Assembly: GCA_947623825.1 (NCBI GenBank)
Contig: CANQHQ010000003.1
Coordinates: forward strand, 4,220 to 68,219
Length of the DNA: 64,000 nt
Direction: 5' to 3'
From: an uncultured Bacilli bacterium
Lineage (GTDB): Bacteria; Bacillota_I; Bacilli_A; RF39; UBA660
Shown here: positions 1-64,000 of the stretch, piece after piece
Layout: the number at the start of each line of letters is the position of its first letter
How positions within the stretch are numbered: the first letter of the stretch is position 1
Notes under the pieces: model-generated
Databases searched by the model: none
What the model saw: the letters and a program-made list of their open reading frames with translations, nothing else
What the model was told of the DNA's origin: nothing
Translations under genes and position numbers: made by a program

Positions 1-1306
1 CCGCCGGTACTTCGTAGGTTGTACTCTTTGTCGGTTTCCAATCTAAATTTCCACGGTCTGGCATGGTTCCTTCCAATAATTTCCCATTGACCCATGCGTT
101 TTTCCCTTTTAAAATATTTCCTTCTGCAGCTGTTGCCTTCGTATTAGCATCTAAAGTTGTAACTGTAATCTTTCCCGTTCCGTCGTGATATCCTTCCGGT
201 ATCATGTATATATCTCCTGGATTCATGGTTTTTTGCACGCCATGATTGTTTGGCATACTTCCTATCACTTTTGTTCCATTTACCCAGGCTTCTTTCCCAG
301 TTAGAATCTCCTTTGCTTTCGCTGTTCCCTGTGTTCCATTCTTTAGGGCTGTCGAAGTACAAGCATGGAGCGTTTGAGTTGTCACGATACTTATATTTCC
401 TAGATGGTCTTTCGCATAAATTGGAGTTTCAGTTCCTACTGCTAATACCTTACTTGTATCTCCCACCCAACTTTCTCCTTTATCAAAGGAATAGATTTCT
501 CCATTTACATCCACTCCTACTCCGTTATCTTTCACACTATTCTTGTCGATGGATACTTCTAATTCGTCTTTCGATAAAAGTACATCTTCATTCGCAACTA
601 AACGAAACTCTGGCCCTAAACTATCTCCTTTTATCAAATGTCTAGTGGCTTCACTAATGTTTTCTCCTTCATCGACCGCTCTTACAAAGATATTTCCATT
701 ATAATTTGTATACGTATGTTCCTCATTTTCCATTTTTATCCAATTGATAAAATCCAAACTATATTCCATGTCTTTTATTGGTAAATTATAAGGACTACTA
801 CTGTTGTATTTCGCATAGATATGCTTTGCCCACTCTCCTTCTTTGTAAGGTTCCCCATTTTCGTTATCTTGCTTCAATGTGTATTCTACTTTGAACTTTC
901 CGTTGACTCCTTTACAAGCGAGTGGAATGGGATCAGACTCATGCATCAATGTTCCTGCTTCATCATGACAGTTCAAATAATATTCATAGTTATATCCATC
1001 ACTGATTCTCTTTCTTACAATCACACTTCCACTACAAGTAATTCCCTCTTCCTCTACTAATTCTTCATCCAATAAGGCTTGATAGGGAATATTAAAACAA
1101 TCCGCTGTTTCATTATTAAATTCTCCTCGATAATTCTTAACATACAATTTCACTGCCTCATCCACAATTTTTTCATGAATACGATATTTCTTTTGCGAAT
1201 TATTATACGTTAAATTTCGAACAGAAGGAATGGCAATTACCATGACCAACCCCATAATAATTACTACTGTCAACAACTCGATTAATGTAAAACCCTTATT
1301 CTTATT
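1..1306 (-). CDS. Type IV pilin-like / prepilin N-terminal domain protein, large (>430 aa). Partial: it runs past the window start. GTG start.
   Basis: I translated the minus strand by hand. After an in-frame TAG, a GTG at 1306..1304 begins MKNKGFTLIELLTVVIIMGLVMVIAIPSV, the classic prepilin peptidase site G|FTLIE followed by a hydrophobic helix. I spot-checked the frame at about seven places down to nt 60 and it stays open. There is no stop inside the window, which explains why it is missing from the ORF track. A TATAAT -10 lies about 30 nt upstream of the GTG. An approximately 20-aa motif (ILxGKxAWVNGxxxxGxMP) occurs twice, about 60 aa apart. Confidence 0.6.
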
Positions 1307-1402
1307 CTTCACTCTATCACTCTACTTTCTAGTAAGATTATACCCTTTTTTTCTTCGATTTGGCAATACCTTTCGACGGATTGATATGCAAAAAAAGAAC
1401 GA

Positions 1403-2611
1403 TCACTCGCTCTTTTTATGTTTTTTTAATTCTTGGTTCACTAGTTTTTTATAAGCCTCTACTCCTGGCTGATTAAAAGGATTCACATCTAGTAAATATC
1501 CACCAATTGCCGCAGCCATTTCTTCAAAGTAAATCCATTTTCCTATTTCCATAGGAGAAAGTTCCGAAAGCGTAAAGAGGATACTTGGCGTATTTCCACT
1601 TTCATGGGCTTCCATTACTTTTTCCAAAACCAAATGATTTAATTCATTCATCGAAAGGTCATAATTTTCTAGCGTCAGATCTTCGGTTTCTTCTATCTTC
1701 CATACGGTTTCAAAAACATTTTTCGTGCCCTCTTGAAGATATTGTCCAATCGAATGAAGATTAGTTGTATTTTCATTTACGATGGGAAGAATTCCCTTTC
1801 CTTCTTTCCCTTGTGTTTCCGCGAACAATTGTTGTGCCCAAGCCGCAAAAGAAGATAATTTTTCTTCATAAATCGTATTGGCTTCTATCGTATAACCATC
1901 TTCTTCCAAATGTTTTCTTACTAGTGCGTATTGGGCGGCCTCGTCGAAACAGTTACGATTGAAGTTAGCACCCGTTAAAAGAGAAAGAAAATCGATTCCT
2001 GCCACAGCGATTGGAAATAACCCTACTGGAGATAATACGGAATACCTTCCTCCAATTTGTCTTGGGACAGTCAATGTCTCCAAATGATTTTCGGTCGCAA
2101 ATTTTCTTAGTTTTCCTTCTTCTTTATCGGTAGTTACAATGATTCTTTTCTCATAATCAGAAAAATGTTCTTTCATATACTTGTAAATTTTTTCAAAGGC
2201 AATCGATGGTTCTAGAGTTCCTCCCGATTTGGAGATGACATTGACATAGACACTTTTTCCTTCGAGATACATTAAAAGTTCTTTCAAGTAACTCGAAGAT
2301 AAGTGGTTCCCAGCGAAAAGAATTTCTGGCTTGTTCTTTTGAAAATAAGGTTGAAGTGCTTCGATTACAGCCCTACTACCTAAATAAGATCCTCCGATAC
2401 CAATGACAACGAAAACATCGGCTTGATTTCGAATCTCGCTCGCAAGAAGGGAGATCTTTTTCTTCTCCTCTTCCTCGATACAAGTTTCTACATCTAGCCA
2501 GTCTAACATCTCTTGCTTTTGGTTCATCTTCTCTTTGATTTCTTCTAATTTTTTTCTTTCTTCTTCCGAACATGTATTCCATTTTTTTGCATGTGTGAAA
2601 TCTATTTTCAT
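1403..2611 (-). CDS. pgi: Glucose-6-phosphate isomerase (Gram-positive type)
   Basis: 402 aa. Contains the GIGGSYLG and GGRYSVLSPVGL motifs typical of PGI. The start overlaps the stop of the upstream giant gene (coupled). Confidence 0.9.
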   Translation of the reverse strand: MKIDFTHAKKWNTCSEEERKKLEEIKEKMNQKQEMLDWLDVETCIEEEEKKKISLLASEIRNQADVFVVIGIGGSYLGSRAVIEALQPYFQKNKPEILFAGNHLSSSYLKELLMYLEGKSVYVNVISKSGGTLEPSIAFEKIYKYMKEHFSDYEKRIIVTTDKEEGKLRKFATENHLETLTVPRQIGGRYSVLSPVGLFPIAVAGIDFLSLLTGANFNRNCFDEAAQYALVRKHLEEDGYTIEANTIYEEKLSSFAAWAQQLFAETQGKEGKGILPIVNENTTNLHSIGQYLQEGTKNVFETVWKIEETEDLTLENYDLSMNELNHLVLEKVMEAHESGNTPSILFTLSELSPMEIGKWIYFEEMAAAIGGYLLDVNPFNQPGVEAYKKLVNQELKKHKKSE

Positions 2612-5600
2612 TCTTCTTTCACCTCGATTTGAACTTCGTGTACCTTCTTATCATTTACTAATCGAATTTCTTTTGCTTCTACTCCATCGATTAGAATTCG
2701 TTTTTCCTTTTTCTTTTGTACTTGGATATGGTATTCTGTTTCCTCATAGTGATAAGTTAATTCTATGGTACTCCATTCTTTTCCCATTTGTGGATGAATT
2801 TCTAGTTTGTCTTTTCGTTTCTGGAAACCTAGTAGATTTTCTAATCCAATTCGATAAAACCATCCACTCGATCCTGTATACCAAGTCCATCCTCCTCGTC
2901 CACGATGATTTGGATTCGAATAGATATCCGCCGCAATGACATATGGTTCGGTCCTATACGTCTTTGTATCTTTTTCTGTTTTGGTACGGTGAATTGGGTT
3001 TACCATCTGGAAGATTTTTAAGGCTTCCTCTTCTCTCTTTAATTTTAAGAGCGATAAGATATACCAAGAAACGGCATGAGTATATTGTCCTCCATTTTCT
3101 CTTACCCCTATCGGATAATCCATAATATAACCCGCATAATTTCTACTGTTTTTAAAGGCTGGAGTTAACAATTTTACAATTTTGATATTTTTATCGACCA
3201 ATTGGTCTTCGACACAACGAAGAACACTTTCGATTCTTTCTTTTGGAATCACTTCTGATAAGATAGAAAAACTTTGCGATATTAAATCGATTTTACATTC
3301 TTCGCTTTCTTTGCTTCCTACTTTGGTTCCATCATCGAAGAAAGCACGTAAATAATATTCTCCATCCCATGCCTGTTCATTGATATTTTTCTTTAATTCT
3401 TCCCGCGCCTTTTCATATTTTTCGGTAGAAAGGTTCTTATCGTATTTTTTGGTTAACTGAATGAACTTCTCTAAGACGTCGTAGAAGAAGAAGGCAAGCC
3501 AAACACTTTCTCCTTTTCCTTGGATTCCGATTTGGTTCATTCCATCGTTCCAATCTCCTCCACCCATATGAGGAAGTCCGTGTTCTCCTAAATCATTCAA
3601 TGTCCGTTCGATAGCGAGACGGCAGTGTTCATACAAGGAAGCGGTTTCTTCACTCAAAGTAAAGTCTTCTCCTCGTTCTTCCTCAAAATCTTGAAGAAGA
3701 CTTCCTTGGGCAAAAGGAATTTGTTCTTTCAAAATAGAAGTATCTTCGGTGACTTCGATATAATCATTCGTTGCGTAGACAAGCCATAAATAGTCATCTT
3801 TGAAGCGACTTCGCAATCCAAAATTCTTTGGTTCTAACCACCAGTGAAGTACGTCTCCTTCCTGGAATTGATGACTGGCATTTTTCAAAATTTGTTTTCT
3901 AGCCAATGCCGGATAGATACTACGAAGATTCATCGTATCTTGTAATTGGTCTCGATATCCAAAAGCCCCACTTACTTGATAGAATCCAGCCCGAGCGAGA
4001 ATTCGTCCGACAATCGTTTGATATAAGTACCAACCATTCATCATGTAATCGAAACTTGGGTCATTGGTTTTTACTTGTACTGTTTCGAGTGTTTTCTTCC
4101 AGAAGGCTTTGACTTTCGATAATTCTTTTTCATACTCTTTCGTGGAAGCGTACTTTTCTTTGATTTCTTTAATTTCTTCTAGATTTCCGCCCACTCCCAG
4201 GATAAATCCGATCTTCTTCTTTTCTTTTCCTTTGAGTTCGATAAAAGTTTGAACAGATTTCACAAGAATTTTATCACCGTTCATTTCGTTAATCGGTTCC
4301 GTCGAAGTTACAAAGATAAGGTTCTCTCGATATTCTTTACTATAAACGTTTCGAAGGGTCATCCAGTTTTCTTCTGGATAGGTTTCCGTTAGTAAGTATC
4401 GACTGGTTTTCTCTTCTAGATTTCCTAAAACAGGATTCAACCAATAAGCAACGTCATATTGTTTGGTTTCTTCTGTTAAATTTTCTATCTCGAAAAGATA
4501 AAATTTTACTTTTTCTTCGGTCGCTACAAATTCCGTCAAAGTCTCTTTCAACTCTTTGGTTTGACTTTCAAAAATGGTATATCCGAATCCATGTCTTGCG
4601 ATACTTGGGTAAAAACTTTCTTGATTGATGCGAATTCCTTCCGACTGATCGAAGGAAACGATATCATTCGTCCAAGAAGTAAGCTTGAATTCTTGACTGT
4701 TATAGGCATAGGTAAAGCCACTCGCATTATTACTTACCAACGTACCAAATTGGGCATTCGCAAGGATATTGAACCATGGAGTTGGCGTATCTGGTGTCGT
4801 GATGACATATTCTTTTCCTTCGTTCGCAAAACCACCAAAGCCATTGGCAAAGGCAAGATTTTTTTCTGGTGGAGCGGGAAGATTCTTTTGTTTTTGAATC
4901 GGTTGATACGTACTCGCACTGTTTTGGGCTTGTAGTGCTTCAATATAAGAATGCATCGAATCATGTTCCCTACTATCCAAACGAAGACGAGCGACCACAT
5001 TAAATAACAATTGTTCTTCCTTGGTCATATCATCAGAATGAATATAGAAAATCTTTCCAGGACGATTGCCAAAAGAATTCGTCTTATAGATTTGATAAAT
5101 CGTAAAATCAATTTCTTCTTTGATTCGTTTTTCGTACTGCTTCTTTTCATCGTTGATGATAATGACATCAACAAAAATTCCCTTCGTTTTAAAATATTCG
5201 TAGGCCTTCAATAGTTGTTTTGCCAAACTGATGGCACTCAGATCATGGATTGTTAAAGTAATCATCGGTCGATCACCAGAGACTCCAAACTTCCAGAGAG
5301 AATCTTGCGCTAGAACATTTCTCTTCAAGAGTTCTTTTCTTTCTTCATTGATGTTCATTTTACTTGTCTGATACAAATAATTTAACATGATATTGTAAAG
5401 TCTCATATCTCGACCTGTAATGTTTAGTTTTTTACAGTTCGAAAGATTCGTGATGGTGGCAAGTTCAAATTCTTCTTCGATTGAAGATTCATTCTCATAG
5501 AATTTCGCAATATCAATGACTTGATTTCGACTCGTTCCAAAGCAGTTCAAAATATAAATTTCTCTGGATTCTTCTGGGGCAAGAGAAATGGTGTTTCTCA

Positions 5601-8600
5601 TACTCATGACAGGATCAATTGGGGTCGCTGCTTCATTGGAAAGTTTTCCTTCAAGGGCAATTGGATTCGTCGCCGTACGATTTCTTCCGATAAATTGAAC
5701 TCGTTGCGTCTCGTATTCGTAATCTTTTTCTGTATCTGGAATATAAAGGCGATGAAGCAAATAATAACGATCGGGACGATTTCGTAAAGTTCGTTTCATA
5801 ATTAAAGCATTGACATTCGTATCGTATTCACTCTCTAAGAAAAGATTATTGAACGTTCGATGCGTTACATCGTTAATATTCTCCGTAATGGTTGGTTCTA
5901 GATACGTGGTAAGTTCTAGTGTTTTCTTTGTCTTGGCATTGTTTTTGATGGTTACTTTTCGAATTTCGGCATTATACATCGTACTGACAATGATTTCCGT
6001 CGTCGTCGCAACCTCGTTTTCAACCAAAACATATTTCAAACGATCGGAAGCAAAAACTACTTCATATTTTTCTGGTTTCCGGTTGATTGGGGCATAAGTA
6101 TTACTCCAAATTTTGCCATTTTCGGTATCTTTGAGGTAAAGAAAGGTTCCATAATCTTGTTCCGTTACCTTGCGATACCGATTTAATTGAATTTCTTTAT
6201 AACGACTGAATCCATTTCCTCTATCGTTCATCAATACTGTATACTTCGAATTTGAAATCGCACTCACTTCTGGTAAATCGGAAGGACAAGTAAAGTAACG
6301 CATATCATTTTCAATGACTTCTTTTTCATAGTTAAATCGTTTGTACTTCGCAATCTTCCAATCGATGACAGGATTTAATTGAATCTTTTCTTTTGTCAAA
6401 ATCTCAAAAGCCCGATTATTGGTATCTTCCATAAAATAGTCTTGGATGATTCCATTCTTTAGATAATTGGTAAGCGAAGAAAGAATCATTCCCTGATGAT
6501 GAGAGAAGAACGCCCGAACTGGTTTTTTGGTCTTTGTATCATACGATTCATAGAATCCGTAAGGGGTTTCTAATCCCAATTTTCTTAGTTTATGAATGTT
6601 TTTATACACTTCTTTTGGTTTTTCGATCGTCACAAGAATCGAACTATAAGGAGAAATAACAAGATGCGTATCGTTTACTTCTTGTAATTTTAGATAAGGG
6701 ACAGAGAACGTTTTATATTTATAATTGACTCCATTATCTAATTCGTCATAGGCACATTCACTAATTCCCCATGGTAAATGACGATTTCTTTCCTGCATAT
6801 AAGCTCTTTGACAGAAATAAGCAAAATCGTAACTTTCATCTAAGAGAGTGTTTGGATAACTCTTCATAAAGATGAGAGGCATGTAGTATTCAAAAAGAGA
6901 CCCAGCCCAAGAAGCAACTCCTTTATGATGTCGAAATTTCGTTAGTGTTTTATCGAGGCAAAACCAATGTTTACTTGGTACATCTCCTTTCGCTATCGCT
7001 ACATAACTGAGTAGACGACTTTCACTAGCGAAGCGGTTGTATTTATAAACGGAACATTCATTTTCAAAATCGTTGTATCCCACACTGAAGACTTCTTCTT
7101 TCGTATATAATTTTGAAAAATCTGTTTGTTGAATCAAAAGACGACAACGATTCGCTAATCTTTCTTCCCCTATTTTTTTGAGAAATTCTTTGGTTACGAT
7201 GAGACAAGCAACAAAATTTCCACTATCTACCGAAGAGACAAAGTGTGGGAATAATACTTTCAATGTTTCTGTTTGATACCAGTTATATAAATGTCCATTC
7301 CATTTGTCTAGTTTCTCTATCGTTTCTAGAATTTTTTCCATATAGAAAGTGGCTTCATTCTTTTTGATGAAACCAAGTTCATAGGCAGAAACAACCGCAA
7401 GGAAAGAAAATCCGATATCGGTAGGAGAAGTTTTATTATCCCGTGCATAAGCGCGATTTTCTTGATAGTTATCAGGAATTAAGTAATGGTATTCTTCCGT
7501 TAAATTTTCTTCAAAGAACTTCCATGTCTTATGGGCGATAGCTTCTATATCTTTTGTTTCTTCTTTCGAAAGTTCCTGTGTCCGATTTCTTCTTGTTTCC
7601 TTACTGATGTAATACGTGATATAAGGCGCAAGAGAGAACGTTAAACTGATACACAAAGCAGAAATAAAGTTAGAATTTTGTCCAAATAGATAAGTGAAGA
7701 GAAGAAGGATAAAAATGATAAAGTAATTGGCTTTGAAGTTTTCAATATAATTCGTTAACGTATTTTTTATAGTCTTCTCTGCTTCTTCCGCGGTTAGCCA
7801 ACTGAGCAAATGTTTTTTACTGATGATCATCCGATATAAAGAGCGAAAAATCGCATCTAAATAAAGCGCGGCTTTATAAGGAAGGGTCGTAAAAGAAATA
7901 ATGGTTCTTAAAATGACCGCTTCTCCACTTTTAATGATATTCGTATATGGTTTTACTTTTACTTTTCTTGTGAATTGATGACTCAACTTTTCTGTTATAT
8001 AGAAAATGAGTGGCATCGCGATAACGAATAATACATAGATACTCCATCCCGTTAAATAACTGTGCGAACTGAAGTAAGCAAATAATAAGATAACAAGTAA
8101 GAAAAACTCGATGAGGCAACGTCGTAAGTTATCAAAAATTTTCCATCTTTCTAAAAGCGTCAACGGATTTTTATACTTTTTCCCTTGTTCATCTTTTACG
8201 TATGGGAAGAGCCATGGTAAGACCTGTGTATCGCCACGCATCCAACGATGATGCCTTGTCATATCCGTCAAATATTGACTACAAAAATCATCGAATAATT
8301 CAATATTGGAAGTGTATCCACTATGAAGATAGTTGCTTTCTACCAAATCGTGGGAAAGAATGAGTCCTGTTGGGAAACGATGGTCAATGACTTCGTCGTA
8401 CACTTTTAAGTGATAAATTCCTTTTCCCATAAAGCTTCCTTCGTGGAACACATCTTGATAGAAATTCGAAATTAACGTGTTGTATACGTCAAATCCACCG
8501 AGTCCAGCGAAGAGTTCTGCATAAAGAGAACGATTGGATGATTCGACATCGACACTTAGTTTCGGTTGCAAAATTCCATATCCTTGTACTACTTTATTTC

Positions 8601-10299
8601 TTTCTTTATTCAACACGGGTTGATTGAGAGGATGCGCCATTGTTCCAACTAAATCCGCTACACTACCAACGACAAGTTTGGTATCGGCATCTAGTGTAAT
8701 CACATATTTTATCTTTTCTTTTAAACTGTGTAACGTCTCTACTTTAAAAAATTTTTGTACTTCTTCTTTCGGCATTTTATTTAAGAGAAGCCGGTTAAAA
8801 TGAATCAAAGCTCCTCTTTTTCTTTCCCAACCGAGATAAGAATCTTCTGTCTCGTGATATACGCGATTTCGGTAAAGGAAAAAGAAACGTTCTTCTTGAT
8901 ATTTTTCGTTTAATTCTTTGCATTTTTGGATTCCATAAGCGGCTACTTCTTCATCGTGAGGAACCGCTTCTTGCTTTTGTTCACTACAATCTCCTAATAA
9001 AGCAAAATAGAGATGGTCCATCCGGTTTGCAAGAAATCCTGATTCTAAATTCGAGAACATAGCATCGATTTTTTTCTTATCCTTCAAAATGGTTGGAATC
9101 ACTACCATCGTTGCTTCACTTTCGCGAATTCCTTTTGAAAAATCTAATTTAGGAAGGGCTTTCGGTTTTAACTCTGTCGTTAAAATTCGATTCAAAATGG
9201 TAATGACAATTTCACTCGAAGGAATCCATAAAATGAGAAATCCAAGAAGTTTCTGTTCGGTCAGATAAGGGGCAAGTCCATAACTGATGGCACTCGTAAA
9301 CAAGAGAATAATGGTAAAATACAAGAATTCTCTTCTTTTTCGATTGGGCTCTTTTAAAAGATAGAAACCAATATGCTTCTTTTCTCTAGTACTTTGCGCA
9401 ATCAATCTTCGGACATAAATTAATTCACTCACCTTTTGTTTTTTGGCAAGTTTTACAATTCTTTCCCGATACATATTTTTAGAATCGGCATCCATCATTC
9501 GATAGGTACGATCACTATTCAATTCTTCTTCGGTTTCACTAATTTCTTCATAAATCGATTCGAGTTTGAGATGCTCATTCATCTTTAAAATGAGGAATAA
9601 ATTACTGATGACTAAATTCTTTTTGATTCTGTCTTCATAGACTTCATTTAATACCCTTTTTAGATTGGTATTATTTCTTTCTAAGTTTTCGTTTAATTCG
9701 TAAAATACTTGACTAGCCCCGCGATTTAAACGGTAAAGATTTTCATTTAGATATTCGATATAGATAGGATAATTGATGATATCTTCCTTAATTGTGATAT
9801 ATTTATGGATATCATCTTCCGGATGTTTCAAAAGTTTTTTTCCAAGAAAGACAATATCACTTTCTGCCCTTTTTCTTTCTAACATGGCACTTTTTTCAGC
9901 TACACATAATTCTTTTACTTTGTGAATAATTACCATAGATAGAATTGGACGAATTCGTTGAAGTCCTTGATAGGTAAAACTGATTTTATTATTCTTTTGA
10001 TAATATTTCAAATGACGAAACATACTTCTTTTCGTCATTTTATAATTGTTATTTTCCAAATAGTTCGTTAAAACATTCCAAAGTAGTTCACTCGTTTCTT
10101 TGGTATTACGAATCAACTTTTCATCGGCATAGATTTCTTCAATCATATTTTGATGCTCTAATAAGGTGGCATAGTTATCCAAAATCCACTCATTTAAGGC
10201 CCCGATGGGTTGATGGTTTTTTGTCTTCTTTACCAAAAAATTATAATATTTGGAAATGATTCTTAAATCCTTTTTAAACTCTCTATATCTTTTATACAT
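2608..10299 (-). CDS. Cyclic beta-1,2-glucan synthase-like giant protein (Cgs/NdvB/ChvB architecture). It has a membrane-embedded GT84 glycosyltransferase domain and a C-terminal GH94 glycoside phosphorylase-like domain.
   Basis: The N-terminal half has multiple transmembrane segments and a GT84 block: ITLDADTKLVVGSVADLVGTMAHPLNQPV ... GYGILQP ... LSHDL ... HHRWMRGDTQVLPW. These match the Cgs motifs TLDADT, MAHPLN, GYGILQP and HRWxRGDWQ. The C-terminal half carries GH94 signatures: GYRDQLQD, HWW, GGDWNDGMN, ENGGQYTHAVSW and GRGGWTWYTGSSGW. The ORF-track start (10332) is a TTG. The ATG at 10299 (MYKRYREFKK) has a GGGTGA Shine-Dalgarno 6 nt upstream and is preferred; it gives 2563 aa. Confidence 0.8.
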   Translation of the reverse strand: MYKRYREFKKDLRIISKYYNFLVKKTKNHQPIGALNEWILDNYATLLEHQNMIEEIYADEKLIRNTKETSELLWNVLTNYLENNNYKMTKRSMFRHLKYYQKNNKISFTYQGLQRIRPILSMVIIHKVKELCVAEKSAMLERKRAESDIVFLGKKLLKHPEDDIHKYITIKEDIINYPIYIEYLNENLYRLNRGASQVFYELNENLERNNTNLKRVLNEVYEDRIKKNLVISNLFLILKMNEHLKLESIYEEISETEEELNSDRTYRMMDADSKNMYRERIVKLAKKQKVSELIYVRRLIAQSTREKKHIGFYLLKEPNRKRREFLYFTIILLFTSAISYGLAPYLTEQKLLGFLILWIPSSEIVITILNRILTTELKPKALPKLDFSKGIRESEATMVVIPTILKDKKKIDAMFSNLESGFLANRMDHLYFALLGDCSEQKQEAVPHDEEVAAYGIQKCKELNEKYQEERFFFLYRNRVYHETEDSYLGWERKRGALIHFNRLLLNKMPKEEVQKFFKVETLHSLKEKIKYVITLDADTKLVVGSVADLVGTMAHPLNQPVLNKERNKVVQGYGILQPKLSVDVESSNRSLYAELFAGLGGFDVYNTLISNFYQDVFHEGSFMGKGIYHLKVYDEVIDHRFPTGLILSHDLVESNYLHSGYTSNIELFDDFCSQYLTDMTRHHRWMRGDTQVLPWLFPYVKDEQGKKYKNPLTLLERWKIFDNLRRCLIEFFLLVILLFAYFSSHSYLTGWSIYVLFVIAMPLIFYITEKLSHQFTRKVKVKPYTNIIKSGEAVILRTIISFTTLPYKAALYLDAIFRSLYRMIISKKHLLSWLTAEEAEKTIKNTLTNYIENFKANYFIIFILLLFTYLFGQNSNFISALCISLTFSLAPYITYYISKETRRNRTQELSKEETKDIEAIAHKTWKFFEENLTEEYHYLIPDNYQENRAYARDNKTSPTDIGFSFLAVVSAYELGFIKKNEATFYMEKILETIEKLDKWNGHLYNWYQTETLKVLFPHFVSSVDSGNFVACLIVTKEFLKKIGEERLANRCRLLIQQTDFSKLYTKEEVFSVGYNDFENECSVYKYNRFASESRLLSYVAIAKGDVPSKHWFCLDKTLTKFRHHKGVASWAGSLFEYYMPLIFMKSYPNTLLDESYDFAYFCQRAYMQERNRHLPWGISECAYDELDNGVNYKYKTFSVPYLKLQEVNDTHLVISPYSSILVTIEKPKEVYKNIHKLRKLGLETPYGFYESYDTKTKKPVRAFFSHHQGMILSSLTNYLKNGIIQDYFMEDTNNRAFEILTKEKIQLNPVIDWKIAKYKRFNYEKEVIENDMRYFTCPSDLPEVSAISNSKYTVLMNDRGNGFSRYKEIQLNRYRKVTEQDYGTFLYLKDTENGKIWSNTYAPINRKPEKYEVVFASDRLKYVLVENEVATTTEIIVSTMYNAEIRKVTIKNNAKTKKTLELTTYLEPTITENINDVTHRTFNNLFLESEYDTNVNALIMKRTLRNRPDRYYLLHRLYIPDTEKDYEYETQRVQFIGRNRTATNPIALEGKLSNEAATPIDPVMSMRNTISLAPEESREIYILNCFGTSRNQVIDIAKFYENESSIEEEFELATITNLSNCKKLNITGRDMRLYNIMLNYLYQTSKMNINEERKELLKRNVLAQDSLWKFGVSGDRPMITLTIHDLSAISLAKQLLKAYEYFKTKGIFVDVIIINDEKKQYEKRIKEEIDFTIYQIYKTNSFGNRPGKIFYIHSDDMTKEEQLLFNVVARLRLDSREHDSMHSYIEALQAQNSASTYQPIQKQKNLPAPPEKNLAFANGFGGFANEGKEYVITTPDTPTPWFNILANAQFGTLVSNNASGFTYAYNSQEFKLTSWTNDIVSFDQSEGIRINQESFYPSIARHGFGYTIFESQTKELKETLTEFVATEEKVKFYLFEIENLTEETKQYDVAYWLNPVLGNLEEKTSRYLLTETYPEENWMTLRNVYSKEYRENLIFVTSTEPINEMNGDKILVKSVQTFIELKGKEKKKIGFILGVGGNLEEIKEIKEKYASTKEYEKELSKVKAFWKKTLETVQVKTNDPSFDYMMNGWYLYQTIVGRILARAGFYQVSGAFGYRDQLQDTMNLRSIYPALARKQILKNASHQFQEGDVLHWWLEPKNFGLRSRFKDDYLWLVYATNDYIEVTEDTSILKEQIPFAQGSLLQDFEEERGEDFTLSEETASLYEHCRLAIERTLNDLGEHGLPHMGGGDWNDGMNQIGIQGKGESVWLAFFFYDVLEKFIQLTKKYDKNLSTEKYEKAREELKKNINEQAWDGEYYLRAFFDDGTKVGSKESEECKIDLISQSFSILSEVIPKERIESVLRCVEDQLVDKNIKIVKLLTPAFKNSRNYAGYIMDYPIGVRENGGQYTHAVSWYILSLLKLKREEEALKIFQMVNPIHRTKTEKDTKTYRTEPYVIAADIYSNPNHRGRGGWTWYTGSSGWFYRIGLENLLGFQKRKDKLEIHPQMGKEWSTIELTYHYEETEYHIQVQKKKEKRILIDGVEAKEIRLVNDKKVHEVQIEVKEE

Positions 10300-10398
10300 C
10301 GATATCACCCTACTCCTACTATAGTATATCAAAAATTCCCCTCATTCGGAAGTCAAAGTAGGAAAAAAATAAAAGGAAGGGGAAGTTTTTTCCCTTTC

Positions 10399-11331
10399 CT
10401 ACATACTGGCAATAAAAATTTCGAAGGCGAGTTCGGCATTTCCATTCCCGCTTTTCATATCATAATCTACTTGGGCAAGTTTTTCTAAATATTCTAGTAG
10501 CATCTCCTCTGTATAACCATAGGATGCTTCTCTTGCTAATTTTACTGGATAAGGATGCATTCCTAGTTTGGTGCCGATTTCTTGATCACTCCATCCTTTT
10601 TGAAGGAGAATTTTTGTCTGATAAATTAAGCGAATTTTATTTGCTAATTTGGTTAAAACACTAGAAGACTGTTCTCCATGAAGCAATAAATCCTGATACA
10701 TTTCGAAGGCTTCTTTCTTTTTTCCCGTTAGAATCGCATCTACTAAAGAATAGATATTTTCTTCCCAATTCTTGCGGACGATTTCTTTGATATCATTCGC
10801 GGTAATTTTCTTTTCTTCGACTCGATACAATTTTAATTTCTCTAATTCGTTTAGGACAATACTCGGATTTTGTCCACAATATTCTATTAGGAAGTCGATG
10901 GTTCTCGTATCCATTTCATACCCATCCAATCTCTGTTTGACCATTTCTTTGATTGATTCTTCTTTTTGGATGAGTGTTCCTTTTTCACATAGTTTTGTTA
11001 CAATTTTTTTTCGTTTATCGATTTCTTCTGCGACTAAAATCAAAATGTTTTCAGGACTAGGATGATCGAGATATTTTTCTAATCGTTCTAAGTGATGTGT
11101 GACTTCTTTCAGCGAACTATCTTTCGCTAAAAAAGTGGCGTTCCAACCAAGAATTACTTTCTTAGAGGAAAGAAAATTATAGGTATCTAAGTCCTCAATT
11201 AAACGATCGATAGGTGTTTCTAGTAAATCGTAACTTACTTTTTCGATTTCTTTTTCTTTTGAAAGAATTTGATTAATCTGAAATTCTGTGACTTGCGGAT
11301 CTTTTGAAACAATTAGGTAGACGTTACTCAT
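10399..11331 (-). CDS. holA: DNA polymerase III delta subunit
   Basis: 310 aa. Its size, its position immediately downstream of alaS and its HolA-like N-terminus (MSNVYLIVSKD...) support the call. Domain-level assignment only. Confidence 0.7.
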   Translation of the reverse strand: MSNVYLIVSKDPQVTEFQINQILSKEKEIEKVSYDLLETPIDRLIEDLDTYNFLSSKKVILGWNATFLAKDSSLKEVTHHLERLEKYLDHPSPENILILVAEEIDKRKKIVTKLCEKGTLIQKEESIKEMVKQRLDGYEMDTRTIDFLIEYCGQNPSIVLNELEKLKLYRVEEKKITANDIKEIVRKNWEENIYSLVDAILTGKKKEAFEMYQDLLLHGEQSSSVLTKLANKIRLIYQTKILLQKGWSDQEIGTKLGMHPYPVKLAREASYGYTEEMLLEYLEKLAQVDYDMKSGNGNAELAFEIFIASM

Positions 11332-14008
11332 TGGCTTGTTCCCTTATTTTGGCAAAAATTTCCTCGATGTGAGCCGTCGTTTTTCCTCCTCCTTGTGCAA
11401 AAGTTTTACTTCCTCCTCCATTGCCATCGGATAGTTGACTTGCCATCTTGACGATGCTTCCTGCTTCAATTTGACAGTTACTACGAGCGATAAAATTTAC
11501 ATTTTCATTCTTACAATTGGCGAAAAGGATGAATCCTTTTTCCATTTTATTCAATAAATCATCAATAATATTTTTTAAGACATTGGAATCGGCATCGTTT
11601 AACTTCATTAAAAGAAGTTTTACTCCACCCACTTCTTCGATATTTTTTTCGTACATCGATGTGTCTTTCAAAGCTAGATTTTGTTTTTCTTGTTGATACC
11701 GTTTCTCTAGTTCTTTGACTTCTGTTTGGGTATATTCTAATTCATTTCTTTCCGAAACAAGATCTGCATAACTCATCGGTTCTTTGTTATCAATTTGAAT
11801 ATCAAAGTCTAGTTCGATTCCTTCGCATTTGGCTTTCGAAATGATGTTTCTTGCCTTCATTAAAAGTTTGATTTTTTCGTCATTATATGGTTTGATGACT
11901 TCCATTAGTTTATCTTCAATTTTGTCATTGGTTACTGCTTCGATTCGGTAAACGTTACTTCCCTTTGATTCAACAGAGAAAATCGCAATCCGACGAATTT
12001 CATTCGTGTTATGAATGTGCGTTCCTCCACACAATTCTTTGGAGTCTCCAATCGTCACAACTCTTACTTTTTCTTTATACTTTTCACCGAATAAAGCCAT
12101 TGCGCCCGTTTTCTTTGCTTCTTCCAAATCCATAATCTCTGTCTTGGCATCGATTTTATTCTGTACATAGTCATTTAGGAAATTCTCTACTTCGATGATC
12201 TTGTCGTCTAATAATTTTCCTGTATAAGTGAAATCAAAGCGGAGAGAATCTTCATCGACTCTACTTCCGGCCTGATGAATGGTATCACTCACTAATTTTT
12301 GAAGAGCGTATTGAAGTAAATGGACAGAAGAATGGTTGGCTTCAATTTCATGTCGTTTTTCAATGTCTAGTGTTTCATTGACTGTGTCTCCTACGGATAA
12401 CGTTCCATTTAAAATTTTGACACGATGAAGATTTTGACCATTTGGAGCCTTGATGGAATCTAACACTCTCGCCGTCACATTATGGTTCGTCAACATTCCT
12501 GTATCGCTTACCTGTCCTCCACTTTCGGCATAGAAACAAGTTTTATCTAGGACGACATAGCCTTCTTTTTTTAATTCATCGACTTGTTTTTCTTCTTTGA
12601 ATAGGCCTACGATTTTTCCTTTGGTTGTATACGTATCATATAAGAACTCACTCGTTTCATGAAAGTTTAATAAGGCCTCATTTTGAATATTCATGTTGGC
12701 TTCCTGCTTGCGAGAAGATTTCGCCAAATTCTTTTGTTCTTCCATGTAGTGATCAAATTCTTCTTTCGAAGTCGTGAATCCTTTTTCCTCGAGATATTCC
12801 ATTGTCAACTCGTAAGGAAATCCATACGTATCATATAATTTAAATACTTCTATCGCTGGGATTTCTTTTGTTTCGGCATTTTTCATTAAGTCTAGTAAAC
12901 GACGTTCTCCAGAAGATAACGTTTTATGGAAAAGTTGTTCCTCTTCATAAACGAGTGTTTCTACTTGTCCTTGGGTATCTTTCAATTCTGGATAGGATTC
13001 TTCCATGATTTGTACGACGGTATGGACCAGTTTATACATGAATGGTTCTTCCATTCCTAGTTTCTTTCCCATACGGACACTTCGTCTTAAAAGACGTCTT
13101 AGAACGTATCCTCTTCCGACATTTTCAAAAATTGCCCCGTCGGAAAGCGCTACGGTGATGGCCCGGATATGATCGGCAATAATTTTAAAGGCAGAATCTC
13201 CGTTATAGAGAACGCCACTCAATTCTTCAATTTTTTGGATAATTGGGACAAATAAATCGGTATCGAAATTGGAATCGACATCTTGAAAGATACAAGCCCA
13301 ACGTTCTAGCCCTGCCCCTGTATCGATATTTTTACTTGGTAATTCTTTATATTCTTCGCGAGGAACTCCTTCTTTGGAATTGAATTGACTAAATACATTA
13401 TTCCAGATTTCAACATAACGATCTTGGTCTTCGTCGTTACGGAATTTTTCTAGTGCGTCTTTCTTTGGATCGTACTTTTCTCCTCGATCATAGAAAATTT
13501 CTGAATCCGGTCCGCAAGGTCCTTCTCCAATTTCCCAGAAGTTTCCCTCTAATTTCGCTATATGGTCTGGCGTTACTCCTAAACTTAACCATTTCTCGTA
13601 AGCATCTCTATCATTTTTATAGACCGTAAAATAAAGTTTTTCTTTCGGAATCGCAAACCAGTCTGGACTCGTTAGTAATTCGAAAGCATACTCGATGGCT
13701 TCTTCTTTGAAATAGTCTCCAATCGAAAAATTTCCCATCATTTCAAAAAAGGTTTGATGTCTTGCGGTCATTCCTACGTTTTCAATATCGTTCGTACGAA
13801 TGCATTTTTGAATATTGACAATTCGACGATTTTCAGGCACTTCTCTTCCATCAAAATATTTTTTTAATGGGGCTACTCCTGCATTAATCCATAATAAACT
13901 TTTATCATCCTGAGGAATTAAAGGAGCACTCTTCATTTTCTTGTGTCCTTTTTGTTCAAAGAATTGATACCACATATTTCTAATTTCTGTTGATGTCATC
14001 TTTTTCAT
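11324..14008 (-). CDS. alaS: Alanine--tRNA ligase
   Basis: 894 aa. Begins MKKMTSTEIRNMWYQFFEQKGHKKMKSAPLIPQDDKSLLWINAGVAPLKKYF, the canonical AlaRS N-terminus. Has the C-terminal DHHA1-type tail with GGGK. Confidence 0.95.
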   Translation of the reverse strand: MKKMTSTEIRNMWYQFFEQKGHKKMKSAPLIPQDDKSLLWINAGVAPLKKYFDGREVPENRRIVNIQKCIRTNDIENVGMTARHQTFFEMMGNFSIGDYFKEEAIEYAFELLTSPDWFAIPKEKLYFTVYKNDRDAYEKWLSLGVTPDHIAKLEGNFWEIGEGPCGPDSEIFYDRGEKYDPKKDALEKFRNDEDQDRYVEIWNNVFSQFNSKEGVPREEYKELPSKNIDTGAGLERWACIFQDVDSNFDTDLFVPIIQKIEELSGVLYNGDSAFKIIADHIRAITVALSDGAIFENVGRGYVLRRLLRRSVRMGKKLGMEEPFMYKLVHTVVQIMEESYPELKDTQGQVETLVYEEEQLFHKTLSSGERRLLDLMKNAETKEIPAIEVFKLYDTYGFPYELTMEYLEEKGFTTSKEEFDHYMEEQKNLAKSSRKQEANMNIQNEALLNFHETSEFLYDTYTTKGKIVGLFKEEKQVDELKKEGYVVLDKTCFYAESGGQVSDTGMLTNHNVTARVLDSIKAPNGQNLHRVKILNGTLSVGDTVNETLDIEKRHEIEANHSSVHLLQYALQKLVSDTIHQAGSRVDEDSLRFDFTYTGKLLDDKIIEVENFLNDYVQNKIDAKTEIMDLEEAKKTGAMALFGEKYKEKVRVVTIGDSKELCGGTHIHNTNEIRRIAIFSVESKGSNVYRIEAVTNDKIEDKLMEVIKPYNDEKIKLLMKARNIISKAKCEGIELDFDIQIDNKEPMSYADLVSERNELEYTQTEVKELEKRYQQEKQNLALKDTSMYEKNIEEVGGVKLLLMKLNDADSNVLKNIIDDLLNKMEKGFILFANCKNENVNFIARSNCQIEAGSIVKMASQLSDGNGGGSKTFAQGGGKTTAHIEEIFAKIREQANE

Positions 14009-14543
14009 TGTTCTCTACCTCACTTACTATTCTCTTTACTTCTTTCTTTAGCCCTTCTAAACTTTCATTGATTACTTCATAATCAAAATTTTTATAGTCC
14101 GCTAAAGCCACTTCCGTATAATGCACTTGTTCCTCTTGGGATAAGGAACTTTCGTATTCTTTTCTGATGATATTGATACTGATACTTCCTGGAAATCGTT
14201 CTTTCAATGTCTCAATTTCTAAAGGAAGACGCACATCCGTCACCAAAAATACATCGTAATACTTTTCTAGAATATGGATATTTTCCGTCAATCGATCGAT
14301 GAAATAATAAGGCATACCCAATTCTTGACGAATCAATTCTGTTCCCATTTTTTGAAGTTTTTCGCGCGGTTTGGTTTCTTCGGAACCATCCCAACCAAAG
14401 TAATCTTTTAGTAACCATTTTAAAGGGCGCATCAATTGAATAAAACAAACTCTTTTTCCAAGAATCTCATATTCTTGTTGCATCATTTGACTCATCGTAT
14501 CTTTTCCATTGCGTGCTCTTCCACTGATTAGATATAACCTCAT
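13980..14543 (-). CDS. P-loop NTPase, nucleotide/deoxynucleotide-monophosphate-kinase-like small protein. First gene of the T-box-controlled alaS operon.
   Basis: 187 aa. Walker A-like ISGRARNGKDT near the N-terminus. Strong Shine-Dalgarno AAAGGAGGAG. Its 3' end overlaps the alaS start by 29 nt, so the two are co-transcribed. Confidence 0.4.
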   Translation of the reverse strand: MRLYLISGRARNGKDTMSQMMQQEYEILGKRVCFIQLMRPLKWLLKDYFGWDGSEETKPREKLQKMGTELIRQELGMPYYFIDRLTENIHILEKYYDVFLVTDVRLPLEIETLKERFPGSISINIIRKEYESSLSQEEQVHYTEVALADYKNFDYEVINESLEGLKKEVKRIVSEVENNEKDDINRN

Positions 14544-14775
14544 ATTTCTCCTCCTTTTTGGTAAATTAAAAGACCTAAACAGGAGCGAACAGGTCGCGGT
14601 ACCATCCTCATTAGATCTCTTTTTTGATAACGGAATTTTTTCTTCCGGAATTTCTTCACTCCAAAGTAGCTTCCCATACTCTTTTTATCAAGTTCCACCT
14701 ACCCTTGACTCTCTAGTAAAAAGGTCGTATCGTACTCATCTTCTTCAACGTTTTCTCTTGCTTTCCTAAGCAACT
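14544..14775 (-). promoter_or_regulatory. T-box riboswitch leader (presumed Ala specificity) with upstream sigma-A-like promoter
   Basis: On the minus strand the T-box consensus AGGATGGTACCGCG sits at plus 14595..14609. It is followed by a GACCU...AGGUC hairpin and UUUUAAUUU (terminator/antiterminator switch). The promoter is TTGCAT, a 17-nt spacer, then TATAAT at about 14815..14780. The leader is about 230 nt. Confidence 0.7.
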
Positions 14776-14851
14776 TCATTATACCAAAGATAGAAAAGAT
14801 ATGCAATAAAATTGTTTCTTTTTCAAGACTTTTTTCCTTTCTCTTTTAAAT

Positions 14852-14884
14852 AAGAAAAAATCCAAGAAGTTTTCCTCTTGGATT
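14852..14884 (-). terminator. Rho-independent terminator of the surface-protein gene
   Basis: Minus strand: AATCCAAGAGGAAAACTTCTTGGATT (9-bp stem) followed by TTTTTCTTATTT, immediately after the stop at 14887. Confidence 0.6.
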
Positions 14885-14886
14885 TC

Positions 14887-17800
14887 TTATTCATCATAAT
14901 TAGGAATGATGGTTGCTTTGAACCCATAATAGTCGCTACCACTACTATCTGTATGAAACAAGATTTTAAGATAATTTCCAGGGATAAGAATCGTTTCTGT
15001 TGTCTTGGTACTTCCTCCATACTTTCCATACTGTTTCTCATTAGAATCATATAGATAAATATAATCCCAACTTGGGCCTTCTGTTTGATACTCCAATATA
15101 ACTGTTAAAGAAGTCGCATTGTCAAAAGTATGTTCATATTCTTCGTTCAGATCACTATCATATGGATTATGTTTAGACTCCATGATAGTTCCCTCAACCA
15201 CTGTTACATTCGTAATGATGACATCTTCATTCGGCATAACAAAGGTATTTCCTTTCATTTTCGTTCCATTCATGTCAAACGAAGTAACTACACAATTATC
15301 TTGAGTTGATGTTAATGTAATTTTGGTAGTTATAATTCCACCAGATGGAGTCGCAATAATATCTTCTCTATCTTGAATCGTTACCGAATGTTCCACACAC
15401 GGACCGCTTGCTTTTACTACATTCGATTTTTCAGATCGGGTTGCAATCATTTGATCTACTAACGCTTCCGATTCAGTTGTATAATTGACTGTGATTTGAG
15501 CATTATTTTGGGTAGCAGCGCTAGAAAACATATAATCATAACTAGTCACCGAATTATTTAAAATACTGATTGTTGTGGTTAAAGTACTACAACCAGAAAA
15601 CATGGAACTCATATCCGTTACTTTACTTGTGTCCCAACCACTTATATCTAAACTGGTTAAGGATTTACATCCATAAAACATACGACTCATATTGGTTACT
15701 TGTTCGACGTTCCATCCACTTAGATTACCCACATTAGTTAAAGCGTGACAGTTAAAAAACATCTCATTCATATCCGTTACTTTACTTGTGTCCCAACCGT
15801 TTAAATTCCCAATACTGGTTAAGGAATAACAATTAGAAAATATGTAATGCATGTCGGTTACTTGACTCGTGTTCCAGCTGCTTAAATCTAAACTGATTAA
15901 GCGTTGGCACCAGTAAAACATGTAATGCATATCCGTTACTTTACTGGTATCCCAACCACTTATATCTCCGACACTAGTTAAGTCATAACACCCCTCAAAC
16001 ATGTTGCACATATTCGTTACCTGACCGGTGTTCCATTTACCTAAGTTTAAACTAGTTAAACTTAAACAATTATGAAACATCTGACTCATATTAGTTACTT
16101 GACTTGTGTCCCAGTCACTTATATCTCCCATATTGATTAAATCTTGACAACTAGAAAACATACTCCTCATACTAGTTACTTGATTTGTGTGCCAGTTACT
16201 CAAATCCTCTAAACTAGTTAACCGAATACAATCTTTAAACATATAACTCATATCAGTTACATGACTCGTGTCCCAGTTTTTTAAACCTTCTAAACTAGTT
16301 AATTGACTACAACCATTAAACATACTAGCCATATCGGTTACTTGACTTGTGTCCCAGCCACTTAAATCTAAACTGGTTAAAGCTTTACAACCAGAAAATA
16401 CCTGACTCATATTGGTTACTCGACCCGTGCTCCAGCCACTTAAATCTAAACTGGTTAAAACTTTACAATTATCAAACATCCCACTCATATTGGTTACTTG
16501 ACTCGTGTCCCAGTCACTTAAGCCCTCTAAACTGGTTAAGACGTAACAATTATAAAACACCATACTCATATTGCCTACATGACCTGTGTCCCAGCCACTT
16601 AAATCTAAACTGATTAGGGAAGTGCAATAGTAAAACATCTGCCTCATACTAGTTATCAGGCTTATGTCCCAGCCACTTAAATCTAAACTGATTAGGGAAC
16701 TACAATAGTAAAACATCTGCATCATATTCTTTAGTTGACTAGTATTCCAATCACTTAAACCCTCCAAACTAGTTAAGGTGCTACAATTATAAAACATACA
16801 ATCCATATTGGCTACTTGACTGGTGTCCCAGCCATTTAAATCTAAAGTGGTTAAGGAATAACAATTATAAAACATCTCATACATATTGGTTACTTTTCTT
16901 GTATCCCAGCTACTTAAATCCAAACCTGTTAAAGCTCTACAACGAGAAAACATTTCACTCATATCGGATACTTGGCTCGTATCTAATAATTCTAAATCTT
17001 CTATCGCCTTTAATTTTGAAAAGGAAGAAAAATAATCGCCACCAAATAAGTAAGAACTATCTGAATTCGCAATGACTCTCCCTTCCAAGCCTTGAATATA
17101 GGCAGTATAAGTCGAAGAATCATCAGAATTCGGTACCAATAATCCTCGTACGGATCCATCTTTAGCTTCTGAAATATCCCATGTAAGTTCATCAGTAGCA
17201 CCTTCTTTTAATGTCTGTTCCCCTTCAATTACTATCTTTGTAATAGATTCTTTATATTGCCATAGTTCTCCATTATAACTACTAGAATCTATTTCTTGAA
17301 GAACTGGATCTTTTTGGACGTAAACCTCTCCTTCCACCGACTTCGATAATCCCATTCTTCCCCATTCTGCTCGTAATGTTACATCCTTCTCAGGCATTGT
17401 AAAGTAGTCATCATTCAGTTTCTTCACTCCTCCTGTAACAATCTTCCATCCTTTGAATTGATATCCTTGGCAGGTAGGGGTCTCACTACTTTTCTCTACC
17501 GTTTCAAAGACTCGGTAACTAGATTTCTCCGGTACCCCACTCACACTACATCCACTTGGGGCATTTCCATCATAAGTAACATTATAATGACTTGCTAAAA
17601 TAGGAGTTTCTTTGGTCGTAACATCTTCTCTATCTTCTTCTATTTGAGAAACCACTTCACTACTCTTGTTAGTCAGGTAAAGTCCTCCTTCTTCAAGATA
17701 TGCTTCCTTTAAATCAATATCAATTGTTAAGGTAGCACTTCTTCCTGCACCTAACCCACTTAAATCCCATGTGACTTTTGATACTCCATTATCATCTTCT

Positions 17801-18714
17801 AATTTTACTTTTCCAATAGAAGACTGAATATTCGAAACATTCTTTAAATCAAAATATTCATTATTAATCCAATCCGTTAATATAAAGTTCTCATAAGGAG
17901 TTGGCACAACCGAAGCATCAAACAAAATATTATTCAACGTAGTCATATCAGCGATGAACTGACTATCACTAATTTCTTTGATGGGATCTAGAATTTCTTC
18001 TCCCATTTCATACTGAACTCCATGAATGTTTAACCATGGATATTCACTCTTTAAATATTTGTATTCTCCTATTTGATTCGGAATATCTTCATTCGGGTAT
18101 CCATCCGTTAAAAATAAAACAACGCATTCTGTATCTTTCTCCTTGGAATAGTTTTTCAAAATCTCATCCACATGGACAAGTGGTTGATAATAATTCGTAC
18201 TACCTTGATCAGAAAGAGAAGAAATTTTCTCTGTTAAACTACTCTTATCATTAGTAAAACCAGATACCAATTCTGACCCTGTATCAAATGTAATCAATGC
18301 TGCTTGATTGTTAGGATTAGATAATAATGTATTCAATAAACTGATGGAATCTTCTTTGACTCGGTCTAATTTTTCTCCTGCCATAGAACCTGAAATATCA
18401 AGGACTAAAATGACATCCGTATTTGGATTTCCCGTCCTTAAAACTGTATCTACTTGGAAAGTAATTCTCGCTTTTCCCAATCCAATCCATTCGGCACTCT
18501 TCTCTATCTTCCAACTCCCTGAATTCTTCTTTTCATAACTTAACGTTTTTGAAAAAAAAGAAATCTTGGGAACTGGTTCATTTAAGGCATATGAGTTCAT
18601 CAAAAGCCCTATTCCAATCATAAAAAAGCCTAGTAGTCCAAGAGATACAAACTTTAAATTCTTATGAATCTTTAAAAACAACCAGTTCATAAATTTTCCT
18701 CCATCAAAAAACAA
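14887..18714 (-). CDS. Large surface protein. N-terminal signal/anchor, von Willebrand factor A domain, Listeria-Bacteroides repeat, about 19 tandem DUF285-type repeats, and a C-terminal beta-rich domain.
   Basis: 1275 aa. Begins with the hydrophobic MNWLFLKIHKNLKFVSLGLLGFFMIGIGLL. The VWA MIDAS motif is DVILVLDISGSMAG. YNVTYDGNAPSG...GYQFKGWK...TLRAEWG is a Listeria-Bacteroides repeat (PF09479). A long array of 25-aa units follows, of the form LSxWDTSxVTxMxxMFxxCxxLTSLD, which matches DUF285 (PF03382). A GGAGG Shine-Dalgarno sits 8 nt upstream. Confidence 0.8.
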   Translation of the reverse strand: MFFDGGKFMNWLFLKIHKNLKFVSLGLLGFFMIGIGLLMNSYALNEPVPKISFFSKTLSYEKKNSGSWKIEKSAEWIGLGKARITFQVDTVLRTGNPNTDVILVLDISGSMAGEKLDRVKEDSISLLNTLLSNPNNQAALITFDTGSELVSGFTNDKSSLTEKISSLSDQGSTNYYQPLVHVDEILKNYSKEKDTECVVLFLTDGYPNEDIPNQIGEYKYLKSEYPWLNIHGVQYEMGEEILDPIKEISDSQFIADMTTLNNILFDASVVPTPYENFILTDWINNEYFDLKNVSNIQSSIGKVKLEDDNGVSKVTWDLSGLGAGRSATLTIDIDLKEAYLEEGGLYLTNKSSEVVSQIEEDREDVTTKETPILASHYNVTYDGNAPSGCSVSGVPEKSSYRVFETVEKSSETPTCQGYQFKGWKIVTGGVKKLNDDYFTMPEKDVTLRAEWGRMGLSKSVEGEVYVQKDPVLQEIDSSSYNGELWQYKESITKIVIEGEQTLKEGATDELTWDISEAKDGSVRGLLVPNSDDSSTYTAYIQGLEGRVIANSDSSYLFGGDYFSSFSKLKAIEDLELLDTSQVSDMSEMFSRCRALTGLDLSSWDTRKVTNMYEMFYNCYSLTTLDLNGWDTSQVANMDCMFYNCSTLTSLEGLSDWNTSQLKNMMQMFYYCSSLISLDLSGWDISLITSMRQMFYYCTSLISLDLSGWDTGHVGNMSMVFYNCYVLTSLEGLSDWDTSQVTNMSGMFDNCKVLTSLDLSGWSTGRVTNMSQVFSGCKALTSLDLSGWDTSQVTDMASMFNGCSQLTSLEGLKNWDTSHVTDMSYMFKDCIRLTSLEDLSNWHTNQVTSMRSMFSSCQDLINMGDISDWDTSQVTNMSQMFHNCLSLTSLNLGKWNTGQVTNMCNMFEGCYDLTSVGDISGWDTSKVTDMHYMFYWCQRLISLDLSSWNTSQVTDMHYIFSNCYSLTSIGNLNGWDTSKVTDMNEMFFNCHALTNVGNLSGWNVEQVTNMSRMFYGCKSLTSLDISGWDTSKVTDMSSMFSGCSTLTTTISILNNSVTSYDYMFSSAATQNNAQITVNYTTESEALVDQMIATRSEKSNVVKASGPCVEHSVTIQDREDIIATPSGGIITTKITLTSTQDNCVVTSFDMNGTKMKGNTFVMPNEDVIITNVTVVEGTIMESKHNPYDSDLNEEYEHTFDNATSLTVILEYQTEGPSWDYIYLYDSNEKQYGKYGGSTKTTETILIPGNYLKILFHTDSSGSDYYGFKATIIPNYDE
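15540..16990. repeat. Intragenic tandem repeat array with a period of about 75 bp, about 19 copies, encoding the DUF285 units
   Basis: A 75-nt periodicity is visible in the DNA. The recurring core is gttacttgactcgtgtcccagccacttaaatctaaactggttaa, with copy-to-copy divergence. Confidence 0.7.
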
Positions 18715-18804
18715 GGAATCTTATTTTTTTACTAAAAAAGAAAAAGGAACACGTATTACAAAATATTTTAGGGATTGTATTTGTGGTTCCTATCTTATCT
18801 CTAT

Positions 18805-18845
18805 TCTTAGTATACCCCCCCCCCACCTTGAAAAGTCAATAAAAA
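18805..18845 (-). promoter_or_regulatory. Promoter of the surface-protein gene with a homopolymeric G10 tract in the -35/-10 spacer (candidate phase-variation switch)
   Basis: Minus strand reads aTTGACTtttcaaggtGGGGGGGGGGTATACTaag. The -35 TTGACT is at plus 18839..18834. The -10 TATACT is at plus 18814..18809. The spacer is 19 nt and includes 10 consecutive G (plus C-run 18815..18824). With 8 G the spacer would be the optimal 17 nt. The Shine-Dalgarno/ATG lies about 90 nt downstream. Confidence 0.55.
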
Positions 18846-18862
18846 AGAGGCAACTGCCTCTA
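18841..18862 (-). terminator. Rho-independent terminator of the AI-2E transporter gene
   Basis: Minus strand: GAGGC AGTT GCCTC then TTTTTTATT, directly after the TAG stop. The T-run abuts the -35 of the downstream promoter. Confidence 0.5.
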
Positions 18863-20005
18863 GTTTGTCATCTTTTCCATGAGGGAAAATTTTTGATTGA
18901 AAAATTGCCAAATCGTCTTTACTAACGCAATGATTGGAGTCGATAAAATCATTCCTATGATGCCAAAGAAGTTTCCAAATACTAGTAAACCAAGCATAAT
19001 TGTTACTGGATGAAGTTTCATTGTTTTTCCCATGACTAATGGTTGTAGGAAATAACTTTCCAATAATTGGGCAATGACTACGGCAATAAAAGTACAAAGT
19101 CCTGTCATCGGATTCATAGAGAATCCTACTAATACGGCAGGGATTCCTCCGATATATGGTCCAATATAAGGAATAATATTGGTTACGGCACAGAATAGTC
19201 CAAATACCATTGGGGCTTTTAATCCAGCGATGGCTAAAGCAACCGATTGGAATAGGAAGAGAATTGCCATAATACGCAAGGTTCCTTCGACATAACTTCG
19301 TAAATTTCCATTTAACTTGTCGACGAGTTCCCTTGTATCTGCGCGATATCTCTTTGGTAGAAGATTCAATAAGTGTTCTTTCACATTTCCAAAATCAAAC
19401 AACATATAGAATCCAACCAAAAGTCCAATTAGAAGATTGACTCCTCCTGTAAGAATATTACTAACCATCGACATGATTTTGGTTGGAAGTCCGACGGTTA
19501 ACGAATTTCCTAATTTATTAATTGAATCATAGAATCCTACTTGTACTTCCTTTAGATCATATCCTGTGGAACTTGTTAATTCATCAAAAATACCATCTGC
19601 CCACTCTTTAATATCATTGAAAAATCCTGGGGCTGAAGCAATTAAGTCATTTAATTGTTGTCCAATCATCGGAATCATCATGTATAAAATTAAAATAATC
19701 AATGCGATTAAAATTACATAAATGAAAATGACTCCTAAGGTTCGATTGACTCCTTTTTTCTCTAATGTTTTTACCATCGGATCAAATAACCATGCGAGAA
19801 ATAATCCAATGAAAAACGGAGAAATGATTTTTAAAATTCTTCCTATTATCCCAAAAATTTTCAATTCTCCCATCAATTTGATTGTAATGTATGCCAGTAA
19901 AGCGATGGAAAGAAAAAGAATAATTTTTAATAAGGAAACACCAATACTGATTCCTTCGTTTAATTTTTTATAGTCGACGGAATCGTCTTTTCGTTTGACA
20001 AACAT
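18860..20005 (-). CDS. AI-2E family transporter (PerM/YdiK/UPF0118-type membrane protein)
   Basis: 381 aa with about 8 transmembrane segments. The family-typical C-terminal region reads PYIGPYIGGIPAVLVGF...ALVKTIWQFF. Shine-Dalgarno GAGGTGG. Confidence 0.75.
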   Translation of the reverse strand: MFVKRKDDSVDYKKLNEGISIGVSLLKIILFLSIALLAYITIKLMGELKIFGIIGRILKIISPFFIGLFLAWLFDPMVKTLEKKGVNRTLGVIFIYVILIALIILILYMMIPMIGQQLNDLIASAPGFFNDIKEWADGIFDELTSSTGYDLKEVQVGFYDSINKLGNSLTVGLPTKIMSMVSNILTGGVNLLIGLLVGFYMLFDFGNVKEHLLNLLPKRYRADTRELVDKLNGNLRSYVEGTLRIMAILFLFQSVALAIAGLKAPMVFGLFCAVTNIIPYIGPYIGGIPAVLVGFSMNPMTGLCTFIAVVIAQLLESYFLQPLVMGKTMKLHPVTIMLGLLVFGNFFGIIGMILSTPIIALVKTIWQFFNQKFSLMEKMTN

Positions 20006-20103
20006 TTTTCCACCTCGTTCGAGTTCATTATATCATAGTTTATGTCTTTTGGTTTTGAAATGACAATTTTCCAAGGTGCCTTGTCTTTATTTTACAGTTT
20101 TTT

Positions 20104-20135
20104 TCAAAAAAAGAGATACTTTTTTCGTATCTCTT
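20104..20135 (-). terminator. Rho-independent terminator after the small CDS
   Basis: AAGAGATAC / GTATCTCTT, a 9-bp stem. On the minus strand it is followed by TTTTTGAAAAAAA. Confidence 0.5.
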
Positions 20136-20153
20136 TCGCTCTAGATAGAGCCT

Positions 20154-20324
20154 TTACATCATATTTTCAATACTTTTTTCCATATCTTTTGTCATGTTTT
20201 TCATGCCCTTTTTCATGTCATCTGCACAATCTGGGCACATTTTCTTATACATGCACCAAGCACCGTATCCACTAAGTGCAAGCCCTAACATAACTCCGCC
20301 GATGATACTTCCTTTTTTCATCAT
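20154..20324 (-). CDS. Small hydrophobic Cys-containing protein (56 aa). Not in the ORF track.
   Basis: Hand translation of the minus strand: MMKKGSIIGGVMLGLALSGYGAWCMYKKMCPDCADDMKKGMKNMTKDMEKSIENMM. Shine-Dalgarno AAAGAGGTGATA directly upstream. A terminator hairpin lies downstream. Confidence 0.45.
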   Translation of the reverse strand: MMKKGSIIGGVMLGLALSGYGAWCMYKKMCPDCADDMKKGMKNMTKDMEKSIENMM

Positions 20325-20405
20325 TATCACCTCTTTATTAAAAATATGATCAGTATATTTCTATACCATTTGTAGTATGTTCTCTTTTTCTTTTTTTATG
20401 TAATT

Positions 20406-22598
20406 TTAAGTTATATTTTCAATGATTCTTTCTTTTAGTGTCGTTCTTCGCTCTGCGGAATCATTATTTCGAATGGCTAATTCTAAAGCTTCTAATTCGC
20501 CAATTAAATATAACTTTTTTTTGCATCGCGTTACGGCAGTATAAATAAGTTTTCGATAAAGCATTTTTCCATAGCCTTTTACAATTGGAAGAATCACTGT
20601 ATCGAATTCACTTCCTTGACTTTTATGAATACTGATGGCATACGCATGTTTAAATTTGTTAAAATTGGCACTGGTATAGCGAACGAGATTGCCATCAAAG
20701 TCAATTACAATTTCTTTTTTCGTTCCATTTTCAATCGATTCAATGATACCGATATCTCCATTAAATACGTTCTCTTCTGGAAGATTTGTCAATTGAATGA
20801 CTTTGTCCTTTTCTCGGAATAATACATCGTTGATAAGAAGTTCTTTTTTCTTCTTTTCTTTGGGATTGAATACTTCTTGTAAGCATACATTGAAGGCATC
20901 GATGCCATGAATGGTTTTATACATCGGGATTAATACTTGAAACGATTCCGTTTGATTTTTATAGGCTTCACTTACCTCTAAAATTTTATTTTTTAAATTG
21001 TTACTTGGAACAGGAATAAAAGTCAAATCCTCGTTTTTATTAAAAATGGTTGGGTCGAGACGATCCTCGTTAATTTGATAGGCAAGAGAAATGATATTTG
21101 AATTTTCTTTTTGACGATAGAGTTCCTTGAGACGAATGACATGTAGTTTTTCGCTTTCAATCATATCCTTTAGTATTTGCCCGGTTCCTACACTTGGTAA
21201 TTGATTATAGTCTCCTACTAAAATCAATTTGGTGTCGTATCGTAATCCTTTCAACAAATGATCAAAAAGCAAGGTATCTACCATACTAAATTCATCGATG
21301 ATTACCATCTTGGCCTCGCTTTTAGAAAATTCATTGACCGCAAACTTGTTGTTTTCTTTGTTCCATTTCAAGAAGCGATGAATGGTTAAGGCTGGTAGAT
21401 GAGTCGATTCACTGATTCGTTTACTTGCTCTTCCGGTAGGCGCTAACAAAGCGATTTCTTTGATAAGACTTTCATAGGATAACTTTTTGGTTCGTTGATA
21501 CATTTCACAAATCGCCCGAATGATGGTGGTTTTTCCAGTACCTGGTCCTCCTGTGATGATTAAAATATTTTTTGAGAACGATTCTTGGATGGCTTTTTGC
21601 TGTTCTTGATTGTAGGTACAATGGAACACCTCTGCTACTTCGGGAAGCAATTTTTCGATTTTCTTGTCGTACGTTTCCTCTTTTCGCATTAGGTAGCCAC
21701 ATCGTCTAGCGATATTTTCTTCGGCTTCATAAAATTCTTTTAAATAATAGAGATGATTTTTTTCAATGACTTTGATCTCTTGAATTAATTCTTCTAAGGC
21801 GGTATCAAAATCATGGTTACCAATCTCATTTCCTAAGAGGCGAATCACATAGGAAAAAATCTCTTGGGCTTCTAGGCAACTGTGACCATAGAGGTTACAA
21901 ACTTCTCCCATGACATAGAGGATAGCTGCCATAATTCTTCGGTGATCATCTCGTTTACTATCTTCTTGTTTTAAAAAGATGGTATCTACTTTACGGAAAG
22001 TAATTTCTTCAATTTCTTCCATGAAACGATAAATATTCTCCTGAAGAATGGTTTCTGTTTGACTTTTATATTTGTTGTAAATGATGAGACTATCTTTGGT
22101 AGTGAACCCTAATTCGTTTAATTTTAATACCGTTTGATAACTGGATTCATACTCGACTAAAGTATCATGAAGCGTCATGATTTGTTTCTTGGTTATTGAG
22201 GGAACGAGAAGTAAATTACTCGGATTTTCTAGAATCACAGAAAAGGTATCCTTTCCTAGACAATCGACGATGTTTTTCGCAGTTTTCTCTCCGATTCCTT
22301 TGAATAACCCACTACATAAAAAATCAACCATGGAATCTTTTTCTTCTGGAAGGACACGTTCGTAATTTTCTACTTGAAATTGTTCTCCATACTTTTCATG
22401 TTCCACTAGTTTTCCATAAAAAAGATAGTTGTCTTCTTCTTTGAGTTCATGAAAATAACCGGTAAAGGGAATGGTGTGATTGATGTAGAATTCTAATTCT
22501 TCTCGATTGGTTTCTTTTACTTTGAAAAGACCGACGATATATCCTTTGTCTGTCTTATAAATTGTCTTTTTAAAGGTCCCTTTGATGTAAGTTTCCAT
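20406..22598 (-). CDS. recD2: RecD2-type ATP-dependent DNA helicase (YrrC family)
   Basis: Walker A ITGGPGTGKTTIIRAI. Walker B LILVGDYNQLPSVG. C-terminal SIHKSQGSEFD motif. The ORF-track start (22631) is a GTG. The ATG at 22598 (METYIKGT...) has an AAAGGAGAA Shine-Dalgarno and is preferred. Confidence 0.85.
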   Translation of the reverse strand: METYIKGTFKKTIYKTDKGYIVGLFKVKETNREELEFYINHTIPFTGYFHELKEEDNYLFYGKLVEHEKYGEQFQVENYERVLPEEKDSMVDFLCSGLFKGIGEKTAKNIVDCLGKDTFSVILENPSNLLLVPSITKKQIMTLHDTLVEYESSYQTVLKLNELGFTTKDSLIIYNKYKSQTETILQENIYRFMEEIEEITFRKVDTIFLKQEDSKRDDHRRIMAAILYVMGEVCNLYGHSCLEAQEIFSYVIRLLGNEIGNHDFDTALEELIQEIKVIEKNHLYYLKEFYEAEENIARRCGYLMRKEETYDKKIEKLLPEVAEVFHCTYNQEQQKAIQESFSKNILIITGGPGTGKTTIIRAICEMYQRTKKLSYESLIKEIALLAPTGRASKRISESTHLPALTIHRFLKWNKENNKFAVNEFSKSEAKMVIIDEFSMVDTLLFDHLLKGLRYDTKLILVGDYNQLPSVGTGQILKDMIESEKLHVIRLKELYRQKENSNIISLAYQINEDRLDPTIFNKNEDLTFIPVPSNNLKNKILEVSEAYKNQTESFQVLIPMYKTIHGIDAFNVCLQEVFNPKEKKKKELLINDVLFREKDKVIQLTNLPEENVFNGDIGIIESIENGTKKEIVIDFDGNLVRYTSANFNKFKHAYAISIHKSQGSEFDTVILPIVKGYGKMLYRKLIYTAVTRCKKKLYLIGELEALELAIRNNDSAERRTTLKERIIENIT

Positions 22599-22668
22599 GT
22601 CGTTCTCCTTTCTCTTGATAAAGAAAGGCACCTTAGTTTTCTAAAGTGCCCCTTTTTCTTTTTTTGTT

Positions 22669-22914
22669 TTAAGATTTTAAGTTCTTTTCTATTAATAAGT
22701 TCAACGCATGATCGACTTCTCCCTCATCCTTTAAAGGAACGAGGTAGTTTTCATCATTTTCGGCATTCTGTTTGGTTACTTCTTTGCGAATGCAAATATC
22801 TTCGTTGTCCTTGATATTCGAAAGATATACGTAGAAGCCACCTTCGGTTTCAATTTTGTCAATTACCGCATAGTTTTCATTATCTTCTAAAGGAATAATC
22901 GTATTATTTACCAT
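22669..22914 (-). CDS. DUF1292 (YrzB-like) family protein
   Basis: MVNNTIIPLEDNENYAVIDKIETEGGFYVYL...EDENYLVPLKDEGE matches the pattern of the YrzB/DUF1292 family. I trimmed the start to the ATG that has a GGAGGAAAG Shine-Dalgarno; the listed 22986 start lacks one. Confidence 0.65.
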   Translation of the reverse strand: MVNNTIIPLEDNENYAVIDKIETEGGFYVYLSNIKDNEDICIRKEVTKQNAENDENYLVPLKDEGEVDHALNLLIEKNLKS

Positions 22915-22915
22915 T

Positions 22916-23464
22916 TTACTTTCCTCCTTTACTGTTGGCTTCATCCATATCGATATTTTGAGATACAACTTGACGTACCGCATCATCCGTTAAGCGACGA
23001 TAATTTCCATTTTCATCCGGTCCTGCCCCTACATTAATTCCTAAAAAGTAATCTTCTGGATTTTCTTGGACAAGGGTTTCTTTTGTCTCTTTGATTTGAC
23101 CTAATGTTTCGGCATCCTGTTTGACTTTTTCCATCCAACTCATTTCGTCGGAATGACTCGACTCTCCGGTTTCTTGGGCGTAAACTTGATGATACGTATC
23201 TAGGGCATTCATATCGGAAGCACCTTTGATTGTTACTGCACCCATGGCAATTAATAGAGCGACCGCAAGAGCATTCTTTCTAAATTCCGCCATTTTCGAA
23301 CTTTTCCCTACTCTCGTCTCTCCATGAACTCGGATTTCTTGCCCTTGAGTAGAACGATTCACGATACGGGCTTTTAATCCATCTAAATCTCTTCCATTCA
23401 AATAATCTTCTACGTGCTTTCTCGCAATTTCTTCTTTTGTCATGTTTACTAAAGATTCATCCAT
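22916..23464 (-). CDS. Hypothetical single-pass membrane protein
   Basis: 182 aa. One transmembrane segment (ALAVALLIAMGAVTI). Shine-Dalgarno GGTGAT. I recognised no domain. Confidence 0.45.
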   Translation of the reverse strand: MDESLVNMTKEEIARKHVEDYLNGRDLDGLKARIVNRSTQGQEIRVHGETRVGKSSKMAEFRKNALAVALLIAMGAVTIKGASDMNALDTYHQVYAQETGESSHSDEMSWMEKVKQDAETLGQIKETKETLVQENPEDYFLGINVGAGPDENGNYRRLTDDAVRQVVSQNIDMDEANSKGGK

Positions 23465-23521
23465 TGATTATCACCATTATCATTATAAGATATTTTTTTT
23501 GAGAAAACAAGACAGTTTTCA

Positions 23522-24790
23522 TCATTTTGCGATACAGTATGGATATTTTATGTCTTGAATTGTGACAGAAACCACTTCTTCTTGTTGATGTCGTTCTGGT
23601 ATTTTTACGAGAAGAAAATTACTCGTGTGACCGATGCTTTCTTTTTCTTCTCCTCGTTCTATCAATACTTCTACTTCTTTTCCTAACGATTGTCTCATAT
23701 AGGCTTCTTCCAATTCTTTTGACAATTCGACAAGGCGATTGACTCGTTCCTTTTTTGTTTTTCCATCTATTTGATTTGGCATTTTAGCAGCCGCCGTTCC
23801 CTTTCTCATCGAATAAGGAAACACGTGGATTTTAGAAAAAGCCATCTCTTTACAGAAATCGTAACTTTCCTGAAACCATTCTTCTGTTTCTCCTGGAAAT
23901 CCGACAATCACATCCGTCGAAATCGAAATTTGAGGGCGGATGGCACGAATTTCCGCGATTTTCTTTCGATAATCCTCTTTGTGATATTTTCGATTCATCC
24001 GTTTCATGATTTCTTCGCTTCCTGATTGAAGTGGAACGTGGAGATGATCCGCAATGATTTTGGAATTTTTTAAAATTGCCAACACCCGGTCATTTAGTTC
24101 TGTAATTTCAATCGAAGAAATTCGAACGCGATACAAATTTGGGATTTGAATGATACGTTCTAATAAGTCGGCAAAATCGGTATCTAAATCTCTCCCATAA
24201 TTTCCTGTATGAATTCCCGTCAAGACAATTTCTTTGTAGCCATTTTGAACCAAACTTGTAATCTCTTCGATGACACGATCCGGGTCCTTGCTTCGACACT
24301 TACCACGGACATACGGAATGATACAGTACGTACAGTAATTTTCACATCCGTCTTGAATTTTGACAAATGCTCTCGTCTTACTCGAAAAAGAATGAATCTC
24401 CATATTTTCAAATTTGGTACCTAAATCTTCGTACAAATCGCGAATCTCGTTTCGTTCGCGAAAGAAGGTTTCGACCAAATCTACGATTTTACTTTTATCC
24501 TTGTTTCCGACCAGAATATCTACTCCCTCGATGGAAAGGTCTTTATTGGCCTCGATAAAACATCCCATCGCCACGACACAAGCATCTTTTTTTCGACGAA
24601 TGGCTTGATGAATCATCTTTCGACTTTTGACATCGGCCATATTGGTGACACTACAGGTATTGATAATGTAGACATCACAAGAATCGGTAAAAGGAACGAT
24701 TTCATATCCTCGTTCTTGAAACAAGTTCATTACATATTCACTTTCATACGCGTTGACTTTACAACCTAAGGTCATCATTCCTACTTTCAT
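23522..24790 (-). CDS. mtaB: MiaB-family radical SAM tRNA methylthiotransferase (MtaB/YqeV-like)
   Basis: N-terminal MTTase domain TLGCKVNAYESE. Radical SAM segment CENYCTYCIIP, which matches the CxxxCxxC triad. C-terminal TRAM-like segment. 422 aa. Confidence 0.8.
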   Translation of the reverse strand: MKVGMMTLGCKVNAYESEYVMNLFQERGYEIVPFTDSCDVYIINTCSVTNMADVKSRKMIHQAIRRKKDACVVAMGCFIEANKDLSIEGVDILVGNKDKSKIVDLVETFFRERNEIRDLYEDLGTKFENMEIHSFSSKTRAFVKIQDGCENYCTYCIIPYVRGKCRSKDPDRVIEEITSLVQNGYKEIVLTGIHTGNYGRDLDTDFADLLERIIQIPNLYRVRISSIEITELNDRVLAILKNSKIIADHLHVPLQSGSEEIMKRMNRKYHKEDYRKKIAEIRAIRPQISISTDVIVGFPGETEEWFQESYDFCKEMAFSKIHVFPYSMRKGTAAAKMPNQIDGKTKKERVNRLVELSKELEEAYMRQSLGKEVEVLIERGEEKESIGHTSNFLLVKIPERHQQEEVVSVTIQDIKYPYCIAK

Positions 24791-24818
24791 GTTCTCACCT
24801 CAAAGCCCTCTTATTGTA

Positions 24819-27800
24819 TCATAACTTTTGAAATTTTTCATCTAAAACCGAGTATAAATAGATGTTTGTTTTCTTTCCTGTCTGGCTTTCTACATAGGTC
24901 CGATATCCTTCCAATTGTTTTTGATAAGCCATATCTGTCATCTGTTTTAATTTGTAATCGATGATATCCGCATGATTTTCATAGACGAGGAGTAAATCGA
25001 TAATCCCATGTTTGGTACTTTCTTTTTGATCGATAAATTCGTATTCTTTATAGATTTCTGCATCTTGGATTTGATCCAATAGTGGTTGTCCTAAGAAGGC
25101 TTGGATTTTCTTCGTAAGGAAAGGAGAAAGTCCTTCATAATTCGGATTTTTAAAGTCGATGGATTCCAAAACTTCGTGAACTTGCGTTCCAAATTTCATC
25201 TTGTTTTGGGTTTCTTTTGATAATAAGGTTGCAACTTCTTTCGAGAATTTTTCCTCTTTCTCTTCCTCTTCTTTGATTTCAATGTCTTCGAAGGAAACTT
25301 TTTCGTTCTTTTTTTCTATCCAATCCGCGAGATTTTTACTATTTCTTTTTTTGTAATCGAGGGACATAGGAATCGTAGAAAGATCGATAGGTACGCGATA
25401 GTCGGATATCTCTTCATAGATACTTTTCAAGAATTCTAGGAAAGAGTTATATTTTAATCTTCTCGTATCATCGACTTTGCCACTAGAAACATGAGAAGTT
25501 TCTTCCTTTAAATCGACCACAAAAATCATCTTTTCTTTGCTTCTCGTTAGGGCGACATAAAACAAACGAATCTTTTCACTAATTTCATCCGCATCATACT
25601 TTTCTTTATAAAGAGTCTTATAGATGGTTTCTCCATACCCCTCTTTAAAATAAGGGGTCATGATGCCATACGTTTCATCAAAAAGAATTTTTTCTTTAAG
25701 TTCTTTGACGTTAAACTTCTCATAAAGTCCGGTAAAATAACAAATCGGATACTCGAGTCCTTTCGATTTATGAATGGTCATAATTTTGACACTGTCGTTC
25801 GATTCTTTGTTGGCTGGTATCTTGATTGGTTCTTCACTGTCGATGGTTTCCACCAAATAATTTTGGAAGTCTTCGAGCGAATACCCTGCCTTCTTCAAAG
25901 TAGCGGCATTTTGAATGATATATTCTAGGTTATTCGTAGCGAGTTCTACATTCCCTGTTTTCATTCCTTTTTTATAAAATCCAAAGGCATCGATGATGTG
26001 CGATAAAAAGTTTTCAATATCCAAAGAATTGAGTAGAGGAAGAAGCGATACTACTTGTTGATACAATGCGGTTTCTTGATAGTTTTTTTCTTTCATTACT
26101 GAGAAAAGTTCTCGATCGGTCATTTCAAAAAGATAACTTCTTCCGATACTGAAAAAGGCATAACGAAATTCTTCGTCTAATTCTTTCTTTTCTATTTTTA
26201 AGAATAACGTAATTAAGTTTTTAATGAGATAGATTTCGATTTGATCTTTGATATTTTCATCTTTCCAAATCGTAAGAGGAATTTGTTCGTATTCAAAGAT
26301 CTTTTTATATAATTCAAATTTACTTCCTCGATCCATTAAAATTACAAAGTCTTCGTATTTCACATCTCTTAAAATTTTTTCTTCTTTGTCAAAGATTTGG
26401 TAGTGGCTTTCTACTTTTTTCTTAATATCGTTCGCTACGATAAACGCTTCGATTTCAGGCCTTGTAAATTCACTTTCTTTTTCGTAGGTATAGTCGTACA
26501 TTTCCATGTCGTATTTCTGGGTTGTCTTCCCTTCTTCGAGATAGGATTGATTTCCAAACACCATGCGATGACTAATCGAGTAGTCTGCTCCTCCAAACTG
26601 ATTATCCATAATGTAATCAAAGATATAATTGATATTTTCTAGGACTTCTTTTCGACTACGAAAGTTTTTGACTAAATCGATTTTGTAACCATCGGCTCCG
26701 TTCGCATAATGGTCGTATTTTTCTTTGAAGATATAAGGGTTGGCATTACGAAAGCGATAGATGGATTGTTTGATATCCCCCACCATATAGACATTTTGAT
26801 TTCCAATGAGGCGAATCAAATCTTCCTGTAAGTCACTGGTGTCCTGGTATTCATCAATCATAATTTCAGAGAAGGTATTTTTTAATTCTTCTCGAATTGA
26901 AGCATTTTCTTTCACGAGACGAATGGCCAATTTACTGATATCGACAAATTCGTAAACATCTCGTTCTTGTTTGTATGCCTGAATTTGAGTATCGAGTTGT
27001 TGAATGATTTGAATGATGACTTCGACGTCTTCTTTGGTCGAAAGAATCGTCTCTTTGATTTCTTGTCGATCTTGATAAATGGTTTTTTCATTGATTTCCT
27101 TTAGAATTTCTCCGATTCGTTCTTTGGCTTTTTTGGCAATCTCTCCACTTCCTCGTTCGATATTCGGCATAGAGACTTCACAACGATCATGAAATTCTTC
27201 ATACGTTTTCGCTTCGAGGATTCCTTGAAGAAGGTCTTCTAAATTTGCATAGTAGTCGCCACTTACCTCCGGCTTGATTTTCGCTAGTTCTTCCGGAATT
27301 TGATCTCGTAATCTTCCTAGATACTTTTCAAATTCCATAATGACTTTCTCTAGATTGTCTTCTTCAAAGCGGACGAAATAATGATTCAAGTAATCTTCTT
27401 TTTCATATTTCATATCTAACTTGTCGTTGATTTTTAAAATAGCCTTGCGGAGTTCTTTATCATCTTTGGTACAAAATTTACTGATGAAACGATCAAACTT
27501 GGCATCTTTTTTTTGATAAAACATTTCGAAAATGGCATCTAGTTTTTTCTTTTTGACAAGAGAAATGACATTTTCATCGATGATACTTACTTCTTTACGA
27601 ATATTTAAAACGGCATGGTATTTCCTTACAATCGCTAACGCAAAGGAATCAAAAGTAGTGATATAGGCTTTATCAATTTTCTCGACTTCTCGATCTAGAT
27701 GATGTTCCTTTATTTTTTTTCGAATTCGCATCATCATCTCATAAGCAGCGGCTTTGGTAAAAGTTAAAATGAGAAGAGAATCGACCGAAGTACCTCCTAA

Positions 27801-27923
27801 TACTTTGCGGAGGGCCCGTTCAGAAAGAACCGCCGTTTTTCCGCTTCCGGCTCCTGCGCTCACAATGATATTGGTTCCTTCTTTGTCAATGGCTTCTTGT
27901 TGTTCTTTGGTCCAATCAGGCAT
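24819..27923 (-). CDS. addA: ATP-dependent helicase/nuclease subunit A (AddA/RexA)
   Basis: UvrD-like N-terminus MPDWTKEQQEAI...SAGAGSGKTAVLSERA. 1034 aa with a C-terminal nuclease region. Adjacent to and overlapping addB. Confidence 0.9.
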   Translation of the reverse strand: MPDWTKEQQEAIDKEGTNIIVSAGAGSGKTAVLSERALRKVLGGTSVDSLLILTFTKAAAYEMMMRIRKKIKEHHLDREVEKIDKAYITTFDSFALAIVRKYHAVLNIRKEVSIIDENVISLVKKKKLDAIFEMFYQKKDAKFDRFISKFCTKDDKELRKAILKINDKLDMKYEKEDYLNHYFVRFEEDNLEKVIMEFEKYLGRLRDQIPEELAKIKPEVSGDYYANLEDLLQGILEAKTYEEFHDRCEVSMPNIERGSGEIAKKAKERIGEILKEINEKTIYQDRQEIKETILSTKEDVEVIIQIIQQLDTQIQAYKQERDVYEFVDISKLAIRLVKENASIREELKNTFSEIMIDEYQDTSDLQEDLIRLIGNQNVYMVGDIKQSIYRFRNANPYIFKEKYDHYANGADGYKIDLVKNFRSRKEVLENINYIFDYIMDNQFGGADYSISHRMVFGNQSYLEEGKTTQKYDMEMYDYTYEKESEFTRPEIEAFIVANDIKKKVESHYQIFDKEEKILRDVKYEDFVILMDRGSKFELYKKIFEYEQIPLTIWKDENIKDQIEIYLIKNLITLFLKIEKKELDEEFRYAFFSIGRSYLFEMTDRELFSVMKEKNYQETALYQQVVSLLPLLNSLDIENFLSHIIDAFGFYKKGMKTGNVELATNNLEYIIQNAATLKKAGYSLEDFQNYLVETIDSEEPIKIPANKESNDSVKIMTIHKSKGLEYPICYFTGLYEKFNVKELKEKILFDETYGIMTPYFKEGYGETIYKTLYKEKYDADEISEKIRLFYVALTRSKEKMIFVVDLKEETSHVSSGKVDDTRRLKYNSFLEFLKSIYEEISDYRVPIDLSTIPMSLDYKKRNSKNLADWIEKKNEKVSFEDIEIKEEEEKEEKFSKEVATLLSKETQNKMKFGTQVHEVLESIDFKNPNYEGLSPFLTKKIQAFLGQPLLDQIQDAEIYKEYEFIDQKESTKHGIIDLLLVYENHADIIDYKLKQMTDMAYQKQLEGYRTYVESQTGKKTNIYLYSVLDEKFQKL

Positions 27924-30318
27924 CTTCTTCCCCTCCTAAAAAACTAAGTTTCGTGTATTTTTTGTATGAAACGATATTTTCTTCTTTATGGAAACAAATA
28001 TCTTTGTATCGACAGAACTCACATCCCACCAAATCTTTGCCAATCCGTTTGGGATTAATTGAGAAATCTCCCTCTCGAATTTTTTCGTCGGCTTCTGCAA
28101 TTCGTTCTTTGACGATTTCTTCCATTTTTTTCATTTTCTCTTTCGAGAGAACTTTCGAATAAGCATAAAATCCATTCTTACCTTTTTTCAATCCTTGAAT
28201 GAGGTGACTATCTTGATACGTCTCATCCAATTTCTCTAATAGTTCTTCCTCTTCTCTCGCATAACCAACCAATCTCAAATTTTTCTCTTTTTCTGTTTTA
28301 TAATCCTTTCCTTTTTGACGAGGAATTTCTTTATTGATAATTTTTTGGAGAAAAATTCCGATAACGATCGGATCTTCAAAATGGTGACTTTCTTCAATTA
28401 AATAAAGATAAACAGGTAACTGCATTCCAATTCCGTAAGGGATATGATTCAAATTATCTGGTAAGGTTCCTGTCTTATAATCGATGACCGAGAGATACGT
28501 TTTTCCCTCTTGTTGGGTATATAAAATCTTATCGACGATTCCCATAAAGGTAGTTTCTACATTTTCTTTCTTTGAGACAGGTAAATAAAATTTCTTTTCA
28601 TGCAGTTCTTCGGTAAGATCTGTCAGTTTCTTTTGCTTTTTCAATACAGCAATATCAAACAACAATTCCTCTCGTAACTTGTTTAATAGAACGATTTCAC
28701 TCGGTTCTAGGGAGTATTTTTCCTTTTCTTCCTGATAAACTCGGTCAAAATCAAAATCTTCTTTGAGGCACTGTTCTAAGACGGCATGAAAAATGGTTCC
28801 TACTCGAGTCGCAAAAGTTTCTTCAAACGAATCCAATTTTAAAATATTGGATAGATAATAACGGAATTGACAACGGAAGAAATGATCAATCGATGAATAT
28901 GATAATAGTAGTTTATGATTTAAGAATGTTTGAAACTCTTCTTTATCGATTCCTTTGAATTGATTATCAAAAGTCATATAAGGAATGGAATAAGATTGAT
29001 ATAAAGTAGGAAGTTCTGCTTCCACGACTCCATATTTATTTAATTTGTCTAGGTATCGCGAAAGAAGCACTTCATTGAAATCATTCGATGGTGCGATGCC
29101 ACTTTCTTTTTTAACGATTTGAAATCCCAGTTCTTCGATTAAAAGAGAAGGATTCCATTCATCAAAAGCACTCTTTTTCTTATATGTAATGGTTAGTTGT
29201 GGTATCCGAAAGAGAGAATTTTGGAGTGTTTCTTTTTCAATTTTATTTTTTTCATCACTGGTCCATAGACCTAATTCTTGCTTTTCTTTATCGGTTAGAA
29301 AGTCTTCATCTTTGTGAACTACTGGGAAATTTTCTTTATTGAATCCCAAAAGAAAACAGATATCCTCGTCTTGGACTTCCTCTAGACGAATGAGAGAAAC
29401 TTTGTTTTTGCGATGCGGAAGAGCTACTTTTTTCTTTTCGAACGAACGAGCGAGCAGTTCCGATATTTCGCTGATTTTTCCTTCGTACCAAGCATATTCG
29501 TTGAACACTTGGATCACGGATTCCATTTGTTGTTCCGAGGTCATTTCTTCCGTTAACTCATCGATGACTTCTTGAAACGTCTCTTTTTCTTTGATAAGTT
29601 CTAAGGCGCGTCTTCCGACACGAAGTTCTCCAAGAGATGGTTCTTCCTCTGTTTCGACAGGGATATGAAGAAGAGAAAAAAGACGATGAAGCGGATATTT
29701 GTATTCTTTACTTAAATTCACAATTTTAATGTTTTGAATAGGAACTCCCGAACGAAGCGTCTCGATGATTTTCCCACCTACGGCACCAATTTCCTGTTCT
29801 ATATCAGGAAACTCATACACTTCGCGTTGTCTTGGTGAAACTGGTTCTTCTTCGATTACTTCTACTTCCCAATTTTGAAACAATTTTTGATAAAACGGAT
29901 CGAGAACGTATCCATAAACCAAGATTTTCCGATTTTTCAAGAGAAAAGGAAAGAAAGCATCTTTTTCAATCCATCCTCGTTCTTCTAGTTCCTCTTTTAA
30001 ATGAACTAGATGCATGAGTTTTTCACTTTCATACGTCTTTTTTTCTAAGTACGGCAATATAGAAAGTTCTTCTTCGATAATGGAAACTTTTTTCTGTTCT
30101 CGTTTTAATAAATAAGGCATTGCTTCTCTCGAAACCACACCAAAATAACGAGAAAGAAATTCTTCTAAACTCATGATTTTGACTGGATAGAGTCTTTGTG
30201 ATTCGGCCATTTCTAGAAGAATTTTCTTTTTTCTTTCTCGCGATGTGATCAGTAAGGTTGGTTCTTTGATTTTTTCTAATATGTTCATAGTTCCATAAGG
30301 TATGTCCTTATGATTCAC
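27916..30318 (-). CDS. addB: ATP-dependent helicase/nuclease subunit B (AddB/RexB)
   Basis: 800 aa. C-terminal Fe-S/nuclease cysteines CEFCRYKDICFHK. Gene order is addB-addA. The exact start is ambiguous: the listed start is a GTG and an ATG lies 10 codons in. Confidence 0.8.
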   Translation of the reverse strand: MNHKDIPYGTMNILEKIKEPTLLITSRERKKKILLEMAESQRLYPVKIMSLEEFLSRYFGVVSREAMPYLLKREQKKVSIIEEELSILPYLEKKTYESEKLMHLVHLKEELEERGWIEKDAFFPFLLKNRKILVYGYVLDPFYQKLFQNWEVEVIEEEPVSPRQREVYEFPDIEQEIGAVGGKIIETLRSGVPIQNIKIVNLSKEYKYPLHRLFSLLHIPVETEEEPSLGELRVGRRALELIKEKETFQEVIDELTEEMTSEQQMESVIQVFNEYAWYEGKISEISELLARSFEKKKVALPHRKNKVSLIRLEEVQDEDICFLLGFNKENFPVVHKDEDFLTDKEKQELGLWTSDEKNKIEKETLQNSLFRIPQLTITYKKKSAFDEWNPSLLIEELGFQIVKKESGIAPSNDFNEVLLSRYLDKLNKYGVVEAELPTLYQSYSIPYMTFDNQFKGIDKEEFQTFLNHKLLLSYSSIDHFFRCQFRYYLSNILKLDSFEETFATRVGTIFHAVLEQCLKEDFDFDRVYQEEKEKYSLEPSEIVLLNKLREELLFDIAVLKKQKKLTDLTEELHEKKFYLPVSKKENVETTFMGIVDKILYTQQEGKTYLSVIDYKTGTLPDNLNHIPYGIGMQLPVYLYLIEESHHFEDPIVIGIFLQKIINKEIPRQKGKDYKTEKEKNLRLVGYAREEEELLEKLDETYQDSHLIQGLKKGKNGFYAYSKVLSKEKMKKMEEIVKERIAEADEKIREGDFSINPKRIGKDLVGCEFCRYKDICFHKEENIVSYKKYTKLSFLGGEEDA

Positions 30319-30392
30319 CTCCCTTTTATTATACCATTCTCCTTTGCTTCTTGGACGAAAGTCTTGAAAAAAGAAGAAAAGATTGGGCTTTT

Positions 30393-30421
30393 TATAAAAA
30401 AATAGGCATCTTTATGCCTAT
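30393..30421 (-). terminator. Rho-independent terminator of pyk
   Basis: Minus strand: ATAGGCAT AAAG ATGCCTAT then TTTTTTATAAAAAG. Confidence 0.6.
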
Positions 30422-30434
30422 CCTTTTCGTTCCT

Positions 30435-31841
30435 TTATTGACCAATTTCTTCAATTTTAAGAAAATTGGTATGGGCTTCGATTGGAAAACCTCCAATAAT
30501 CGCAACGATTTCTTTTTCTTTTAAATTCATAAATTCCCGGGCAGCCTTCATTGCAGTTTGGACGATATCGTCCGTATCTTGAAAAACAGGAACCACTTTC
30601 GTATAGACACCCCATTTGAGAGAAAGACTTCTTGCGACTTTTTCATCGGTTACCGTCGCTAAAATGAACGCATCCGGCCGCAACGAAGAAATGTCGAGAG
30701 CTGTTTTTCCAGTCAATGTTGATACGACTACTACTTGGATAGGAAGACAAGTCGTTGCTTTCACGGCACATTCCGCAATGGTATTATGAATTTTCGTTCC
30801 CTTCAATTTGTATTCACTTAAGTTATATTTCGTAATTTTTTCGACTTTTTCGCAGATAGAGGTCATCATTTGGATGGTTTCAATTGGATAGGCACCAATG
30901 GTCGTTTCATCGCTTGTCATGATGGCATCACAACCTGCCAAAACGGCATTGGCCACATCCGTTACTTCTGCATTGGTCGGGCGAATGTTTGTTTTCATAC
31001 TATACATCATTTGCGTCGCCATGATGACTCCTTTTCCATTCGCATGACAGGCATCAATCATTCGTTGTTGATGAAGTGGTAAATTTTCTACTCCTGTTTC
31101 AATTCCTAAATCTCCACGTGCGACCATGATGTAATCCGAAACTTCGACAATTTCCTCGAGATTATCCATCGCATACTGTGTTTCCACTTTCGAAATAATA
31201 GGCATCTCTTTACGACCGAACTTTTCACATAGGGCTTTAACTGCCAACACATCTTCCTTACTATTGACGAACGAAATCGCTAAATAGTCTCCATCATGTT
31301 CACAAGCATAACGAATATCTTCTAAATCTTGCGGAGAGATATAAGGAACATCTAGTTTCATTCCTGGTATGCAGACTCCTCTTCGACTCTTGATTTTTCC
31401 AGAGTTTTTGATTTCACAGGTAACCCCGTCTTCCTCTTTCGAAAGAACTTCTAAGCGATAAAATCCATCGTCAATTAAGATAGTTGCGCCAACAGGAACT
31501 TTTTGAACTACTCCTCGATAATTCAAGGAAATTCTCTCCTGATTTCCTACTACTTCTTCTTCAACGATGCGAATGCGGTTTCCTGCGACTAATTCTATTT
31601 CTTCTGTTTCAAAACCGCAAGTTCTTAAATCTGGCCCTTTTGTATCATAAAGAATTCCAATATTGGCTCCCAATTCTTGGTTGGCTCTTCGAACTAAAGC
31701 AAGATCTTTTTCGATTTCCTCGACCGTGGCATGAGAAAAATTGATTCTTGCCACATTCATTCCGGCTTCCACTAATCCTCGAAATTTCTCCCAAGGTTCA
31801 CTGGCAGGTCCAATACTACAAATAATTTTTGTTTTCTTCAT
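30435..31841 (-). CDS. pyk: Pyruvate kinase
   Basis: MKKTKIICSIGPAS...ARINFSHA...MVARGDLGIE, the canonical PK motifs. 468 aa with no PEP-utilizer C-terminal extension. Confidence 0.95.
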   Translation of the reverse strand: MKKTKIICSIGPASEPWEKFRGLVEAGMNVARINFSHATVEEIEKDLALVRRANQELGANIGILYDTKGPDLRTCGFETEEIELVAGNRIRIVEEEVVGNQERISLNYRGVVQKVPVGATILIDDGFYRLEVLSKEEDGVTCEIKNSGKIKSRRGVCIPGMKLDVPYISPQDLEDIRYACEHDGDYLAISFVNSKEDVLAVKALCEKFGRKEMPIISKVETQYAMDNLEEIVEVSDYIMVARGDLGIETGVENLPLHQQRMIDACHANGKGVIMATQMMYSMKTNIRPTNAEVTDVANAVLAGCDAIMTSDETTIGAYPIETIQMMTSICEKVEKITKYNLSEYKLKGTKIHNTIAECAVKATTCLPIQVVVVSTLTGKTALDISSLRPDAFILATVTDEKVARSLSLKWGVYTKVVPVFQDTDDIVQTAMKAAREFMNLKEKEIVAIIGGFPIEAHTNFLKIEEIGQ

Positions 31842-31922
31842 CTTTCTTCTCCCTCTTCCTACTTCCTATATTTTCAAGATGATTATATAACGAGATGACA
31901 ACGAATGCAAGGAACGGTTCCC

Positions 31923-32744
31923 TTACTTTTGACACTTTGGACAATAATAGGTTCCCCTTCCCCCTACTTCGATTTTGCGAATGCTCTCTCCACAAAGAGG
32001 ACATGGTTCTTTCTGTTTTCCATGAACTTTCAAATGTTGTTGAAACAGACCATGTACACCTTCTTCTGAAGTGTAACTTCGAATGGTGGTTCCTCCCTCT
32101 TGAATGGCTTCCATTAGAATTTCACGCGTATGCGTAAGGATGTCTTCCCGATTTTTCTTTGTCAATCGAGAAGCCTTTTTTAATGGTGAAATCCCCGACG
32201 CAAAAAGAATTTCATCCGCATAAATATTTCCGATTCCGGCGATAATTCTTTGATCTAACAACACGGTTTTAATCGGTAAATTGCTTTTTCGTATCTTTTC
32301 TTTTAGGTAGGCTTCGGTTAATTTTTTATCATTGAATTCTAACCCCAGTTCACTGAGTGGCTTTTGCGTCTCCATTTCCTTTTTCGGAAGCAAAACCATT
32401 TTTCCAAATTTACGGACATCATGAAAACGTAATTCTTCGTCATGATCTAGTGTAAAAATAACATGTTCATGTTTTCCTCTTGGCTCGTTTTTGTCACGAT
32501 AGAAGAATTTTCCTTCCATCCGAAGATGAACGAGAAGACACTTTTCTCCTAGATCAAAGACAATCCATTTTCCTCTTGTCATAATATCGTAAATCTTCTG
32601 ATTTTGAATTTGTTCTTTCCATTCGGAAACACTGGGAGAAAGAATGATATTTTCATGAAACACTTCTGCACTTTCAATCGTTCTTTGTAATAAATGTTTT
32701 TTTAATTTTTTCGCCGTGGTGACTACTTCTGGTTTTTCTGGCAT
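31923..32744 (-). CDS. mutM: Formamidopyrimidine-DNA glycosylase
   Basis: The N-terminus MPEKPEV carries the catalytic Pro2 and Glu3. The C-terminal zinc finger is CPLCGESIRKIEVGGRGTYYCPKCQ. Confidence 0.9.
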   Translation of the reverse strand: MPEKPEVVTTAKKLKKHLLQRTIESAEVFHENIILSPSVSEWKEQIQNQKIYDIMTRGKWIVFDLGEKCLLVHLRMEGKFFYRDKNEPRGKHEHVIFTLDHDEELRFHDVRKFGKMVLLPKKEMETQKPLSELGLEFNDKKLTEAYLKEKIRKSNLPIKTVLLDQRIIAGIGNIYADEILFASGISPLKKASRLTKKNREDILTHTREILMEAIQEGGTTIRSYTSEEGVHGLFQQHLKVHGKQKEPCPLCGESIRKIEVGGRGTYYCPKCQK

Positions 32745-32753
32745 CGTTTTCTC

Positions 32754-33605
32754 CTATTCTACTACTTCGATGGTGACATATCGAATTCGAAATTTTTTCT
32801 TTCTCATTTTTTTGGTCATTCTTTTTTCTAATTTTAACAATCGATGAATCTTGATATTTTCATCGATTCGAACTTTGATTTCGGCTTGGTAATACGTCCC
32901 GTACTTCACTAAGGTTACTTGTTTCACATCGACGAGAGGAATTGTTTCCAATTCTTTCTCAATCTCTTTTTGAAGTTCTTCATCCTCCTCGTTTTCTCCA
33001 ATCAACGCAATGATATTTTCTTTCAATACTTGAAATGCCATTTGTAAAACCAAAAAGGCAATGATTATGCTTCCTACTTGGTTGGCGTAGCGAAAGATTT
33101 GGACTTGATTAGAAAACAACATGAGAATGTTTGCTAAGAAAACAAGAACGGAAGAAGCAACGTCTGCAAACGATTCTTTTGACGAAGCAATCAAGACGTT
33201 ACTTTTTAATTTTTTTCCTTCTTTACTTAGAATGAGACAAGCACCCATTTTTAGAAGAAAGCAGAAGAAAATCATACCAAAAATCCATGGTTCTGGTGTT
33301 TGGGGTGTTCCTAGAAAACTTTCAACTAAAAGAAACATGCCAAGACAAAAGATGATGATTCCTACAAAGGAATTTGTTACATATTCAATTTGTCCATAAC
33401 CAAAAGGATGAATTTTATTTGGTTTTTTCTTCGACAACTTCGCCCCGATGAGAGCGACGATATCCGTCACAAAATCACTGAAAGTATGAATTCCATCTGA
33501 GATTAAGGAAGAATTCTTTCCGAGTATCCCGCTTCCTATTTTGATTGTGGCAAGAAACGCGTTGTTTATCATACTTAGACGTAATATGTTTTTTTCTCTA
33601 TTCAT
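32754..33605 (-). CDS. Cation diffusion facilitator family transporter
   Basis: 283 aa. The N-terminal transmembrane domain has the CDF signature (SDGIHTFSDFVTDIVALIG). C-terminal cytoplasmic domain. Confidence 0.8.
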   Translation of the reverse strand: MNREKNILRLSMINNAFLATIKIGSGILGKNSSLISDGIHTFSDFVTDIVALIGAKLSKKKPNKIHPFGYGQIEYVTNSFVGIIIFCLGMFLLVESFLGTPQTPEPWIFGMIFFCFLLKMGACLILSKEGKKLKSNVLIASSKESFADVASSVLVFLANILMLFSNQVQIFRYANQVGSIIIAFLVLQMAFQVLKENIIALIGENEEDEELQKEIEKELETIPLVDVKQVTLVKYGTYYQAEIKVRIDENIKIHRLLKLEKRMTKKMRKKKFRIRYVTIEVVE

Positions 33606-33613
33606 TTTTTCGC

Positions 33614-36226
33614 CTACTTTGCTTCATACCAGTCATTTCCCATTTCAATATCTACTAATAATGGAACATTTAATCGATACGTATTTTCCATGATTCTCTT
33701 GACAATTTCTTTTACTGTATCTAGTTCCTCTAATACGACATTGAAGACTAATTCATCGTGTACCTGAATTAACATTTTACTTTTGAGATTCTTTTCCTTA
33801 AATTCTTGATAAATCTCAATCATGGCTTTTTTTAATATATCGGCACTACTTCCTTGAATCGGTGTATTGAGAGCGATTCTTTCTCCTTGGCTACGAATCA
33901 AATAATTCTTATTTTGCAATTCTTCGATTTTTCTTTTTCGGTTCATAACAGTTTTTACATACCCTGTTTCATAGGCCTTTTGAATCGATTCATCCATATA
34001 TTTTTTTATTTCGGGATAACTTTCTAGATATCCATCAATAAAATCTTTCGCACTAGCAATATCAATTCCTAAATCTTCCGATAGGCCAAAACTACTGATT
34101 CCATACAAAATACCAAAATTGACTGCTTTGGCCGTTCTTCTCATGTCCTTTGTCACATTTTCTAGAGGTACATGGAAAATATCAGAAGCGGTTTTCGCGT
34201 GGATGTCTTTTTCTTCATGAAAGGCTTTAATGAGATTATCTACGCCTGCCAAAGAAGCAAAAATACGTAATTCAATTTGCGAGTAATCGCTCGATAAAAT
34301 GAGACTGTTTGGTTCTGGAACAAAGGCTTTCCGAATCAATCTTCCCTCTTCTGTGCGAATTGGAATGTTTTGAAGATTCGGAGAAATACTAGAAAGTCTT
34401 CCTGTTCTCGTCAACGTCTGATTAAAAATCGTATGAATTTTTCCATCTTCGGCTACTTCTGCGAGTAATCCAATAATATAAGTGGCTTTTAGTTTGGTTA
34501 ACATTCGGTATTCTAAAATATCTTCGATAATCGGATAGTGAGGGGCTAATTTATCCAAAATATCTTTGCTTGTGGAATAGTTTCCGTCTTTGACCTTTTT
34601 TGGATAAGGAATGTTTAATTTTTCAAAAAGAATCGTACCCAATTGTTTTGGAGAGGAAATATTAAAACTTTCCCCCGCAATGGTTTCAATTTCTTTTTCT
34701 AGTTTCTCAATTCGGGCATCCAAATCTTTTCCCATCTGAATTAGATAATCACAATTGACTGAGATTCCGGTTTGTTCCATATCTCGTAAAACATCTACTA
34801 GAGGCATTTCAATATCATTAAATAAAGTAAGGTCTCCTTCTTCTTCTAACTCTTTTAAGAAGCGTTCTTTGGTTTCATAAATAAATTTTGCTTTAGAGAC
34901 AATCACTTTTGCGTAATCTTCTTTTTCCGGTAATTTCTCTTTTCCTGGTTTTCCAAAGAATTCTTCGTAGAAAGGAATCGATTCTTTTTGTGTGTTTGCC
35001 AAATAAGCGATATCATCTTTGATATTGTAATTTAAAAGATAAGTCGCTATCATCGTATCGAAATGACAATTCTTGATATTGCACCCTTCTCGGATGAGAA
35101 CATACCATAATTTCTTTAAATCATATGTGTATTTTTCTTCTTTTCCCATTAAAAATTCTGGATTTTTCTTCAATACTTCCATCGGAATAAAGGCACTGAG
35201 ATTTTCCCCATAGAGTCCTACTCCAATTGCTTCAGCCTTATGATAATTTTCTCCTAATACTTCTAGATAAATGGCAAACTTTTCGGGAAGAGAGACTTGA
35301 TTTACGTCATCTATTTTTTCGTACGTCCATTCTTTCTTCTCTTCTTGGCGAATGTCTTCTTGCGGAATATCTAGTTTTTTTATTAAGGAGAAAAACTCTA
35401 ATTCTTCTAACAATTTGACATATTGTAAGGCATCGATTCCATGATATTGAATATGATTTAAATCGGTATCGATTGGAACTTCTCGATAGATGGTGGCAAT
35501 TTCTTTACTCATGTAGGCATTTTCTTTATCCATCAATAATTTTTCTTTGGTTTTACCCTTAATATCCTCAATATGGGCATACAAATTATCTAAGGTTTGA
35601 TATTCCGAAAGTAAAGAGATGGCTGTTTTTTCTCCGATTCCTTTGACTCCAGGAATATTATCACTCGCGTCACCCATTAAGGCTTTTAAATCAATCATAC
35701 CGATGGGTTCTACTCCATACGTTTCTTTGAACGTTTCTCGGTTCATACGCACAAAACCAGTCTGCTTTAATAGTTTCACATCGACTTCGTCACTGATTAA
35801 TTGTAATAAATCTTTGTCACTACTGATAATCGTCGCATTGAAAGTTGGATCTTCCTCTACCTTTTTGGCAAACGTTCCGATAATATCATCGGCTTCGTAA
35901 TTGTCGATTTCAAAATAATGAATTCCCATCGCCTCACATAGTTCTTTGGCGACAGGAAATTGTAATTTTAAATCATCCGGAGTCTCATTTCTTCCGCCTT
36001 TGTAGTCTTTATATTTTTCGTGACGAAAGGTTTTTCCTTTATCGAACGCAATCATGATATATTCTGGCTTCTCTTCGTGAATGATTTTATTTATCATATT
36101 GATAAAGCCATAGATGGCATTGGTCGGGAACCCTTTTGAGTTTCTCATGATATTCCCTGTGTAACTCGTCGCAAAATAACTTCGAAACAATAAATTATTT
36201 CCATCTACTAAAATGACTTTTTTCAT
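33614..36226 (-). CDS. polA: DNA polymerase I
   Basis: 5'-3' exonuclease N-terminus MKKVILVDGNNLLFRSYFA. Polymerase motifs RRTAKAVNFGILYG and QVHDELVF at the C-terminus. I moved the start to the ATG at 36226 (GGAGG Shine-Dalgarno); the listed start is over-extended. Confidence 0.9.
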   Translation of the reverse strand: MKKVILVDGNNLLFRSYFATSYTGNIMRNSKGFPTNAIYGFINMINKIIHEEKPEYIMIAFDKGKTFRHEKYKDYKGGRNETPDDLKLQFPVAKELCEAMGIHYFEIDNYEADDIIGTFAKKVEEDPTFNATIISSDKDLLQLISDEVDVKLLKQTGFVRMNRETFKETYGVEPIGMIDLKALMGDASDNIPGVKGIGEKTAISLLSEYQTLDNLYAHIEDIKGKTKEKLLMDKENAYMSKEIATIYREVPIDTDLNHIQYHGIDALQYVKLLEELEFFSLIKKLDIPQEDIRQEEKKEWTYEKIDDVNQVSLPEKFAIYLEVLGENYHKAEAIGVGLYGENLSAFIPMEVLKKNPEFLMGKEEKYTYDLKKLWYVLIREGCNIKNCHFDTMIATYLLNYNIKDDIAYLANTQKESIPFYEEFFGKPGKEKLPEKEDYAKVIVSKAKFIYETKERFLKELEEEGDLTLFNDIEMPLVDVLRDMEQTGISVNCDYLIQMGKDLDARIEKLEKEIETIAGESFNISSPKQLGTILFEKLNIPYPKKVKDGNYSTSKDILDKLAPHYPIIEDILEYRMLTKLKATYIIGLLAEVAEDGKIHTIFNQTLTRTGRLSSISPNLQNIPIRTEEGRLIRKAFVPEPNSLILSSDYSQIELRIFASLAGVDNLIKAFHEEKDIHAKTASDIFHVPLENVTKDMRRTAKAVNFGILYGISSFGLSEDLGIDIASAKDFIDGYLESYPEIKKYMDESIQKAYETGYVKTVMNRKRKIEELQNKNYLIRSQGERIALNTPIQGSSADILKKAMIEIYQEFKEKNLKSKMLIQVHDELVFNVVLEELDTVKEIVKRIMENTYRLNVPLLVDIEMGNDWYEAK

Positions 36227-36303
36227 CTGTTCTTCCTCCTCTGTTATTTTTCTTCTCCTTTTTATTATATCATGACCCAATGAAGATACCAAGAAATTCA
36301 GGC

Positions 36304-36459
36304 TTAGATTTTTTGAAATGCTACTACTTGATTCGGATACACATTTCTTTCTTTACTTTCTAAAAAATTCAATCGTTTCATCACAAATACACTGAAAAGG
36401 ATGACAATAATATACATTGCGATTAAATATTTCCCTTCGTTTTTTTCTAATTGATCCAT
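36304..36459 (-). CDS. Small single-transmembrane protein (51 aa), divergent from lexA. Candidate SOS-induced cell-division inhibitor (YneA/SosA-like by position).
   Basis: MDQLEKNEGKYLIAMYIIVILFSVFVMKRLNFLESKERNVYPNQVVAFQKI. GAGGAGG Shine-Dalgarno 7 nt upstream. Its promoter is TTGACA, 17 nt, then TACAAT, and the spacer is itself a Cheo box (see next feature). Confidence 0.5.
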   Translation of the reverse strand: MDQLEKNEGKYLIAMYIIVILFSVFVMKRLNFLESKERNVYPNQVVAFQKI

Positions 36460-36489
36460 ATTATCCCTCCTCATGATTCCATTGTATTT

Positions 36490-36503
36490 CAAACAATTGT
36501 TCG
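36490..36503. promoter_or_regulatory. LexA (Cheo) box 1, lying inside the spacer of the minus-strand promoter of the 51-aa gene
   Basis: The minus strand reads CGAACAATTGTTTG. The Bacillus SOS-box consensus is CGAACRNRYGTTCG; there is one mismatch. It sits between TTGACA (plus 36509..36504) and TACAAT (plus 36486..36481). Confidence 0.55.
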
Positions 36504-36517
36504 TGTCAATTATTTTT

Positions 36518-36531
36518 TGAACATTTGTTTG
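36518..36531. promoter_or_regulatory. LexA (Cheo) box 2, overlapping the -35 of the lexA promoter
   Basis: TGAACATTTGTTTG has a good GAAC half-site and a GTTT half-site. The lexA promoter is TTGACA (36529..36534), 17 nt, then TAAGAT (36552..36557). Shine-Dalgarno AAAGGAGG. Confidence 0.45.
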
Positions 36532-36579
36532 ACATTTGACGTCATATGTGTTAAGATGACATTAAAGGAGGCATAGGAT

Positions 36580-37197
36580 ATGGGAGATTTAACCAATCGA
36601 CAAGCAGAAATTTTAAAAGCATTGAAAATTTTTTTAGCCAAGAAAGGGTTCCCACCTACAGTACGGGAACTTGGACAAGCAGTCGGGCTTTCTTCCCCTG
36701 CAACCATTCAATTTCATTTAAATAAACTGGAAGAAAAAGGATATATTCGAAAAGATCCATCCAAAAATAGAACCATCGAATTATTAGTAGAGAATGAATA
36801 TTTAGAAAAGGATGAAAAAGCCGTAGATATTCCTCTTCTCGGAAAGGTAACTGCTGGAAATCCCATCGAGGCCATCGAGATGCCAGATGAATTTTTCTGT
36901 CTACCTGTCAATTTACTTCCTAATAAAAAAGAAGTTTTTGCGCTTCGTGTCAGTGGAGAATCCATGATTAATGTCGGAATTTATGACGGGGATATCATTA
37001 TTGTCGAAAGAAAAGCAACGGCTAATAATGGAGAAACAGTTGTGGCGATGACAGAAGATAATAAAGTAACTGTAAAGACTTTCTATAAAGAGAAAGATCA
37101 TATTCGCCTACAACCAGAAAATGATTTCATGGAGCCGATTCTTTTACCGAATGTCACTATTTTGGGAAAAGTGGTTGGTCTCTATCGTCAATTATAA
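36580..37197 (+). CDS. lexA: LexA repressor
   Basis: N-terminal winged helix-turn-helix. Cleavage-site region VTAGNPIEAI. S24 peptidase segment GESMINVGIYDGDIIIVE. 205 aa. Confidence 0.9.
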   Translation: MGDLTNRQAEILKALKIFLAKKGFPPTVRELGQAVGLSSPATIQFHLNKLEEKGYIRKDPSKNRTIELLVENEYLEKDEKAVDIPLLGKVTAGNPIEAIEMPDEFFCLPVNLLPNKKEVFALRVSGESMINVGIYDGDIIIVERKATANNGETVVAMTEDNKVTVKTFYKEKDHIRLQPENDFMEPILLPNVTILGKVVGLYRQL

Positions 37198-37220
37198 TTC
37201 TGATTGTGATTCTTTTCTTA

Positions 37221-37252
37221 AAAAGACCAGTTCTACTCTGAACTGGTCTTTT
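37221..37252. terminator. Bidirectional rho-independent terminator between the convergent lexA and tcdA genes
   Basis: Perfect 13-bp inverted repeat AAAAGACCAGTTC tactct GAACTGGTCTTTT. It has A-runs and T-runs on both sides. Confidence 0.7.
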
Positions 37253-37925
37253 ATTTTATCGTTTGACGAATGATATAACTAGCGATTAAAAGTCCCGCTG
37301 CGGGTGGGACAAAACTACTGGATGGAATCGTTTTTCCTTCCCTCTTTTGAGGAGGTTCTGTACTACAAACGACCGGAATCTTACCTCGGATCCGATTGTC
37401 TTTTACGTATTTTCTTAATCTTCTGGCCAAAGGATCATTGGAGGTTTTTCGAAGATCCATGATTTCCAATTTACTTGGATCCAATCTCTTACCTGTTCCC
37501 ATACTAGAAATCAAAGGAATCTGATGGTCTAAACTATAAGATAAGAGTGTTTCTTTGGTAGAAATGGTGTCACAAGCATCGACGATAAAATCCAAGGGAT
37601 AGGAATTTAGTTTTTCGATATTCTCTTTCTTTAAGCAAAGGTCAATGGCTTCTACCTGACAATTTGGATTGATCTTTCGAATTCTTTCTTGGAATGCGGA
37701 TACTTTCTTTTGACCTATGGTATCATCCGTGGCAATAATTTGGCGATTTTTATTGCTTTCAGAAACAACATCGTAATCTATAAGGTAAAGGTGTTCTACT
37801 CCTGAACGAGTCAATGCTTCAACTACTGCTCCTCCGACACCTCCGACACCAACAATCAAAACATGGAGTTGTTTCACTCTTTCTAAGTTCTCTTGGCCAA
37901 TGAAAAGTTCCCATCGTTCTAGCAT
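37251..37925 (-). CDS. tcdA: tRNA threonylcarbamoyladenosine dehydratase (ThiF/MoeB E1-like; TcdA/CsdL family)
   Basis: The Rossmann motif VLIVGVGGVGGAVVEALTRSGV, its 224-aa size and the downstream conserved acidic residues fit the TcdA subfamily of E1-like enzymes. Promoter TTGACA, 18 nt, then TACAAT, directly upstream. Confidence 0.75.
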   Translation of the reverse strand: MLERWELFIGQENLERVKQLHVLIVGVGGVGGAVVEALTRSGVEHLYLIDYDVVSESNKNRQIIATDDTIGQKKVSAFQERIRKINPNCQVEAIDLCLKKENIEKLNSYPLDFIVDACDTISTKETLLSYSLDHQIPLISSMGTGKRLDPSKLEIMDLRKTSNDPLARRLRKYVKDNRIRGKIPVVCSTEPPQKREGKTIPSSSFVPPAAGLLIASYIIRQTIK

Positions 37926-38464
37926 ACCTATTCCTCTTTTCTTGCCCTATTGTATCATTTTCTTTTTTCTAGTGTCAACGTTGTACGTCGTAAAGGATAC
38001 TTGTCATCCTACCTTGTTTTTTATTACTGACCATTTAATCAGTACAGTAAAAGGAGTTTTGATTTTAAAGATTCCGTTCTACCAAACACTAGACTTTTGG
38101 AAATGGTTCTCATATAAAAAAGATTTCCTATTCACAAGGAAACCTTCTCTTCTTTCTTGTGTCCAGAAGACCGTTTCGGTCGGCGATAAAACCTGCATTT
38201 TTACAGGTGGGTGTCCATACGAAGTTCTTAGGATTCCTTCCTATCACCGGAAGGCATTCAACACAAACTTCTTGATCCGAACTCCCGTATCGTCACTTTA
38301 GTCGGTTTTATATGTGACCTATCTCGTATCTCCTAGACAATTTTAGTATATCATACTTTTTCATTTTTCAAAGAGTTTTTCTTTCTTTTTCAAAAAATCT
38401 AGGCTTGTACTCTTTTTTTGGAAACTATTTCTTTCTTTTCTCATAAATTATCATAGGTGATTCT

Positions 38465-39271
38465 ATGGTTTATCCTTATCAAGATATTTCACTTTTTTAT
38501 GAAAAATATGGAGACAAAGAAAAATCGATTGTGATTTTACCTGGTTGGGGTGATACCAGGCCCACTTTTGATTTGCTTATTTCTTGGCTCAGTCAAGAGG
38601 CTTCCGTTTACATTGTCGACTTTCCCGGATTTGGGAACACTCCCTTTCCGAATCGCACTCTTACCATCTACGATTATGCAGATATGATTCATTCTTGGGT
38701 TTTAGATTGTCATTTGGAGGATGCGGTTTTTCTAGGCCATTCGTTTGGAGGAAGAGTTTTAATTTTATTAAATGGATACTACCACTATCCTTATCAAAAT
38801 TTTATTCTGATGGATAGTGCGGGTATTCTTCCTAGAAAGACGTTTGTTCAAAGAATAAAATCATTCGGATATCACTTTTTGAGAAAGATGAGATGTTTGT
38901 TACCGAAAAAAGTAAGAAAAAAATATGATCATTTTCTTTTTCAGAAGTTTGCATCGAGTGATTATGCAGCCCTTCCTGTTTCGATGCGACAAACTTTCCA
39001 AAATATTGTTCGTACGGATTTATCTTTCTATCTTCAAAAAATGACAGCGCGAGTTCTTCTCTTGTGGGGCGAAAAAGATGATGCGACTCCTCTTGCGGAT
39101 GGATTACGGATGCGAAAAGAAATTCCTCAATCCGAACTAATTATCTTAGAACAGTTAGGACATTTTCCTTATTTAGAGAAACCGTGGCTCGTTTATCAAA
39201 TTTTACTTGCGCATCTAAAAGAAATTGGCTTCTTTTCAGAAGAAAAAGATAAGGAATCTCCTAGTCTTTGA
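38465..39271 (+). CDS. Alpha/beta-hydrolase fold protein
   Basis: 268 aa. Nucleophile elbow LGHSFGGRV (GxSxG) and a C-terminal His region EQLGHFPY. Shine-Dalgarno AGGTGA. Confidence 0.7.
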   Translation: MVYPYQDISLFYEKYGDKEKSIVILPGWGDTRPTFDLLISWLSQEASVYIVDFPGFGNTPFPNRTLTIYDYADMIHSWVLDCHLEDAVFLGHSFGGRVLILLNGYYHYPYQNFILMDSAGILPRKTFVQRIKSFGYHFLRKMRCLLPKKVRKKYDHFLFQKFASSDYAALPVSMRQTFQNIVRTDLSFYLQKMTARVLLLWGEKDDATPLADGLRMRKEIPQSELIILEQLGHFPYLEKPWLVYQILLAHLKEIGFFSEEKDKESPSL

Positions 39272-39286
39272 TTTCCTTATCTTTTT

Positions 39287-40663
39287 TTAGAATTTGATTT
39301 TTTCTTGAATGGTTTGGATGGCTTCTTCTATCGGAAGCGTAATTTGTTCCATTGTATCACGGTCACGGATGGTGACAGTTCCCTTTGTTAGGGTATCATC
39401 GTCGATGGTAACACAGAAAGGAGTTCCTGCCACATCTTGACGGCGATATCTTTTTCCGATGTTTCCACTTTCATCATAAGTCGTCATCATCTCTTTGGCA
39501 AAAGCTTGATAAACTTCTTCTGCTTTTTCACTATGATACTTTTTAATTAAAGGAAGAACCGCTACTTTGTATGGGGCAAGAAACGGAGGAAAATGCATGA
39601 CTTCTCGAGTCGTATTATCTTCTAGCGTTTCTTCTTCGTAAGCATGATCCAAGATAGCGAGAACCAAACGATCACATCCTACCGTAGATTCGACAATGTA
39701 AGGAATGAATTTTTCGTTTGTCTCTGGATCTAAATATTCTTGAGAAGTTTTAGAATATTCTTGATGACGCGACAAATCATAATTTGTCCGATTATGAGTT
39801 CCATTGATTTCTCCCCATCCAAAACAGAATTCGTATTCAATATCACAGGCTTCTTTGGCATAATGCGCTAATTTTTCATGATCATGAAAACGTAGTTTTT
39901 CGGAAGGAAGTCCTAAATCCATAAAATATTGTTTGGCATATTCTTTAAAATATTGATATTGGTCACTATCGGTTCCTTCTTTACAGAATGTTTGGTATTC
40001 CATCTGTTCAAATTCGATGGTTCGAAAAGTAAAGTTTCCAGGAGTGATTTCATTTCGAAAAGCCTTTCCGATTTGGCCGATACTAAATGGTAATTTGGTT
40101 CTGGTCGACCGGGCAACATTCAAGAAATTTACATATTCTCCTTGGGCATTTTCTGGGCGAAGATAAATTTTACTTTTGGCGTCCTCCGTCACTCCACGAT
40201 ACGTTTCAAACATCAAATTGAATTCACGAATTCCTGTAAAATCGGACTTTCCACATTTCGGACAAGGAATCTTCTTTTTTTGAATGTAGGCAATCATTTC
40301 TTCTCTCGTCATGCCATCAGCGTGAGCCGTCGGATCGTATTCGTCAATTAATTGGTCTGCGCGATGACGCATTTTACAATTTTTACAATCGATTAACGGG
40401 TCAGAAAAACTTGCGACGTGTCCACTGGCTTCCCATACGCGAGGATGCATTAAGATAGCGGCATCTACTTCGTACGCATTCGGACGTTCTTGAATGAATC
40501 GTTTTCTCCAAGTATCCTTGATATTATTCTTTAATCTTGCTCCTAAAGGACCATAATCCCAAGTATTGGCAAGTCCTCCATAAATTTCACTTCCCTGAAA
40601 AATAAATCCATACTGTTTACAGAGATTGACTAATTTTTCCATCGTTAATTTTTTTTCTTCCAT
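39287..40663 (-). CDS. glyQS: Glycine--tRNA ligase (alpha2 homodimeric type)
   Basis: 458 aa. N-terminus EKLVNLCKQYGFIFQGSEIYGGLANTWDYGPLGARLKNNIKDTW is a GlyRS signature. Confidence 0.95.
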   Translation of the reverse strand: MEEKKLTMEKLVNLCKQYGFIFQGSEIYGGLANTWDYGPLGARLKNNIKDTWRKRFIQERPNAYEVDAAILMHPRVWEASGHVASFSDPLIDCKNCKMRHRADQLIDEYDPTAHADGMTREEMIAYIQKKKIPCPKCGKSDFTGIREFNLMFETYRGVTEDAKSKIYLRPENAQGEYVNFLNVARSTRTKLPFSIGQIGKAFRNEITPGNFTFRTIEFEQMEYQTFCKEGTDSDQYQYFKEYAKQYFMDLGLPSEKLRFHDHEKLAHYAKEACDIEYEFCFGWGEINGTHNRTNYDLSRHQEYSKTSQEYLDPETNEKFIPYIVESTVGCDRLVLAILDHAYEEETLEDNTTREVMHFPPFLAPYKVAVLPLIKKYHSEKAEEVYQAFAKEMMTTYDESGNIGKRYRRQDVAGTPFCVTIDDDTLTKGTVTIRDRDTMEQITLPIEEAIQTIQEKIKF

Positions 40664-40850
40664 TGTTTTCCTCTCTCTTTCTTTTCTTCTTTGTCAATGC
40701 GTTTTCATGAAAAGAAAAAACTTCTAGAATTTCCTAGGGACGAAAATGAATTCCGCGGTTCCACCCTATTTATTCTAGAAGAATCCCTCTTTGATATATT
40801 GCTCCGACTTTTCCAAGGTCATCATCACATTGATATCTAGAATTTTACTC
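40664..40850 (-). promoter_or_regulatory. Glycine T-box riboswitch leader (short glyQS type) with promoter
   Basis: On the minus strand the T-box sequence AATAGGGTGGAACCGCGG lies at plus 40753..40770. The flanking 10-nt complementary arms CTTCTAGAAT ... ATTCTAGAAG are followed by TTTTTT (terminator). The promoter is TTGACA, 17 nt, then TAAAAT at about 40878..40845. Confidence 0.7.
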
Positions 40851-40883
40851 ATTCTTTTGTCATCTGTCAAGCCCTTTTTTATT

Positions 40884-43535
40884 CTAAAAATGATGGAAAA
40901 AGGAAAGGATGAATATCAGTGTAAATCCGATATAGCCGATTCCTACTACTAGGAAGAAAAGAAGATGGTAAAGGAATGAGGCTACTTTTTGACCTAATTT
41001 CCAATCGCATAGTTTGTCGTACCAGTTACAACGTAACATCACAATAAGAGCGATTAGAGAAAGAAAACTAATCAGTGCTGTCTCTTTTAATTTCGGTGGT
41101 ACATACGTAAAGACAATTTCATTTTCTCCCTTCTCTACTTCTGCCCCTAAGAACGAAGAAAATACTTTTTTTATCGGTTGTTCTTTTCCATTGACCTTTA
41201 ATTGATATCCCTCGTCGTAAAACATCGGTAAAAAGAAAGTTTGTTTTTCTTCTGAATTCATCTTTACCACGATTTGATTCCGATGAAAGCGAATTTCTCT
41301 TTCTGCTTGTGTTTTGGAGATAAACTCTTCATATCGTTCATTCTCCATCGTTGCCAAAGTGAGATTATGAAGTGAGATATCTTTTAAAAATTCAATTTTG
41401 ATATTTACTTCTGTATTTTCATATGTTCCTAGATTGATTACTCCGTTGTCGTTTTCTTTTAATCCATTTTCTCGGAATAATTGGTCATTGACATAAATAT
41501 GGAATGCCTCAAACGTTTCTTCATTCACGAGATTATTTAAATCTTTTAGAATTTCTAAGTAAACGACTTGTTTCTTTCCTATCTGAAGCGTCTGTTCTAG
41601 ACTGTTAAAGGCTTCTTTATCGATGATTTCATAATTTTCTTCGTCTTTTTGAAGATTATTCTTTATCCAATCTTCATGAATTTCAAATAAGGTTTCTTTC
41701 TTTCCTAGAATGGATTGATACATTTTATTTTGAATTTCAAACGAATTGTTACTTTTCTCTATCGATGGATTGGTTTGAATGAAATATCCAAATGCTGGTT
41801 TTTGCTTGATTTTGTAAAACTCGACATTTTGGAAGTTTTCTACGTATTGATAATACTCTTTCTCTTCTTTTGGATTGGTAATGAGGTATCCCGTTCCTAG
41901 GATGGCATCACTAAATAAGGTTCCCCCTTTCCCGTAGGTTTTGACCCAAAAAGAAGAATAACCAAGGCGTCGTAACGTTTCGATATTTAATTGTGGGGTT
42001 AAAGACGTAAAATGATCCAATGTCGCATATTTCATAATCGGTCCTGTGTTCATCATATAGGTTGGCATATCATTTTTTAGGCGATAGATTTCTCCTTTCG
42101 GATAGGTTTTCGCTAAAGCCGTCATATTTTCATACTGAGAAGTTAACATTTCTTGGGCAAAATCTATACCGAAATAAAGATAAGCAGTCGCTCCTAATTG
42201 GGTTATGGTAATAAGTCCTATCGCTAAAATTCTTGTTTTTTTCCAACCGTCCGTCATTCGGTAGACGAGCCCATACCCTAAAACGGCAAATAAAGTAGTC
42301 GCAAATAAAACGAGTAAGAGCAAATGATCCGATGAAATGGTAAGGCGAAAATAGGCTTTCTGAAAAGAATCATATTTTACGAAAACAGAGAAAGCAATAA
42401 GAAGTGAGCTGACTACTGAAACAACCAAGGCTCCCACTTTCTTCTTGTTTGTTTCTTCTTTCTTTTCCTCTTTTTCTTTTGAGAAACCATAGCATGCCCC
42501 TAACATGAGTAAGAAAATCGTAATAAAACCAAAACGATATGGGAAAAAGGCATAAGAGCCAAAATGCCATAGTTTATTGATTGGTTCAATGACAAGAGGA
42601 ATGAAAGCAATCAAACAAGTCGCTACATACCATACACAAAAATTTTTTTCTTTCTTCCAATTTTTTAGTAATAAAAGTAAACCAAAGTAGAAAATACCTC
42701 CGAGAATTACTAAAGCCAATTTATCTGTTAGAGGTCCTGCTTTCGAATTTAACAGCGTTTGAAAGTTGGAAGCAAAACGAGAAGATTGAGAAATCTGATG
42801 AAAGGCAGGAACGACGACAAACAAAGATAAAAGAATACTAAAAATAGTCGAAATCCCTAAAGATAACATGGCTTTTTTGCGATGTTCTTTGTCGTGGTAA
42901 ACCAATAAATATAAGTATGAAGATAAAAAGATAAAAATGATAATCATGAAAGAAACGTAAAAAGAACATATCAAGGACATCGTTAGGAAGAATAGATACA
43001 TCTGTGGTTTTTCTAAATCCAATACTTTCTTGAGTCCTATGACAACAAGAGGAAATAAGTACACGGCATCCATCCATGATGTAATTTGATACATACACAA
43101 AACATAGCCAGAAAAAGCATAACTAAGGGCAAGGAAAATTGCTAAAGCGGAAGGCAACTTTTTGAAATAACTACGAATAAAATAAAGGGCAGTCAAACTA
43201 GAAAGCCATACTTTACAAGCAATCAAGAGGGAAGCTGCTAAATAAAGGTCGTCTCTTGGAAAAAGCAATAACAAAAAGTTCACGGGGCTCATGATGTAGT
43301 ATGCTAAAATTCCAATAAAGTTGATTCCTCCACCTGCTTGAAACGTAACGAGGAAGGATGCGTCACCATGAAAAATGTCATAAAAATGATAGTAAAAAGC
43401 GGTGACTTGGTCGTGCATATCCCCCCATATCAGAGAATTTTTACCAAAGGGATAAATTCCTTTTCCAAGGAAAATTCCTAAAAATATGGCAAAAACCATG
43501 CATGAGATTACGATATATGGTCTTTTCTTTTTCAT
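40884..43535 (-). CDS. YfhO-family polytopic membrane protein (glycosylation-associated)
   Basis: 883 aa. The N-terminal 400 aa hold about 12 transmembrane segments and the extracytoplasmic C-terminal half is large, matching YfhO topology. The N-terminus reads IYPFGKNSLIWGDMHDQVTAFYYHF. Confidence 0.7.
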   Translation of the reverse strand: MKKKRPYIVISCMVFAIFLGIFLGKGIYPFGKNSLIWGDMHDQVTAFYYHFYDIFHGDASFLVTFQAGGGINFIGILAYYIMSPVNFLLLLFPRDDLYLAASLLIACKVWLSSLTALYFIRSYFKKLPSALAIFLALSYAFSGYVLCMYQITSWMDAVYLFPLVVIGLKKVLDLEKPQMYLFFLTMSLICSFYVSFMIIIFIFLSSYLYLLVYHDKEHRKKAMLSLGISTIFSILLSLFVVVPAFHQISQSSRFASNFQTLLNSKAGPLTDKLALVILGGIFYFGLLLLLKNWKKEKNFCVWYVATCLIAFIPLVIEPINKLWHFGSYAFFPYRFGFITIFLLMLGACYGFSKEKEEKKEETNKKKVGALVVSVVSSLLIAFSVFVKYDSFQKAYFRLTISSDHLLLLVLFATTLFAVLGYGLVYRMTDGWKKTRILAIGLITITQLGATAYLYFGIDFAQEMLTSQYENMTALAKTYPKGEIYRLKNDMPTYMMNTGPIMKYATLDHFTSLTPQLNIETLRRLGYSSFWVKTYGKGGTLFSDAILGTGYLITNPKEEKEYYQYVENFQNVEFYKIKQKPAFGYFIQTNPSIEKSNNSFEIQNKMYQSILGKKETLFEIHEDWIKNNLQKDEENYEIIDKEAFNSLEQTLQIGKKQVVYLEILKDLNNLVNEETFEAFHIYVNDQLFRENGLKENDNGVINLGTYENTEVNIKIEFLKDISLHNLTLATMENERYEEFISKTQAEREIRFHRNQIVVKMNSEEKQTFFLPMFYDEGYQLKVNGKEQPIKKVFSSFLGAEVEKGENEIVFTYVPPKLKETALISFLSLIALIVMLRCNWYDKLCDWKLGQKVASFLYHLLFFLVVGIGYIGFTLIFILSFFHHF

Positions 43536-43544
43536 ACGCTACCT

Positions 43545-44282
43545 CTACCCTACTTTACTAATACTTTGAAGGAAACTTTTACTTTTTAAATATAATCCGG
43601 CATATCGATCGTAGTAATCATCAATAAATTCGTTGAGTTCTTTTTGTACTTCTTCTTTGACATCTAATTTTGTTATTTTAGCAATGTCTACATAGTAGAA
43701 CATCCTTACCAATTTTACCATTTTGTCGCTAAAAATTCGCTCATTTTGATAACAGTCTTTACAGAGGTACCCCCCTGCCCTGGCGTCGATAGTAACGATT
43801 GCTTTTTGACTTCCACAGACACTACATCCGTCTAGGACTGGGCGAATTCCTAAAAAATCTAAATATTTGAGTTCAATAATATTCGTTAAGACTTTGCAGT
43901 CGTACGAGTCATTGATTTTTTCTAAGGCTGCTATCAAAAGAGGGTATACTTCCTTGGCTTCGGTGTGTTTGTATACCTGTTCGGTCAAATCCAACAAGTA
44001 ATCGGCATAACTGATTTTTTCTATATCCTTTTGTAATGGTAAAAAACTGTTTTTGATGTCCACCGCGCACAAAGTAGAAATTCCGTTTTCTTTGTAGTAG
44101 ATATGAAAAATTCCATAACTCATCGGCATACTGACTCCCCGCAGTTTGCTTTTTAAGGACCGACATCCCTTAGACATTATGCTAATCATTCCGTATTCCT
44201 TTGTCAAGACTTTTAAAATCTTACTTGATTCGCTATAATTGGTCGCTCGAAGGACGATGCCTTCCGTTTTGGTCAGATTCAT
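43545..44282 (-). CDS. recO: DNA repair protein RecO
   Basis: 245 aa. C-terminal zinc motif CSVCGSQ...CKDC. Follows era and yqzL as in Bacillus. Confidence 0.85.
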   Translation of the reverse strand: MNLTKTEGIVLRATNYSESSKILKVLTKEYGMISIMSKGCRSLKSKLRGVSMPMSYGIFHIYYKENGISTLCAVDIKNSFLPLQKDIEKISYADYLLDLTEQVYKHTEAKEVYPLLIAALEKINDSYDCKVLTNIIELKYLDFLGIRPVLDGCSVCGSQKAIVTIDARAGGYLCKDCYQNERIFSDKMVKLVRMFYYVDIAKITKLDVKEEVQKELNEFIDDYYDRYAGLYLKSKSFLQSISKVG

Positions 44283-44283
44283 A

Positions 44284-44373
44284 TCATCCCTTCTTTTCTT
44301 TGATTCGCTTTGCTAGTACATAATAATTGATTTTTCCTGTTTTTTGAAACAAGTCCCATAATAGTTGATTCAT
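44284..44373 (-). CDS. YqzL-like micro-protein (29 aa) between era and recO. Not in the ORF track.
   Basis: Hand translation: MNQLLWDLFQKTGKINYYVLAKRIKEKKG. It matches the YqzL family pattern W-F-TG-I-Y-L-K and the family's conserved era/recO position. Shine-Dalgarno AGGTGAAG. Its TGA stop sits 1 nt before the recO ATG. Confidence 0.55.
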   Translation of the reverse strand: MNQLLWDLFQKTGKINYYVLAKRIKEKKG

Positions 44374-44431
44374 TTTTCTTCACCTATTTTAGTCTTGTCA
44401 AAAATGGCACCTTTTTATTCAAAAAATTTTT

Positions 44432-45322
44432 TTATTCTTCATTCGATGATTCGAAACCAAGCTCTTTCAAGTATTTTTCTCTATCTCTCCAACGCTCTAT
44501 GGTTTTCACAAACGTCTCAAGATACACTTGTTTTCCGAAATATTCTTCTAAATCTTTTCGGGCTTCCATTCCAATTTGTTTTAACATCGTTCCATTCTTT
44601 CCGATGATGATTTTTTTGAGACTATCTCGGTCTACAATAATGACCGCTTGAATGATGACTTTTTTCTTGGCATATTCTATTTTCTCGACGAGGCAAGTCA
44701 CGGCATGAGGTACTTCTTCTTTGGTAAGACGTAAAATTTTTTCACGAATGATTTCACTGACATAGTAATCCGTAGACAAATTGGTAAACGTCTCATCTTC
44801 AAAAATTTTTCCTTCATTTGGAAGATAGCGTTTGATGGCGGTTACTAACTCTCGCACGTTTACTTCTTTCAAGGCAGAGATAGGAAAAATCTCCTCGAAG
44901 GGATATTTGTCTTTGTACTCATTGATTTTCTCTAATAGTTGTTCTTTTTTCATCACATCGACCTTATTGAGTAAGAGAAAAATCGGTAGTTGTTCTTCTT
45001 TTAACCGTTCTAGAATCCACTCGTCTCCCTTGCCAAATCCGGTACTCGCATCGATGACAAATAGAATCAAATCGACATGATCCGTACTGGCATAGGCTTG
45101 CTTATTTAAAACGTTTTCCAACTTATGAATCGGTTTATGAATTCCTGGTGTATCGACAAAAATAATTTGACTGTCTTCGTCTTCATACACACCTTGAATG
45201 ATAGCTCTTGTCGTTCCAGCTTTGTCAGAAGTAATGGCTAATTTGGTTTCTAAAATACAATTGAGTAAGGTACTTTTTCCTACGTTGGGGCGCCCTACGA
45301 TGCTTACAAATCCACTTTTCAT
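44432..45322 (-). CDS. era: GTPase Era
   Basis: The G1 motif VSIVGRPNVGKSTLLN and the DTPG and NKVD motifs are all present. C-terminal KH domain. Confidence 0.95.
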   Translation of the reverse strand: MKSGFVSIVGRPNVGKSTLLNCILETKLAITSDKAGTTRAIIQGVYEDEDSQIIFVDTPGIHKPIHKLENVLNKQAYASTDHVDLILFVIDASTGFGKGDEWILERLKEEQLPIFLLLNKVDVMKKEQLLEKINEYKDKYPFEEIFPISALKEVNVRELVTAIKRYLPNEGKIFEDETFTNLSTDYYVSEIIREKILRLTKEEVPHAVTCLVEKIEYAKKKVIIQAVIIVDRDSLKKIIIGKNGTMLKQIGMEARKDLEEYFGKQVYLETFVKTIERWRDREKYLKELGFESSNEE

Positions 45323-45717
45323 TTTAAGTTATCCTCTCCGAATCCGTAGGGAGTGAGTTCTCCTACTGTGTGTATTTCTTTTTCTCCTTGTCGGTTATAG
45401 CTAACGATTTCTACCTCTTTGTTACAGTAATCCACTAAGGCTTGGCGACAGATAAAACAAGGAGTGATCTTCTCCTCTGTCTCGTTCAAAAGATAAATTC
45501 TTTTGATATCTTTCTTTTGATACCCATTCGCAAGGGCAGAAAAAAGGGCATTTCGTTCCGCGCAAATTCCTGCTTGGGGAGAACTTGTTTCAATGTTCAC
45601 ACCAGGCCACCTCGTCTCGTCACTACACTCCACTATGGCAGCGACCGGATAGTGATAATAGTGACTATGGGTATTTTTTAGAATATTTTTTAATTGTTCG
45701 TATACTTGATCTTTCAT
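45319..45717 (-). CDS. cdd: Cytidine deaminase
   Basis: Zinc ligands CAERNA and PCFICRQ. 132 aa. Confidence 0.9.
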   Translation of the reverse strand: MKDQVYEQLKNILKNTHSHYYHYPVAAIVECSDETRWPGVNIETSSPQAGICAERNALFSALANGYQKKDIKRIYLLNETEEKITPCFICRQALVDYCNKEVEIVSYNRQGEKEIHTVGELTPYGFGEDNLK

Positions 45718-45732
45718 AAACTTCTACTCTTT

Positions 45733-46128
45733 CTAACAGAATTTCGTAATGATTTTCGGAATAAAGATAATTCCAACTACACAAATTGTGATAATAAGGG
45801 ATAGGAAAATTGCTCCATTCGCGGTATCTTTAGCGATTTTGGCAAGTTTGTTTTCTTCGGTCGTAATCAAATCTGTCACTGCTTCCACAGCGGTATTTAT
45901 CATCTCTGTTATCATAAAAAGGCCTGTACAAATTACAATCGATGTCAATTCATACGTATCTACTGGGAAGAGAAAGCAGAGAACTAGGATTAGTACAATT
46001 CCCAGCATAATCCATAATAAGTTTTTCTCTTTCTCAATCGCATAATTGATTCCGTCGAGGGCATGTCCCACACTTTTTCCGTAACGTTTTACCATATTTC
46101 CTTGATCTTTTCTTCTTTTCTTTTCCAT
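45733..46128 (-). CDS. dgkA: Diacylglycerol/undecaprenol kinase DgkA family
   Basis: 131 aa with 3 transmembrane segments. A conserved N-terminal amphipathic region. Sits in the ybeY-dgkA-cdd-era operon context. Confidence 0.75.
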   Translation of the reverse strand: MEKKRRKDQGNMVKRYGKSVGHALDGINYAIEKEKNLLWIMLGIVLILVLCFLFPVDTYELTSIVICTGLFMITEMINTAVEAVTDLITTEENKLAKIAKDTANGAIFLSLIITICVVGIIFIPKIITKFC

Positions 46129-46130
46129 TT

Positions 46131-46583
46131 TTATTCTCCTCTTCTAATTCCATATTCATTCAAGATTTCTTCTTGAAGGGCAAACATTTTTTCTTCTTCT
46201 TCCTTTTCCATGTGATCATAACCCAAAAGGTGAAGTAACCCATGAATGGTTAAGAAAGCCAGTTCTCGTAAGAAACTATGTCCGTATTCCTCGGCCTGTT
46301 CTTGGGCTTTTTCGACGCAGATATAAATATCTCCTAACAGTCGTATTTCGGTCGGAATATCGATTTGATCTTCCAATGCAAAACTGATGACATCCGTCAC
46401 TCGATCGACATGGCGATAAGTACGATTGAGTTCATGAATGGTCCTTTTATCGACGAAAACTACATCGAAGACTACTTTTTCTAATTTCATTTTTTGACAG
46501 GCAAAATCGAGTAATTTCTTAATTTCTTTGCTTTCCTTCTGGATATCGATTTCTGTTTGGTTGGTTAATTCATAATGATTCAT
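46131..46583 (-). CDS. ybeY: Endoribonuclease YbeY (rRNA maturation)
   Basis: HGLLHLLGYDH zinc-binding motif. 150 aa. Confidence 0.9.
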   Translation of the reverse strand: MNHYELTNQTEIDIQKESKEIKKLLDFACQKMKLEKVVFDVVFVDKRTIHELNRTYRHVDRVTDVISFALEDQIDIPTEIRLLGDIYICVEKAQEQAEEYGHSFLRELAFLTIHGLLHLLGYDHMEKEEEEKMFALQEEILNEYGIRRGE

Positions 46584-46595
46584 TTTTTCACCTCT

Positions 46596-47219
46596 TTATA
46601 CGATGATATACCATAGGTAGAATATAAAAATTCCCGTTAATAGTAAGGATAGAATATTTAAAAACCACCGGTTATGGAACACTTTGGGTAAGGACTCTCC
46701 AATCTTATTTAAAACGGCATAAATTCCATATCCTATCATTCCTCCTACTATATTTAAGATGATGTCATCGATATCAAAAACTCGTCCGATGGCAAGTTGT
46801 GTCGTTTCAATGGTCACGGATGCAAACGCGATGAGAGAAAACGCATAAAATTTGCGATCGAGTTTTGTTAAATAGGAAGCAAAAAAACCGTAAGGCATAA
46901 ATAAGACTAAATTTCCTATGACATTTTTAAAGAACAAGCGACTTCCCCAAGAATATCTCATAATCTCTCGGAAAGGAATTAGATTAAAGTGTCCTTCATA
47001 TCCCAACAGATAACTGTCTTCAAAGGTGACGACTTGGAATAGACACAAGATATAAATCATAAAAAACAACATCAATATTTCTTTATAGAAGACAACTTCT
47101 TTGTGATTCTTTAAAATATCCGCAATGCGAAGGGACGATATAATCAAAACGCAAATGACTACCATAGGCCATGTAAATTCCATGACTCCTTTAATCGTAT
47201 GATCCAGTGGTGTTATCAT
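46596..47219 (-). CDS. VanZ-like family membrane protein
   Basis: 207 aa with 4-5 transmembrane segments. The motifs FREI and NVIGNLVLFMPYGFF resemble VanZ-like (PF04892). Confidence 0.55.
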   Translation of the reverse strand: MITPLDHTIKGVMEFTWPMVVICVLIISSLRIADILKNHKEVVFYKEILMLFFMIYILCLFQVVTFEDSYLLGYEGHFNLIPFREIMRYSWGSRLFFKNVIGNLVLFMPYGFFASYLTKLDRKFYAFSLIAFASVTIETTQLAIGRVFDIDDIILNIVGGMIGYGIYAVLNKIGESLPKVFHNRWFLNILSLLLTGIFIFYLWYIIV

Positions 47220-47228
47220 CTAGCTCAC

Positions 47229-48389
47229 CTAATTTCCTTCTTTTTGTGGTTCTTCTTTGATTTCTTGATAAGCTGTAATGTTTTCCTTGACGGTAAAGAA
47301 GATTTCTATCTCTATTTTACTATCTTCTTCGGTAATTTTCAAACTTTTTTCATACAATATTGAGGCATCTTCTCCTAGACTAGATAAAAGTTTTTCTCTC
47401 GCAATCATAGAGGCTTCGACTAAAGCCAAGTCTTTGGTATAGATTTTTTCAATTTGCTCGACTTCTTCTTCCTCTTCCCAGGCGATTCGGATTGGTAGGA
47501 AAGAGTTTTTGATTTCAAATAGTGGATGACTTTCTTTTTTCTCATACGGATGACGGTCGAACCAATGCCAACTTTTTCCGAAGAAATCGATAACGAGTGT
47601 TTTCTTTTTTCTTCCTGTCTTCGTTTTTTCTTCGTAATGATACGGAAGAGACACATCGATGGTGTACCAGGTTGTGGCATACACTTTTCCTTGGGCTTCG
47701 ACTAGGGCCATTACGGTATCTTTATTTTTAATTTGTCCCGAGATTAAAATATCTCCTTTTTTGACATATTGATCTTTGGCAGCCACAATGGTTCCCTGGG
47801 CTGCTTCTATTTCGAGGATACGTCCCTCTTTTCTCGCAACAATATCACGAGGTGTTTCACTCTTTTCTTCTGAATTTCTTTTTCTTTCTTCTACTTTGGC
47901 GATGTATTTCGTTCCGATTCTTTCAATTTCTAACCACTCAATTTGATCCCGATTTCGTTCAATAATCGTTTTTACAATCCGTTCTTGGTCATCAAAAGAA
48001 CGAATCCAATGATATCGATCAATTCCCTCTTTTTTTAGTTCTTCGCGAACGAGAGAACGAATCGATTCTTTGGTATGAACCACTTCGACCGAAAAAATGA
48101 GATGAGAAAGGAAGAAAATCAAGAGAAGACTAAGGGAAAAGGCACATAAAAAAAGACGATACATGCGAATCCAGTAAAGGAATTTCCAAGGTCCTCGATA
48201 CCCAATCACACGTATGGTATCTATCGTCTTAATTTCCAGCAATTTTTGATATCCTTGAGGAGAAAGACAAAGAATGACTTTTTTCGGTTCTTCTATAATC
48301 GATTCCATCTCTATCTTATGAAGAGATAACGTTCGAAGTAAACGTTTACTGTCTTTTCCGGTGATTTCGACAACGTAGAAATTACGCAT
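47229..48389 (-). CDS. yqfD: Sporulation protein YqfD (stage IV)
   Basis: About 386 aa. An N-terminal cytoplasmic region, a single transmembrane segment (LFLCAFSLSLLLIFFLSHLIF) and a C-terminal domain. It follows yqfC as in Bacilli and Clostridia. I moved the start to the internal ATG (MRNFYVV) to avoid a 44-nt overlap with yqfC. Confidence 0.65.
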   Translation of the reverse strand: MRNFYVVEITGKDSKRLLRTLSLHKIEMESIIEEPKKVILCLSPQGYQKLLEIKTIDTIRVIGYRGPWKFLYWIRMYRLFLCAFSLSLLLIFFLSHLIFSVEVVHTKESIRSLVREELKKEGIDRYHWIRSFDDQERIVKTIIERNRDQIEWLEIERIGTKYIAKVEERKRNSEEKSETPRDIVARKEGRILEIEAAQGTIVAAKDQYVKKGDILISGQIKNKDTVMALVEAQGKVYATTWYTIDVSLPYHYEEKTKTGRKKKTLVIDFFGKSWHWFDRHPYEKKESHPLFEIKNSFLPIRIAWEEEEEVEQIEKIYTKDLALVEASMIAREKLLSSLGEDASILYEKSLKITEEDSKIEIEIFFTVKENITAYQEIKEEPQKEGN

Positions 48390-48624
48390 CGGGACTCTTC
48401 CATTCGATGGCTTGAATGGTGCCATCTAATAAAATTTCATGATCTAACAGTTTTTGAACGCGTAGATTTTGTCCCGTGATTAGAATGGTACCATCCACTT
48501 TTTCTAACGATATTTTTTCTTTTTCCATCCACTCAATTTTTGTATAGTTGATGATATTTAATTTTCCCTTTACGTAGTGCATCTCAAAGTTTTGATTGAA
48601 AATAGAATCCCTAAGAAAAGACAT
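48382..48624 (-). CDS. yqfC: Sporulation protein YqfC
   Basis: 80 aa. Its size and its YqfC-like sequence (IEWMEKEKISLEKVDGTILITGQNLRVQKL), directly upstream of yqfD, support the call. Confidence 0.65.
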   Translation of the reverse strand: MSFLRDSIFNQNFEMHYVKGKLNIINYTKIEWMEKEKISLEKVDGTILITGQNLRVQKLLDHEILLDGTIQAIEWKSPDA

Positions 48625-48662
48625 AGAATCACCTACTCTAATCTATGAAAAAAAAGGCACTA

Positions 48663-49052
48663 TCATGCGCCTTTTCCCTTGCTTTTCGTTTTTTCTTTCG
48701 GAAGATTCTCTTCGCTCTCTTCTTCTTCCATTGGAAATTGTTCTTTTTTCTTCTGTTCGAGTTTTTCAATCAGTGTCGATAATTCTCCTTCATCGAGCGA
48801 CTCGATATACTCTTGGGTAAATCCTAACCGATTCATCGCTCCTTCAAATTCACTAGAACCTACTTCCAACATCGTGATTCCTGTTCCTAACAAAGAGGCT
48901 CCTACCATGTCTTTTGGATAGTCCTTTTGTAAAAGAAACGTTCCTGTCAAAGAGGTCGTTCCTGCTCCTAAGGTCATCGTAACAGGAGAAATACCTAGTT
49001 TTAAAAGTCCCTCTCCTAAACTACCTAAAATTATCTTTATTCCATTTGTCAT
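48663..49052 (-). CDS. Hypothetical glycine-rich protein with an acidic C-terminus
   Basis: 129 aa. Glycine-zipper-like stretches (LGAGTTSLTGTFL, GASLLGTGITML) are followed by an EEEESEE tail. ATGA-coupled to the upstream gene. Confidence 0.4.
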   Translation of the reverse strand: MTNGIKIILGSLGEGLLKLGISPVTMTLGAGTTSLTGTFLLQKDYPKDMVGASLLGTGITMLEVGSSEFEGAMNRLGFTQEYIESLDEGELSTLIEKLEQKKKEQFPMEEEESEENLPKEKTKSKGKGA

Positions 49053-49987
49053 TTTCTTTCACCTATTTTCTTTTGTATTGGTTTTGCTTCCTCGGCTTGT
49101 TGTTCTTTTAATGATTGGAGAAAGCATAATTGTTCTTTGGCATATTCCAGTAGTTGTGTCACTTCTTCTTTGGTCGTCATCTTGTCAAGCACTTCTTCGA
49201 TAGTTGGAATTTCTTCTTTTTCTTGGACAAGAGTCGCAATGGGCGTATATACCTCGGATAGTTTTTGAAGATTTTCTTTTGTCTTATGAATTTCTTCTTT
49301 CTCCAAACGCTGTTTTAGCTTCTTGTTTTCTAATCGACAAAGATGATAGTTTTGGAGATTGACACATTCGAAATCAACCAACAAAGAAACCGAACTAATC
49401 GCAAGACATAATCCACCGATCCAAGTAGGTCCCATAAGGACGATACTCATTCCTGAACCTCCTAGAAATAAGAGATCTCTTCTCATCCCTTGTAGATGAA
49501 TTTGTTTATTTTTTCGGAGATACATTTCTAATTCTGTCGGATGATTACGGTCGTAATGATAGTTTCGATTTTGACGATAATTCCGTTCTTTTCGAAAACG
49601 CAATTTTTCTAATTGTATTTCTCTTTTGATTTCTTCTTCATTTGGAAACGAGATTGTTTCTTTCTTCTCTAGATTATGACGAAACTGTTCGATTCTTTCG
49701 GGTTTTTCTTGAGAAAATACTTTATCCAAGAAAAAAATTTGAGTTCTAATCCCCTTGAGACGAATTTTCTGATAGATTTGATACCCTTTTGCGTTTTTTC
49801 TCCAAGCGATTTGGCGATATCTTTTTTTTAATATTTGATTACAGCGGTTTTCATACCATGTTTCTATGTTTGGAAAAAAGGTATCCATGATTTGATATTT
49901 CTTTTTCTCCGCCCAAAAGACAATTTTTTGAAATTGGGTTGCCCCAAGGCAACGATACATGGCTTCTTTCCTCTCTTGTGTTTGCAT
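49049..49987 (-). CDS. Hypothetical protein with a basic N-terminal half and a central hydrophobic segment
   Basis: 312 aa. The N-terminal 190 aa are R/K-rich. One or two transmembrane segments (LLFLGGSGMSIVLMGPTWIGGLCLAISSVSLLV). C-terminal coiled-coil-like region. No domain recognised. Confidence 0.4.
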   Translation of the reverse strand: MQTQERKEAMYRCLGATQFQKIVFWAEKKKYQIMDTFFPNIETWYENRCNQILKKRYRQIAWRKNAKGYQIYQKIRLKGIRTQIFFLDKVFSQEKPERIEQFRHNLEKKETISFPNEEEIKREIQLEKLRFRKERNYRQNRNYHYDRNHPTELEMYLRKNKQIHLQGMRRDLLFLGGSGMSIVLMGPTWIGGLCLAISSVSLLVDFECVNLQNYHLCRLENKKLKQRLEKEEIHKTKENLQKLSEVYTPIATLVQEKEEIPTIEEVLDKMTTKEEVTQLLEYAKEQLCFLQSLKEQQAEEAKPIQKKIGERK

Positions 49988-50068
49988 AAAATGTCATTCC
50001 TTTGTGGTTCGTTTTTCTACTTTTGGACATGGAAAAAGAACTTCATCGTTCTTTTTTTGTTCTGTTTT

Positions 50069-50506
50069 TTATCCAAGACGACCTTTTACCATTTTCGAAA
50101 CGGCACCCATATCGGCTTTTCCTTTGAACATAGGAGTTAAGATTCCCATAATTTTTCCCATCTCTTTCAAAGAAGTTGGGTTCTCTTTCGCAAAGACCTC
50201 GTCGATGGTCTTTTCAATTTCTTCTTGAGATAAAGGCTCTGGTAAATATTTTTCTAATATGTCGATTTCAAACTGAGTCTTATCTATTAAATCTTGACGA
50301 TTTCCCTTTTCGAATTCAGAAATCGATTCTTTCCGAGACTTAATTCCTCGACTCACTACTTCGATTAGTAATTCTTCATTCATTTCTTTTTTTTGATCGA
50401 TATGGGCTTGCTTCATTCCTGATTTGATTTCTCGGATAACGGCTAACCGTTCCTTTTCTTGGGCTTTTAATGCTTCCACCATATCTTTGTCTAATTGATC
50501 TATCAT
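50069..50506 (-). CDS. yqeY: GatB/YqeY domain protein
   Basis: 145 aa. C-terminal motif NPTSLKEMGKIMGILTPMFKGKADMGAVSKMVK. Immediately downstream of rpsU as in Bacillus. Confidence 0.8.
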   Translation of the reverse strand: MIDQLDKDMVEALKAQEKERLAVIREIKSGMKQAHIDQKKEMNEELLIEVVSRGIKSRKESISEFEKGNRQDLIDKTQFEIDILEKYLPEPLSQEEIEKTIDEVFAKENPTSLKEMGKIMGILTPMFKGKADMGAVSKMVKGRLG

Positions 50507-50541
50507 CTTTCTTCCTCCTCTAATAGAAAAAGACTAACAAC

Positions 50542-50742
50542 TTAGTCTTTCATATTTCTAGCTTTATTTCTTCTACGCGTATTTTTGATGCCCTCTTTTT
50601 TCGCATTTCTTCTTCTTACGCCCGGTTTATCATAACCCTCACGTTTTTTACATTCAGAAGGGACTCCGTCTCTAGCAACTTTTTGTTTAAACTTCTTCAA
50701 TGCAAATTCTAGATTTCCATTTTTTACTGCCACCTGTGTCAT
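50542..50742 (-). CDS. rpsU: 30S ribosomal protein S21
   Basis: 66 aa. The pattern AVKNGNLEFALKKFKQKVARDGVPSECKKREGYDKPGVRRR matches the S21 family and the protein is highly basic. Confidence 0.85.
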   Translation of the reverse strand: MTQVAVKNGNLEFALKKFKQKVARDGVPSECKKREGYDKPGVRRRNAKKEGIKNTRRRNKARNMKD

Positions 50743-50832
50743 TTTTTCCCCTCCTTCCGCGTTTTCTATGAATGATTATAACGCACTATTCCTTATATTT
50801 CAACAATTTTTTTCATCTTTTTGTGATTTTTT

Positions 50833-51210
50833 TTACATTTTTTGTGTAGAAGTCAAGGGGATTTCTGGATCTTCATACAAATGGTGAGAGGAAACGGTTC
50901 CACTTTCAATTCTTTGAATGAGTTGAAGGTTCCAACCGTGAATGGTTTCAAGGAGTGTTCTTTCTTGTGGATAGTTCTTTGCGATGGTCATTTCTACTCC
51001 TCGAAGAATTTCATTGGTATCCAATAACAGTTCTTTATTGGTGATGATTTCCCTAATAAAATCGATTGTTTCTTCGTCTTGGTAGAATTTATCCAACGTT
51101 TCTCGTTCCTCTGAATCCAGAATTTCTCGCTCTTCTCCTCCTTGCCTTAAGGCGGTTTCTAAATCTCTTTTGATTACAAGTACGCGCAAATCATGATTGG
51201 TTGTAGCCAT
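50833..51210 (-). CDS. Hypothetical acidic cytoplasmic protein. Possibly an accessory or immunity component of the adjacent peptide locus.
   Basis: 125 aa, predicted helical, with no transmembrane segment. It has its own promoter, TTGACT, 17 nt, then TATAAT. The -35 is embedded in a 25-bp direct repeat. Shine-Dalgarno GGAAGGTGGAAGG. Confidence 0.5.
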   Translation of the reverse strand: MATTNHDLRVLVIKRDLETALRQGGEEREILDSEERETLDKFYQDEETIDFIREIITNKELLLDTNEILRGVEMTIAKNYPQERTLLETIHGWNLQLIQRIESGTVSSHHLYEDPEIPLTSTQKM

Positions 51211-51253
51211 ATCCTTCCACCTTCCTGTACTTTCATTATATAATTGTGACTTC

Positions 51254-51305
51254 CATAAGTCAAATTGAAAATTCTTTTCTCATAAGTCAAATTGAAAGTT
51301 CTTTC
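51254..51305. promoter_or_regulatory. Two 25-bp direct repeats (period 27 bp). The proximal copy overlaps the -35 of the 50833..51210 gene.
   Basis: cataagtcaaattgaaaattctttt (51254..51278) and cataagtcaaattgaaagttctttc (51281..51305), 24/25 identical. On the minus strand the TTGACT -35 lies within the proximal copy. Confidence 0.5.
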
Positions 51306-51485
51306 TACAACAAAAAAGAAACCGAAGTTTCTTTTAGGAAATCCATTGGGCTAAGTTGCGACAAAAAATACCGACCCCTCTTCCCAATTGGAATAAGAAA
51401 AGGAACAAATACGTTCCAAGGTAACATCCAAACGTTCCTTCTATTATCAAGAGTAGTCCTTTTCTTATTGTTTCTTTTTTTGTTT

Positions 51486-51650
51486 TTATAGTGGGCATAG
51501 TTGATCACTTGCCACTCTACGTATCGCAGAACCGAAGTTTCGTCCGAGTGAACTGATGGTTTTTAGAATGGTTGAAACGGCATTGATTAATGTTCCTGAA
51601 ATCGTTCCTCCCGTGATTTCCATCAATTCTTGATTTTCTAGTTTTTTCAT
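51486..51650 (-). CDS. Double-glycine-leader peptide B (54-aa precursor, 39-aa cationic amphipathic mature peptide). Bacteriocin-like. Not in the ORF track.
   Basis: Hand translation: MKKLENQELMEITGG|TISGTLINAVSTILKTISSLGRNFGSAIRRVASDQLCPL. Perfect Shine-Dalgarno TAGGAGGGTAGA then ATG. The leader fits ELxxIxGG. A terminator hairpin (GGAAC gtattt GTTCC then TTTTCTT) lies about 70 nt downstream. Confidence 0.7.
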   Translation of the reverse strand: MKKLENQELMEITGGTISGTLINAVSTILKTISSLGRNFGSAIRRVASDQLCPL

Positions 51651-51659
51651 TCTACCCTC

Positions 51660-51803
51660 CTATTCCTGACAACCTAGAGGACGTGCAATCCCATCAAAGA
51701 CGCCGACAAGAAAGGCCCCTAAGGCAATGAGTCCAGCAATTCCTAAGGCACTAAGTCCTCCTCCTTCGACCTGTTTTAATTCTTGTTCTTCCATTTTTTT
51801 CAT
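51660..51803 (-). CDS. Double-glycine-leader peptide A (47-aa precursor, 32-aa hydrophobic mature peptide). Bacteriocin-like. Not in the ORF track.
   Basis: Hand translation: MKKMEEQELKQVEGG|GLSALGIAGLIALGAFLVGVFDGIARPLGCQE. Its ATG overlaps the TGA of the upstream gene (ATGA coupling). It contains GxxxG and AxxxA motifs, as in class IIb two-peptide bacteriocins. Confidence 0.7.
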   Translation of the reverse strand: MKKMEEQELKQVEGGGLSALGIAGLIALGAFLVGVFDGIARPLGCQE

Positions 51804-52219
51804 TGAATCTTCTCCTCCCAAATTGTTTTTATTTTTTGAAATATTGTATCTTTCGAAATCATAAACTTTCCAGATAAAATAGGAAAAGGAATTTCTTCTT
51901 CTAATTGAAAAGTCACCAAATAAAACAATTGATTCTCTGCTGCCATCGGTACTTCTTCTACTTTGGAAATGTGATAGGAAAATTCTTGTTCCCCTTGGCG
52001 AAATATCGTTCCCCTACTAATTTTGGTTAAGGTAAGAGAAGAAAGATAAGTCTCGTATTCGGTTCCTTGTTTTTGAATCAATTTTCCAGGATAACTATCT
52101 TCCATTTTTAGGTTCAAAACACCTAGAAAGAAAAGAAGACTGCATCCTAGAAGAACGATATACCTTCTAGATGAAAAAGTCGGTTCTAGATTGTCGTCAT
52201 ACTCCCATCGTCTCTTCAA
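51800..52219 (-). CDS. Small membrane-anchored protein co-operonic with the C39 ABC transporter (accessory or immunity candidate)
   Basis: 139 aa. A single N-terminal transmembrane segment (YIVLLGCSLLFFLGVLNL) and a soluble domain of about 100 aa. It overlaps the ABC transporter gene by 23 nt and peptide A by ATGA. Confidence 0.5.
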   Translation of the reverse strand: MKRRWEYDDNLEPTFSSRRYIVLLGCSLLFFLGVLNLKMEDSYPGKLIQKQGTEYETYLSSLTLTKISRGTIFRQGEQEFSYHISKVEEVPMAAENQLFYLVTFQLEEEIPFPILSGKFMISKDTIFQKIKTIWEEKIQ

Positions 52220-54284
52220 AAATCATCCCTTCCTTTACTTTCATTTTTCTTGTAAATAGATCTTGGTTGCTTTCGCGGTGAGAAATGACAATAAATGTCT
52301 TATCCGGAAACATCGTAAATATGTTTTCTAAAATCAATCGTTCCTTGTAGACATCTAATTCACTAAAACTCTCATCAAAGATGTAAATCGACGCTTGTTT
52401 CCATAAGGCTCTCGCAATTAAAATACGATCTCGTTCTCCTCCACTTAAATTTTGACCATTTTCTTCTAGTGGAAATTGATACCCTTCTTTTTTCGTCGTA
52501 ACGATCTCATCTACATAACACAGTTTTCCTAGATCGAGTGCCCGTTCCATATTTTCTTCTCCCCATGTCATATTTTCCATGACACTGTCACTGAAGAGAT
52601 AACTGTTTTGTGCTAGATAAAGGATGTTTTGACGAATAAAAGTTAAGGGATACTCTTTTTGATTTTTTCCATTCCATCGCACTTGTCCTTCCTCTGGTTC
52701 TAGAATTCTCGCTAGAATACGAGAAAGGGTACTCTTTCCTCCTCCACTCTTCCCAGTTAATAAAATTCGATCATGCTTGTAAATGGTAAGAGAAAGATTT
52801 TTTAGAACTGGGGTTTTGCCATCATAACTATAACTAACATTTTCTAAGGCGAGTGTTTGTAAAGGAGAAAATTGTTTCTTTTTATATGGAAGAAATTTTT
52901 CTTTCGGTAGTTGTAATACTTCTCTAATATTTTCCCATATCTGTTGGGCTTCTTCTTTTTCTAGTAATAAAGAAAAGAATGGTTGGACTAGTTGAAGAAT
53001 GTAGCCCGCAATGGCGTGAATAAATAAAATATTTCCTAGAGGAATTTCTTGATTCACTACCTCATAGATTCCACGAACCAATAGAAGAAATAATCCGATA
53101 TCATGTACCGCCTTTTCCCAAAGAATTTGAAAATTCCAATTTCGTAAGAGATGACTCTCTAACGTTTGATATTCCTTCTCTTCTCTTTCGAATTGTCTTT
53201 GAAACTTTCTTTGTACTTGGAAGGCTTGAATGGTTTCTATCCCTAAAAAGCTTTCCGTCAATAAAGAATTTACTTTCTCCTGTTGCCTTTTTCCTTTGGC
53301 TAAAATCGACTGAAAAGAACGTTTCCCTAACCAATGCATTCCTCCTTCTAGACAAAAGATACCAAATAGAAAGAAAACAATCTTTATCTCTTGACTACCT
53401 AAAAAGAGAAGTAGAAAACAAACGATTGGCAAATGAATCAAAAATAAAAGAAGACTCTTCGAGAATAAGTTCGCTATTTTTTCGACTTCTAACATTTTGG
53501 TTAGAAGTTCTCCTGGTTTATGATTTCGATAATATAAATAAGGAAGTGATGTTAGATGCGTAAAGACCAAACGGTTCAATTCTCTATTCAAAGATTGATC
53601 TAAGTGTGTCGTTAAATGAAATTGAAATCCGGATAAGAAATATTTCCATACGTACGTAAACAGGAAGACTCCTAGAAAAAGGAACAAATTGGTTTTCGAG
53701 GAAATTTCTATGACATATTCTAATAAACATTTCCATGAAAAAGAAAGGATTAATTCCAAAAGGACTAAGACGATGGAAATACCAAGTAGAAAAAGCCATT
53801 CTTTCTTATGTTTGGTCAAAAAAGAAAGTAACATATCGTAAAAAAGGGGTTCTTCTTTGTTTTTCTCTAATTTCTTTTTTGGCACCAAAAGAAGGAAAAC
53901 TTGACTACTGATTTTTTCAAATTCTTCTCTCGTTATCTGCATGAGGGAACTAGAAGGATCCGCAATTAAGAGTCGTTTTTCATTCATTTTATAGATGACG
54001 ACGTAATGGTGATACTTTTCTTCTACTACTACATGCGCAATACAAGGAAGATCTTCCTCTTTCAATTCTTCTAGTGGACCTTTTACTCCATAGGCCGAAA
54101 ACTGTAATTTTTTCGCTGTTTGGATTAAGTCGTAGGCACTGGTTCCTTGGTCGGTTGTATGTGTCATATGACGCAAAGTTTCTTTCGAAATATTTCCCCG
54201 ATAATAGCGAAGAATCATCAGTAAACAACAGACACCACAATCTTTGCTGGACTCTTGTTTCACGAATGGTAATCGCACAAACAT
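52197..54284 (-). CDS. Bacteriocin-type ABC transporter with an N-terminal C39 peptidase domain (ComA/LagD/SunT family)
   Basis: The C39 catalytic region is QESSKDCGVCCLLMILRYYRG ... HYVVIY. A 6-transmembrane domain follows. Walker A LLTGKSGGGKSTL, signature LSGGERDRILIARAL, Walker B IYIFDE. The start is GTG/ATG at 54287/54284. Confidence 0.85.
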   Translation of the reverse strand: MFVRLPFVKQESSKDCGVCCLLMILRYYRGNISKETLRHMTHTTDQGTSAYDLIQTAKKLQFSAYGVKGPLEELKEEDLPCIAHVVVEEKYHHYVVIYKMNEKRLLIADPSSSLMQITREEFEKISSQVFLLLVPKKKLEKNKEEPLFYDMLLSFLTKHKKEWLFLLGISIVLVLLELILSFSWKCLLEYVIEISSKTNLFLFLGVFLFTYVWKYFLSGFQFHLTTHLDQSLNRELNRLVFTHLTSLPYLYYRNHKPGELLTKMLEVEKIANLFSKSLLLFLIHLPIVCFLLLFLGSQEIKIVFFLFGIFCLEGGMHWLGKRSFQSILAKGKRQQEKVNSLLTESFLGIETIQAFQVQRKFQRQFEREEKEYQTLESHLLRNWNFQILWEKAVHDIGLFLLLVRGIYEVVNQEIPLGNILFIHAIAGYILQLVQPFFSLLLEKEEAQQIWENIREVLQLPKEKFLPYKKKQFSPLQTLALENVSYSYDGKTPVLKNLSLTIYKHDRILLTGKSGGGKSTLSRILARILEPEEGQVRWNGKNQKEYPLTFIRQNILYLAQNSYLFSDSVMENMTWGEENMERALDLGKLCYVDEIVTTKKEGYQFPLEENGQNLSGGERDRILIARALWKQASIYIFDESFSELDVYKERLILENIFTMFPDKTFIVISHRESNQDLFTRKMKVKEGMIFEETMGV

Positions 54285-54344
54285 CACTTCCTACTTACAT
54301 TATTTACAAAAGTCCCCATTGAGGTAAAAAAAAGAAGATTTTTT

Positions 54345-54665
54345 TTAATCTTCTTTTCCTAAACTTTGAAGTTGTTTTTCTAAACATTGAATTTTTTCAT
54401 CAATTTTTTGTTGGTCTTCCTCTTCTAAAGAGTACCATCCAAGACGAAAGGATACATCATAACATTCTCTCGCAGCATCTTTGGTATCTTCTAATAAAGT
54501 AAAAATATCTTCATATAAGTAAGAGTTACTAGCTTCGTCTAAGGCAATCGCATAATTATTGGACATGTTCTTTTCGAGGGAGAGAATGACTCCTAACCTG
54601 TCTTTGTCATTCATTTCCATTCCTTCAGGAACTTCTGTTTTCGGATTCTCAATCTTCTTGTTCAT
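54345..54665 (-). CDS. Spore coat protein F-like (Coat_F domain) protein
   Basis: 106 aa. NDKDRLGVILSLEKNMSNNYAIALDEASNSYLYEDIF ... GWY matches the CotF-family pattern. A terminator hairpin (AAGAAGATT ... ATCTTCTT then T8) lies downstream. Confidence 0.55.
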   Translation of the reverse strand: MNKKIENPKTEVPEGMEMNDKDRLGVILSLEKNMSNNYAIALDEASNSYLYEDIFTLLEDTKDAARECYDVSFRLGWYSLEEEDQQKIDEKIQCLEKQLQSLGKED

Positions 54666-54957
54666 CTTCGTCCTCGTCCTCCTCTTCTTCTTCGTCTTCT
54701 TCTATTTCTTCTTCGTCATCTTCGTCTATTTCTTCTTCCTCATCGGATTCTTCGTCTTCTTTGTTTAAAATCGCAAGAATCCATTCCATATGTTGGTAAT
54801 GCATTTCTTTTAAAGTTTCCATTACTTCTTTCACTTCTTCATTTTGTACTTCTTTTTCGAAATGATGAATTTCTTTCCATGCTTCAAAATTCCAATGAAA
54901 CATGTCTTCTAAATAAAGTAAATCTTTGGTTGTAATGATTTTAGGTACTGTTTCCAT
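54649..54957 (-). CDS. Hypothetical protein with a poly-acidic (E/D) C-terminal tail, paired with the CotF-like gene
   Basis: 102 aa. The last 40 aa are almost entirely E/D, encoded by a GAA/GAG/GAT-rich stretch at 54660..54760. It overlaps the CotF-like gene by 17 nt. Confidence 0.45.
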   Translation of the reverse strand: METVPKIITTKDLLYLEDMFHWNFEAWKEIHHFEKEVQNEEVKEVMETLKEMHYQHMEWILAILNKEDEESDEEEEIDEDDEEEIEEDEEEEEDEDEDEQED

Positions 54958-55050
54958 ATTTTTTCCTCCTCAGTTTTATTTTGACCAAAGAGCGAGACTT
55001 TCATACAAAAATATGCTTCTTTTTTCATAAAAAAAGAGCTCTTGCGAACT

Positions 55051-56406
55051 CTATTTACTATTTTCATACATGATTCCCTTGTAATATTTCCAAGAGAGAA
55101 TTCTTTGTACGTGATCATTGATTTCTTCTTCGGTAATGGTTCCATCTTCTACGGCCTGTTTGATTTCTTGAAAACTTTTATCGTAACCAGTTGTCATGAT
55201 TAAATCATTCCCTGCCTGGAAAGCTTTCAAGGAAGCATTAGGGATGGAAGCGACCGCACCCATATCGAGATCATCTGTCATAATTACACCGGTAAAGTTC
55301 AATTCTTGGCGCAACAACTCGTGAATTTTACTCGACAAAGAGGCTGGATTTTCACTATCTACTTGTGTCACTGTATTGTGGCTAACCAAAACTGCTTCCG
55401 CTCCTGCATTGATTCCTGCTTCGAACGGAAGAAAATCATTTTGCCGTAATTGCTCTAGGGTTCGATTATCCTCTGAACTTCCTTTATGGGTATCTACGTT
55501 GTTCCCATATCCTGGAAAATGTTTCAAAGTATAAGAAACTTGCGTTCCTTTACTAGCGGAAATGACTGCCTGGGCATACTGGGATGTTTCGGTCTTATCT
55601 TTTCCGATGGTTCTCGCATACATATAATCACTAGGACTTTCAGAAACATCGACGACAGGGGCTAAATTGACATTGAGACCCAAATCGTTTAATAAAGCAC
55701 TTTTCTTTATCGTATCGTTTTTTACTTCCTCGATTCCTTTTTCATAAACGGTTCGTGGTGATTCAAAACGTTTTTCTGCTAAATTGGGATTCGAACTGAC
55801 TCTCACAATTGAACCACCTTCTTCATCCACAGCTGTTAAAAGAGGAATTTTCGCCTTCTCCTGCAAATCCGAAATCATTTTTCTTACTGCTTCTCGGTCT
55901 TTTCCTGTAAAGTCTTTTTCAAAAAAGACAAAACCACCAAACTGATACTTTTGTAAATCTTGTTCTACTGTAGCAGGATCGTAACGAACGAGTAGTAATT
56001 GCCCTATTTTTTCATCTAATGTCATCGTCTTCAATTTGTTTTCAGCTAAAATTTTATATTGACTAAATAGACCATTCTCTTCTGGTGGGGCTGTTGTGTC
56101 ATCTTTTTCCATCGCGACGGGATTCAAACGACAGCGAACAAAATTTTCTTCCATTATTTCGTCGGAATTTAAGACTCCCGTATATTCAATAATGATACTT
56201 TCTCCTACGTCACACATCGTATCTTCTGCTTCAAAAGTATACGTAGTTTTGTTTTCGTCTTCAATACGAATGGTTGTTTCCGTTTTCTCTATTACGGTTC
56301 CATAGAGTTCATTTACTTCTTGGTCCTTGTACCATACTTTCGTCGTGGTCACGACCACAAGTAAAAGGAGAAAACATCCAATCCAAATCCAATTCTTTTT
56401 CTTCAT
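55051..56406 (-). CDS. Glycoside hydrolase family 3 protein (beta-N-acetylhexosaminidase/NagZ-like), secreted or lipid-anchored
   Basis: Signal peptide MKKKNWIWIGCFLLLLVVV. The GH3 N-terminal domain shows MTLDEKIGQLLLV ... KHFPGYGN ... D-rich catalytic region. 451 aa. Confidence 0.8.
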   Translation of the reverse strand: MKKKNWIWIGCFLLLLVVVTTTKVWYKDQEVNELYGTVIEKTETTIRIEDENKTTYTFEAEDTMCDVGESIIIEYTGVLNSDEIMEENFVRCRLNPVAMEKDDTTAPPEENGLFSQYKILAENKLKTMTLDEKIGQLLLVRYDPATVEQDLQKYQFGGFVFFEKDFTGKDREAVRKMISDLQEKAKIPLLTAVDEEGGSIVRVSSNPNLAEKRFESPRTVYEKGIEEVKNDTIKKSALLNDLGLNVNLAPVVDVSESPSDYMYARTIGKDKTETSQYAQAVISASKGTQVSYTLKHFPGYGNNVDTHKGSSEDNRTLEQLRQNDFLPFEAGINAGAEAVLVSHNTVTQVDSENPASLSSKIHELLRQELNFTGVIMTDDLDMGAVASIPNASLKAFQAGNDLIMTTGYDKSFQEIKQAVEDGTITEEEINDHVQRILSWKYYKGIMYENSK

Positions 56407-56472
56407 CTTATCACCTATTACTTCATTATATTTTTTTTCTATTTAAATATTCAACTTCGCTGATTTTCTTTT

Positions 56473-58650
56473 TTAAGTTCCTTGATTTTCTTGATATTTT
56501 GGTTGAAAGACGAGACTCAGTGTCGTCTCTTCTGTGATAGGTGTATTTTCAGGAAGACTTTGACTTGTTAGGTAGCCGGTTCCCTCTATTTCATACGGAA
56601 TTTTCAGGATATCTAGATAAGTAAGAACGTCTTTTTTACTCCATCCTGTAAAGTTTGGGAGAAGTTTTTCTTGTCCATTCGTAAGAAGAAAGACCCGACT
56701 TCCTTCTGTCAATGTTACATTTTCTTTTGGTACTTGGTCAACGACGATACCGCCATTTCCCAACGTGACTACTTGTAATCCTGCTGTTTGAAGAGCGGTT
56801 TTTACTTTTTCCGTTCCTTGGTTTACGTAATTTTCTAATTTTACAGAAGGCATCGTTGTCGTTTCTTCGGTTTCATTATAAATATTGTAATATTTACTCG
56901 TGTTTTCTACTACTTCTTTGACAACCGAAGCCAAAGCGCTAGGACTGTTGGGATTCGGTCTTTTTAAATTGGCATAAATAATAATCTGAGGGTCTTCTTT
57001 AGGAAACATACCCGCAAAGCCACGAATTACGTCGTAAGGTCCTTTCAAATATCCGGTTCCATTTTCACTCGCAATTTGAGCGGTTCCTGTTTTGGCAATG
57101 AGGTTGTAACCTTCCATGTAATAGGTACTACCTGTACCATTCAAAACCACTTGTTCCATTAATTCTTTCATTTTATCGGTGGTCGCTTTACTAGCCACTC
57201 TTCCTAGTTCCTGTCTCGTATTTTGACGAATGATATTTCCATCCTTATCGACAATCTTATCGACGATGTAAGGTTGAAGAAGAATTCCATCATTCGCTAT
57301 TGAAGTTAAGGCCTTGATATTTTGAATCGAAGTCGTCATAATTCCTTGTCCAAATCCTGCATTCAACACTTCTGTTTCGTATTGGAAATCTAGTTTTCCA
57401 GAGACTTCTTTACTTAATTCGATTCCCGTTCGAGAACCAAATCCTAATTTCTTATAATAATCTTTTAAAATATCTCGATTCATGTACTTATCAATTAAGT
57501 TTACGACACCTATGTTACTAGATAAAGCAAATCCTCGATCATACGTGATATAACCCCAACCATTTCGGTTGTAGTCTCCTAATTCGGTTCCATCCTTGGT
57601 CACAAAAGTTCCGGATTTGAATGTTTCCTCTCCATTATAGGTTCCATTTTCCATCGCTGCCATGTACGAGAAGATTTTCATCGTACTACCTGGTTCTACC
57701 GCAACAGAAATATTGGGATCGAGGTACGACGTGATATTACGCACGTTCGGATCAAAAGAAGGAGTCGTACTTAGACCTAGAATTTTTCCGGTTTTCGCAT
57801 CCGCTACAATGATGTTTAACTGGTCAAATTTATAACGATTCGAAGCATTTTCTAAGGCTTGTTCAATAAAGAACTGAACATTGGAATCGACGGTTAAATA
57901 GATGTCATTTCCATCTTTGGCTTCGACAATTTGTTCTGGTGTATTGGCAATTTTATATCCACGTAAATCTTTTTGATATTTTTTATAACCATCGGTACCA
58001 GTCAACTCTTCATTAAATAAGGCTTCGATTCCCAATTCTCCAATAATTTTTCCATTTTCATCTAGTTTGGCATACCCTAACGTGTAAGATAAAAAATCTC
58101 CTTTTGGATAGTATCTTTTCTGCGTTTCGATAAAATCAATTCCTGGTAGATTCAACGAAACGATATCATCCTTCATCAATTCTGTTAGACCTTTTCCTTT
58201 ACTACCAAATTCCACTTGATAAGGAGTTCTTCCATCATTCATCTTTCGATTTAAAAAGTTGAGAATTTCTTCTTTACTTAAGTCGATTACGGTAGATAGT
58301 TTTTCAGCTGTCATTTCTTTGTCTTGGACGTATTCCCCTTCTCCACGACTTTCTGCGAGGTAAGCAATCAAGGTATAAGAGTATACATTTTGCGCTAAAG
58401 GTTCTCCAAATACGTCGTAAATGGTTCCTCTTTTCGCAAGAAGTGTATCTGTCGCGATGGTTCTCGTCGCTGCGAATGCTTTTAGATTTCGTCCATCGAT
58501 TTCGCTAGACATGGTCAACACTCCTGCCCGATACAGTAAAATTGATAGAAGAAGAAACGACACTAAGAGAAGAAGATTGGCATTTCTTCTCGATGGGTTA
58601 CTCTTATTTTTTTGTTTTTTCTTATTTCTTTTTTCTTTCTTCAAAGTCAT
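56473..58650 (-). CDS. Class B penicillin-binding protein (FtsI/PBP2B/SpoVD type) with two C-terminal PASTA domains
   Basis: Transmembrane anchor, dimerisation domain, and transpeptidase motifs (STMK in EPGSTMKIF, SSN, KTGT). Two PASTA repeats at the C-terminus. I moved the start to the ATG at 58650 (MTLKKEK), which has an ACGAGGTGA Shine-Dalgarno. Confidence 0.85.
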   Translation of the reverse strand: MTLKKEKRNKKKQKNKSNPSRRNANLLLLVSFLLLSILLYRAGVLTMSSEIDGRNLKAFAATRTIATDTLLAKRGTIYDVFGEPLAQNVYSYTLIAYLAESRGEGEYVQDKEMTAEKLSTVIDLSKEEILNFLNRKMNDGRTPYQVEFGSKGKGLTELMKDDIVSLNLPGIDFIETQKRYYPKGDFLSYTLGYAKLDENGKIIGELGIEALFNEELTGTDGYKKYQKDLRGYKIANTPEQIVEAKDGNDIYLTVDSNVQFFIEQALENASNRYKFDQLNIIVADAKTGKILGLSTTPSFDPNVRNITSYLDPNISVAVEPGSTMKIFSYMAAMENGTYNGEETFKSGTFVTKDGTELGDYNRNGWGYITYDRGFALSSNIGVVNLIDKYMNRDILKDYYKKLGFGSRTGIELSKEVSGKLDFQYETEVLNAGFGQGIMTTSIQNIKALTSIANDGILLQPYIVDKIVDKDGNIIRQNTRQELGRVASKATTDKMKELMEQVVLNGTGSTYYMEGYNLIAKTGTAQIASENGTGYLKGPYDVIRGFAGMFPKEDPQIIIYANLKRPNPNSPSALASVVKEVVENTSKYYNIYNETEETTTMPSVKLENYVNQGTEKVKTALQTAGLQVVTLGNGGIVVDQVPKENVTLTEGSRVFLLTNGQEKLLPNFTGWSKKDVLTYLDILKIPYEIEGTGYLTSQSLPENTPITEETTLSLVFQPKYQENQGT

Positions 58651-58813
58651 GTTACTCACCTCGTATTCTCTTTCATTATAACAAGTTCCCGTTGGGTTTT
58701 CAATTTTTTTGGGAAATTCCAAAGGGATTTGACAGGAGTACAATGAAAAGAACCAACTTTGTCTTTAGAAAACAAAACTGGTTCTTTTCTGTATTTTATG
58801 GAGGTCGTAGTCC

Positions 58814-59110
58814 CTAATCTTCTGTAATTGAACGAATATTATGGTTGTTGTAAGTCAATCCTTGTTCTTTGGCAATTTCTTGGATTTTTTCCAAAGAAGC
58901 AAGTTCGTTGATTTTCATCGTTAAACTCTCATTTTTCTTTTCTTGTGTGTCGATTTGTTTGTTTAATTTCTCGACTTCAAAGTTAACTTCGGATAGCGTT
59001 GCCTGAGAAAATACTAAAGCAAAAGGACTTAAGGCAAGCATAAAAACAGTGAACACGTATACTAAGCGTTCAAACTTTGACATTTTTAGTCTTCTCTTTA
59101 CCTTTCTCAT
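58814..59110 (-). CDS. ftsL: Cell division protein FtsL
   Basis: 98 aa. Bitopic: basic N-terminus, a single transmembrane segment (LVYVFTVFMLALSPFALVF) and a coiled-coil. Lies between rsmH and the PBP gene. Confidence 0.7.
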   Translation of the reverse strand: MRKVKRRLKMSKFERLVYVFTVFMLALSPFALVFSQATLSEVNFEVEKLNKQIDTQEKKNESLTMKINELASLEKIQEIAKEQGLTYNNHNIRSITED

Positions 59111-59126
59111 TTTCGCATCTTCCTTT

Positions 59127-60050
59127 CTATTTGATTCTTTCCAACACTCTTAGTTTGGCCGAACGACTCCGATTATTTTCTATTTGTTCTTCTTCTGATG
59201 GAACGATAGCCTTTGTGGTTACGAGTTTAAAATCTGGTAAATAAGATTCTGGAATTTCCGGTAACCCTTTGACTCTGGCATCGATTTCTGTTAAATGTTT
59301 GAATACATTTTTAATGATTCTATCTTCTAAGGAATGAAAGGTAATGACACACAATCTTCCTCCTACTTTCAAGATACTGCTGGCATCCAACATCGTATCT
59401 TCGAGAATTTCTAGTTCTTGATTGACTTCAATGCGAATGGCCTGAAAGACTTTCCTTGCCGGATGTTTTTCTCGACTATACTTTTCAGGTACAGAATGTT
59501 TGATGATGTCAACCAATTGGAATGTCGTTTCGATGGGTGCTTCCTTTCGGGCATTTACGATGTTGCGAGCGATAGGATTGGCATACTTTTCTTCTCCATA
59601 TTGGAAGAAAATTCTTGCTAATTCTTTTTCTTCGTATGTATTCACCACTTCGTAAGCCGAGAGGGCTTGTTCCTGATCCATGCGCATATCGAGTCTCGCA
59701 TCTTGATGATAACTAAATCCTCGATCTGCTTGATCTAACTGTGGAGAACTAACTCCTAAATCGAAGAGAATGCCATCGACTTCGGTCACCCCTTGTTCCT
59801 CTAGTTTTTCTTTTAAGTAACGAAAATTACTCTTGATAATCGTAAAATTAGAATCGATGCTTTCTAGTTTCTTTCTTGCATAGTCAATGGCTTCTTGGTC
59901 TTGGTCAAAGGCGAAAAGTGAACCCCTTTTTATTCTTTTCAATATTTCACCCGAATGGCCAGCATACCCTAACGTACCATCGACATACACTCCGTCTTCC
60001 TTTATTTGAAGATTTTCGATGGATTCTTCTAGTAAAACACTTACATGCAT
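59127..60050 (-). CDS. rsmH: 16S rRNA (cytosine1402-N4)-methyltransferase
   Basis: MHVSVLLEESIENL...VDGTLGYAGHS...DLGVSSPQLD, the canonical MraW motifs. 307 aa. Confidence 0.9.
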   Translation of the reverse strand: MHVSVLLEESIENLQIKEDGVYVDGTLGYAGHSGEILKRIKRGSLFAFDQDQEAIDYARKKLESIDSNFTIIKSNFRYLKEKLEEQGVTEVDGILFDLGVSSPQLDQADRGFSYHQDARLDMRMDQEQALSAYEVVNTYEEKELARIFFQYGEEKYANPIARNIVNARKEAPIETTFQLVDIIKHSVPEKYSREKHPARKVFQAIRIEVNQELEILEDTMLDASSILKVGGRLCVITFHSLEDRIIKNVFKHLTEIDARVKGLPEIPESYLPDFKLVTTKAIVPSEEEQIENNRSRSAKLRVLERIK

Positions 60051-60058
60051 ATTTCCAC

Positions 60059-60499
60059 CTACTCTTGGTCTAGTTCTTGGGAAAATAAATTCTCAGCAAT
60101 GATAGACATATCATCTATATTGGCATTTAAGAATTCGTTCCAAGTCTTTTCATTCCATATTTCTAGACGTTCTCCCACTCCGATGACAATACATTCTTTT
60201 GTGAGATTTGCATAGGAAGTAAGAGAGGATGCGAGATTGATTCGTCCCTGCTTGTCCAATTCTACAATCGTAGCACCTGATAAAAAGAAGCGGGAAAAGT
60301 TTCTAGCGTCTTTCTTTGTGAAAGGGAGGCGATTTAATTTGTCGACGATTTTTTGCCATTCTGGAAGAGAATAAACAAATAGGCACTGTTCGAGTCCTCT
60401 CGTTACAACAAATTCTTTTCCTAACTCCTGACGAAATTTTGCGGGAAGGATGATTCTTCCTTTTTCGTCAATGGTATGATGATATTCACCCATGAACAT
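60059..60499 (-). CDS. mraZ: Transcriptional regulator MraZ
   Basis: [27 protein letters not shown]... shows the double SpoVT-AbrB fold pattern. The start is set at MFMGEY, which has a GGGGGA Shine-Dalgarno. Confidence 0.85.
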
Positions 60500-60504
60500 A
60501 GGCA

Positions 60505-60545
60505 TCCCCCACTTTTCACCATTATCAACCACTACTTACCATAAT
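60505..60545 (-). promoter_or_regulatory. MraZ operator: four direct TGGK repeats at 10-bp spacing in the mraZ 5' region
   Basis: Minus strand: TGGTAAGTAG TGGTTGATAA TGGTGAAAAG TGGGGGATGC. It lies downstream of the promoter TTTACA, 18 nt, then TATGAT. Confidence 0.5.
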
Positions 60546-60658
60546 CATACTATAGAATCTTTTTTTGTGTAAACAAAAAGAAGCTTTTTATTTTCTTTTA
60601 TTGTCAACCAATGTAAAGTCAACAAAAAAAAGAAAGTAATTTACTTCCTTTTTTCTTT

Positions 60659-62410
60659 CTAGAGTTCTTCGTTTCTCTTCTTTGTATTGATGACATCCGT
60701 CAAGTAGTTCACGAATTCCTCTTGAGAAACAGTCGTTGTCTCTTCCTTCTTATATAAACGATAACTGATGGTCTTGTCTTCGACTTCTTTGTTTCCAAGG
60801 ATTATTGTGAATGGAATCTTTTTCATTTGACTTTCTCTCATCTTGTATCCAAGTTTCTCGTTTCGATCATCTAGTTCCACACGAATATTTTCCTTTTCTA
60901 AGAGTTCTTTGATTTCTTGAGCATACTCTAAATGATATTCATTATTGACTGGAATGATATTGACTTGTACTGGGGCTAACCATGTTGGGAAAGCACCTGC
61001 ATAGTGTTCAATTAAGATTCCGATGAAACGTTCAATCGAACCGAAGATGACGCGGTGAAGCATGATTGGGCGTTTCTTTGAACCATCTTTATCGATATAG
61101 GTTAAATCAAAGCGTTCTGGCAAGTTGGCATCTAGTTGAATGGTTCCACATTGCCATACTCTTCCTAGAGAATCACGGATGTGGAAATCGAGTTTTGGTC
61201 CATAGAAAGCACCATCTCCTGGATTAATTTTACAATCATGACCCGCTTTGTGACAGGCTTCTTGCAAAATGGCTTCACTACGATTCCATGATTCAATTGT
61301 ACCAATATATTTTTCTTCCGGTCTGGTCGATAACTCAATATCGTACGTTAATCCAAAAATACGATAAATACGATCAATGAAAGCAATCAAACGGATGATT
61401 TCTTCTTCAATTTGATCATCTCTCATAAAAATATGGGCATCATCTTGGGTAAAGGTACGAACGCGGAATAAACCATTCAAGGCACCACTGGCTTCGTGGC
61501 GATGTACTTGTCCTAATTCTCCGCAACGAATCGGCAAATCTTTGTAAGAATGAAGAGAGTTCTTATACACCAACATTCCTCCTGGACAGTTCATCGGTTT
61601 AATCGCAAATTCTTTCTCATCGATTGTCGAAGTATACATATTTTCTCGATAGTTTTCCCAGTGCCCTGAAACTTCCCATAATTCACGGCTAAGCATGATT
61701 GGCGTTTTTACAAACACATACCCTTCTTTGGTATGCTCTTGATACCAGAAATTTTCCAAGATGTTTCGAATAATCATTCCTTTTGGTAGGAAGAATGGAA
61801 ATCCTGGTCCGTACTCACTGATCATGAATAGTTCGAGTTCTTTTCCTAGTTTCTTATGATCTCTTTGTTTGGCTTCTTCTAGGAATTGAAGATGCTCTTG
61901 TAATCCTTCTTCTGTATCGAAACATACTCCATAGATTCTCTGAAGCATTTTGTTGTGAGCGTCTCCTTTCCAGTAAGCACCACTCACTTTTAGTAGTTTA
62001 AAGTATTTTAATTCTTTGGTGGTCTCTACGTGTGGTCCACGACATAAGTCAGTAAAATCTCCTTGTGTATAGCAAGAAATGGTAGTGGTTTCTTCATCCA
62101 TACGTTGAATTAAATCCAATTTATAGGGATCATCTTTGAACTTGTCTAGGGCTTCCTGTTTCGAAATCTCTTCTCGAATGATTCTCTTTCCGTCTTTGGC
62201 ACATTTTTTCATTTCTCGTTCGATTTTTTCTAAGTCTTCTTCTTTGATGACTTCGTCTCCTAAGTCGATATCATAATAGAAACCTTCTTCGATGACGGGT
62301 CCCACCCAAAATTTTGCCTGTGGGTATAAGTGTTTCACAGCTTGCGCTAAAAGATGGGCACAAGAATGATTCAAAATACTTAATTTTTCATTTTCTTTCA
62401 TGTTTATCAT
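60659..62410 (-). CDS. thrS: Threonine--tRNA ligase (lacks the N-terminal TGS domain)
   Basis: The editing-domain motif HSCAHLLAQAV is near the N-terminus. Class II catalytic core and anticodon-binding domain follow. The ORF-track N-terminal extension is read-through of the T-box leader. I set the start at the ATG at 62410 (MINMKENEK), giving 583 aa. Confidence 0.9.
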   Translation of the reverse strand: MINMKENEKLSILNHSCAHLLAQAVKHLYPQAKFWVGPVIEEGFYYDIDLGDEVIKEEDLEKIEREMKKCAKDGKRIIREEISKQEALDKFKDDPYKLDLIQRMDEETTTISCYTQGDFTDLCRGPHVETTKELKYFKLLKVSGAYWKGDAHNKMLQRIYGVCFDTEEGLQEHLQFLEEAKQRDHKKLGKELELFMISEYGPGFPFFLPKGMIIRNILENFWYQEHTKEGYVFVKTPIMLSRELWEVSGHWENYRENMYTSTIDEKEFAIKPMNCPGGMLVYKNSLHSYKDLPIRCGELGQVHRHEASGALNGLFRVRTFTQDDAHIFMRDDQIEEEIIRLIAFIDRIYRIFGLTYDIELSTRPEEKYIGTIESWNRSEAILQEACHKAGHDCKINPGDGAFYGPKLDFHIRDSLGRVWQCGTIQLDANLPERFDLTYIDKDGSKKRPIMLHRVIFGSIERFIGILIEHYAGAFPTWLAPVQVNIIPVNNEYHLEYAQEIKELLEKENIRVELDDRNEKLGYKMRESQMKKIPFTIILGNKEVEDKTISYRLYKKEETTTVSQEEFVNYLTDVINTKKRNEEL

Positions 62411-62660
62411 TTTTTCTATCCTTCTTTCTTCTTTTCCAATGAAAAAGCTCCTTACATTTCTGTAAGGAGCGAATATTTCCGCGGTACCATCCTGGTTTTT
62501 CACTTGATTTTGATAACGGTATCTCTACCGGAAATCCGATTAAGGTTCTACTTAAGAGTAGTAACAAATCTAAGACTCATTCTGTTCTCACCAACCACAG
62601 ACTCTCTTGCTTGCTTTTTAGATTTGTCGTGTCTCTATCTTCGCTTTCATTGATTTGTAC
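62411..62660 (-). promoter_or_regulatory. T-box riboswitch leader of thrS, with promoter and terminator
   Basis: On the minus strand the T-box AGGATGGTACCGCGG lies at plus 62480..62495. It is immediately followed by a 10-bp terminator stem GCTCCTTACA gaaa TGTAAGGAGC then TTTTTC (plus 62447..62470). The promoter is TTGACA, 16 nt, then TATGAT at about 62700..62665. Confidence 0.75.
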
Positions 62661-62854
62661 TTCTATCATACCACTTTTTTTCCTTTTGTCAATGAAAAGA
62701 AAAAGGGAAACCGACCGATTTTATTTTTCTCTTCTTCTCGTGTTCATCCCTATTCGCCATACTTTTTTGGTCTTCTTTTCGCTAGATATTCTTTCTTTTG
62801 ATGATTATTAAAAGAACAGAATCAAATGGTTCTGTTCTTCTTATTCCTTATTTC

Positions 62855-63301
62855 CTATTTTTTTATTTTCTCACATGAATAATCAAGAGATTCCATCATG
62901 GATAAATATTTTTCGATACTGTATTGTTTTTTGTCATTATATTCAAACATCTTGTTCCATAAAAAGGTAATCGTTAATTCTTCATCATCGGTTTCAATCC
63001 GATCTGGTTTAAAATTCTCTGTCCAATCATATTCTTCTTTTGCTTCTGCATATTTTTTTTCATCCTTATAAGATATAGATAACTTTTGTTCTCCTTTTGT
63101 TACTTTCTGTTCTTTTGTTGAATACTCAAAGTCATATTTTTGACCTAGATCAGAAAATTCATTTTCGCTACCATTCTTCTTATTACAACTATAATAACTG
63201 ATTTTTTCTTGTTGATAAAAAGAATAATATAATCCAATTACGCATAGACAGCAACCTAAGATTCCAAGGATTCCTACTACATACTTTATTTTTTTACTCA
63301 T
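62855..63301 (-). CDS. Hypothetical membrane-anchored protein
   Basis: 148 aa from the ATG at 63301, which has a TAGGAGG Shine-Dalgarno. N-terminal anchor KYVVGILGILGCCLCVIGLYYSF. A terminator hairpin AGAACAGAA ... TTCTGTTCT lies downstream. Confidence 0.45.
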   Translation of the reverse strand: MSKKIKYVVGILGILGCCLCVIGLYYSFYQQEKISYYSCNKKNGSENEFSDLGQKYDFEYSTKEQKVTKGEQKLSISYKDEKKYAEAKEEYDWTENFKPDRIETDDEELTITFLWNKMFEYNDKKQYSIEKYLSMMESLDYSCEKIKK

Positions 63302-63311
63302 CTTCAACCTC

Positions 63312-64000
63312 CTAATTATAATAACAAGTGGTTCCACTCAAATTTCCGCCTTGTGGGCAGGTATAGTATGAGCAATCATAATCATATGTACGGTGATCAC
63401 AGACCCGTTGTGTTCCATGTTGGCAATTGGTTGCTTCACAACACAAATTACACTTAACATCTCCAGGTCCACATGCACTACCAACTACATTTTCATTGGC
63501 ATTTCCATAACACCATACGTAATTGCATTCGCATCCATAAGTATAGTCTTGATTTCGGCAATTATATTCTTCTGTTCCTTGGCAAGTACGTGGATTTCTT
63601 GTCGCAGGATAATTATGTTTTACATCAAAAGTCGTTGTGGCACTTTTTCCTGTTGTAGCAGAAGTTATGGTACAGGTAACAGAATAAGTTCCTGACTTTT
63701 TACTTTGAGCTGGGTCACAAGTTACCGTTCCTTCTCCTGGTCCCCATCCCGGGTCTACGTTATCTTTGAAATCGTAATCTCCGTTTCCTAACGTTTTAGG
63801 ATTATCTTTTGGTGATGGGGTTGGTGTCTTATTATCTTTCTTGACTGTTATCGTACAAGTATTCGTTCTTCCAACATCATCTGTCACCGTTCCTGTTACG
63901 ACGATAGCTTTTCCATCTTCGGTTACGAGTGATTTATCAATCTCTGTCTTCTTGACTCCACTTCCTTCGATTTTATCATCTTCTAAATCACTTGTAGTAT
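63312..64000 (-). CDS. Cysteine-rich secreted protein. Partial: its N-terminus lies beyond the window end.
   Basis: The C-terminal 120 aa hold more than 20 Cys in C-x-C / CC patterns (CECNYVWCYG ... CNLCCEATNC). The Thr/Ser-rich and Pro-rich linker (KTPTPSPKDNPK) precedes it. The frame stays open upstream of the listed Met to nt 64000. Confidence 0.45.
   Translation of the reverse strand, partial: TTSDLEDDKIEGSGVKKTEIDKSLVTEDGKAIVVTGTVTDDVGRTNTCTITVKKDNKTPTPSPKDNPKTLGNGDYDFKDNVDPGWGPGEGTVTCDPAQSKKSGTYSVTCTITSATTGKSATTTFDVKHNYPATRNPRTCQGTEEYNCRNQDYTYGCECNYVWCYGNANENVVGSACGPGDVKCNLCCEATNCQHGTQRVCDHRTYDYDCSYYTCPQGGNLSGTTCYYN

Follow-up and report, generated by a model that had tools for sequence, protein, structure and literature searches.

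A compact, putative synthase of cyclic beta-1,2-glucan and its predicted translational coupling to a probable glucose-6-phosphate isomerase gene in a low-GC Firmicute

We analysed a 64-kb stretch of bacterial DNA (the window) and found that it encodes a 2563-aa membrane protein that is very probably a compact synthase of cyclic beta-1,2-glucan (Cgs) of a known family, making this glucan and coupled to pgi, the probable gene for glucose-6-phosphate isomerase. In a phmmer search against PDB sequences, the protein matched Agrobacterium tumefaciens Cgs (8rf0/8rf9, E = 0, 1321 bits) in four collinear stretches spanning residues 2-2517, bearing out the preliminary description of a Cgs (NdvB)-type giant with homology that runs from the N-terminal domain to the C-terminus. 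The A. tumefaciens enzyme, Cgs/ChvB, has orthologs in Brucella abortus (Cgs) and Sinorhizobium (NdvB). It is known from cryo-EM structures (PDB 8RF0 and 8RF9; Sedzicki et al. 2024, PMC10901819). The two proteins are about 32% identical, and the window Cgs is the shorter (2563 versus 2831 aa); its compactness is what sets it apart from the studied enzymes, the protein being otherwise a member of a known family. The view of the host as a low-GC Firmicute is supported by a GC content of 0.357, a T-box leader, a PASTA-domain PBP and a Bacillus-like yqfD-ybeY-dgkA-cdd-era-recO run in the window.

The open reading frame had been placed at 2608-10332. This minus-strand frame exists, but its best-supported start is the ATG at 10299: the TTG at 10332 is merely the first possible start, whereas the ATG lies 6 nt downstream of a GGGTGA, yields the length of a 100%-identical NCBI protein (P0001) and gives an N-terminus that lines up with those of homologs. 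All motifs quoted in the preliminary description occur in the translation, namely TLDADT (535-540), MAHPLN (554-559), GYGILQP (573-579), HRWMRGD (684-690), GYRDQLQD (2114-2121), GGDWND (2247-2252), ENGGQYTHA (2401-2409) and GRGGWTWYTGSSGW (2467-2480). The frame is intact, and its length is that of the homologs in more than 80 clusters.

Like A. tumefaciens Cgs, the window protein comprises, in order, an N-terminal domain (NTD), two transmembrane (TM) helices, a GT84 glycosyltransferase, four further TM helices, a GH189 cyclase (CY) and a GH94 region with a Rossmann-like insert (RFL) (Table 1). The GT84 and GH94 parts of the domain order first proposed are thus present, but the membrane part is not one N-terminal polytopic block, and the GH189 cyclization domain between GT84 and GH94 had been overlooked. 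Six hydropathy segments flank GT84 in a 2+4 arrangement (approximately 326-346, 351-372, 728-748, 751-771, 857-877 and 878-897) and align with the TM regions of the A. tumefaciens protein; by analogy, the soluble domains would all lie on one, cytoplasmic, side of the membrane. The loop between TM4 and TM5 (86 residues) is conserved in length throughout the family, and the A. tumefaciens structure likewise has six TM helices, of which TM4 and TM5 are 76 residues apart (PMC10901819). The Pfam check proposed for GH94 returned the catalytic domain (PF17167, E 4.6e-111) and two matches to the supersandwich domain (PF06165, E 1.6e-82), and the middle domain matched Glycoamylase/DUF3131. Residues 1-900 gave no Pfam or NCBIfam match, even at E <= 10; these models do not cover the GT84 part, which is assigned to its family by pairwise homology and motifs.

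Table 1. Features of the cgs-pgi locus (window coordinates; res, Cgs residues; Atu, A. tumefaciens)
Feature	Coordinates	Strand	Evidence
pgi, probable Bacillus-type glucose-6-phosphate isomerase, 402 aa	1403..2611	-	Pfam, NCBIfam and PDB matches
ATGA overlap of cgs stop and pgi start	2608..2611	-	read from sequence
cgs	2608..10299	-	open reading frame; start by P0001 length and identity and homolog N-termini; 8rf0/8rf9, 1321 bits
GH94 region (GP1 supersandwich, RFL, GP2, GP3), res 1321-2563	2611..6339	-	PF06165 twice and PF17167
GH94 catalytic (alpha/alpha)6 domain, res 2066-2491	2827..4104	-	PF17167, E 4.6e-111
RFL subdomain inserted in GH94 region, approximately res 1627-1794	4918..5421	-	aligned to Atu 1847-2012
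CY (GH189) domain, res 898-1320	6340..7608	-	332 bits to TiCGS cyclization domain 8wy1
TM helices 3-6 with TM4-TM5 loop of about 85 aa, res 728-897	7609..8118	-	hydropathy segments 721-751, 747-773, 854-879, 878-896
GT84 domain, res 373-727	8119..9183	-	407 bits to Atu Cgs residues 442-1114
Y606 codon, equivalent of Atu Y694 primer tyrosine, IF1h loop	8482..8484	-	alignment GGFDVYN versus RGIDPYV
TM helices 1-2, res 326-372	9184..9324	-	hydropathy segments 324-346, 350-373; aligned to Atu TM region
N-terminal cytoplasmic domain, res 1-325	9325..10299	-	weak (20 bits) but collinear alignment with NTD of Atu Cgs
Terminator-like hairpin and T-run between holA and cgs	10380..10394	-	consensus scan and sequence; consensus match only

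All 16 functionally mapped residues carried over from experiments on A. tumefaciens Cgs and on the Thermoanaerobacter italicus enzyme (TiCGS) are kept in the window protein, so that the primer tyrosine, the GT84 D/D/D/R set, the CY D/E and the GH94 D/D are shared with the former. Conservation was checked at 16 columns, including most of the GT84 residues, in 99 homologs, with rows listed for 69. The GT84 residues D437, R493, D537/D539, Y606, D651, R685/W686 and R688 have counterparts in A. tumefaciens D527, R586, D624/D626, Y694, D739, R773 and R776 (PMC10901819); the active-site residues D437, D537/D539, D651 and R685-W686, which make up the UDP-coordinating Asp pair, the DxD, the catalytic base Asp and the RW motif, are kept in almost all homologs among those listed, the exceptions being G at the D539 column in P0009 and P0011 and A at the D437 column in L039 and P0119. 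Y606, which by its alignment to Y694 is the putative autoglucosylation (primer) tyrosine, is kept in 69 of 69. In the N-terminal domain, E37, D41, N42, Y277, R278 and H309 are invariant across the family alignment.

The CY domain carries S1022, D1025, E1093 (acid/base), E1137, E1181 (nucleophile) and H1267/H1268, of which E1093, E1181, E1137, H1267 and H1268 correspond to E1356, E1442, E1400, H1536 and H1537 of TiCGS, also of Firmicute origin. Its AF2 model (pLDDT 90.9) is an (alpha/alpha)6 barrel whose top Foldseek match is the TiCGS cyclization domain 8wy1 (E 2.9e-36, TMq 0.92, TMt 0.68), the GH189 structure of Tanaka et al. 2024 (PMC10834661). The GH94 region is collinear with A. tumefaciens Cgs 1624-2246 and 2284-2794, the RFL aligning with the range reported for that subdomain, 1847-2012 (PMC10901819). 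It bears D2117, D2252 (catalytic acid) and H2408; D2117 and D2252 align to D2393 and D2528 of A. tumefaciens and are kept in all homologs among those listed.

The C-terminal third shares its fold, catalytic Asp and phosphate-site motifs with stand-alone GH94 enzymes, which include the 1,2-beta-oligoglucan phosphorylases Lin1839 of Listeria innocua and SOGP of Lachnoclostridium phytofermentans. GH94 Pfam domains also match cellobiose and chitobiose phosphorylases (195-255 bits), and NCBI calls relatives of the window protein 'glucoamylase family' or 'GH36-type glycosyl hydrolase domain-containing'. We nevertheless regard it as almost certainly wrong that the C-terminus is a cellobiose, chitobiose or sophoro-oligosaccharide phosphorylase on an unrelated membrane protein, which would make the whole a catabolic enzyme and no synthase. 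The GH94 region scores 476 bits against A. tumefaciens Cgs and 195 bits against the best cellobiose phosphorylase (at most 195 bits for cellobiose and chitobiose phosphorylases together), contains the Cgs-specific RFL insertion and follows 1300 aa collinear with the Cgs NTD, TM, GT84 and CY parts, with all catalytic residues intact. Furthermore, stand-alone GH94 enzymes are soluble, catabolic proteins of about 800-1100 aa (about 800 aa for the disaccharide phosphorylases) without GT84, CY, TM or RFL parts, and no SOGP was among the PDB sequence matches listed for Cgs or its GH94 part. Collinearity along the entire Cgs together with the GH94 scores thus effectively rules out an ordinary GH94 phosphorylase fused to an unrelated membrane protein, the outcome that the preliminary description had itself named as a refutation.

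The preliminary description had further regarded a full-length Cgs in a Firmicute as an unusual acquisition, a view that the relatives of the protein do not support. Metagenomes and metagenome-assembled genomes (MAGs) hold more than 80 clusters of 2520-2574-aa homologs at 42-83% identity, and the few named compact ones are labelled Firmicutes or Bacilli. For the Firmicute T. italicus, biochemical and structural work on its Cgs is already published (PMC10834661), and CAZy GT84 lists about 1930 intact CGSs (PMC12102758). A neighbour-joining tree put the protein within a Bacillota radiation, with bootstrap 100/100 for three nested clades (the compact clade, the Bacteroidales-labelled sister group and the short forms of gut Clostridia), Clostridia forms being the next relatives of the compact clade. 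The Bacillota forms tested (the compact clade with its Bacteroidales-labelled sister, and the gut Clostridia short and Clostridia long forms) split from all other sequences at 87/100, the other side including Paenibacillus and some Oscillospiraceae/Clostridiales forms.

These data bear equally on the idea that cgs was recently acquired from alpha- or other Proteobacteria, which we consider very improbable. The experimentally studied Cgs enzymes are mostly alpha-proteobacterial, and the family is patchily distributed and, over long timescales, evidently mobile, with the sister of the compact form found on true Bacteroidota contigs (L005). Against a recent transfer, besides the tree, identity is only 32-33% to proteobacterial forms, compared with 37-38% for Clostridia forms and 42-84% for members of the compact clade and the sister group; cgs has the GC (0.353) and GC3 (0.322) of the flanking housekeeping genes; and Pfam/NCBIfam annotation found no mobile-element genes beside cgs, which sits between holA/alaS and pgi.

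The compactness of the window Cgs shows in its cyclization domain, its N-terminal domain and GP2-3. In alignments to 8wy1 and A. tumefaciens Cgs, the inserted CY alpha-helices of the characterised enzymes are absent (8wy1 residue 140 is followed by 305, and A. tumefaciens 1116 by 1254), leaving a D1025-E1093 spacing of 68 aa compared with 165-276 aa in long forms. What is missing is a four-helix insert of about 120-130 aa that mediates back-to-back dimers in A. tumefaciens, a dimerisation contact rather than part of catalysis (PMC10901819), and in TiCGS about 160 extra residues, described as 'additional alpha-helices unique to CGSs' (PMC10834661). Lacking these, the window CY domain equals stand-alone GH144 beta-1,2-glucanases in size (about 420 aa). 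The insert is also missing from homologs of gut Clostridia, Oscillospiraceae, Gemmatimonadales and Anaeromyxobacteraceae, so it is no defining trait of the family. Relative to long-form Cgs, the N-terminal domain is shortened by some 65-125 aa (roughly 100 aa), and GP2-3 falls about 55 aa short of its A. tumefaciens counterpart.

Short forms from gut Clostridia (for example Clostridium sp. CAG:780, L008) and Bacteroidales MAGs (L005, L017), the nearest outgroups of the compact clade (100/100), have the same conserved residues and likewise lack the insert (equivalent spacing 70-107 aa). The gut Clostridia forms, however, keep a long N-terminal domain (370-415 aa), and their cgs is followed by an OmpR-type two-component pair rather than pgi; the Bacteroidales-labelled forms lie on contigs of 53-57% GC without pgi, and that of L005 adjoins an outer-membrane TonB-type barrel gene. 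Full-length TiCGS-type Clostridia proteins, by contrast, measure 2800-2950 aa and are about 37% identical to the window Cgs.

Given the absent insert and the shorter, weakly similar N-terminal domain, product size or oligomeric state could differ, and the compact enzyme might make a linear beta-1,2-glucan or another ring size. The affected parts matter in A. tumefaciens Cgs, where the N-terminal domain cradles the primer glucan and the glucan-binding landscape is made up of NTD, CY and GP surfaces (PMC10901819). We nonetheless judge a different product quite unlikely: the isolated CY barrel of TiCGS by itself sets a ring size of at least 17 (PMC10834661), conservation extends to this barrel and to every catalytic and pKa-tuning residue, and the insert serves dimerisation.

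Judged from its homologs in Agrobacterium and Thermoanaerobacter, a compact synthase of cyclic glucan would operate as follows. Six TM helices would anchor Cgs in the cytoplasmic membrane and leave every catalytic domain in the cytoplasm, where the GT84 domain would use UDP-glucose to add glucose to Y606 and lengthen a protein-linked beta-1,2-glucan. The GH94 part would trim the chain by phosphorolysis, releasing glucose-1-phosphate (G1P), and would also act as a glucan-binding scaffold; GH189, with E1181 as nucleophile and E1093 as acid/base, would cut and cyclise the chain by intramolecular transglycosylation. The predicted product is a cyclic beta-1,2-glucan with roughly 17-25 glucoses in the ring. 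The fructose-6-phosphate/glucose-6-phosphate (F6P/G6P) node would feed UDP-glucose by way of Pgm and GalU, whose genes lie elsewhere, and could re-absorb the released G1P.

Direct reading of the sequence upheld the claim that the cgs stop overlaps the pgi start in an ATGA: the TGA of cgs occupies 2610..2608 and the ATG of pgi 2611..2609, with a Shine-Dalgarno GAGGTG (2620-2625) inside the cgs 3' end, 8 nt upstream of the pgi start. This arrangement supports translational coupling of cgs to pgi, and the hairpin upstream of cgs suggests that the pair may form its own transcription unit. Bacillus-type Pgi is usually about 445-450 aa long. The window protein matches Pfam PGI (88.3 bits, cut-off 22; E 5.6e-25) and PDB entries 3ifs, 3ff1 and 1b0z (288-301 bits; 3ifs 301), and retains the ETQGK, LHS and GVEAYKK motifs; its NCBIfam PRK14097 score of 403 bits falls under the 443 cut-off, and the protein is about 45 aa shorter than usual.

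Such coupling would tie synthase expression to the F6P/G6P node. Because two enzymatic steps separate Pgi from UDP-glucose, the coupling might simply be that of a housekeeping gene carried along by a constitutive promoter, and we give a somewhat less than even chance to a genuine Cgs whose adjacency to pgi, as a co-transcribed housekeeping gene, is functionally meaningless. In keeping with this, the direct supplier of UDP-glucose is not pgi, pgm and galU are not linked, no pgi linkage is seen in the Bacteroidales-labelled sister group or in any of the Clostridia loci examined, and small genomes often pack housekeeping genes in mixed operons, holA and alaS lying just upstream here. A meaningful link is favoured by recurrence: pgi is the most frequent cgs neighbour (8 of 80 loci) and lies directly downstream in six related loci (L003, L004, L006, L009, L028 and L035), where the pair persists at 47-50% Cgs identity with a tight junction (-4 to +67 nt) although all other flanking genes differ. 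A Lysobacterales MAG (L070) has an unrelated, long-type pgi about 1.2 kb downstream of cgs, and G1P released by GH94 re-enters glycolysis via Pgm and Pgi.

In Proteobacteria, a Cgt/NdvA/ChvA exporter is a system-level feature that need not be linked to cgs. No exporter of this type was found adjacent to cgs or elsewhere in the window, where the single ABC exporter carries a C39 peptidase domain of the bacteriocin type. The host, as a Firmicute, is presumably monoderm and without a periplasm, in contrast to A. tumefaciens; the known physiological role thus does not transfer. In these gut Bacillota, the compact Cgs could be a natural minimal form in which the insert is dispensable, making an intracellular osmolyte or carbon-reserve glucan that its own phosphorylase domain would turn over to G1P, then G6P and, via the coupled Pgi, F6P. 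We consider this combined reading unlikely, though with some small chance of being right. If true, the cgs-pgi pair would have a role unlike the periplasmic or host-interaction role in Proteobacteria, and the minimal Cgs would show that cyclisation needs neither the 'CGS-unique' helical insert nor dimerisation.

The minus-strand gene cgs, which encodes a homolog of Cgs, the synthase that makes cyclic beta-1,2-glucan, lies within a single unbroken open reading frame running from 10332 to 2608 (-). TTG at 10332 is merely the first possible start, and ATG at 10299, with GGGTGA 6 nt upstream, yields 2563 aa. From this ATG, the product equals the public NCBI protein P0001 in length and sequence (100% identity) and its first residues line up with those at the start of every close homolog. 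Because GGGTGA, P0001 and the homolog N-termini agree, we took the gene as 2608..10299; plus-strand ORFs within it (2535-2939, 4561-4935, 5521-5787 and 5810-6097) were taken as spurious shadows of the long coding sequence. All eight motifs named in the preliminary description were found (residues 535-540, 554-559, 573-579, 684-690, 2114-2121, 2247-2252, 2401-2409 and 2467-2480) and, with the ORF at 2608-10332 and a full domain set, they confirm its observation of a giant Cgs-type reading frame.

Pfam identified a GH94 catalytic domain at residues 2066-2491 (E 4.6e-111), two matching stretches of GH94 supersandwich (E 1.6e-82), and Glycoamylase (PF10091) with DUF3131 in the middle of the protein, which also matched the cyclization domain, solved by crystallography, of the Thermoanaerobacter italicus enzyme (TiCGS; 8WY1). 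The alternative raised at the outset, in which a common phosphorylase is joined to a membrane protein of other descent, is effectively ruled out by the GH94 part, which scores 476 bits to Cgs versus no more than 195 bits to any cellobiose phosphorylase, and the proposed Cgs identity holds. Residues 1-900 gave nothing relevant in Pfam or NCBIfam, even at E <= 10, so the assignment to GT84 depends on homology to the Agrobacterium tumefaciens enzyme of known structure (Atu Cgs; 8RF0/8RF9). Hydropathy predicts six transmembrane (TM) segments (~326-346, 351-372, 728-748, 751-771, 857-877 and 878-897), with the same 2+4 layout and long TM4-TM5 loop as in Atu Cgs (PMC10901819). The order first read, a polytopic membrane domain, GT84 and then GH94, was a simplification: GT84 and GH94 are present, and an N-terminal domain (NTD) and a cyclase had been left out.

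Residues whose importance in Atu Cgs (PMC10901819) and TiCGS (PMC10834661) is known from mutants or structures were transferred by pairwise alignment, and the 16 positions checked are kept in the window protein and nearly all homologs of a 99-sequence alignment. Residues 900-1320 were modelled with AlphaFold (pLDDT 90.9, pTM 0.92), and the structure that best matches the model is 8WY1 (TM 0.92 on the query, 0.68 on the longer target), followed by the Atu cyclization domain and then GH144-type beta-1,2-glucanases. By every sequence criterion available, the window protein appears to be a catalytically competent Cgs.

Features of the window and of the Cgs homolog (nucleotide positions in the window; residues in the 2563-aa protein)
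Feature	Position	Strand	Remark
Large protein, >437 aa	2-1312	(-)	Runs off window; N-terminal type IV pilin N-methylation motif KGFTLIELL
pgi	1403-2611	(-)	
cgs	2608-10299	(-)	
holA	10399-11331		In T-box run
alaS	11324-14008		In T-box run
Small dNMP-kinase-like gene	13980-14543		Run with alaS and holA, overlapping gene ends
T-box leader	14578-14757	(-)	95 bits, above gathering score; upstream of dNMP-kinase-like gene, alaS, holA
Surface protein, 1275 aa	14887-18714	(-)	N-terminal VWA, Listeria-Bacteroides repeat, many PARCEL/DUF285 ('Mycoplasma') repeats
6S/SsrS RNA gene	38156-38342	(-)	65.7 bits
C39-peptidase ABC exporter	52197-54287	(-)	
NTD	res 1-325		
TM1-2	res 326-372		
GT84	res ~373-727		
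TM3-6	res 728-897		
Cyclization domain (GH189)	res ~898-1320		
GH94 region	res 1321-2563		
Rossmann-fold-like subdomain	res ~1627-1794		Within GH94 region; aligned to Atu 1847-2012
GT84 residue	D437		Atu D527; UDP coordination
GT84 residue	R493		Atu R586
GT84 residues	D537/D539		Atu D624/D626
GT84 residue	Y606		Atu Y694; tyrosine bearing glucan primer
GT84 residue	D651		Atu D739; catalytic base
GT84 residues	R685-W686		Atu R773; RW motif
GT84 residue	R688		Atu R776
Cyclase residues	S1022/D1025		Atu S1101/D1104
Cyclase residue	E1093		Atu E1300, TiCGS E1356; acid/base
Cyclase residue	E1137		TiCGS E1400
Cyclase residue	E1181		TiCGS E1442; nucleophile
Cyclase residues	H1267/H1268		TiCGS H1536/H1537
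GH94 residue	D2117		Atu D2393
GH94 residue	D2252		Atu D2528; catalytic acid

Atu Cgs is ~270 aa longer than the window protein, a difference arising from a shorter NTD in the latter (325 aa versus roughly 390-450 aa in studied enzymes and long forms, that is, Cgs with a helical insert in the cyclization domain), a GP2-3 part of the GH94 region shorter by ~55 aa, and a stretch missing between D1025 and E1093 (~127 aa relative to Atu Cgs, ~160 aa relative to TiCGS). By alignment-based counting, the D1025-E1093 spacing is 68 aa, compared with 165-276 aa in long forms. The TiCGS cyclization domain was reported to carry "additional alpha-helices unique to CGSs" (PMC10834661), and the matching block of Atu Cgs is a four-helix motif mediating back-to-back dimers (PMC10901819); judged by position and size, the missing stretch probably corresponds to this 'CGS-unique' helix block. 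Spacings of 70-110 aa also occur in homologs from gut Clostridia, Oscillospiraceae, Gemmatimonadales and Anaeromyxobacteraceae. Loss of the insert is thus not private to the compact clade, the short-form group holding the window protein, and the insert is not a defining feature of the Cgs family. We found no characterised insert-less form in the Cgs papers that we read. If active, such a naturally minimised Cgs, ~270 aa smaller and without the dimerisation insert, could be handier for structural or synthetic-biology work.

The preliminary description had regarded a full-length Cgs in a Firmicute as an unusual acquisition. A protein search returned 1908 homologs, the best 83 clusters of which (2521-2602 aa, a few truncated; 38-83% identity) come from metagenomes and MAGs and are named, where a name is given, "Firmicutes bacterium", "Bacilli bacterium" or plain "bacterium". 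Further carriers from a genome scan included Candidatus Onthousia faecavium (Bacilli) and several MAGs, labelled "uncultured Bacilli", that were sampled from the rumen and from the guts of chicken, rabbit and human. A second tier, at 36-38% identity, consists of Clostridia (Tepidibacter, Thermoanaerobacter kivui, Alkaliphilus and Clostridium aceticum/formicaceticum), and proteobacterial representatives reach 32-33%, no higher. In a neighbour-joining tree, a coarse method (99 sequences, 2386 well-occupied columns, Kimura distances, 100 bootstraps), support was 100 for the compact Bacilli clade, for this clade with a Bacteroidales-labelled sister group, and for both with the gut Clostridia short forms; the tested Bacillota forms separated from all others, including Paenibacillus and some Oscillospiraceae, at 87. 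In GC (0.353) and GC3 (0.322), cgs cannot be told apart from holA, alaS, polA, addAB and pgi, and its surroundings are housekeeping genes, with no mobile-element genes near it. Moreover, a Firmicute Cgs, that of T. italicus, has already been published (PMC10834661), and CAZy holds about 1930 intact CGSs in GT84 (PMC12102758). A horizontal or unusual origin is therefore unsupported, and is the part of the initial interpretation that fell; Cgs identity and pgi coupling stood. The locus indicates that cgs, an intact gene for an apparently active synthase, is native and conserved in a lineage of uncultured gut Firmicutes.

The sister group of compact Cgs (~2520-2610 aa) includes the loci L005 (6001-13647) and L017 (5971-13803) and the proteins P0078, P0083 and P0073. 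Some members lie on contigs of 53-57% GC labelled Bacteroidia/Bacteroidales, and the sister form was seen in rumen and deer-gut Bacteroidales-labelled MAGs. We consider L005 a genuine Bacteroidota contig because a TonB-type outer-membrane barrel gene adjoins. As the Bacilli clade has this group as its sister, and the two are nested in gut Clostridia forms, the tree suggests inter-phylum cgs transfer among gut or rumen anaerobes. Two loci labelled 'uncultured Muribaculaceae' (L003 and L028) are yet 26-27% GC, with a Bacilli-type cgs-pgi pair at 41-48% identity; these MAG labels are probably wrong.

The ATGA coupling of cgs to pgi is real: the cgs TGA (2610..2608) overlaps the pgi ATG (2611..2609), and GAGGTG lies 8 nt upstream of that ATG. 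The 402-aa pgi product is a Bacillus-type glucose-6-phosphate isomerase (288-301 bits to 3IFS, 3FF1 and 1B0Z) in which the ETQGK, LHS and GVEAYKK motifs, which we take to contain the Glu, His and Lys of catalysis, are aligned and conserved; it is ~45 aa shorter than usual and scores 403 bits to PRK14097 (NCBIfam) versus a cut-off of 443. We compared at least 80 cgs loci, a sample of the family drawn from genomes other than the window's own. Among the 80 listed, pgi is the most recurrent cgs neighbour, lying 3' of cgs with a spacing of -4 to +67 nt in six loci (L003, L004, L006, L009, L028 and L035; Cgs identity 41-50%) and 5.5 kb downstream in L002, with no other flanking gene common to these seven. 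The cgs-pgi module is conserved. Within the same 80 loci, pgi was found near cgs neither in the Bacteroidales-labelled sister group nor in Clostridia. The link might serve G6P supply for UDP-glucose, glycolytic re-entry of G1P freed by the GH94 domain, or both. Separately, a Lysobacterales MAG (L070) carries a canonical 556-aa PGI (15202-16872) ~1.2 kb downstream of a long-form cgs, an independent association. In gut Clostridia short forms (L008 15033-17299, L012, L066, L011 and L016), an OmpR-type response regulator takes the place of pgi after cgs, joined in three of the five by a PAS histidine kinase, which hints at signal-controlled glucan synthesis in that group.

By consensus match only, a terminator-like hairpin follows holA (10380-10394) and a promoter (TTGCCA-18-TATAAT, 1366-1337) for the gene at 2-1312 (-) lies directly downstream of pgi; these two elements suggest that cgs and pgi together form one transcription unit of two genes. 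In the 100 nt between holA and cgs, a promoter scan gave no good match to sigma-70; there, a possible extended -10 (TGaTATACT) was seen by eye. Rfam found no riboswitch or leader before cgs, its only hits being the T-box before the alaS run and 6S RNA.

The window holds a T-box leader, a PASTA-domain PBP, MraZ, MraW and the sporulation protein YqfD, the last in a Bacillus-like run at 43545-48425 (-) (yqfD (stage IV sporulation)-vanZ-ybeY-dgkA-cdd-era-recO). This run speaks for a Bacillota host, one that may sporulate, and the initial view of a Gram-positive, probable spore-forming Firmicute is a fair description if read as peptidoglycan-bearing and possibly spore-forming. In Brucella, Agrobacterium and rhizobia, cyclic beta-1,2-glucans act as osmoprotectants in the periplasm and as factors in host interaction; being a Firmicute, the organism of the window presumably lacks a periplasm, so this classical role is not simply transferable. 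No Cgt/NdvA/ChvA-type exporter was found within the 64-kb window. Its sole ABC exporter was rejected as a glucan partner, since it carries a C39 peptidase domain of bacteriocin type; several ORFs without family match lie downstream on the same strand (48663-52219 (-)), and 48663-54287 (-) may be a bacteriocin-type locus. The GH3 gene at 55051-56406 was rejected as a beta-1,2-glucan utilisation gene, being NagZ-like.

No NCBIfam model matches the 2563-aa protein, and its relatives carry the names 'DUF3131 domain-containing', 'glucoamylase family', 'GH36-type glycosyl hydrolase domain-containing' or 'hypothetical'. The Cgs family is systematically under-annotated outside Proteobacteria; automated naming of this lineage's protein does not say synthase. 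T. italicus is a Firmicute by phylogeny. A 2025 review calls it 'a Gram-negative bacterium' (PMC11842490), a label that may explain why Firmicute Cgs is little appreciated. The window Cgs is a compact addition to a known family, is inferred to share its mechanism, and leaves understanding of that family unchanged. Its interest lies in poor database annotation, a minimal architecture and a putative role for cyclic beta-1,2-glucan among gut monoderms, and its value in annotation and in pointing to these organisms as a candidate physiological setting: if the enzyme is active, beta-1,2-glucans would be made in animal guts.

Follow-up and report, generated by a model that had tools for sequence, protein, structure and literature searches.

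Proteins with PARCEL/DUF285 repeats (PF03382, TIGR02167), such as LppQ/LppC of Mycoplasma mycoides and the Mbov_0838 family, share the motif WDTS.VT.M..MF..C..LTSLD in tandem arrays whose unit number varies and whose units all differ, and they have an export or membrane signal and a patchy accessory distribution (PMC2996958). Such PARCEL domains diversify membrane and surface proteins. A DUF285 protein of L. lactis IBB477 contributes to mucin and polystyrene adhesion (PMC5071367), BspA-like surface proteins of Ca. Mycoplasma girerdii are SSR phase-variable (PMC5476646), and MbovP0145 of M. bovis is reported to be a DUF285 protein that is secreted and modulates the host (PMC8707762). NCBI names PARCEL/DUF285 proteins 'BspA family leucine-rich repeat surface protein'. 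The pilus-tip adhesins RrgA, SpaC, PitA and GBS104 of Gram-positive bacteria and Mfa5 of Porphyromonas carry a MIDAS VWA domain flanked by a β-sandwich, and the internalins InlA and InlB of Listeria join an LRR-type solenoid to an InlB-type B-repeat in the service of extracellular ligand binding. Phase variation by a homopolymer in the promoter spacer occurs in Neisseria meningitidis porA (poly-G) and opc (poly-C), Mycoplasma hyorhinis vlp (poly-A) and Bordetella fim (poly-C). In these systems the tract lies between the -35 and -10 of a surface-protein promoter and a change in its length alters hexamer spacing. Phase-variable promoters typically control surface-exposed structures.

The gene described here lies in a 64-kb stretch of DNA from an uncultured Bacilli bacterium (the window) and is a further member of the large, uncharacterised VWA-PARCEL family of uncultured gut-type Bacilli, none of whose proteins has, to our knowledge, a known ligand. 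The initial annotation had described a modular adhesin-like protein with a MIDAS-bearing VWA domain, a B-repeat and a DUF285 array, and profile HMM searches confirmed this architecture with all scores above curated cut-offs: DUF285 (PF03382) 457 bits (cut-off 25), VWA 43 bits (cut-off 23.8), VWA_2 59.3 bits (cut-off 27), Flg_new (PF09479) 29.8 bits (cut-off 27) and Flg_new_2 (PF18998) 27.9 bits (cut-off 23.6). It had also confined DUF285 to the M. mycoides cluster and a few Firmicutes, which was too narrow as DUF285 is widespread (PMC2996958) and its fusion to VWA is frequent, occurring in no fewer than 404 clusters at 50% identity. The ORF occupies 14887..18714 on the minus strand and has 1275 codons when counted from a TTG. 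The true start is almost certainly the ATG at 18690-18688, since it lies 8 nt past a GGAGG and gives a 1267-aa product that agrees with the N-termini of homologues. From the N-terminus, a signal/anchor helix precedes a VWA domain, whose MIDAS is intact, and a β-sandwich. Next come an InlB-type B-repeat, a cap and 18 PARCEL/DUF285 units, and the chain closes with another B-repeat-like module and a divergent CUB-like domain (Table 1). Compared with described PARCEL/DUF285 proteins, the units are 26-27 aa instead of the canonical 25, there is no lipobox and no dyad symmetry beyond chance, and a VWA head, B-repeats and a CUB-like tail are joined to the array. The host is walled and not a wall-less mycoplasma. 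A sister contig (L059) encodes a PBP with PASTA domains, indicating that the host genus has a peptidoglycan wall.

Table 1. Features of the adhesin-type gene and its flanks (positions in the window; residues of the 1267-aa protein).
Feature	Position	Strand	Basis
Entire accessory cassette: gene with its own upstream terminator and promoter, and a terminator downstream	14837..18864	-	synteny comparison
Intrinsic terminator-like hairpin right after AI-2E transporter stop (TAG 18862-18860)	18846..18861	-	6-bp stem, 4 GC pairs, T-run
Sigma-70/sigma-A-type promoter: -35 TTGACT (18839-18834), 19-nt spacer, -10 TATACT (18814-18809)	18809..18839	-	sequence; homologous promoters
G10 homopolymer at 3' end of spacer; candidate slipped-strand switch	18815..18824	-	sequence
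Ribosome-binding site GGAGG, 8 nt upstream of ATG	18698..18702	-	sequence
Coding sequence, 1267 aa + stop	14887..18690	-	ORF call, sequence, homologue alignment
Basic N-terminal stretch and hydrophobic helix (residues 13-31), possible SPase I site SYA|LNE	18580..18690	-	hydropathy
VWA domain, residues ~90-259	17914..18423	-	HMMs, alignments, AF2, Foldseek
β-sandwich following VWA, residues ~268-374	17569..17889	-	AF2 pLDDT >90; Foldseek
Listeria-Bacteroides / InlB-type B-repeat, residues ~377-445	17356..17562	-	Pfam Flg_new, Flg_new_2
Capping domain ahead of solenoid, residues ~475-565	16996..17268	-	AF2 (confident helix and strands); conserved in family
18 PARCEL/DUF285 units, 26-27 aa each, residues 566-1040	15571..16995 (1425 bp)	-	Pfam, NCBIfam, TRF, AF2
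Two copies of 35-bp exact repeat (16587-16621, 16665-16699), 78 bp apart	16587..16699	-	repeat search
Second, divergent B-repeat-like β-module, residues ~1101-1171	15178..15390	-	AF2 (β-rich, confident); hhalign
Divergent CUB-like domain at C-terminus, residues ~1183-1264	14899..15144	-	Pfam near-threshold, Foldseek
Strong intrinsic terminator right after adhesin stop codon	14855..14888	-	15-pair stem and T-run

We propose, at a probability of about 0.6, that this is an accessory exported adhesin-type protein whose output is set by promoter spacer length and whose own length changes more slowly through unit indels. An N-terminal signal peptide or signal anchor would export the protein. A metal-dependent VWA/MIDAS head with a β-sandwich, as in pilus-tip adhesins, would be followed by the B-repeat, then by a rigid 18-unit LRR-type solenoid and finally by the B-repeat-like module and CUB-like domain, which would provide several binding surfaces. 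Transcription would start from the TTGACT/TATACT promoter, whose spacer ends in G10, and slipped-strand gain or loss of G would alter the spacer and move expression up or down. More slowly, recombination between partly identical units would add or remove whole 26-27-aa units and so change the length of the solenoid.

The promoter has the layout TTGACT-(9 nt + G10)-TATACT, placing the homopolymer between the -35 and -10 hexamers as in porA, opc, vlp and fim, but here, in a commensal of the uncultured Bacilli, it is a candidate switch recognised from sequence. The BspA-like genes of M. girerdii instead carry dinucleotide repeats within or near the genes that act by frameshift (PMC5476646). A promoter scan missed the site because it permitted spacers of 16-18 nt only. 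The tract is the only G/C run of at least 7 in the 64 kb, which is 35% GC and has a next longest G/C run of 6. Homologous promoters conserve both hexamers and have spacers of 17-18 nt: a degenerate G-rich spacer of 18 nt (L061), G4AG5 (L001, 17 nt) and G9 (L004 and L062, 18 nt each). As the spacer is 19 nt here against 17-18 nt in relatives, expression from this allele is probably low or off. Downstream of the tract, at 18803-18774, lies a second and weaker match to a promoter (9/12), which could allow tract-independent transcription.

The initial annotation had assumed a promoter phase switch. The G10 tract is real and a homopolymer promoter switch is plausible; the window gene itself was constant, with G10 in 4/4 copies (the window and three near-identical sister contigs). 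Variation was seen in homologue P0007, where two samples encoding the identical protein had G9 in one and G11 in the other with 0 other differences in 9,762 bp, the G11 (from L063) lying 5 nt off a contig end and being less certain in length. An uninterrupted G tract was present in only 4 of the ~41 upstream regions of relatives, and uninterrupted G9-G11 occupied the equivalent promoter position in three lineages that share ~45% protein identity. A competing reading is a static promoter, in which G10 is no more than G-richness passed down with the family promoter and expression is constitutive or ordinarily regulated, possibly from the downstream site. The constancy of the tract in all four copies, the lack of a G tract in most relatives and the 9/12 site agree with this, as do the interrupted spacers of the paralogue-like L061 and the relative L001, which suggest that G-richness itself is ancestral. 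We nonetheless consider it unlikely, as an unbroken G10 stands out strongly against a window of 35% GC and yields a non-canonical 19-nt spacer, the G9 and G11 alleles of P0007 are the sole difference in 9.8 kb, and the three lineages carry uninterrupted tracts at the same position. We infer instead that tract length affects expression.

The repeat array consists of one W-less first unit followed by 17 W-anchored units with a DNA period of 78/81 bp. The predicted count of about 19 units over 1.45 kb was close to the actual 18 units and 1425 bp, while the predicted 25-aa unit and 75-bp period were too short. NCBIfam TIGR02167 'PARCEL repeat' matched at 522.9 bits (cut-off 30) in 17 stretches. 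Structure prediction of the array, which the initial annotation had called for, returned a confident LRR-type solenoid with pLDDT mostly >94 and one short strand per unit, and Foldseek matches of the repeat tract were LRR proteins (TLR9, LGR4, Toll and LIC12759). The predicted solenoid and the InlB-type B-repeat are shared with internalins, but the unit is a 26-27-aa PARCEL repeat and not a 22-aa LRR, there is no LPXTG or GW module, and the VWA head and CUB-like tail are absent from internalins. The canonical 22-aa internalin LRR, raised as an alternative at the outset, was not found in the array, and the LRR_8 and LRR_4 models gave no passing stretch. BspA/TpLRR (PF13306, LRR_5) had no match at E <= 0.1 in the window protein; PF13306 is present only as a weak precomputed match in some relatives and the NCBI 'BspA family' label sits on one relative (P0010). 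The dyad symmetry that gives PARCEL its 'P' was not evident in the coding DNA. No inverted repeats were found there, inverted k-mer counts differed from those of shuffles by no more than 1 sd, and z-scores of fold energy ran from -1.7 to +1.4, so palindromy did not exceed chance.

The repeat DNA had been called hyper-repetitive. Unit DNA is 64% identical on average and 83% at most, and no exact repeat exceeds 35 bp, so this is no hot VNTR. Unit-to-unit amino-acid identity averages 48% with every unit unique in sequence, and TRF reported 66-73% matches along with higher-order periods of 159 and 237 bp. The two copies of the 35-bp repeat are the sole exact match >30 bp and are most likely where a one-unit in-frame deletion or duplication would occur; a computed one-unit deletion across the pair leaves an intact in-frame 1241-aa ORF.

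Among 44 relatives the array has anywhere from 7 to 25 units. A conserved copy number and uniform presence of the gene, raised at the outset as counter-cases, were thus not what was seen, the gene being missing at the syntenic site of a sister species. In 4 of the 10 homologue clusters, near-identical alleles differ by the in-frame gain or loss of entire units (26-104 aa). Assembly of short reads may have created part of these differences by collapsing repeats, but each of the two alleles turns up again on long contigs of separate assemblies. The allele size differences (26, 26, 52, 104 and 78 aa) are in register with the repeat and have junctions in locally identical stretches. Both unit number and G-tract length are therefore polymorphic at the family level, and the claim that unit number can vary held there. 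It did not extend to the window gene, where three metagenome contigs, possibly one strain and at just 2-3x coverage each, were 99.9-100% identical, aligned without gaps over units 1-17, and had an unchanged unit number. Fast variation, in which the 78/81-bp repeats recombine readily and protein length shifts within a strain as a second layer of antigenic or size variation, would fit the indels of the four clusters, the in-register 35-bp repeat and the 159- and 237-bp periods. It is rather improbable given the divergence of the unit DNA, with its single exact match >30 bp, the gapless alignment of L013 to the window across units 1-17 and four homologue clusters that are length-invariant over 4-9 independent sequences. 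The rate of unit change accordingly looks evolutionary and not within-population.

The N-terminal helix has a 19-aa hydropathy of 2.0 and is the sole hydrophobic segment of the whole protein, and an SYA/SFA motif is conserved in alignments of relatives, suggesting either a signal peptide or else a signal anchor. Export is suggested by this segment. Surface retention is presumptive, because no LPXTG-like motif, C-terminal hydrophobic tail, lipobox or other recognised wall or membrane anchor was found in the 1267-aa protein. The Mbov_0838-type lipoprotein model (NF045896) reached 211 bits against a cut-off of 500, and the N-terminus has no lipobox cysteine. The MIDAS residues of the VWA domain (DxSxS...T...D; D98, S100, S102, T165 and D196) are invariant in an alignment of six relatives and at least 90% conserved across 45. 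N-terminal strands (residues 42-82, window 18445-18567) and the β-sandwich flank the VWA domain as in pilus-tip adhesins, and the AF2 models were confident (pLDDT 90.5 and 92.4). The best Foldseek matches of the head in the PDB were PitA (E 6.5e-20), SpaC (1.8e-16), RrgA (1.1e-14) and GBS104 (2.1e-12), with Mfa5 also among them, at 12-14% sequence identity and TM-scores that are low (0.25-0.33) because domain orientations differ. Unlike these top structural matches of its N-terminal half, the protein has no LPXTG or pilin motif and no nearby sortase or pilin genes, and its stalk is an LRR-type solenoid where theirs is a chain of CnaB/Ig domains.

Two C-terminal modules had been overlooked by the initial annotation. 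The module at residues ~1101-1171 had no Pfam match, and hhalign related it to the first B-repeat profile with 80% probability (E 1.3e-5). The CUB-like domain scored 19.5-20.5 bits with Pfam CUB (PF00431), below the cut-off of 21.4, and 7 of 12 modules from the family matched (best E 4.6e-6). Its Foldseek matches were CUB domains of C1s, C1r, MASP-1 and neuropilin with TMt of 0.5-0.66 but E of 7e-3 to 3e-2, and a profile search of the module against PDB sequences found nothing.

An adhesive function is what this combination of modules suggests. The protein could instead be released and serve cell-cell aggregation, modulation of host signalling (cf. MbovP0145) or capture of glycans or proteins and not adhesion to host or mucus; the missing LPXTG, lipobox or other known anchor, the plausible SPase I site and the many ligand types bound by CUB and LRR folds point that way, though we give it a low probability. 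The head is closest to bona fide adhesins, and phase-variable promoters in general drive surface structures. The literature has examples on both sides, with a host-modulating secreted DUF285 protein reported in one case (PMC8707762) and a DUF285 knockout that affects adhesion in another (PMC5071367).

The gene makes up an accessory cassette of 4.0 kb, complete in itself and inserted between housekeeping genes. Contigs of a sister species (L059/L060) align to window positions 27984-18865 and 14836-2004 at 76-78% identity, and the 4028 bp between the aligned blocks are replaced by 45 bp, with gene order the same and the adhesin gene absent. The neighbouring genes encode an AI-2E transporter and a dNMP kinase and include alaS and recD2; no sortase or pilin gene is among them. 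The hairpin behind the AI-2E transporter gene would insulate the cassette against upstream transcription, and the stem of the downstream terminator is similar in sequence to the sister species' AI-2E terminator. That the cassette is silent, recently acquired or decaying, its promoter locked off by the 19-nt spacer and the gene heading for loss, is very unlikely: its absence from L059/L060 and a frame break within the repeat tract of L061 would fit, but neither the 3.8-kb ORF nor the RBS nor either terminator is broken, conserved residues are retained in the MIDAS and the repeat core, and the gene is kept identical in several samples.

More broadly, and with clear doubt, VWA-PARCEL(-CUB) proteins may form a major class of adhesins in uncultured gut Bacilli that has so far escaped study. 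Their variation would have three tiers: the cassette is there or missing at housekeeping loci, the poly-G promoter spacer turns expression on or off, and the solenoid and the C-terminal B-repeat/CUB modules change in size. If true, this would be a commensal Gram-positive counterpart to the repertoires of phase-variable adhesins in Neisseria and Mycoplasma, and the metazoan-type CUB-like tail would hint at mimicry or binding of host extracellular-matrix or complement-type partners.

The open reading frame at 14887-18714 on the minus strand proved to be a real gene, and its start codon is almost certainly the ATG at 18690, as this codon lies 8 nt past a GGAGG and agrees with the N-termini of all close homologues, giving a predicted product of 1267 aa. 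The gene is a monocistronic unit and its promoter and flanking hairpins are listed in the table. The run of ten G residues (G10) in the promoter spacer was the sole G/C homopolymer of at least 7 within the 64-kb window, the next longest being 6.

Coordinates of promoter, terminator and small ORF features, with length alleles of homologous proteins (P numbers); L numbers are DNA contigs carrying related loci, other positions are in the window
Feature	Position	Strand	Detail
Terminator-like hairpin	18861-18846	-	after stop codon of upstream AI-2E transporter gene
Promoter -35, TTGACT	18839-18834	-	between the two hairpins
Promoter spacer	G10 at 18824-18815	-	19 nt, last ten bases G
Promoter -10, TATACT	18814-18809	-	
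15-pair hairpin with T-run	14888-14855	-	after the gene's own stop codon
56-aa ORF copy	L012 5690-5860		
56-aa ORF copy	L059 7661-7831		sister species
Alleles P0012 / P0140			1231 vs 1205 aa, difference 26 aa
Alleles P0015 / P0179			1295 vs 1269 aa, difference 26 aa
Alleles P0092 / P0152 / P0159			975 vs 923 vs 871 aa, differences 52 and 104 aa
Alleles P0069 / P0196			1020 vs 942 aa, difference 78 aa

The three domains named in the initial annotation (VWA, Listeria-Bacteroides B-repeat and DUF285) all scored above curated thresholds in the HMM search. Pfam bit scores were 457 for DUF285, 59 for VWA_2, 43 for VWA and 29.8 for Flg_new, and the NCBIfam model TIGR02167 'PARCEL repeat' scored 523 bits over 17 stretches. 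The MIDAS residues (D98-x-S100-x-S102, T165 and D196) were invariant in six close relatives, and conservation across a set of 45 relatives was 90% or more. The protein was modelled with AlphaFold2 as two overlapping halves, both confident (mean pLDDT 90.5 and 92.4). In the N-terminal half β-sandwich strands flank the VWA domain, followed by the B-repeat and then a capping domain, and the best PDB matches were the VWA-bearing pilus-tip adhesins PitA, SpaC, RrgA and GBS104 and also Mfa5 (E 6.5e-20 to 2e-12). In the model of the repeat tract each unit contributes one short strand to a regular solenoid. This solenoid matched the LRR proteins TLR9, LGR4, Toll and Leptospira LIC12759 (E 6e-8 to 1e-5, low TM-scores), suggesting an LRR-type fold that is not the canonical internalin LRR. 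A sequence search of the PDB gave no experimental structure related to the repeat tract.

Two C-terminal modules were missing from the initial annotation, a B-repeat-like β-module and a CUB-like domain. A Pfam search gave no match to the β-module, whose identity is supported only by profile-profile alignment with the first B-repeat (hhalign probability 80%, E 1.3e-5). The last module scored 19.5-20.5 bits against Pfam CUB, just below the cut-off of 21.4, and CUB was matched by 7 of 12 family modules (best E 4.6e-6). Foldseek returned the CUB domains of C1s, C1r, MASP-1 and neuropilin (TMt 0.5-0.66) and the CUB-like profile found no solved relative among PDB sequences. We describe this module as a divergent CUB-like domain. 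The closest full-length homologues, P0001 and P0002, end in alternating arrays of 3-4 CUB-like and 6-9 B-repeat-like modules, whereas the window protein has one CUB-like and one second B-repeat-like module. Modular expansion in the VWA-PARCEL family thus has a second axis in these C-terminal arrays.

Export of the protein is predicted from its only hydrophobic segment (residues 13-31), which is followed by a conserved SYA|LNE. No LPXTG, lipobox or C-terminal anchor was found in the protein sequence. Assignment as a lipoprotein, a sortase substrate or a pilus subunit was rejected in each case because the defining signals are absent. The protein is neither a Mycoplasma-type lipoprotein nor a sortase-anchored pilus subunit, and it is no canonical internalin either.

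A full-length search returned more than 900 homologues, with VWA and DUF285 together in nearly all of the top 120, and with the 423-aa head as query at least 404 clusters (50% identity) passed E <= 1e-30, nearly every one aligned from end to end. The best whole-protein match, P0001, reached only 66% identity and is 2064 aa long with several extra B-repeat/CUB modules. In a scan of genome contigs no relative exceeded 53% identity. The related genomes were all uncultured Bacilli MAGs, several of them with multiple paralogues; one relative is labelled 'BspA family leucine-rich repeat surface protein' by NCBI. No experimental characterisation of the VWA-PARCEL family was found in the literature.

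The repeat tract consists of 18 PARCEL units at 15571-16995. Units of 25 aa on 75 bp had been claimed, but the actual period is 26-27 aa (78 or 81 bp). The description of the DNA as hyper-repetitive was also an overstatement, as TRF gave 66-73% matches, pairwise identity between units averaged 64% with a peak of 83%, and the longest exact repeat was 35 bp. The two copies of this repeat (16587-16621 and 16665-16699) lie exactly 78 bp apart and offer a good substrate for gain or loss of a single unit; recombination between them would yield an intact 1241-aa allele. TRF also reported higher-order periods at 15576-16980, of two units (159 bp) and of three (237 bp), and unit lengths in places run 78-78-81; these features hint that blocks of several units were duplicated in the past. 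The PARCEL name derives from dyad symmetry of the coding DNA (PMC2996958). A search of the repeat DNA for this palindrome hallmark detected no inverted repeats, and its inverted k-mer counts and folding energies (z-scores) were indistinguishable from those of shuffles. The protein belongs to the PARCEL/DUF285 family by HMM and repeat pattern, though without the DNA-palindrome feature.

The proposed variation in unit number was borne out across the family but not in the gene itself. Three low-coverage metagenome contigs carried identical flanking genes at 99.9-100% identity to the window, and one of them (L013) aligned without gaps over 4,540 bp covering units 1-17. No variation of the gene was visible among the three, which may represent one strain. 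Across 44 relatives unit count ranged from 7 to 25, and full-length alleles differing by whole units were detected in 4 of the 10 90%-identity clusters examined (see table). Apart from the indel these alleles differed at 0-11 residues, with junctions within locally identical stretches; four other clusters were constant in length over 4-9 sequences. The P0012 and P0140 alleles each recur on long contigs from several independent assemblies, evidence against assembly collapse as the sole explanation. Length polymorphism also extends beyond the repeat tract, as the otherwise identical alleles P0025 and P0186 differ by a 38-aa in-frame indel in the head β-sandwich/linker (residues ~332-369).

Variation in the length of the promoter G tract was likewise seen in a relative only. 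Homologue P0007, identical in protein, had G9 upstream in one sample (TTGCAA-18-TATAAT) and G11 in another as the sole difference in 9,762 bp, with the caveat that the G11 copy is only 5 nt away from a contig end; the gene in the window had G10 in all three near-identical contigs. Three lineages (the window and contigs L004 and L062/L063) with only about 45% protein identity in common have an uninterrupted G tract placed alike within the promoter (-35, 9 nt, Gn, -10). Interrupted G-rich spacers of 17-18 nt were seen in contigs L001 and L008 and in the paralogue-like copy on L061. A family-wide G tract was rejected, as 34 of the 38 relatives whose upstream regions were compared, a set that left out the closest homologues P0001-P0003, had no tract; it was noted in L004 (G9) and, interrupted, in L001.

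Two Logan contigs (L059 and L060) were assigned to a sister species on two grounds: their AlaS belongs to the window's 90% cluster, and the flanking DNA is 76-78% identical to the window. Gene order is as in the window (recD2, 56-aa ORF, AI-2E transporter, dNMP kinase, alaS, holA, GH94 giant gene, pgi), with the adhesin gene absent and 45 bp in place of window 18864-14837 (4,028 bp). The adhesin's 3' terminator resembles the AI-2E terminator of the sister species, which suggests insertion of the cassette behind the AI-2E stop codon but ahead of the terminator that originally followed it. No IS elements, att sites, direct repeats or other mobile-element signature were seen at the cassette borders. 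In another lineage (L062 6001-9711) the dNMP kinase-alaS-holA-pgi neighbourhood is found again, with P0007 as the next gene after pgi, and cassettes of this kind seem to have landed repeatedly in this conserved housekeeping block. Contig L061 (1416-4188; ENA ERZ27249651, same sample as the window's strain) carries a copy downstream of trmK at 78% DNA identity (80% in the head), probably a paralogue, with a homologous promoter of degenerate G tract (GATGGAGGAGAG) and spacer 18. Its frame break within the repeat tract (about 3673-3680) could reflect a pseudogene, out-of-register recombination or a low-coverage assembly error.

Elsewhere in the window, the 2574-aa giant ORF at 2608-10332 (-), with GH94 catalytic, GH94 supersandwich and glucoamylase-like domains, resembles a cyclic β-1,2-glucan synthase or phosphorylase. 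The sister species conserves this ORF (2564 aa), but L062 lacks it between holA and pgi. At the left window end (1-1320, -), next to pgi, a frame of over 440 aa runs off the window; its product has a type IV pilin-like N-terminal motif (KGFTLIELLTVVIIMGL...) and is predicted to be a large pseudopilin or pilin-like exported protein; the sister species has a PBP gene on this side of pgi. The 56-aa ORF flanked by recD2 and the AI-2E transporter gene (20042-20400 region) was called in all related contigs, sister species included, and so may be a real conserved small protein.

Overall the observation held with corrections and the interpretation was supported in part. Most likely the gene encodes an exported protein of adhesin type. 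The distance between the promoter hexamers would govern its output, and recombination of whole units would let the solenoid length drift. Promoter activity is probably low or off at the present 19-nt spacing, and G8-G9 would bring the spacer back to 17-18 nt. Homopolymer switches in promoter spacers are classical, as in Neisseria porA and opc, Mycoplasma hyorhinis vlp and Bordetella fim. BspA-like surface proteins of Ca. Mycoplasma girerdii are switched by SSRs (PMC5476646). We infer the adhesive role from the pilus-tip-adhesin-like head, the conserved MIDAS and one DUF285 knockout phenotype, in which L. lactis adheres less well to mucin and polystyrene (PMC5071367).

Both the VWA-PARCEL family, large and uncharacterised, and the homopolymer-spacer type of switch were already known, and this gene is an added member. 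For the gene alone the main gain is a corrected, better-grounded annotation; the most useful leads are the family-wide polymorphism in poly-G and unit number and the clean presence/absence of the cassette. As the family is large and experimentally uncharacterised, confirmation of a ligand or of the poly-G switch would annotate many metagenomic proteins at once and also provide a handle for following phase variation in metagenomes. The gene illustrates a possible route to surface variation in uncultured gut-type Bacilli, with a self-contained adhesin cassette, a slippery promoter and a resizable solenoid.

Follow-up and report, generated by a model that had tools for sequence, protein, structure and literature searches.

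In the promoters of Bordetella pertussis fim2/fim3 and of Neisseria meningitidis opc, a poly-C tract (coding strand) positions an activator site relative to the -10 element. A poly-A tract between the -35 and -10 elements of the Mycoplasma hyorhinis vlp promoters is said to be a proven switch, and the tract of N. meningitidis porA reportedly comprises about 9-11 G. In porA, the poly-G tract is located in the -35/-10 spacer of a surface-protein promoter, where one-base changes alter both the spacing and the transcript level (review, PMC3899988). Poly-G tracts of up to G13 have been found upstream of each of the spma genes of Mycoplasma agalactiae, for which phase-variable transcription is suspected, and DUF285 (drp/BspA) proteins form part of the variable surface repertoire of the same species (PMC2824730, PMC12103780). 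In Campylobacter jejuni, tracts of G8-G11 mutate at 1e-4 to 4e-3 per division, with insertions dominating at G8-G9 and deletions at G10-G11, so that the tracts are parked near G9-G10 (PMC3401435). Repeat-driven multi-locus phase variation has been documented almost only in pathogens, and whether it is restricted to them is an open question (2025 review, PMC11868660).

Here, we analysed a G10 homopolymer located between two promoter hexamers in front of a large surface-protein gene. It lies in a 64,000-nucleotide stretch of DNA, the whole of which was analysed and is referred to as the window. The tract is probably a slipped-strand contingency promoter of the porA type, an interpretation that is well supported for the class of loci to which it belongs and that is extended to the window locus itself by inference. 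The promoter is on the minus strand. Its -35 hexamer TTGACT (18834-18839), read from the sequence, is identical in the promoter of an aligned paralogue (see below), and its -10 hexamer TATACT (18809-18814) is retained there as well. The 19-nt spacer between them (18815-18833) is composed of tttcaaggt (18833-18825) and the G10 homopolymer (18815-18824; C10 on the plus strand), which adjoins the -10 hexamer and is the proposed slippage-prone element. The original prediction, TTGACT-(19 nt)-TATACT with ten G in the spacer, can be read directly from the minus strand at 18839-18809. Phase variation through a promoter spacer involves a homopolymer of about 8 or more, and the run at 18824-18815 has ten. 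It also involves placement of the repeat inside the spacer, which is here that of the predicted promoter TTGACT-19-TATACT, with hexamers conserved in the paralogue and terminators on both sides.

The gene upstream of the promoter encodes an AI-2E family transporter (permease) of 381 aa (18860-20005, minus strand; Pfam PF01594, E = 1.7e-62), and the intergenic gap between it and the surface-protein gene is 170 nt. The intrinsic terminator of the permease was located by a terminator scan at 18841-18861 on the minus strand, with the hairpin AGAGGCAGTTGCCTCT (18861-18846) and a T5 tail (18845-18841). It overlaps the permease stop codon and, after TTTTT-A, is followed directly by the -35 hexamer. 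The tract had been described as squeezed between the upstream terminator and the -10 hexamer, and this was borne out, as the T5 tail ends at 18841, the -35 hexamer starts at 18839 and G10 abuts TATACT. Transcription would start about 7 nt past TATACT (near 18802), giving a predicted 5'UTR of about 112 nt (18691-18802, minus strand; from the sequence) that is partly conserved with the paralogue. The leader contains the ribosome binding site (RBS) GGAGG at 18702-18698.

A few other candidates in this region were rejected. The 96-aa ORF at 18807-19097 that spans the tract overlaps the permease gene out of frame and was regarded as spurious. A G-quadruplex was dismissed by reasoning, as one G10 run by itself is unable to fold into an intramolecular four-tract structure, and so was reiterative transcription at the G-run, because a run upstream of the -10 hexamer would not be transcribed from the TTGACT/TATACT promoter. 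In the leader RNA (18735-18791, minus strand), GGAACC...GUGUUCC can pair into a hairpin ahead of UUUUUCUUUUUU, a possible attenuator. This was not adopted, the terminator-like hairpin and U-run being weak (fold z = -1.7) and the fold being absent from the paralogue. An Rfam scan of the window gave no match in 18600-18900; it recovered only two features, both elsewhere, namely a T-box leader and, at 38156-38342 on the minus strand, a 6S RNA gene (RF00013, 65.7 bits).

The gene under the promoter (14887-18690, minus strand) encodes a predicted surface protein of 1267 aa, as derived from its translation and Pfam matches. The original prediction had given a VWA/DUF285 protein of 1275 aa, which is the listed ORF counted from an upstream TTG. 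The domains were recovered by Pfam, and the length was revised, as the RBS-backed start is the ATG at 18690. From the N-terminus, the protein has a membrane anchor, a VWA domain, a Flg_new domain (Listeria-Bacteroides repeat), eight DUF285/BspA-like stretches and a C-terminal region without assignment. DUF285 (PF03382; BspA-like leucine-rich repeat) scored 616.9 bits against a cut-off of 25 over the 8 stretches, and residues 92-211 matched both VWA_2 (PF13519; 59.3 bits, cut-off 27) and VWA (PF00092; 43 bits, cut-off 23.8). The product of a phase-variable gene is expected to be surface-exposed or under fluctuating selection for another reason, and the predicted anchor together with VWA, Flg_new and the eight DUF285 stretches points to such a product.

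Directly past the stop codon, the terminator scan placed an intrinsic terminator with a 15-pair stem and a T-run (14855-14888, minus strand). Because of this strong terminator, the gene is considered a single-gene unit. The next feature is the T-box leader (14578-14757, minus strand; Rfam, 95.3 bits), which precedes the alaS operon, and the gene therefore depends on the TTGACT/TATACT promoter alone. Downstream of the T-box leader, a kinase-like ORF of 187 aa (13980-14543) extends into the start of alaS (11324-14008). Farther along the minus strand, an ORF of 2574 aa (2608-10332) contains GH94 catalytic, GH94 supersandwich and glucoamylase-like domains, an architecture that resembles, we presume, cyclic beta-1,2-glucan synthase and that we take to be unusual for small-genome gut Bacilli.

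Relatives of the permease were found only in genome bins of uncultured gut Bacilli, labelled Bacillales, Bacilli, Tenericutes, 'Mycoplasma sp. CAG:877' and Candidatus Faecimonas. Amino-acid identity reached 77% at best, so the reference genomes do not include the species of the window. A PASTA-domain penicillin-binding protein encoded in the window shows that the organism is walled. No mismatch-repair genes were present among the 21 window ORFs that were annotated, a result that applies to these ORFs and not to the genome. Of the 35 window ORFs of at least 150 aa, 33 are on the minus strand, and the plus-strand GC skew is negative throughout. ORF orientation and GC skew thus place G10 on the G-rich strand, which is presumably the leading one, so that the tract is co-oriented with replication.

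Apart from G10, the 64-kb window contains no G or C run of at least 7, and 0.0055 runs of at least 10 are expected in it from the base composition (35.7% GC). This low expectation, and the recurrence of the architecture before surface-protein genes in relatives (see below), upheld the view that the tract is not incidental. The same permease gene is present on three ENA metagenome contigs from three samples, belonging to assemblies ERZ27249651, ERZ27249657 and ERZ27249662, with an intergenic region that is 100% identical, including G10, and since all three carry the identical sequence, the tract is not an assembly artefact. Poly-G artefacts, for example from two-colour Illumina chemistry, are known in such data and the coverage of the ENA contigs is low, but a sequencing or assembly error is hardly conceivable for a tract that lies well within the sequence of the contigs, does not differ between three samples and the window, and is flanked by conserved promoter hexamers. 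The same architecture, moreover, was encountered in dozens of independent studies.

The proteins most similar to the window surface protein, P0001 and P0002 (80-81% protein identity), are very probably paralogues in the same organism, because they share its ENA samples and have a similar coverage. Their promoter loci (L094, 1266-1300; L095, 2780-2815) were thus found in the samples that yielded the window's contigs, and the paralogous VWA/DUF285 gene is located downstream of dnaG, a sigma-70-family sigma factor gene and trmK. When the two promoters were aligned, TTGACT and TATACT were identical and in register, and the leader was conserved in parts. The paralogue spacer, ttctaagatggaggagag, has 18 nt; its interrupted tract GGAGGAGAG lines up with the G-run except for a gap of one base, and the two spacers differ only by three A-to-G changes and one insertion. 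The paralogue is thus a natural control, in which the window's promoter is seen in a non-slippery version with an 18-nt spacer.

Conservation of both hexamers in register indicates that TTGACT/TATACT is a real promoter. Transcription of the gene might instead begin at another site in the 170-nt gap or enter it by read-through of the permease terminator, in which case the length of the tract would be irrelevant. A weaker promoter candidate was indeed reported by the scanner (TAGAGA-18-TACAAT, 18803-18774, with its -10 TACAAT at 18779-18774), and the stem of the permease terminator is short (6 pairs). However, TACAAT was not conserved in the paralogue alignment, which retained TTGACT and TATACT, and relatives with very short 5'UTRs show the -35/G-tract/-10 arrangement as well, making a promoter elsewhere most improbable. 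The assignment of TTGACT/TATACT in the original prediction was accordingly kept, as the paralogue preserves both hexamers and the 5'UTR and not the scanner's alternative -10. Upstream of the other homologues, namely P0083 (10 contigs), P0146 and P0203 (10 contigs each), P0126, P0127 and P0128, there was no G/C run of at least 6, and the tract is thus not typical of the gene family as a whole. The majority of the surface-protein homologues have ordinary promoters without a tract.

Loci from 80 related species (L004-L083; 1.15 Mb in total) were surveyed for G/C runs. There were 877 runs of length 4 and 144 of length 5, then 4, 0 and 0 of lengths 6, 7 and 8, and 6, 8 and 1 of lengths 9, 10 and 11. 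Runs of at least 9 thus numbered 15 against 0.26 expected, and runs of 6-8 were depleted (4 observed, about 38 expected). As in C. jejuni, such a gap in the run-length spectrum is the signature of selected hypermutable tracts (PMC3401435). In all 15 runs of at least 9, the strand of the downstream gene carries G and never C, and about 12 of the 15 are promoter-like, being located 0-11 nt upstream of a -10-like hexamer. Ten promoter-like tracts have TTGNNN at 16-20 nt. The spacer is 19 nt in six of these, as in the window (L005a, L013, L035a, L035b, L016 and L077, the last with N10+G9), 20 nt in two (L005b and L032) and 16 nt in two (L024a and L024b); that of L031 is 18 or 19 nt, depending on the bases taken as the -10. 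For the two tracts of L028, no -35 could be placed at a normal distance, and around the L033 tract no recognisable promoter was found.

Nearly all genes downstream of these tracts code for surface proteins that are secreted or anchored. They comprise seven members of a family that shares a signal-anchor N-terminal domain, two Gp10_C-like proteins, a SpaA/LPXTG pilin, a DUF285 protein and, in L005 with G11, a homologue of the VWA/DUF285 protein of the window. The recurrence of the architecture before such genes in related species, far above chance, supports the original prediction. In L005, the same cassette (aaaaagttactattgNcaaaaatNgcct + G10 or G11) was seen at 6140-6200 and 15095-15140 before two unrelated surface genes, the SpaA/LPXTG pilin, whose frame is split at a G5 run near 6556, and the VWA/DUF285 protein. 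In L012 (662-800), a G10 run is located in frame within codons 11-14 of a signal-anchor family protein. Going by its position in the reading frame, this coding tract would be a translational (frameshift-type) version of the switch, in a family that elsewhere has promoter tracts.

These counts also bear on the simplest account of the tract, a neutral accident in which A-to-G changes turned a purine-rich spacer, similar to the paralogue's GGAGGAGAG, into a pure G-run that has no selected role. The short mutational path from the paralogue spacer, three A-to-G changes and one insertion, is in its favour. Set against it are the roughly 58-fold excess of runs of at least 9 over expectation, the depletion of runs of 6-8 (about 38 expected, 4 observed) and the near confinement of the runs to promoters or 5' ends of surface-protein genes, and we consider drift a quite unlikely origin of the tract.

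Metagenome contigs were scanned with the pattern TTGACW, 0-20 nt, G9 or more, 0-3 nt, TATAMT, and at least 120 loci were obtained. Among the matches listed, the non-G part of the spacer peaked at 6-10 nt (mode 9); since 0-20 nt had been allowed, this peak indicates that the -35 hexamers are real. Total spacers ranged from 15 to 21 nt among the matches listed, with modes at 18 and 19. A hydrophobic N-terminal signal or anchor was predicted for 55 of 87 downstream ORFs of the matches listed, compared with 172 of the 555 ORFs that served as controls from these loci (odds ratio 3.8, p = 1.4e-8), and the downstream ORFs among these matches include lipoproteins, prepilin-type proteins and YSIRK-type surface proteins. 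In the metagenome loci L150, L157 and L165, poly-G spacer promoters precede prepilin-type N-termini (KGFTLIELL/VELV motif), and pilus or pseudopilus subunits may, by this likeness of their promoters, be under the same kind of switch. Poly-G promoters were also observed on viral or prophage contigs. In IMG/VR viral contigs (L243-L357), G9+TATAAT was present in 103 stretches and C9+TATAAT in 35, and a TTG -35 at 17-19 nt accompanied 14 of the 106 matches with a G-run and none of the 35 with a C-run.

In the literature searched, we found no description of a poly-G spacer device in uncultured gut Bacilli or in commensal gut Firmicutes. The statement that such promoters are rarely described in Firmicutes is thus accurate for that literature and not for nature, given the at least 120 such promoters in metagenomes. 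Poly-G tracts upstream of surface-protein genes have, besides, already been reported in M. agalactiae (PMC2824730).

Tract length was compared wherever closely similar loci were available. At the window locus, the tract is G10 in the window and in each of the three ENA contigs, which have a coverage of only 2-3x and may represent one strain. A cluster look-up for other strains of the species returned no close variants of the permease or of the large protein in the searched collection, and an exact-flank, variable-gap search for the window promoter in metagenome contigs gave 0 matches. Elsewhere, L031 (G10) and L116 (G12) came from two samples and had identical flanks and proteins that were 99.6% identical. 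Among the matches listed, the number of G differed in 8 of 12 metagenome clusters with near-identical flanks, with length pairs such as G9/G11, G9/G10, G12/G15 and G10/G12. In addition, two short metagenome contigs of orthologous genes (L119 and L242) begin, at their position 1, only 1-2 nt past the expected tract, and from these starts it seems that assemblies break at the tracts. The slipped-strand switch of the original prediction therefore gained support from near-identical loci in relatives and metagenomes, which differ in G number, and not from the window locus, which is G10 throughout. By analogy with this class, the window tract would slip as well, although every assembly of the locus reads G10.

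Accordingly, we hypothesize that G10 forms the -10-proximal half of the spacer in a promoter for the housekeeping sigma factor (sigma-A/sigma-70 type), and that slipped-strand mispairing during replication would add or remove a G. The distance between the -35 and -10 hexamers would then be 17 nt with G8, 18 nt with G9, 19 nt with G10 and 20 nt with G11, and this spacing would govern how well RNA polymerase contacts both hexamers. A clonal population would thereby give rise to cells with differing levels of the surface protein, in a heritable yet reversible manner. That expression follows tract length, and which length is ON, we infer from the proposed geometry; expression is probably low or intermediate in the state that was assembled (G10, 19-nt spacer).

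The commonest assembled spacing in the relatives is likewise 19 nt and not 17-18 nt, and because it is the commonest, a dead OFF state at 19 nt would be an odd majority. Three reasons for the excess are possible: most populations may be in a low state, a mutational bias may, as in C. jejuni, park the tracts at G9-G10, or G-tract DNA may shift the optimum spacing. The preference for G on one strand might be explained if a G at -14 mimics part of an extended -10 motif at any tract length.

Such features could also belong to a fixed promoter element, whose length is effectively stable and which is kept for a role in the DNA rather than as a switch. It might provide a G at -14 as in an extended -10, form a stiff A-like segment that enables a 19-nt spacer, or bind a regulator. 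Every assembly of the window locus reads G10, and 19 nt is the commonest spacing across species and is reached both as N9+G10 and as N10+G9. The non-template strand carries G and never C at 15 of 15 related loci (103 against 35 in the viral contigs), which favours a fixed element, since a pure length-counting device would not need such a strand preference. A stable length is, however, difficult to reconcile with the differences in G number in 8 of 12 near-identical clusters among the matches listed and between L031 and L116, and with assembled spacers of 15 to 21 nt among these matches, a range far wider than in ordinary promoters. Furthermore, G10 runs are intrinsically unstable in every organism measured (PMC3401435), and the paralogue, to judge by its promoter, would work with the same hexamers and no tract. 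A fixed element is thus regarded as unlikely, and the slipped-strand switch remains the preferred interpretation.

The window switch seems to be one member of a set of several loci in uncultured gut Bacilli. A broader proposal can be made tentatively, as a possibility about which we are rather doubtful: the window tract would be one locus of an undescribed multi-locus phasome of uncultured commensal gut Bacilli and the wider gut Firmicutes. In this joint proposal, the module would consist of a -35 hexamer, about 9 nt, G9-G11 on the non-template strand touching the -10, and the -10 hexamer. It would be portable, driving pilins, lipoproteins, prepilin-type proteins and BspA-like adhesins, and its 19-nt spacing would reflect the geometry or contacts of the G-tract, for example a G at -14, with an optimum other than the textbook 17 nt.

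What extends beyond the window is the presence of the same device in an uncultured lineage of gut commensals, before adhesin-like, pilin and lipoprotein genes and with tract lengths that differ between samples. Poly-G promoters before surface-protein genes across this lineage form a wider pattern that deserves follow-up. If the switch is confirmed, surface variation in small-genome gut Bacilli would be partly stochastic, and for the window gene, a candidate VWA/BspA-like adhesin of 1267 aa, a mixed population is predicted. Confirmation would also affect the reading of metagenome-assembled genomes, in which contigs seem to break at the tracts, as well as strain tracking and the way in which pressure on the microbiota from host immunity (IgA) and phages is interpreted.

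Among the known systems, fim2/fim3 and opc resemble the window locus in that a promoter homopolymer sets the spacing of promoter elements, but tracts of the window type are always G and are located between the -35 and the -10. The vlp promoters of M. hyorhinis share the homopolymer in the promoter spacer, with poly-A in vlp and poly-G in the window. The spma genes offer a low-GC relative within the Bacilli, with poly-G upstream of surface-protein gene families; their tracts are, however, described in the 5' untranslated region, where a role is only suspected, and the window organism, with its PASTA penicillin-binding protein, is walled and only distantly related to Mycoplasma. The phasome of C. 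jejuni is like the set found in the relatives in that it belongs to an AT-rich genome, with tracts of G8-G11 (modal 9), bimodal run lengths and control of surface structures (PMC3401435). Its tracts are mostly in reading frames, where they cause frameshifts, whereas those of the gut Bacilli are mostly in promoter spacers, with L012 as a coding example. From porA, the window locus differs in its host, an uncultured, walled, low-GC member of the gut Bacilli instead of a proteobacterial pathogen, in a tract that directly abuts the -10 and in an assembled spacer of 19 nt. With porA it nevertheless shares a G homopolymer in the spacer of a sigma-70-type promoter in front of a surface-protein gene.
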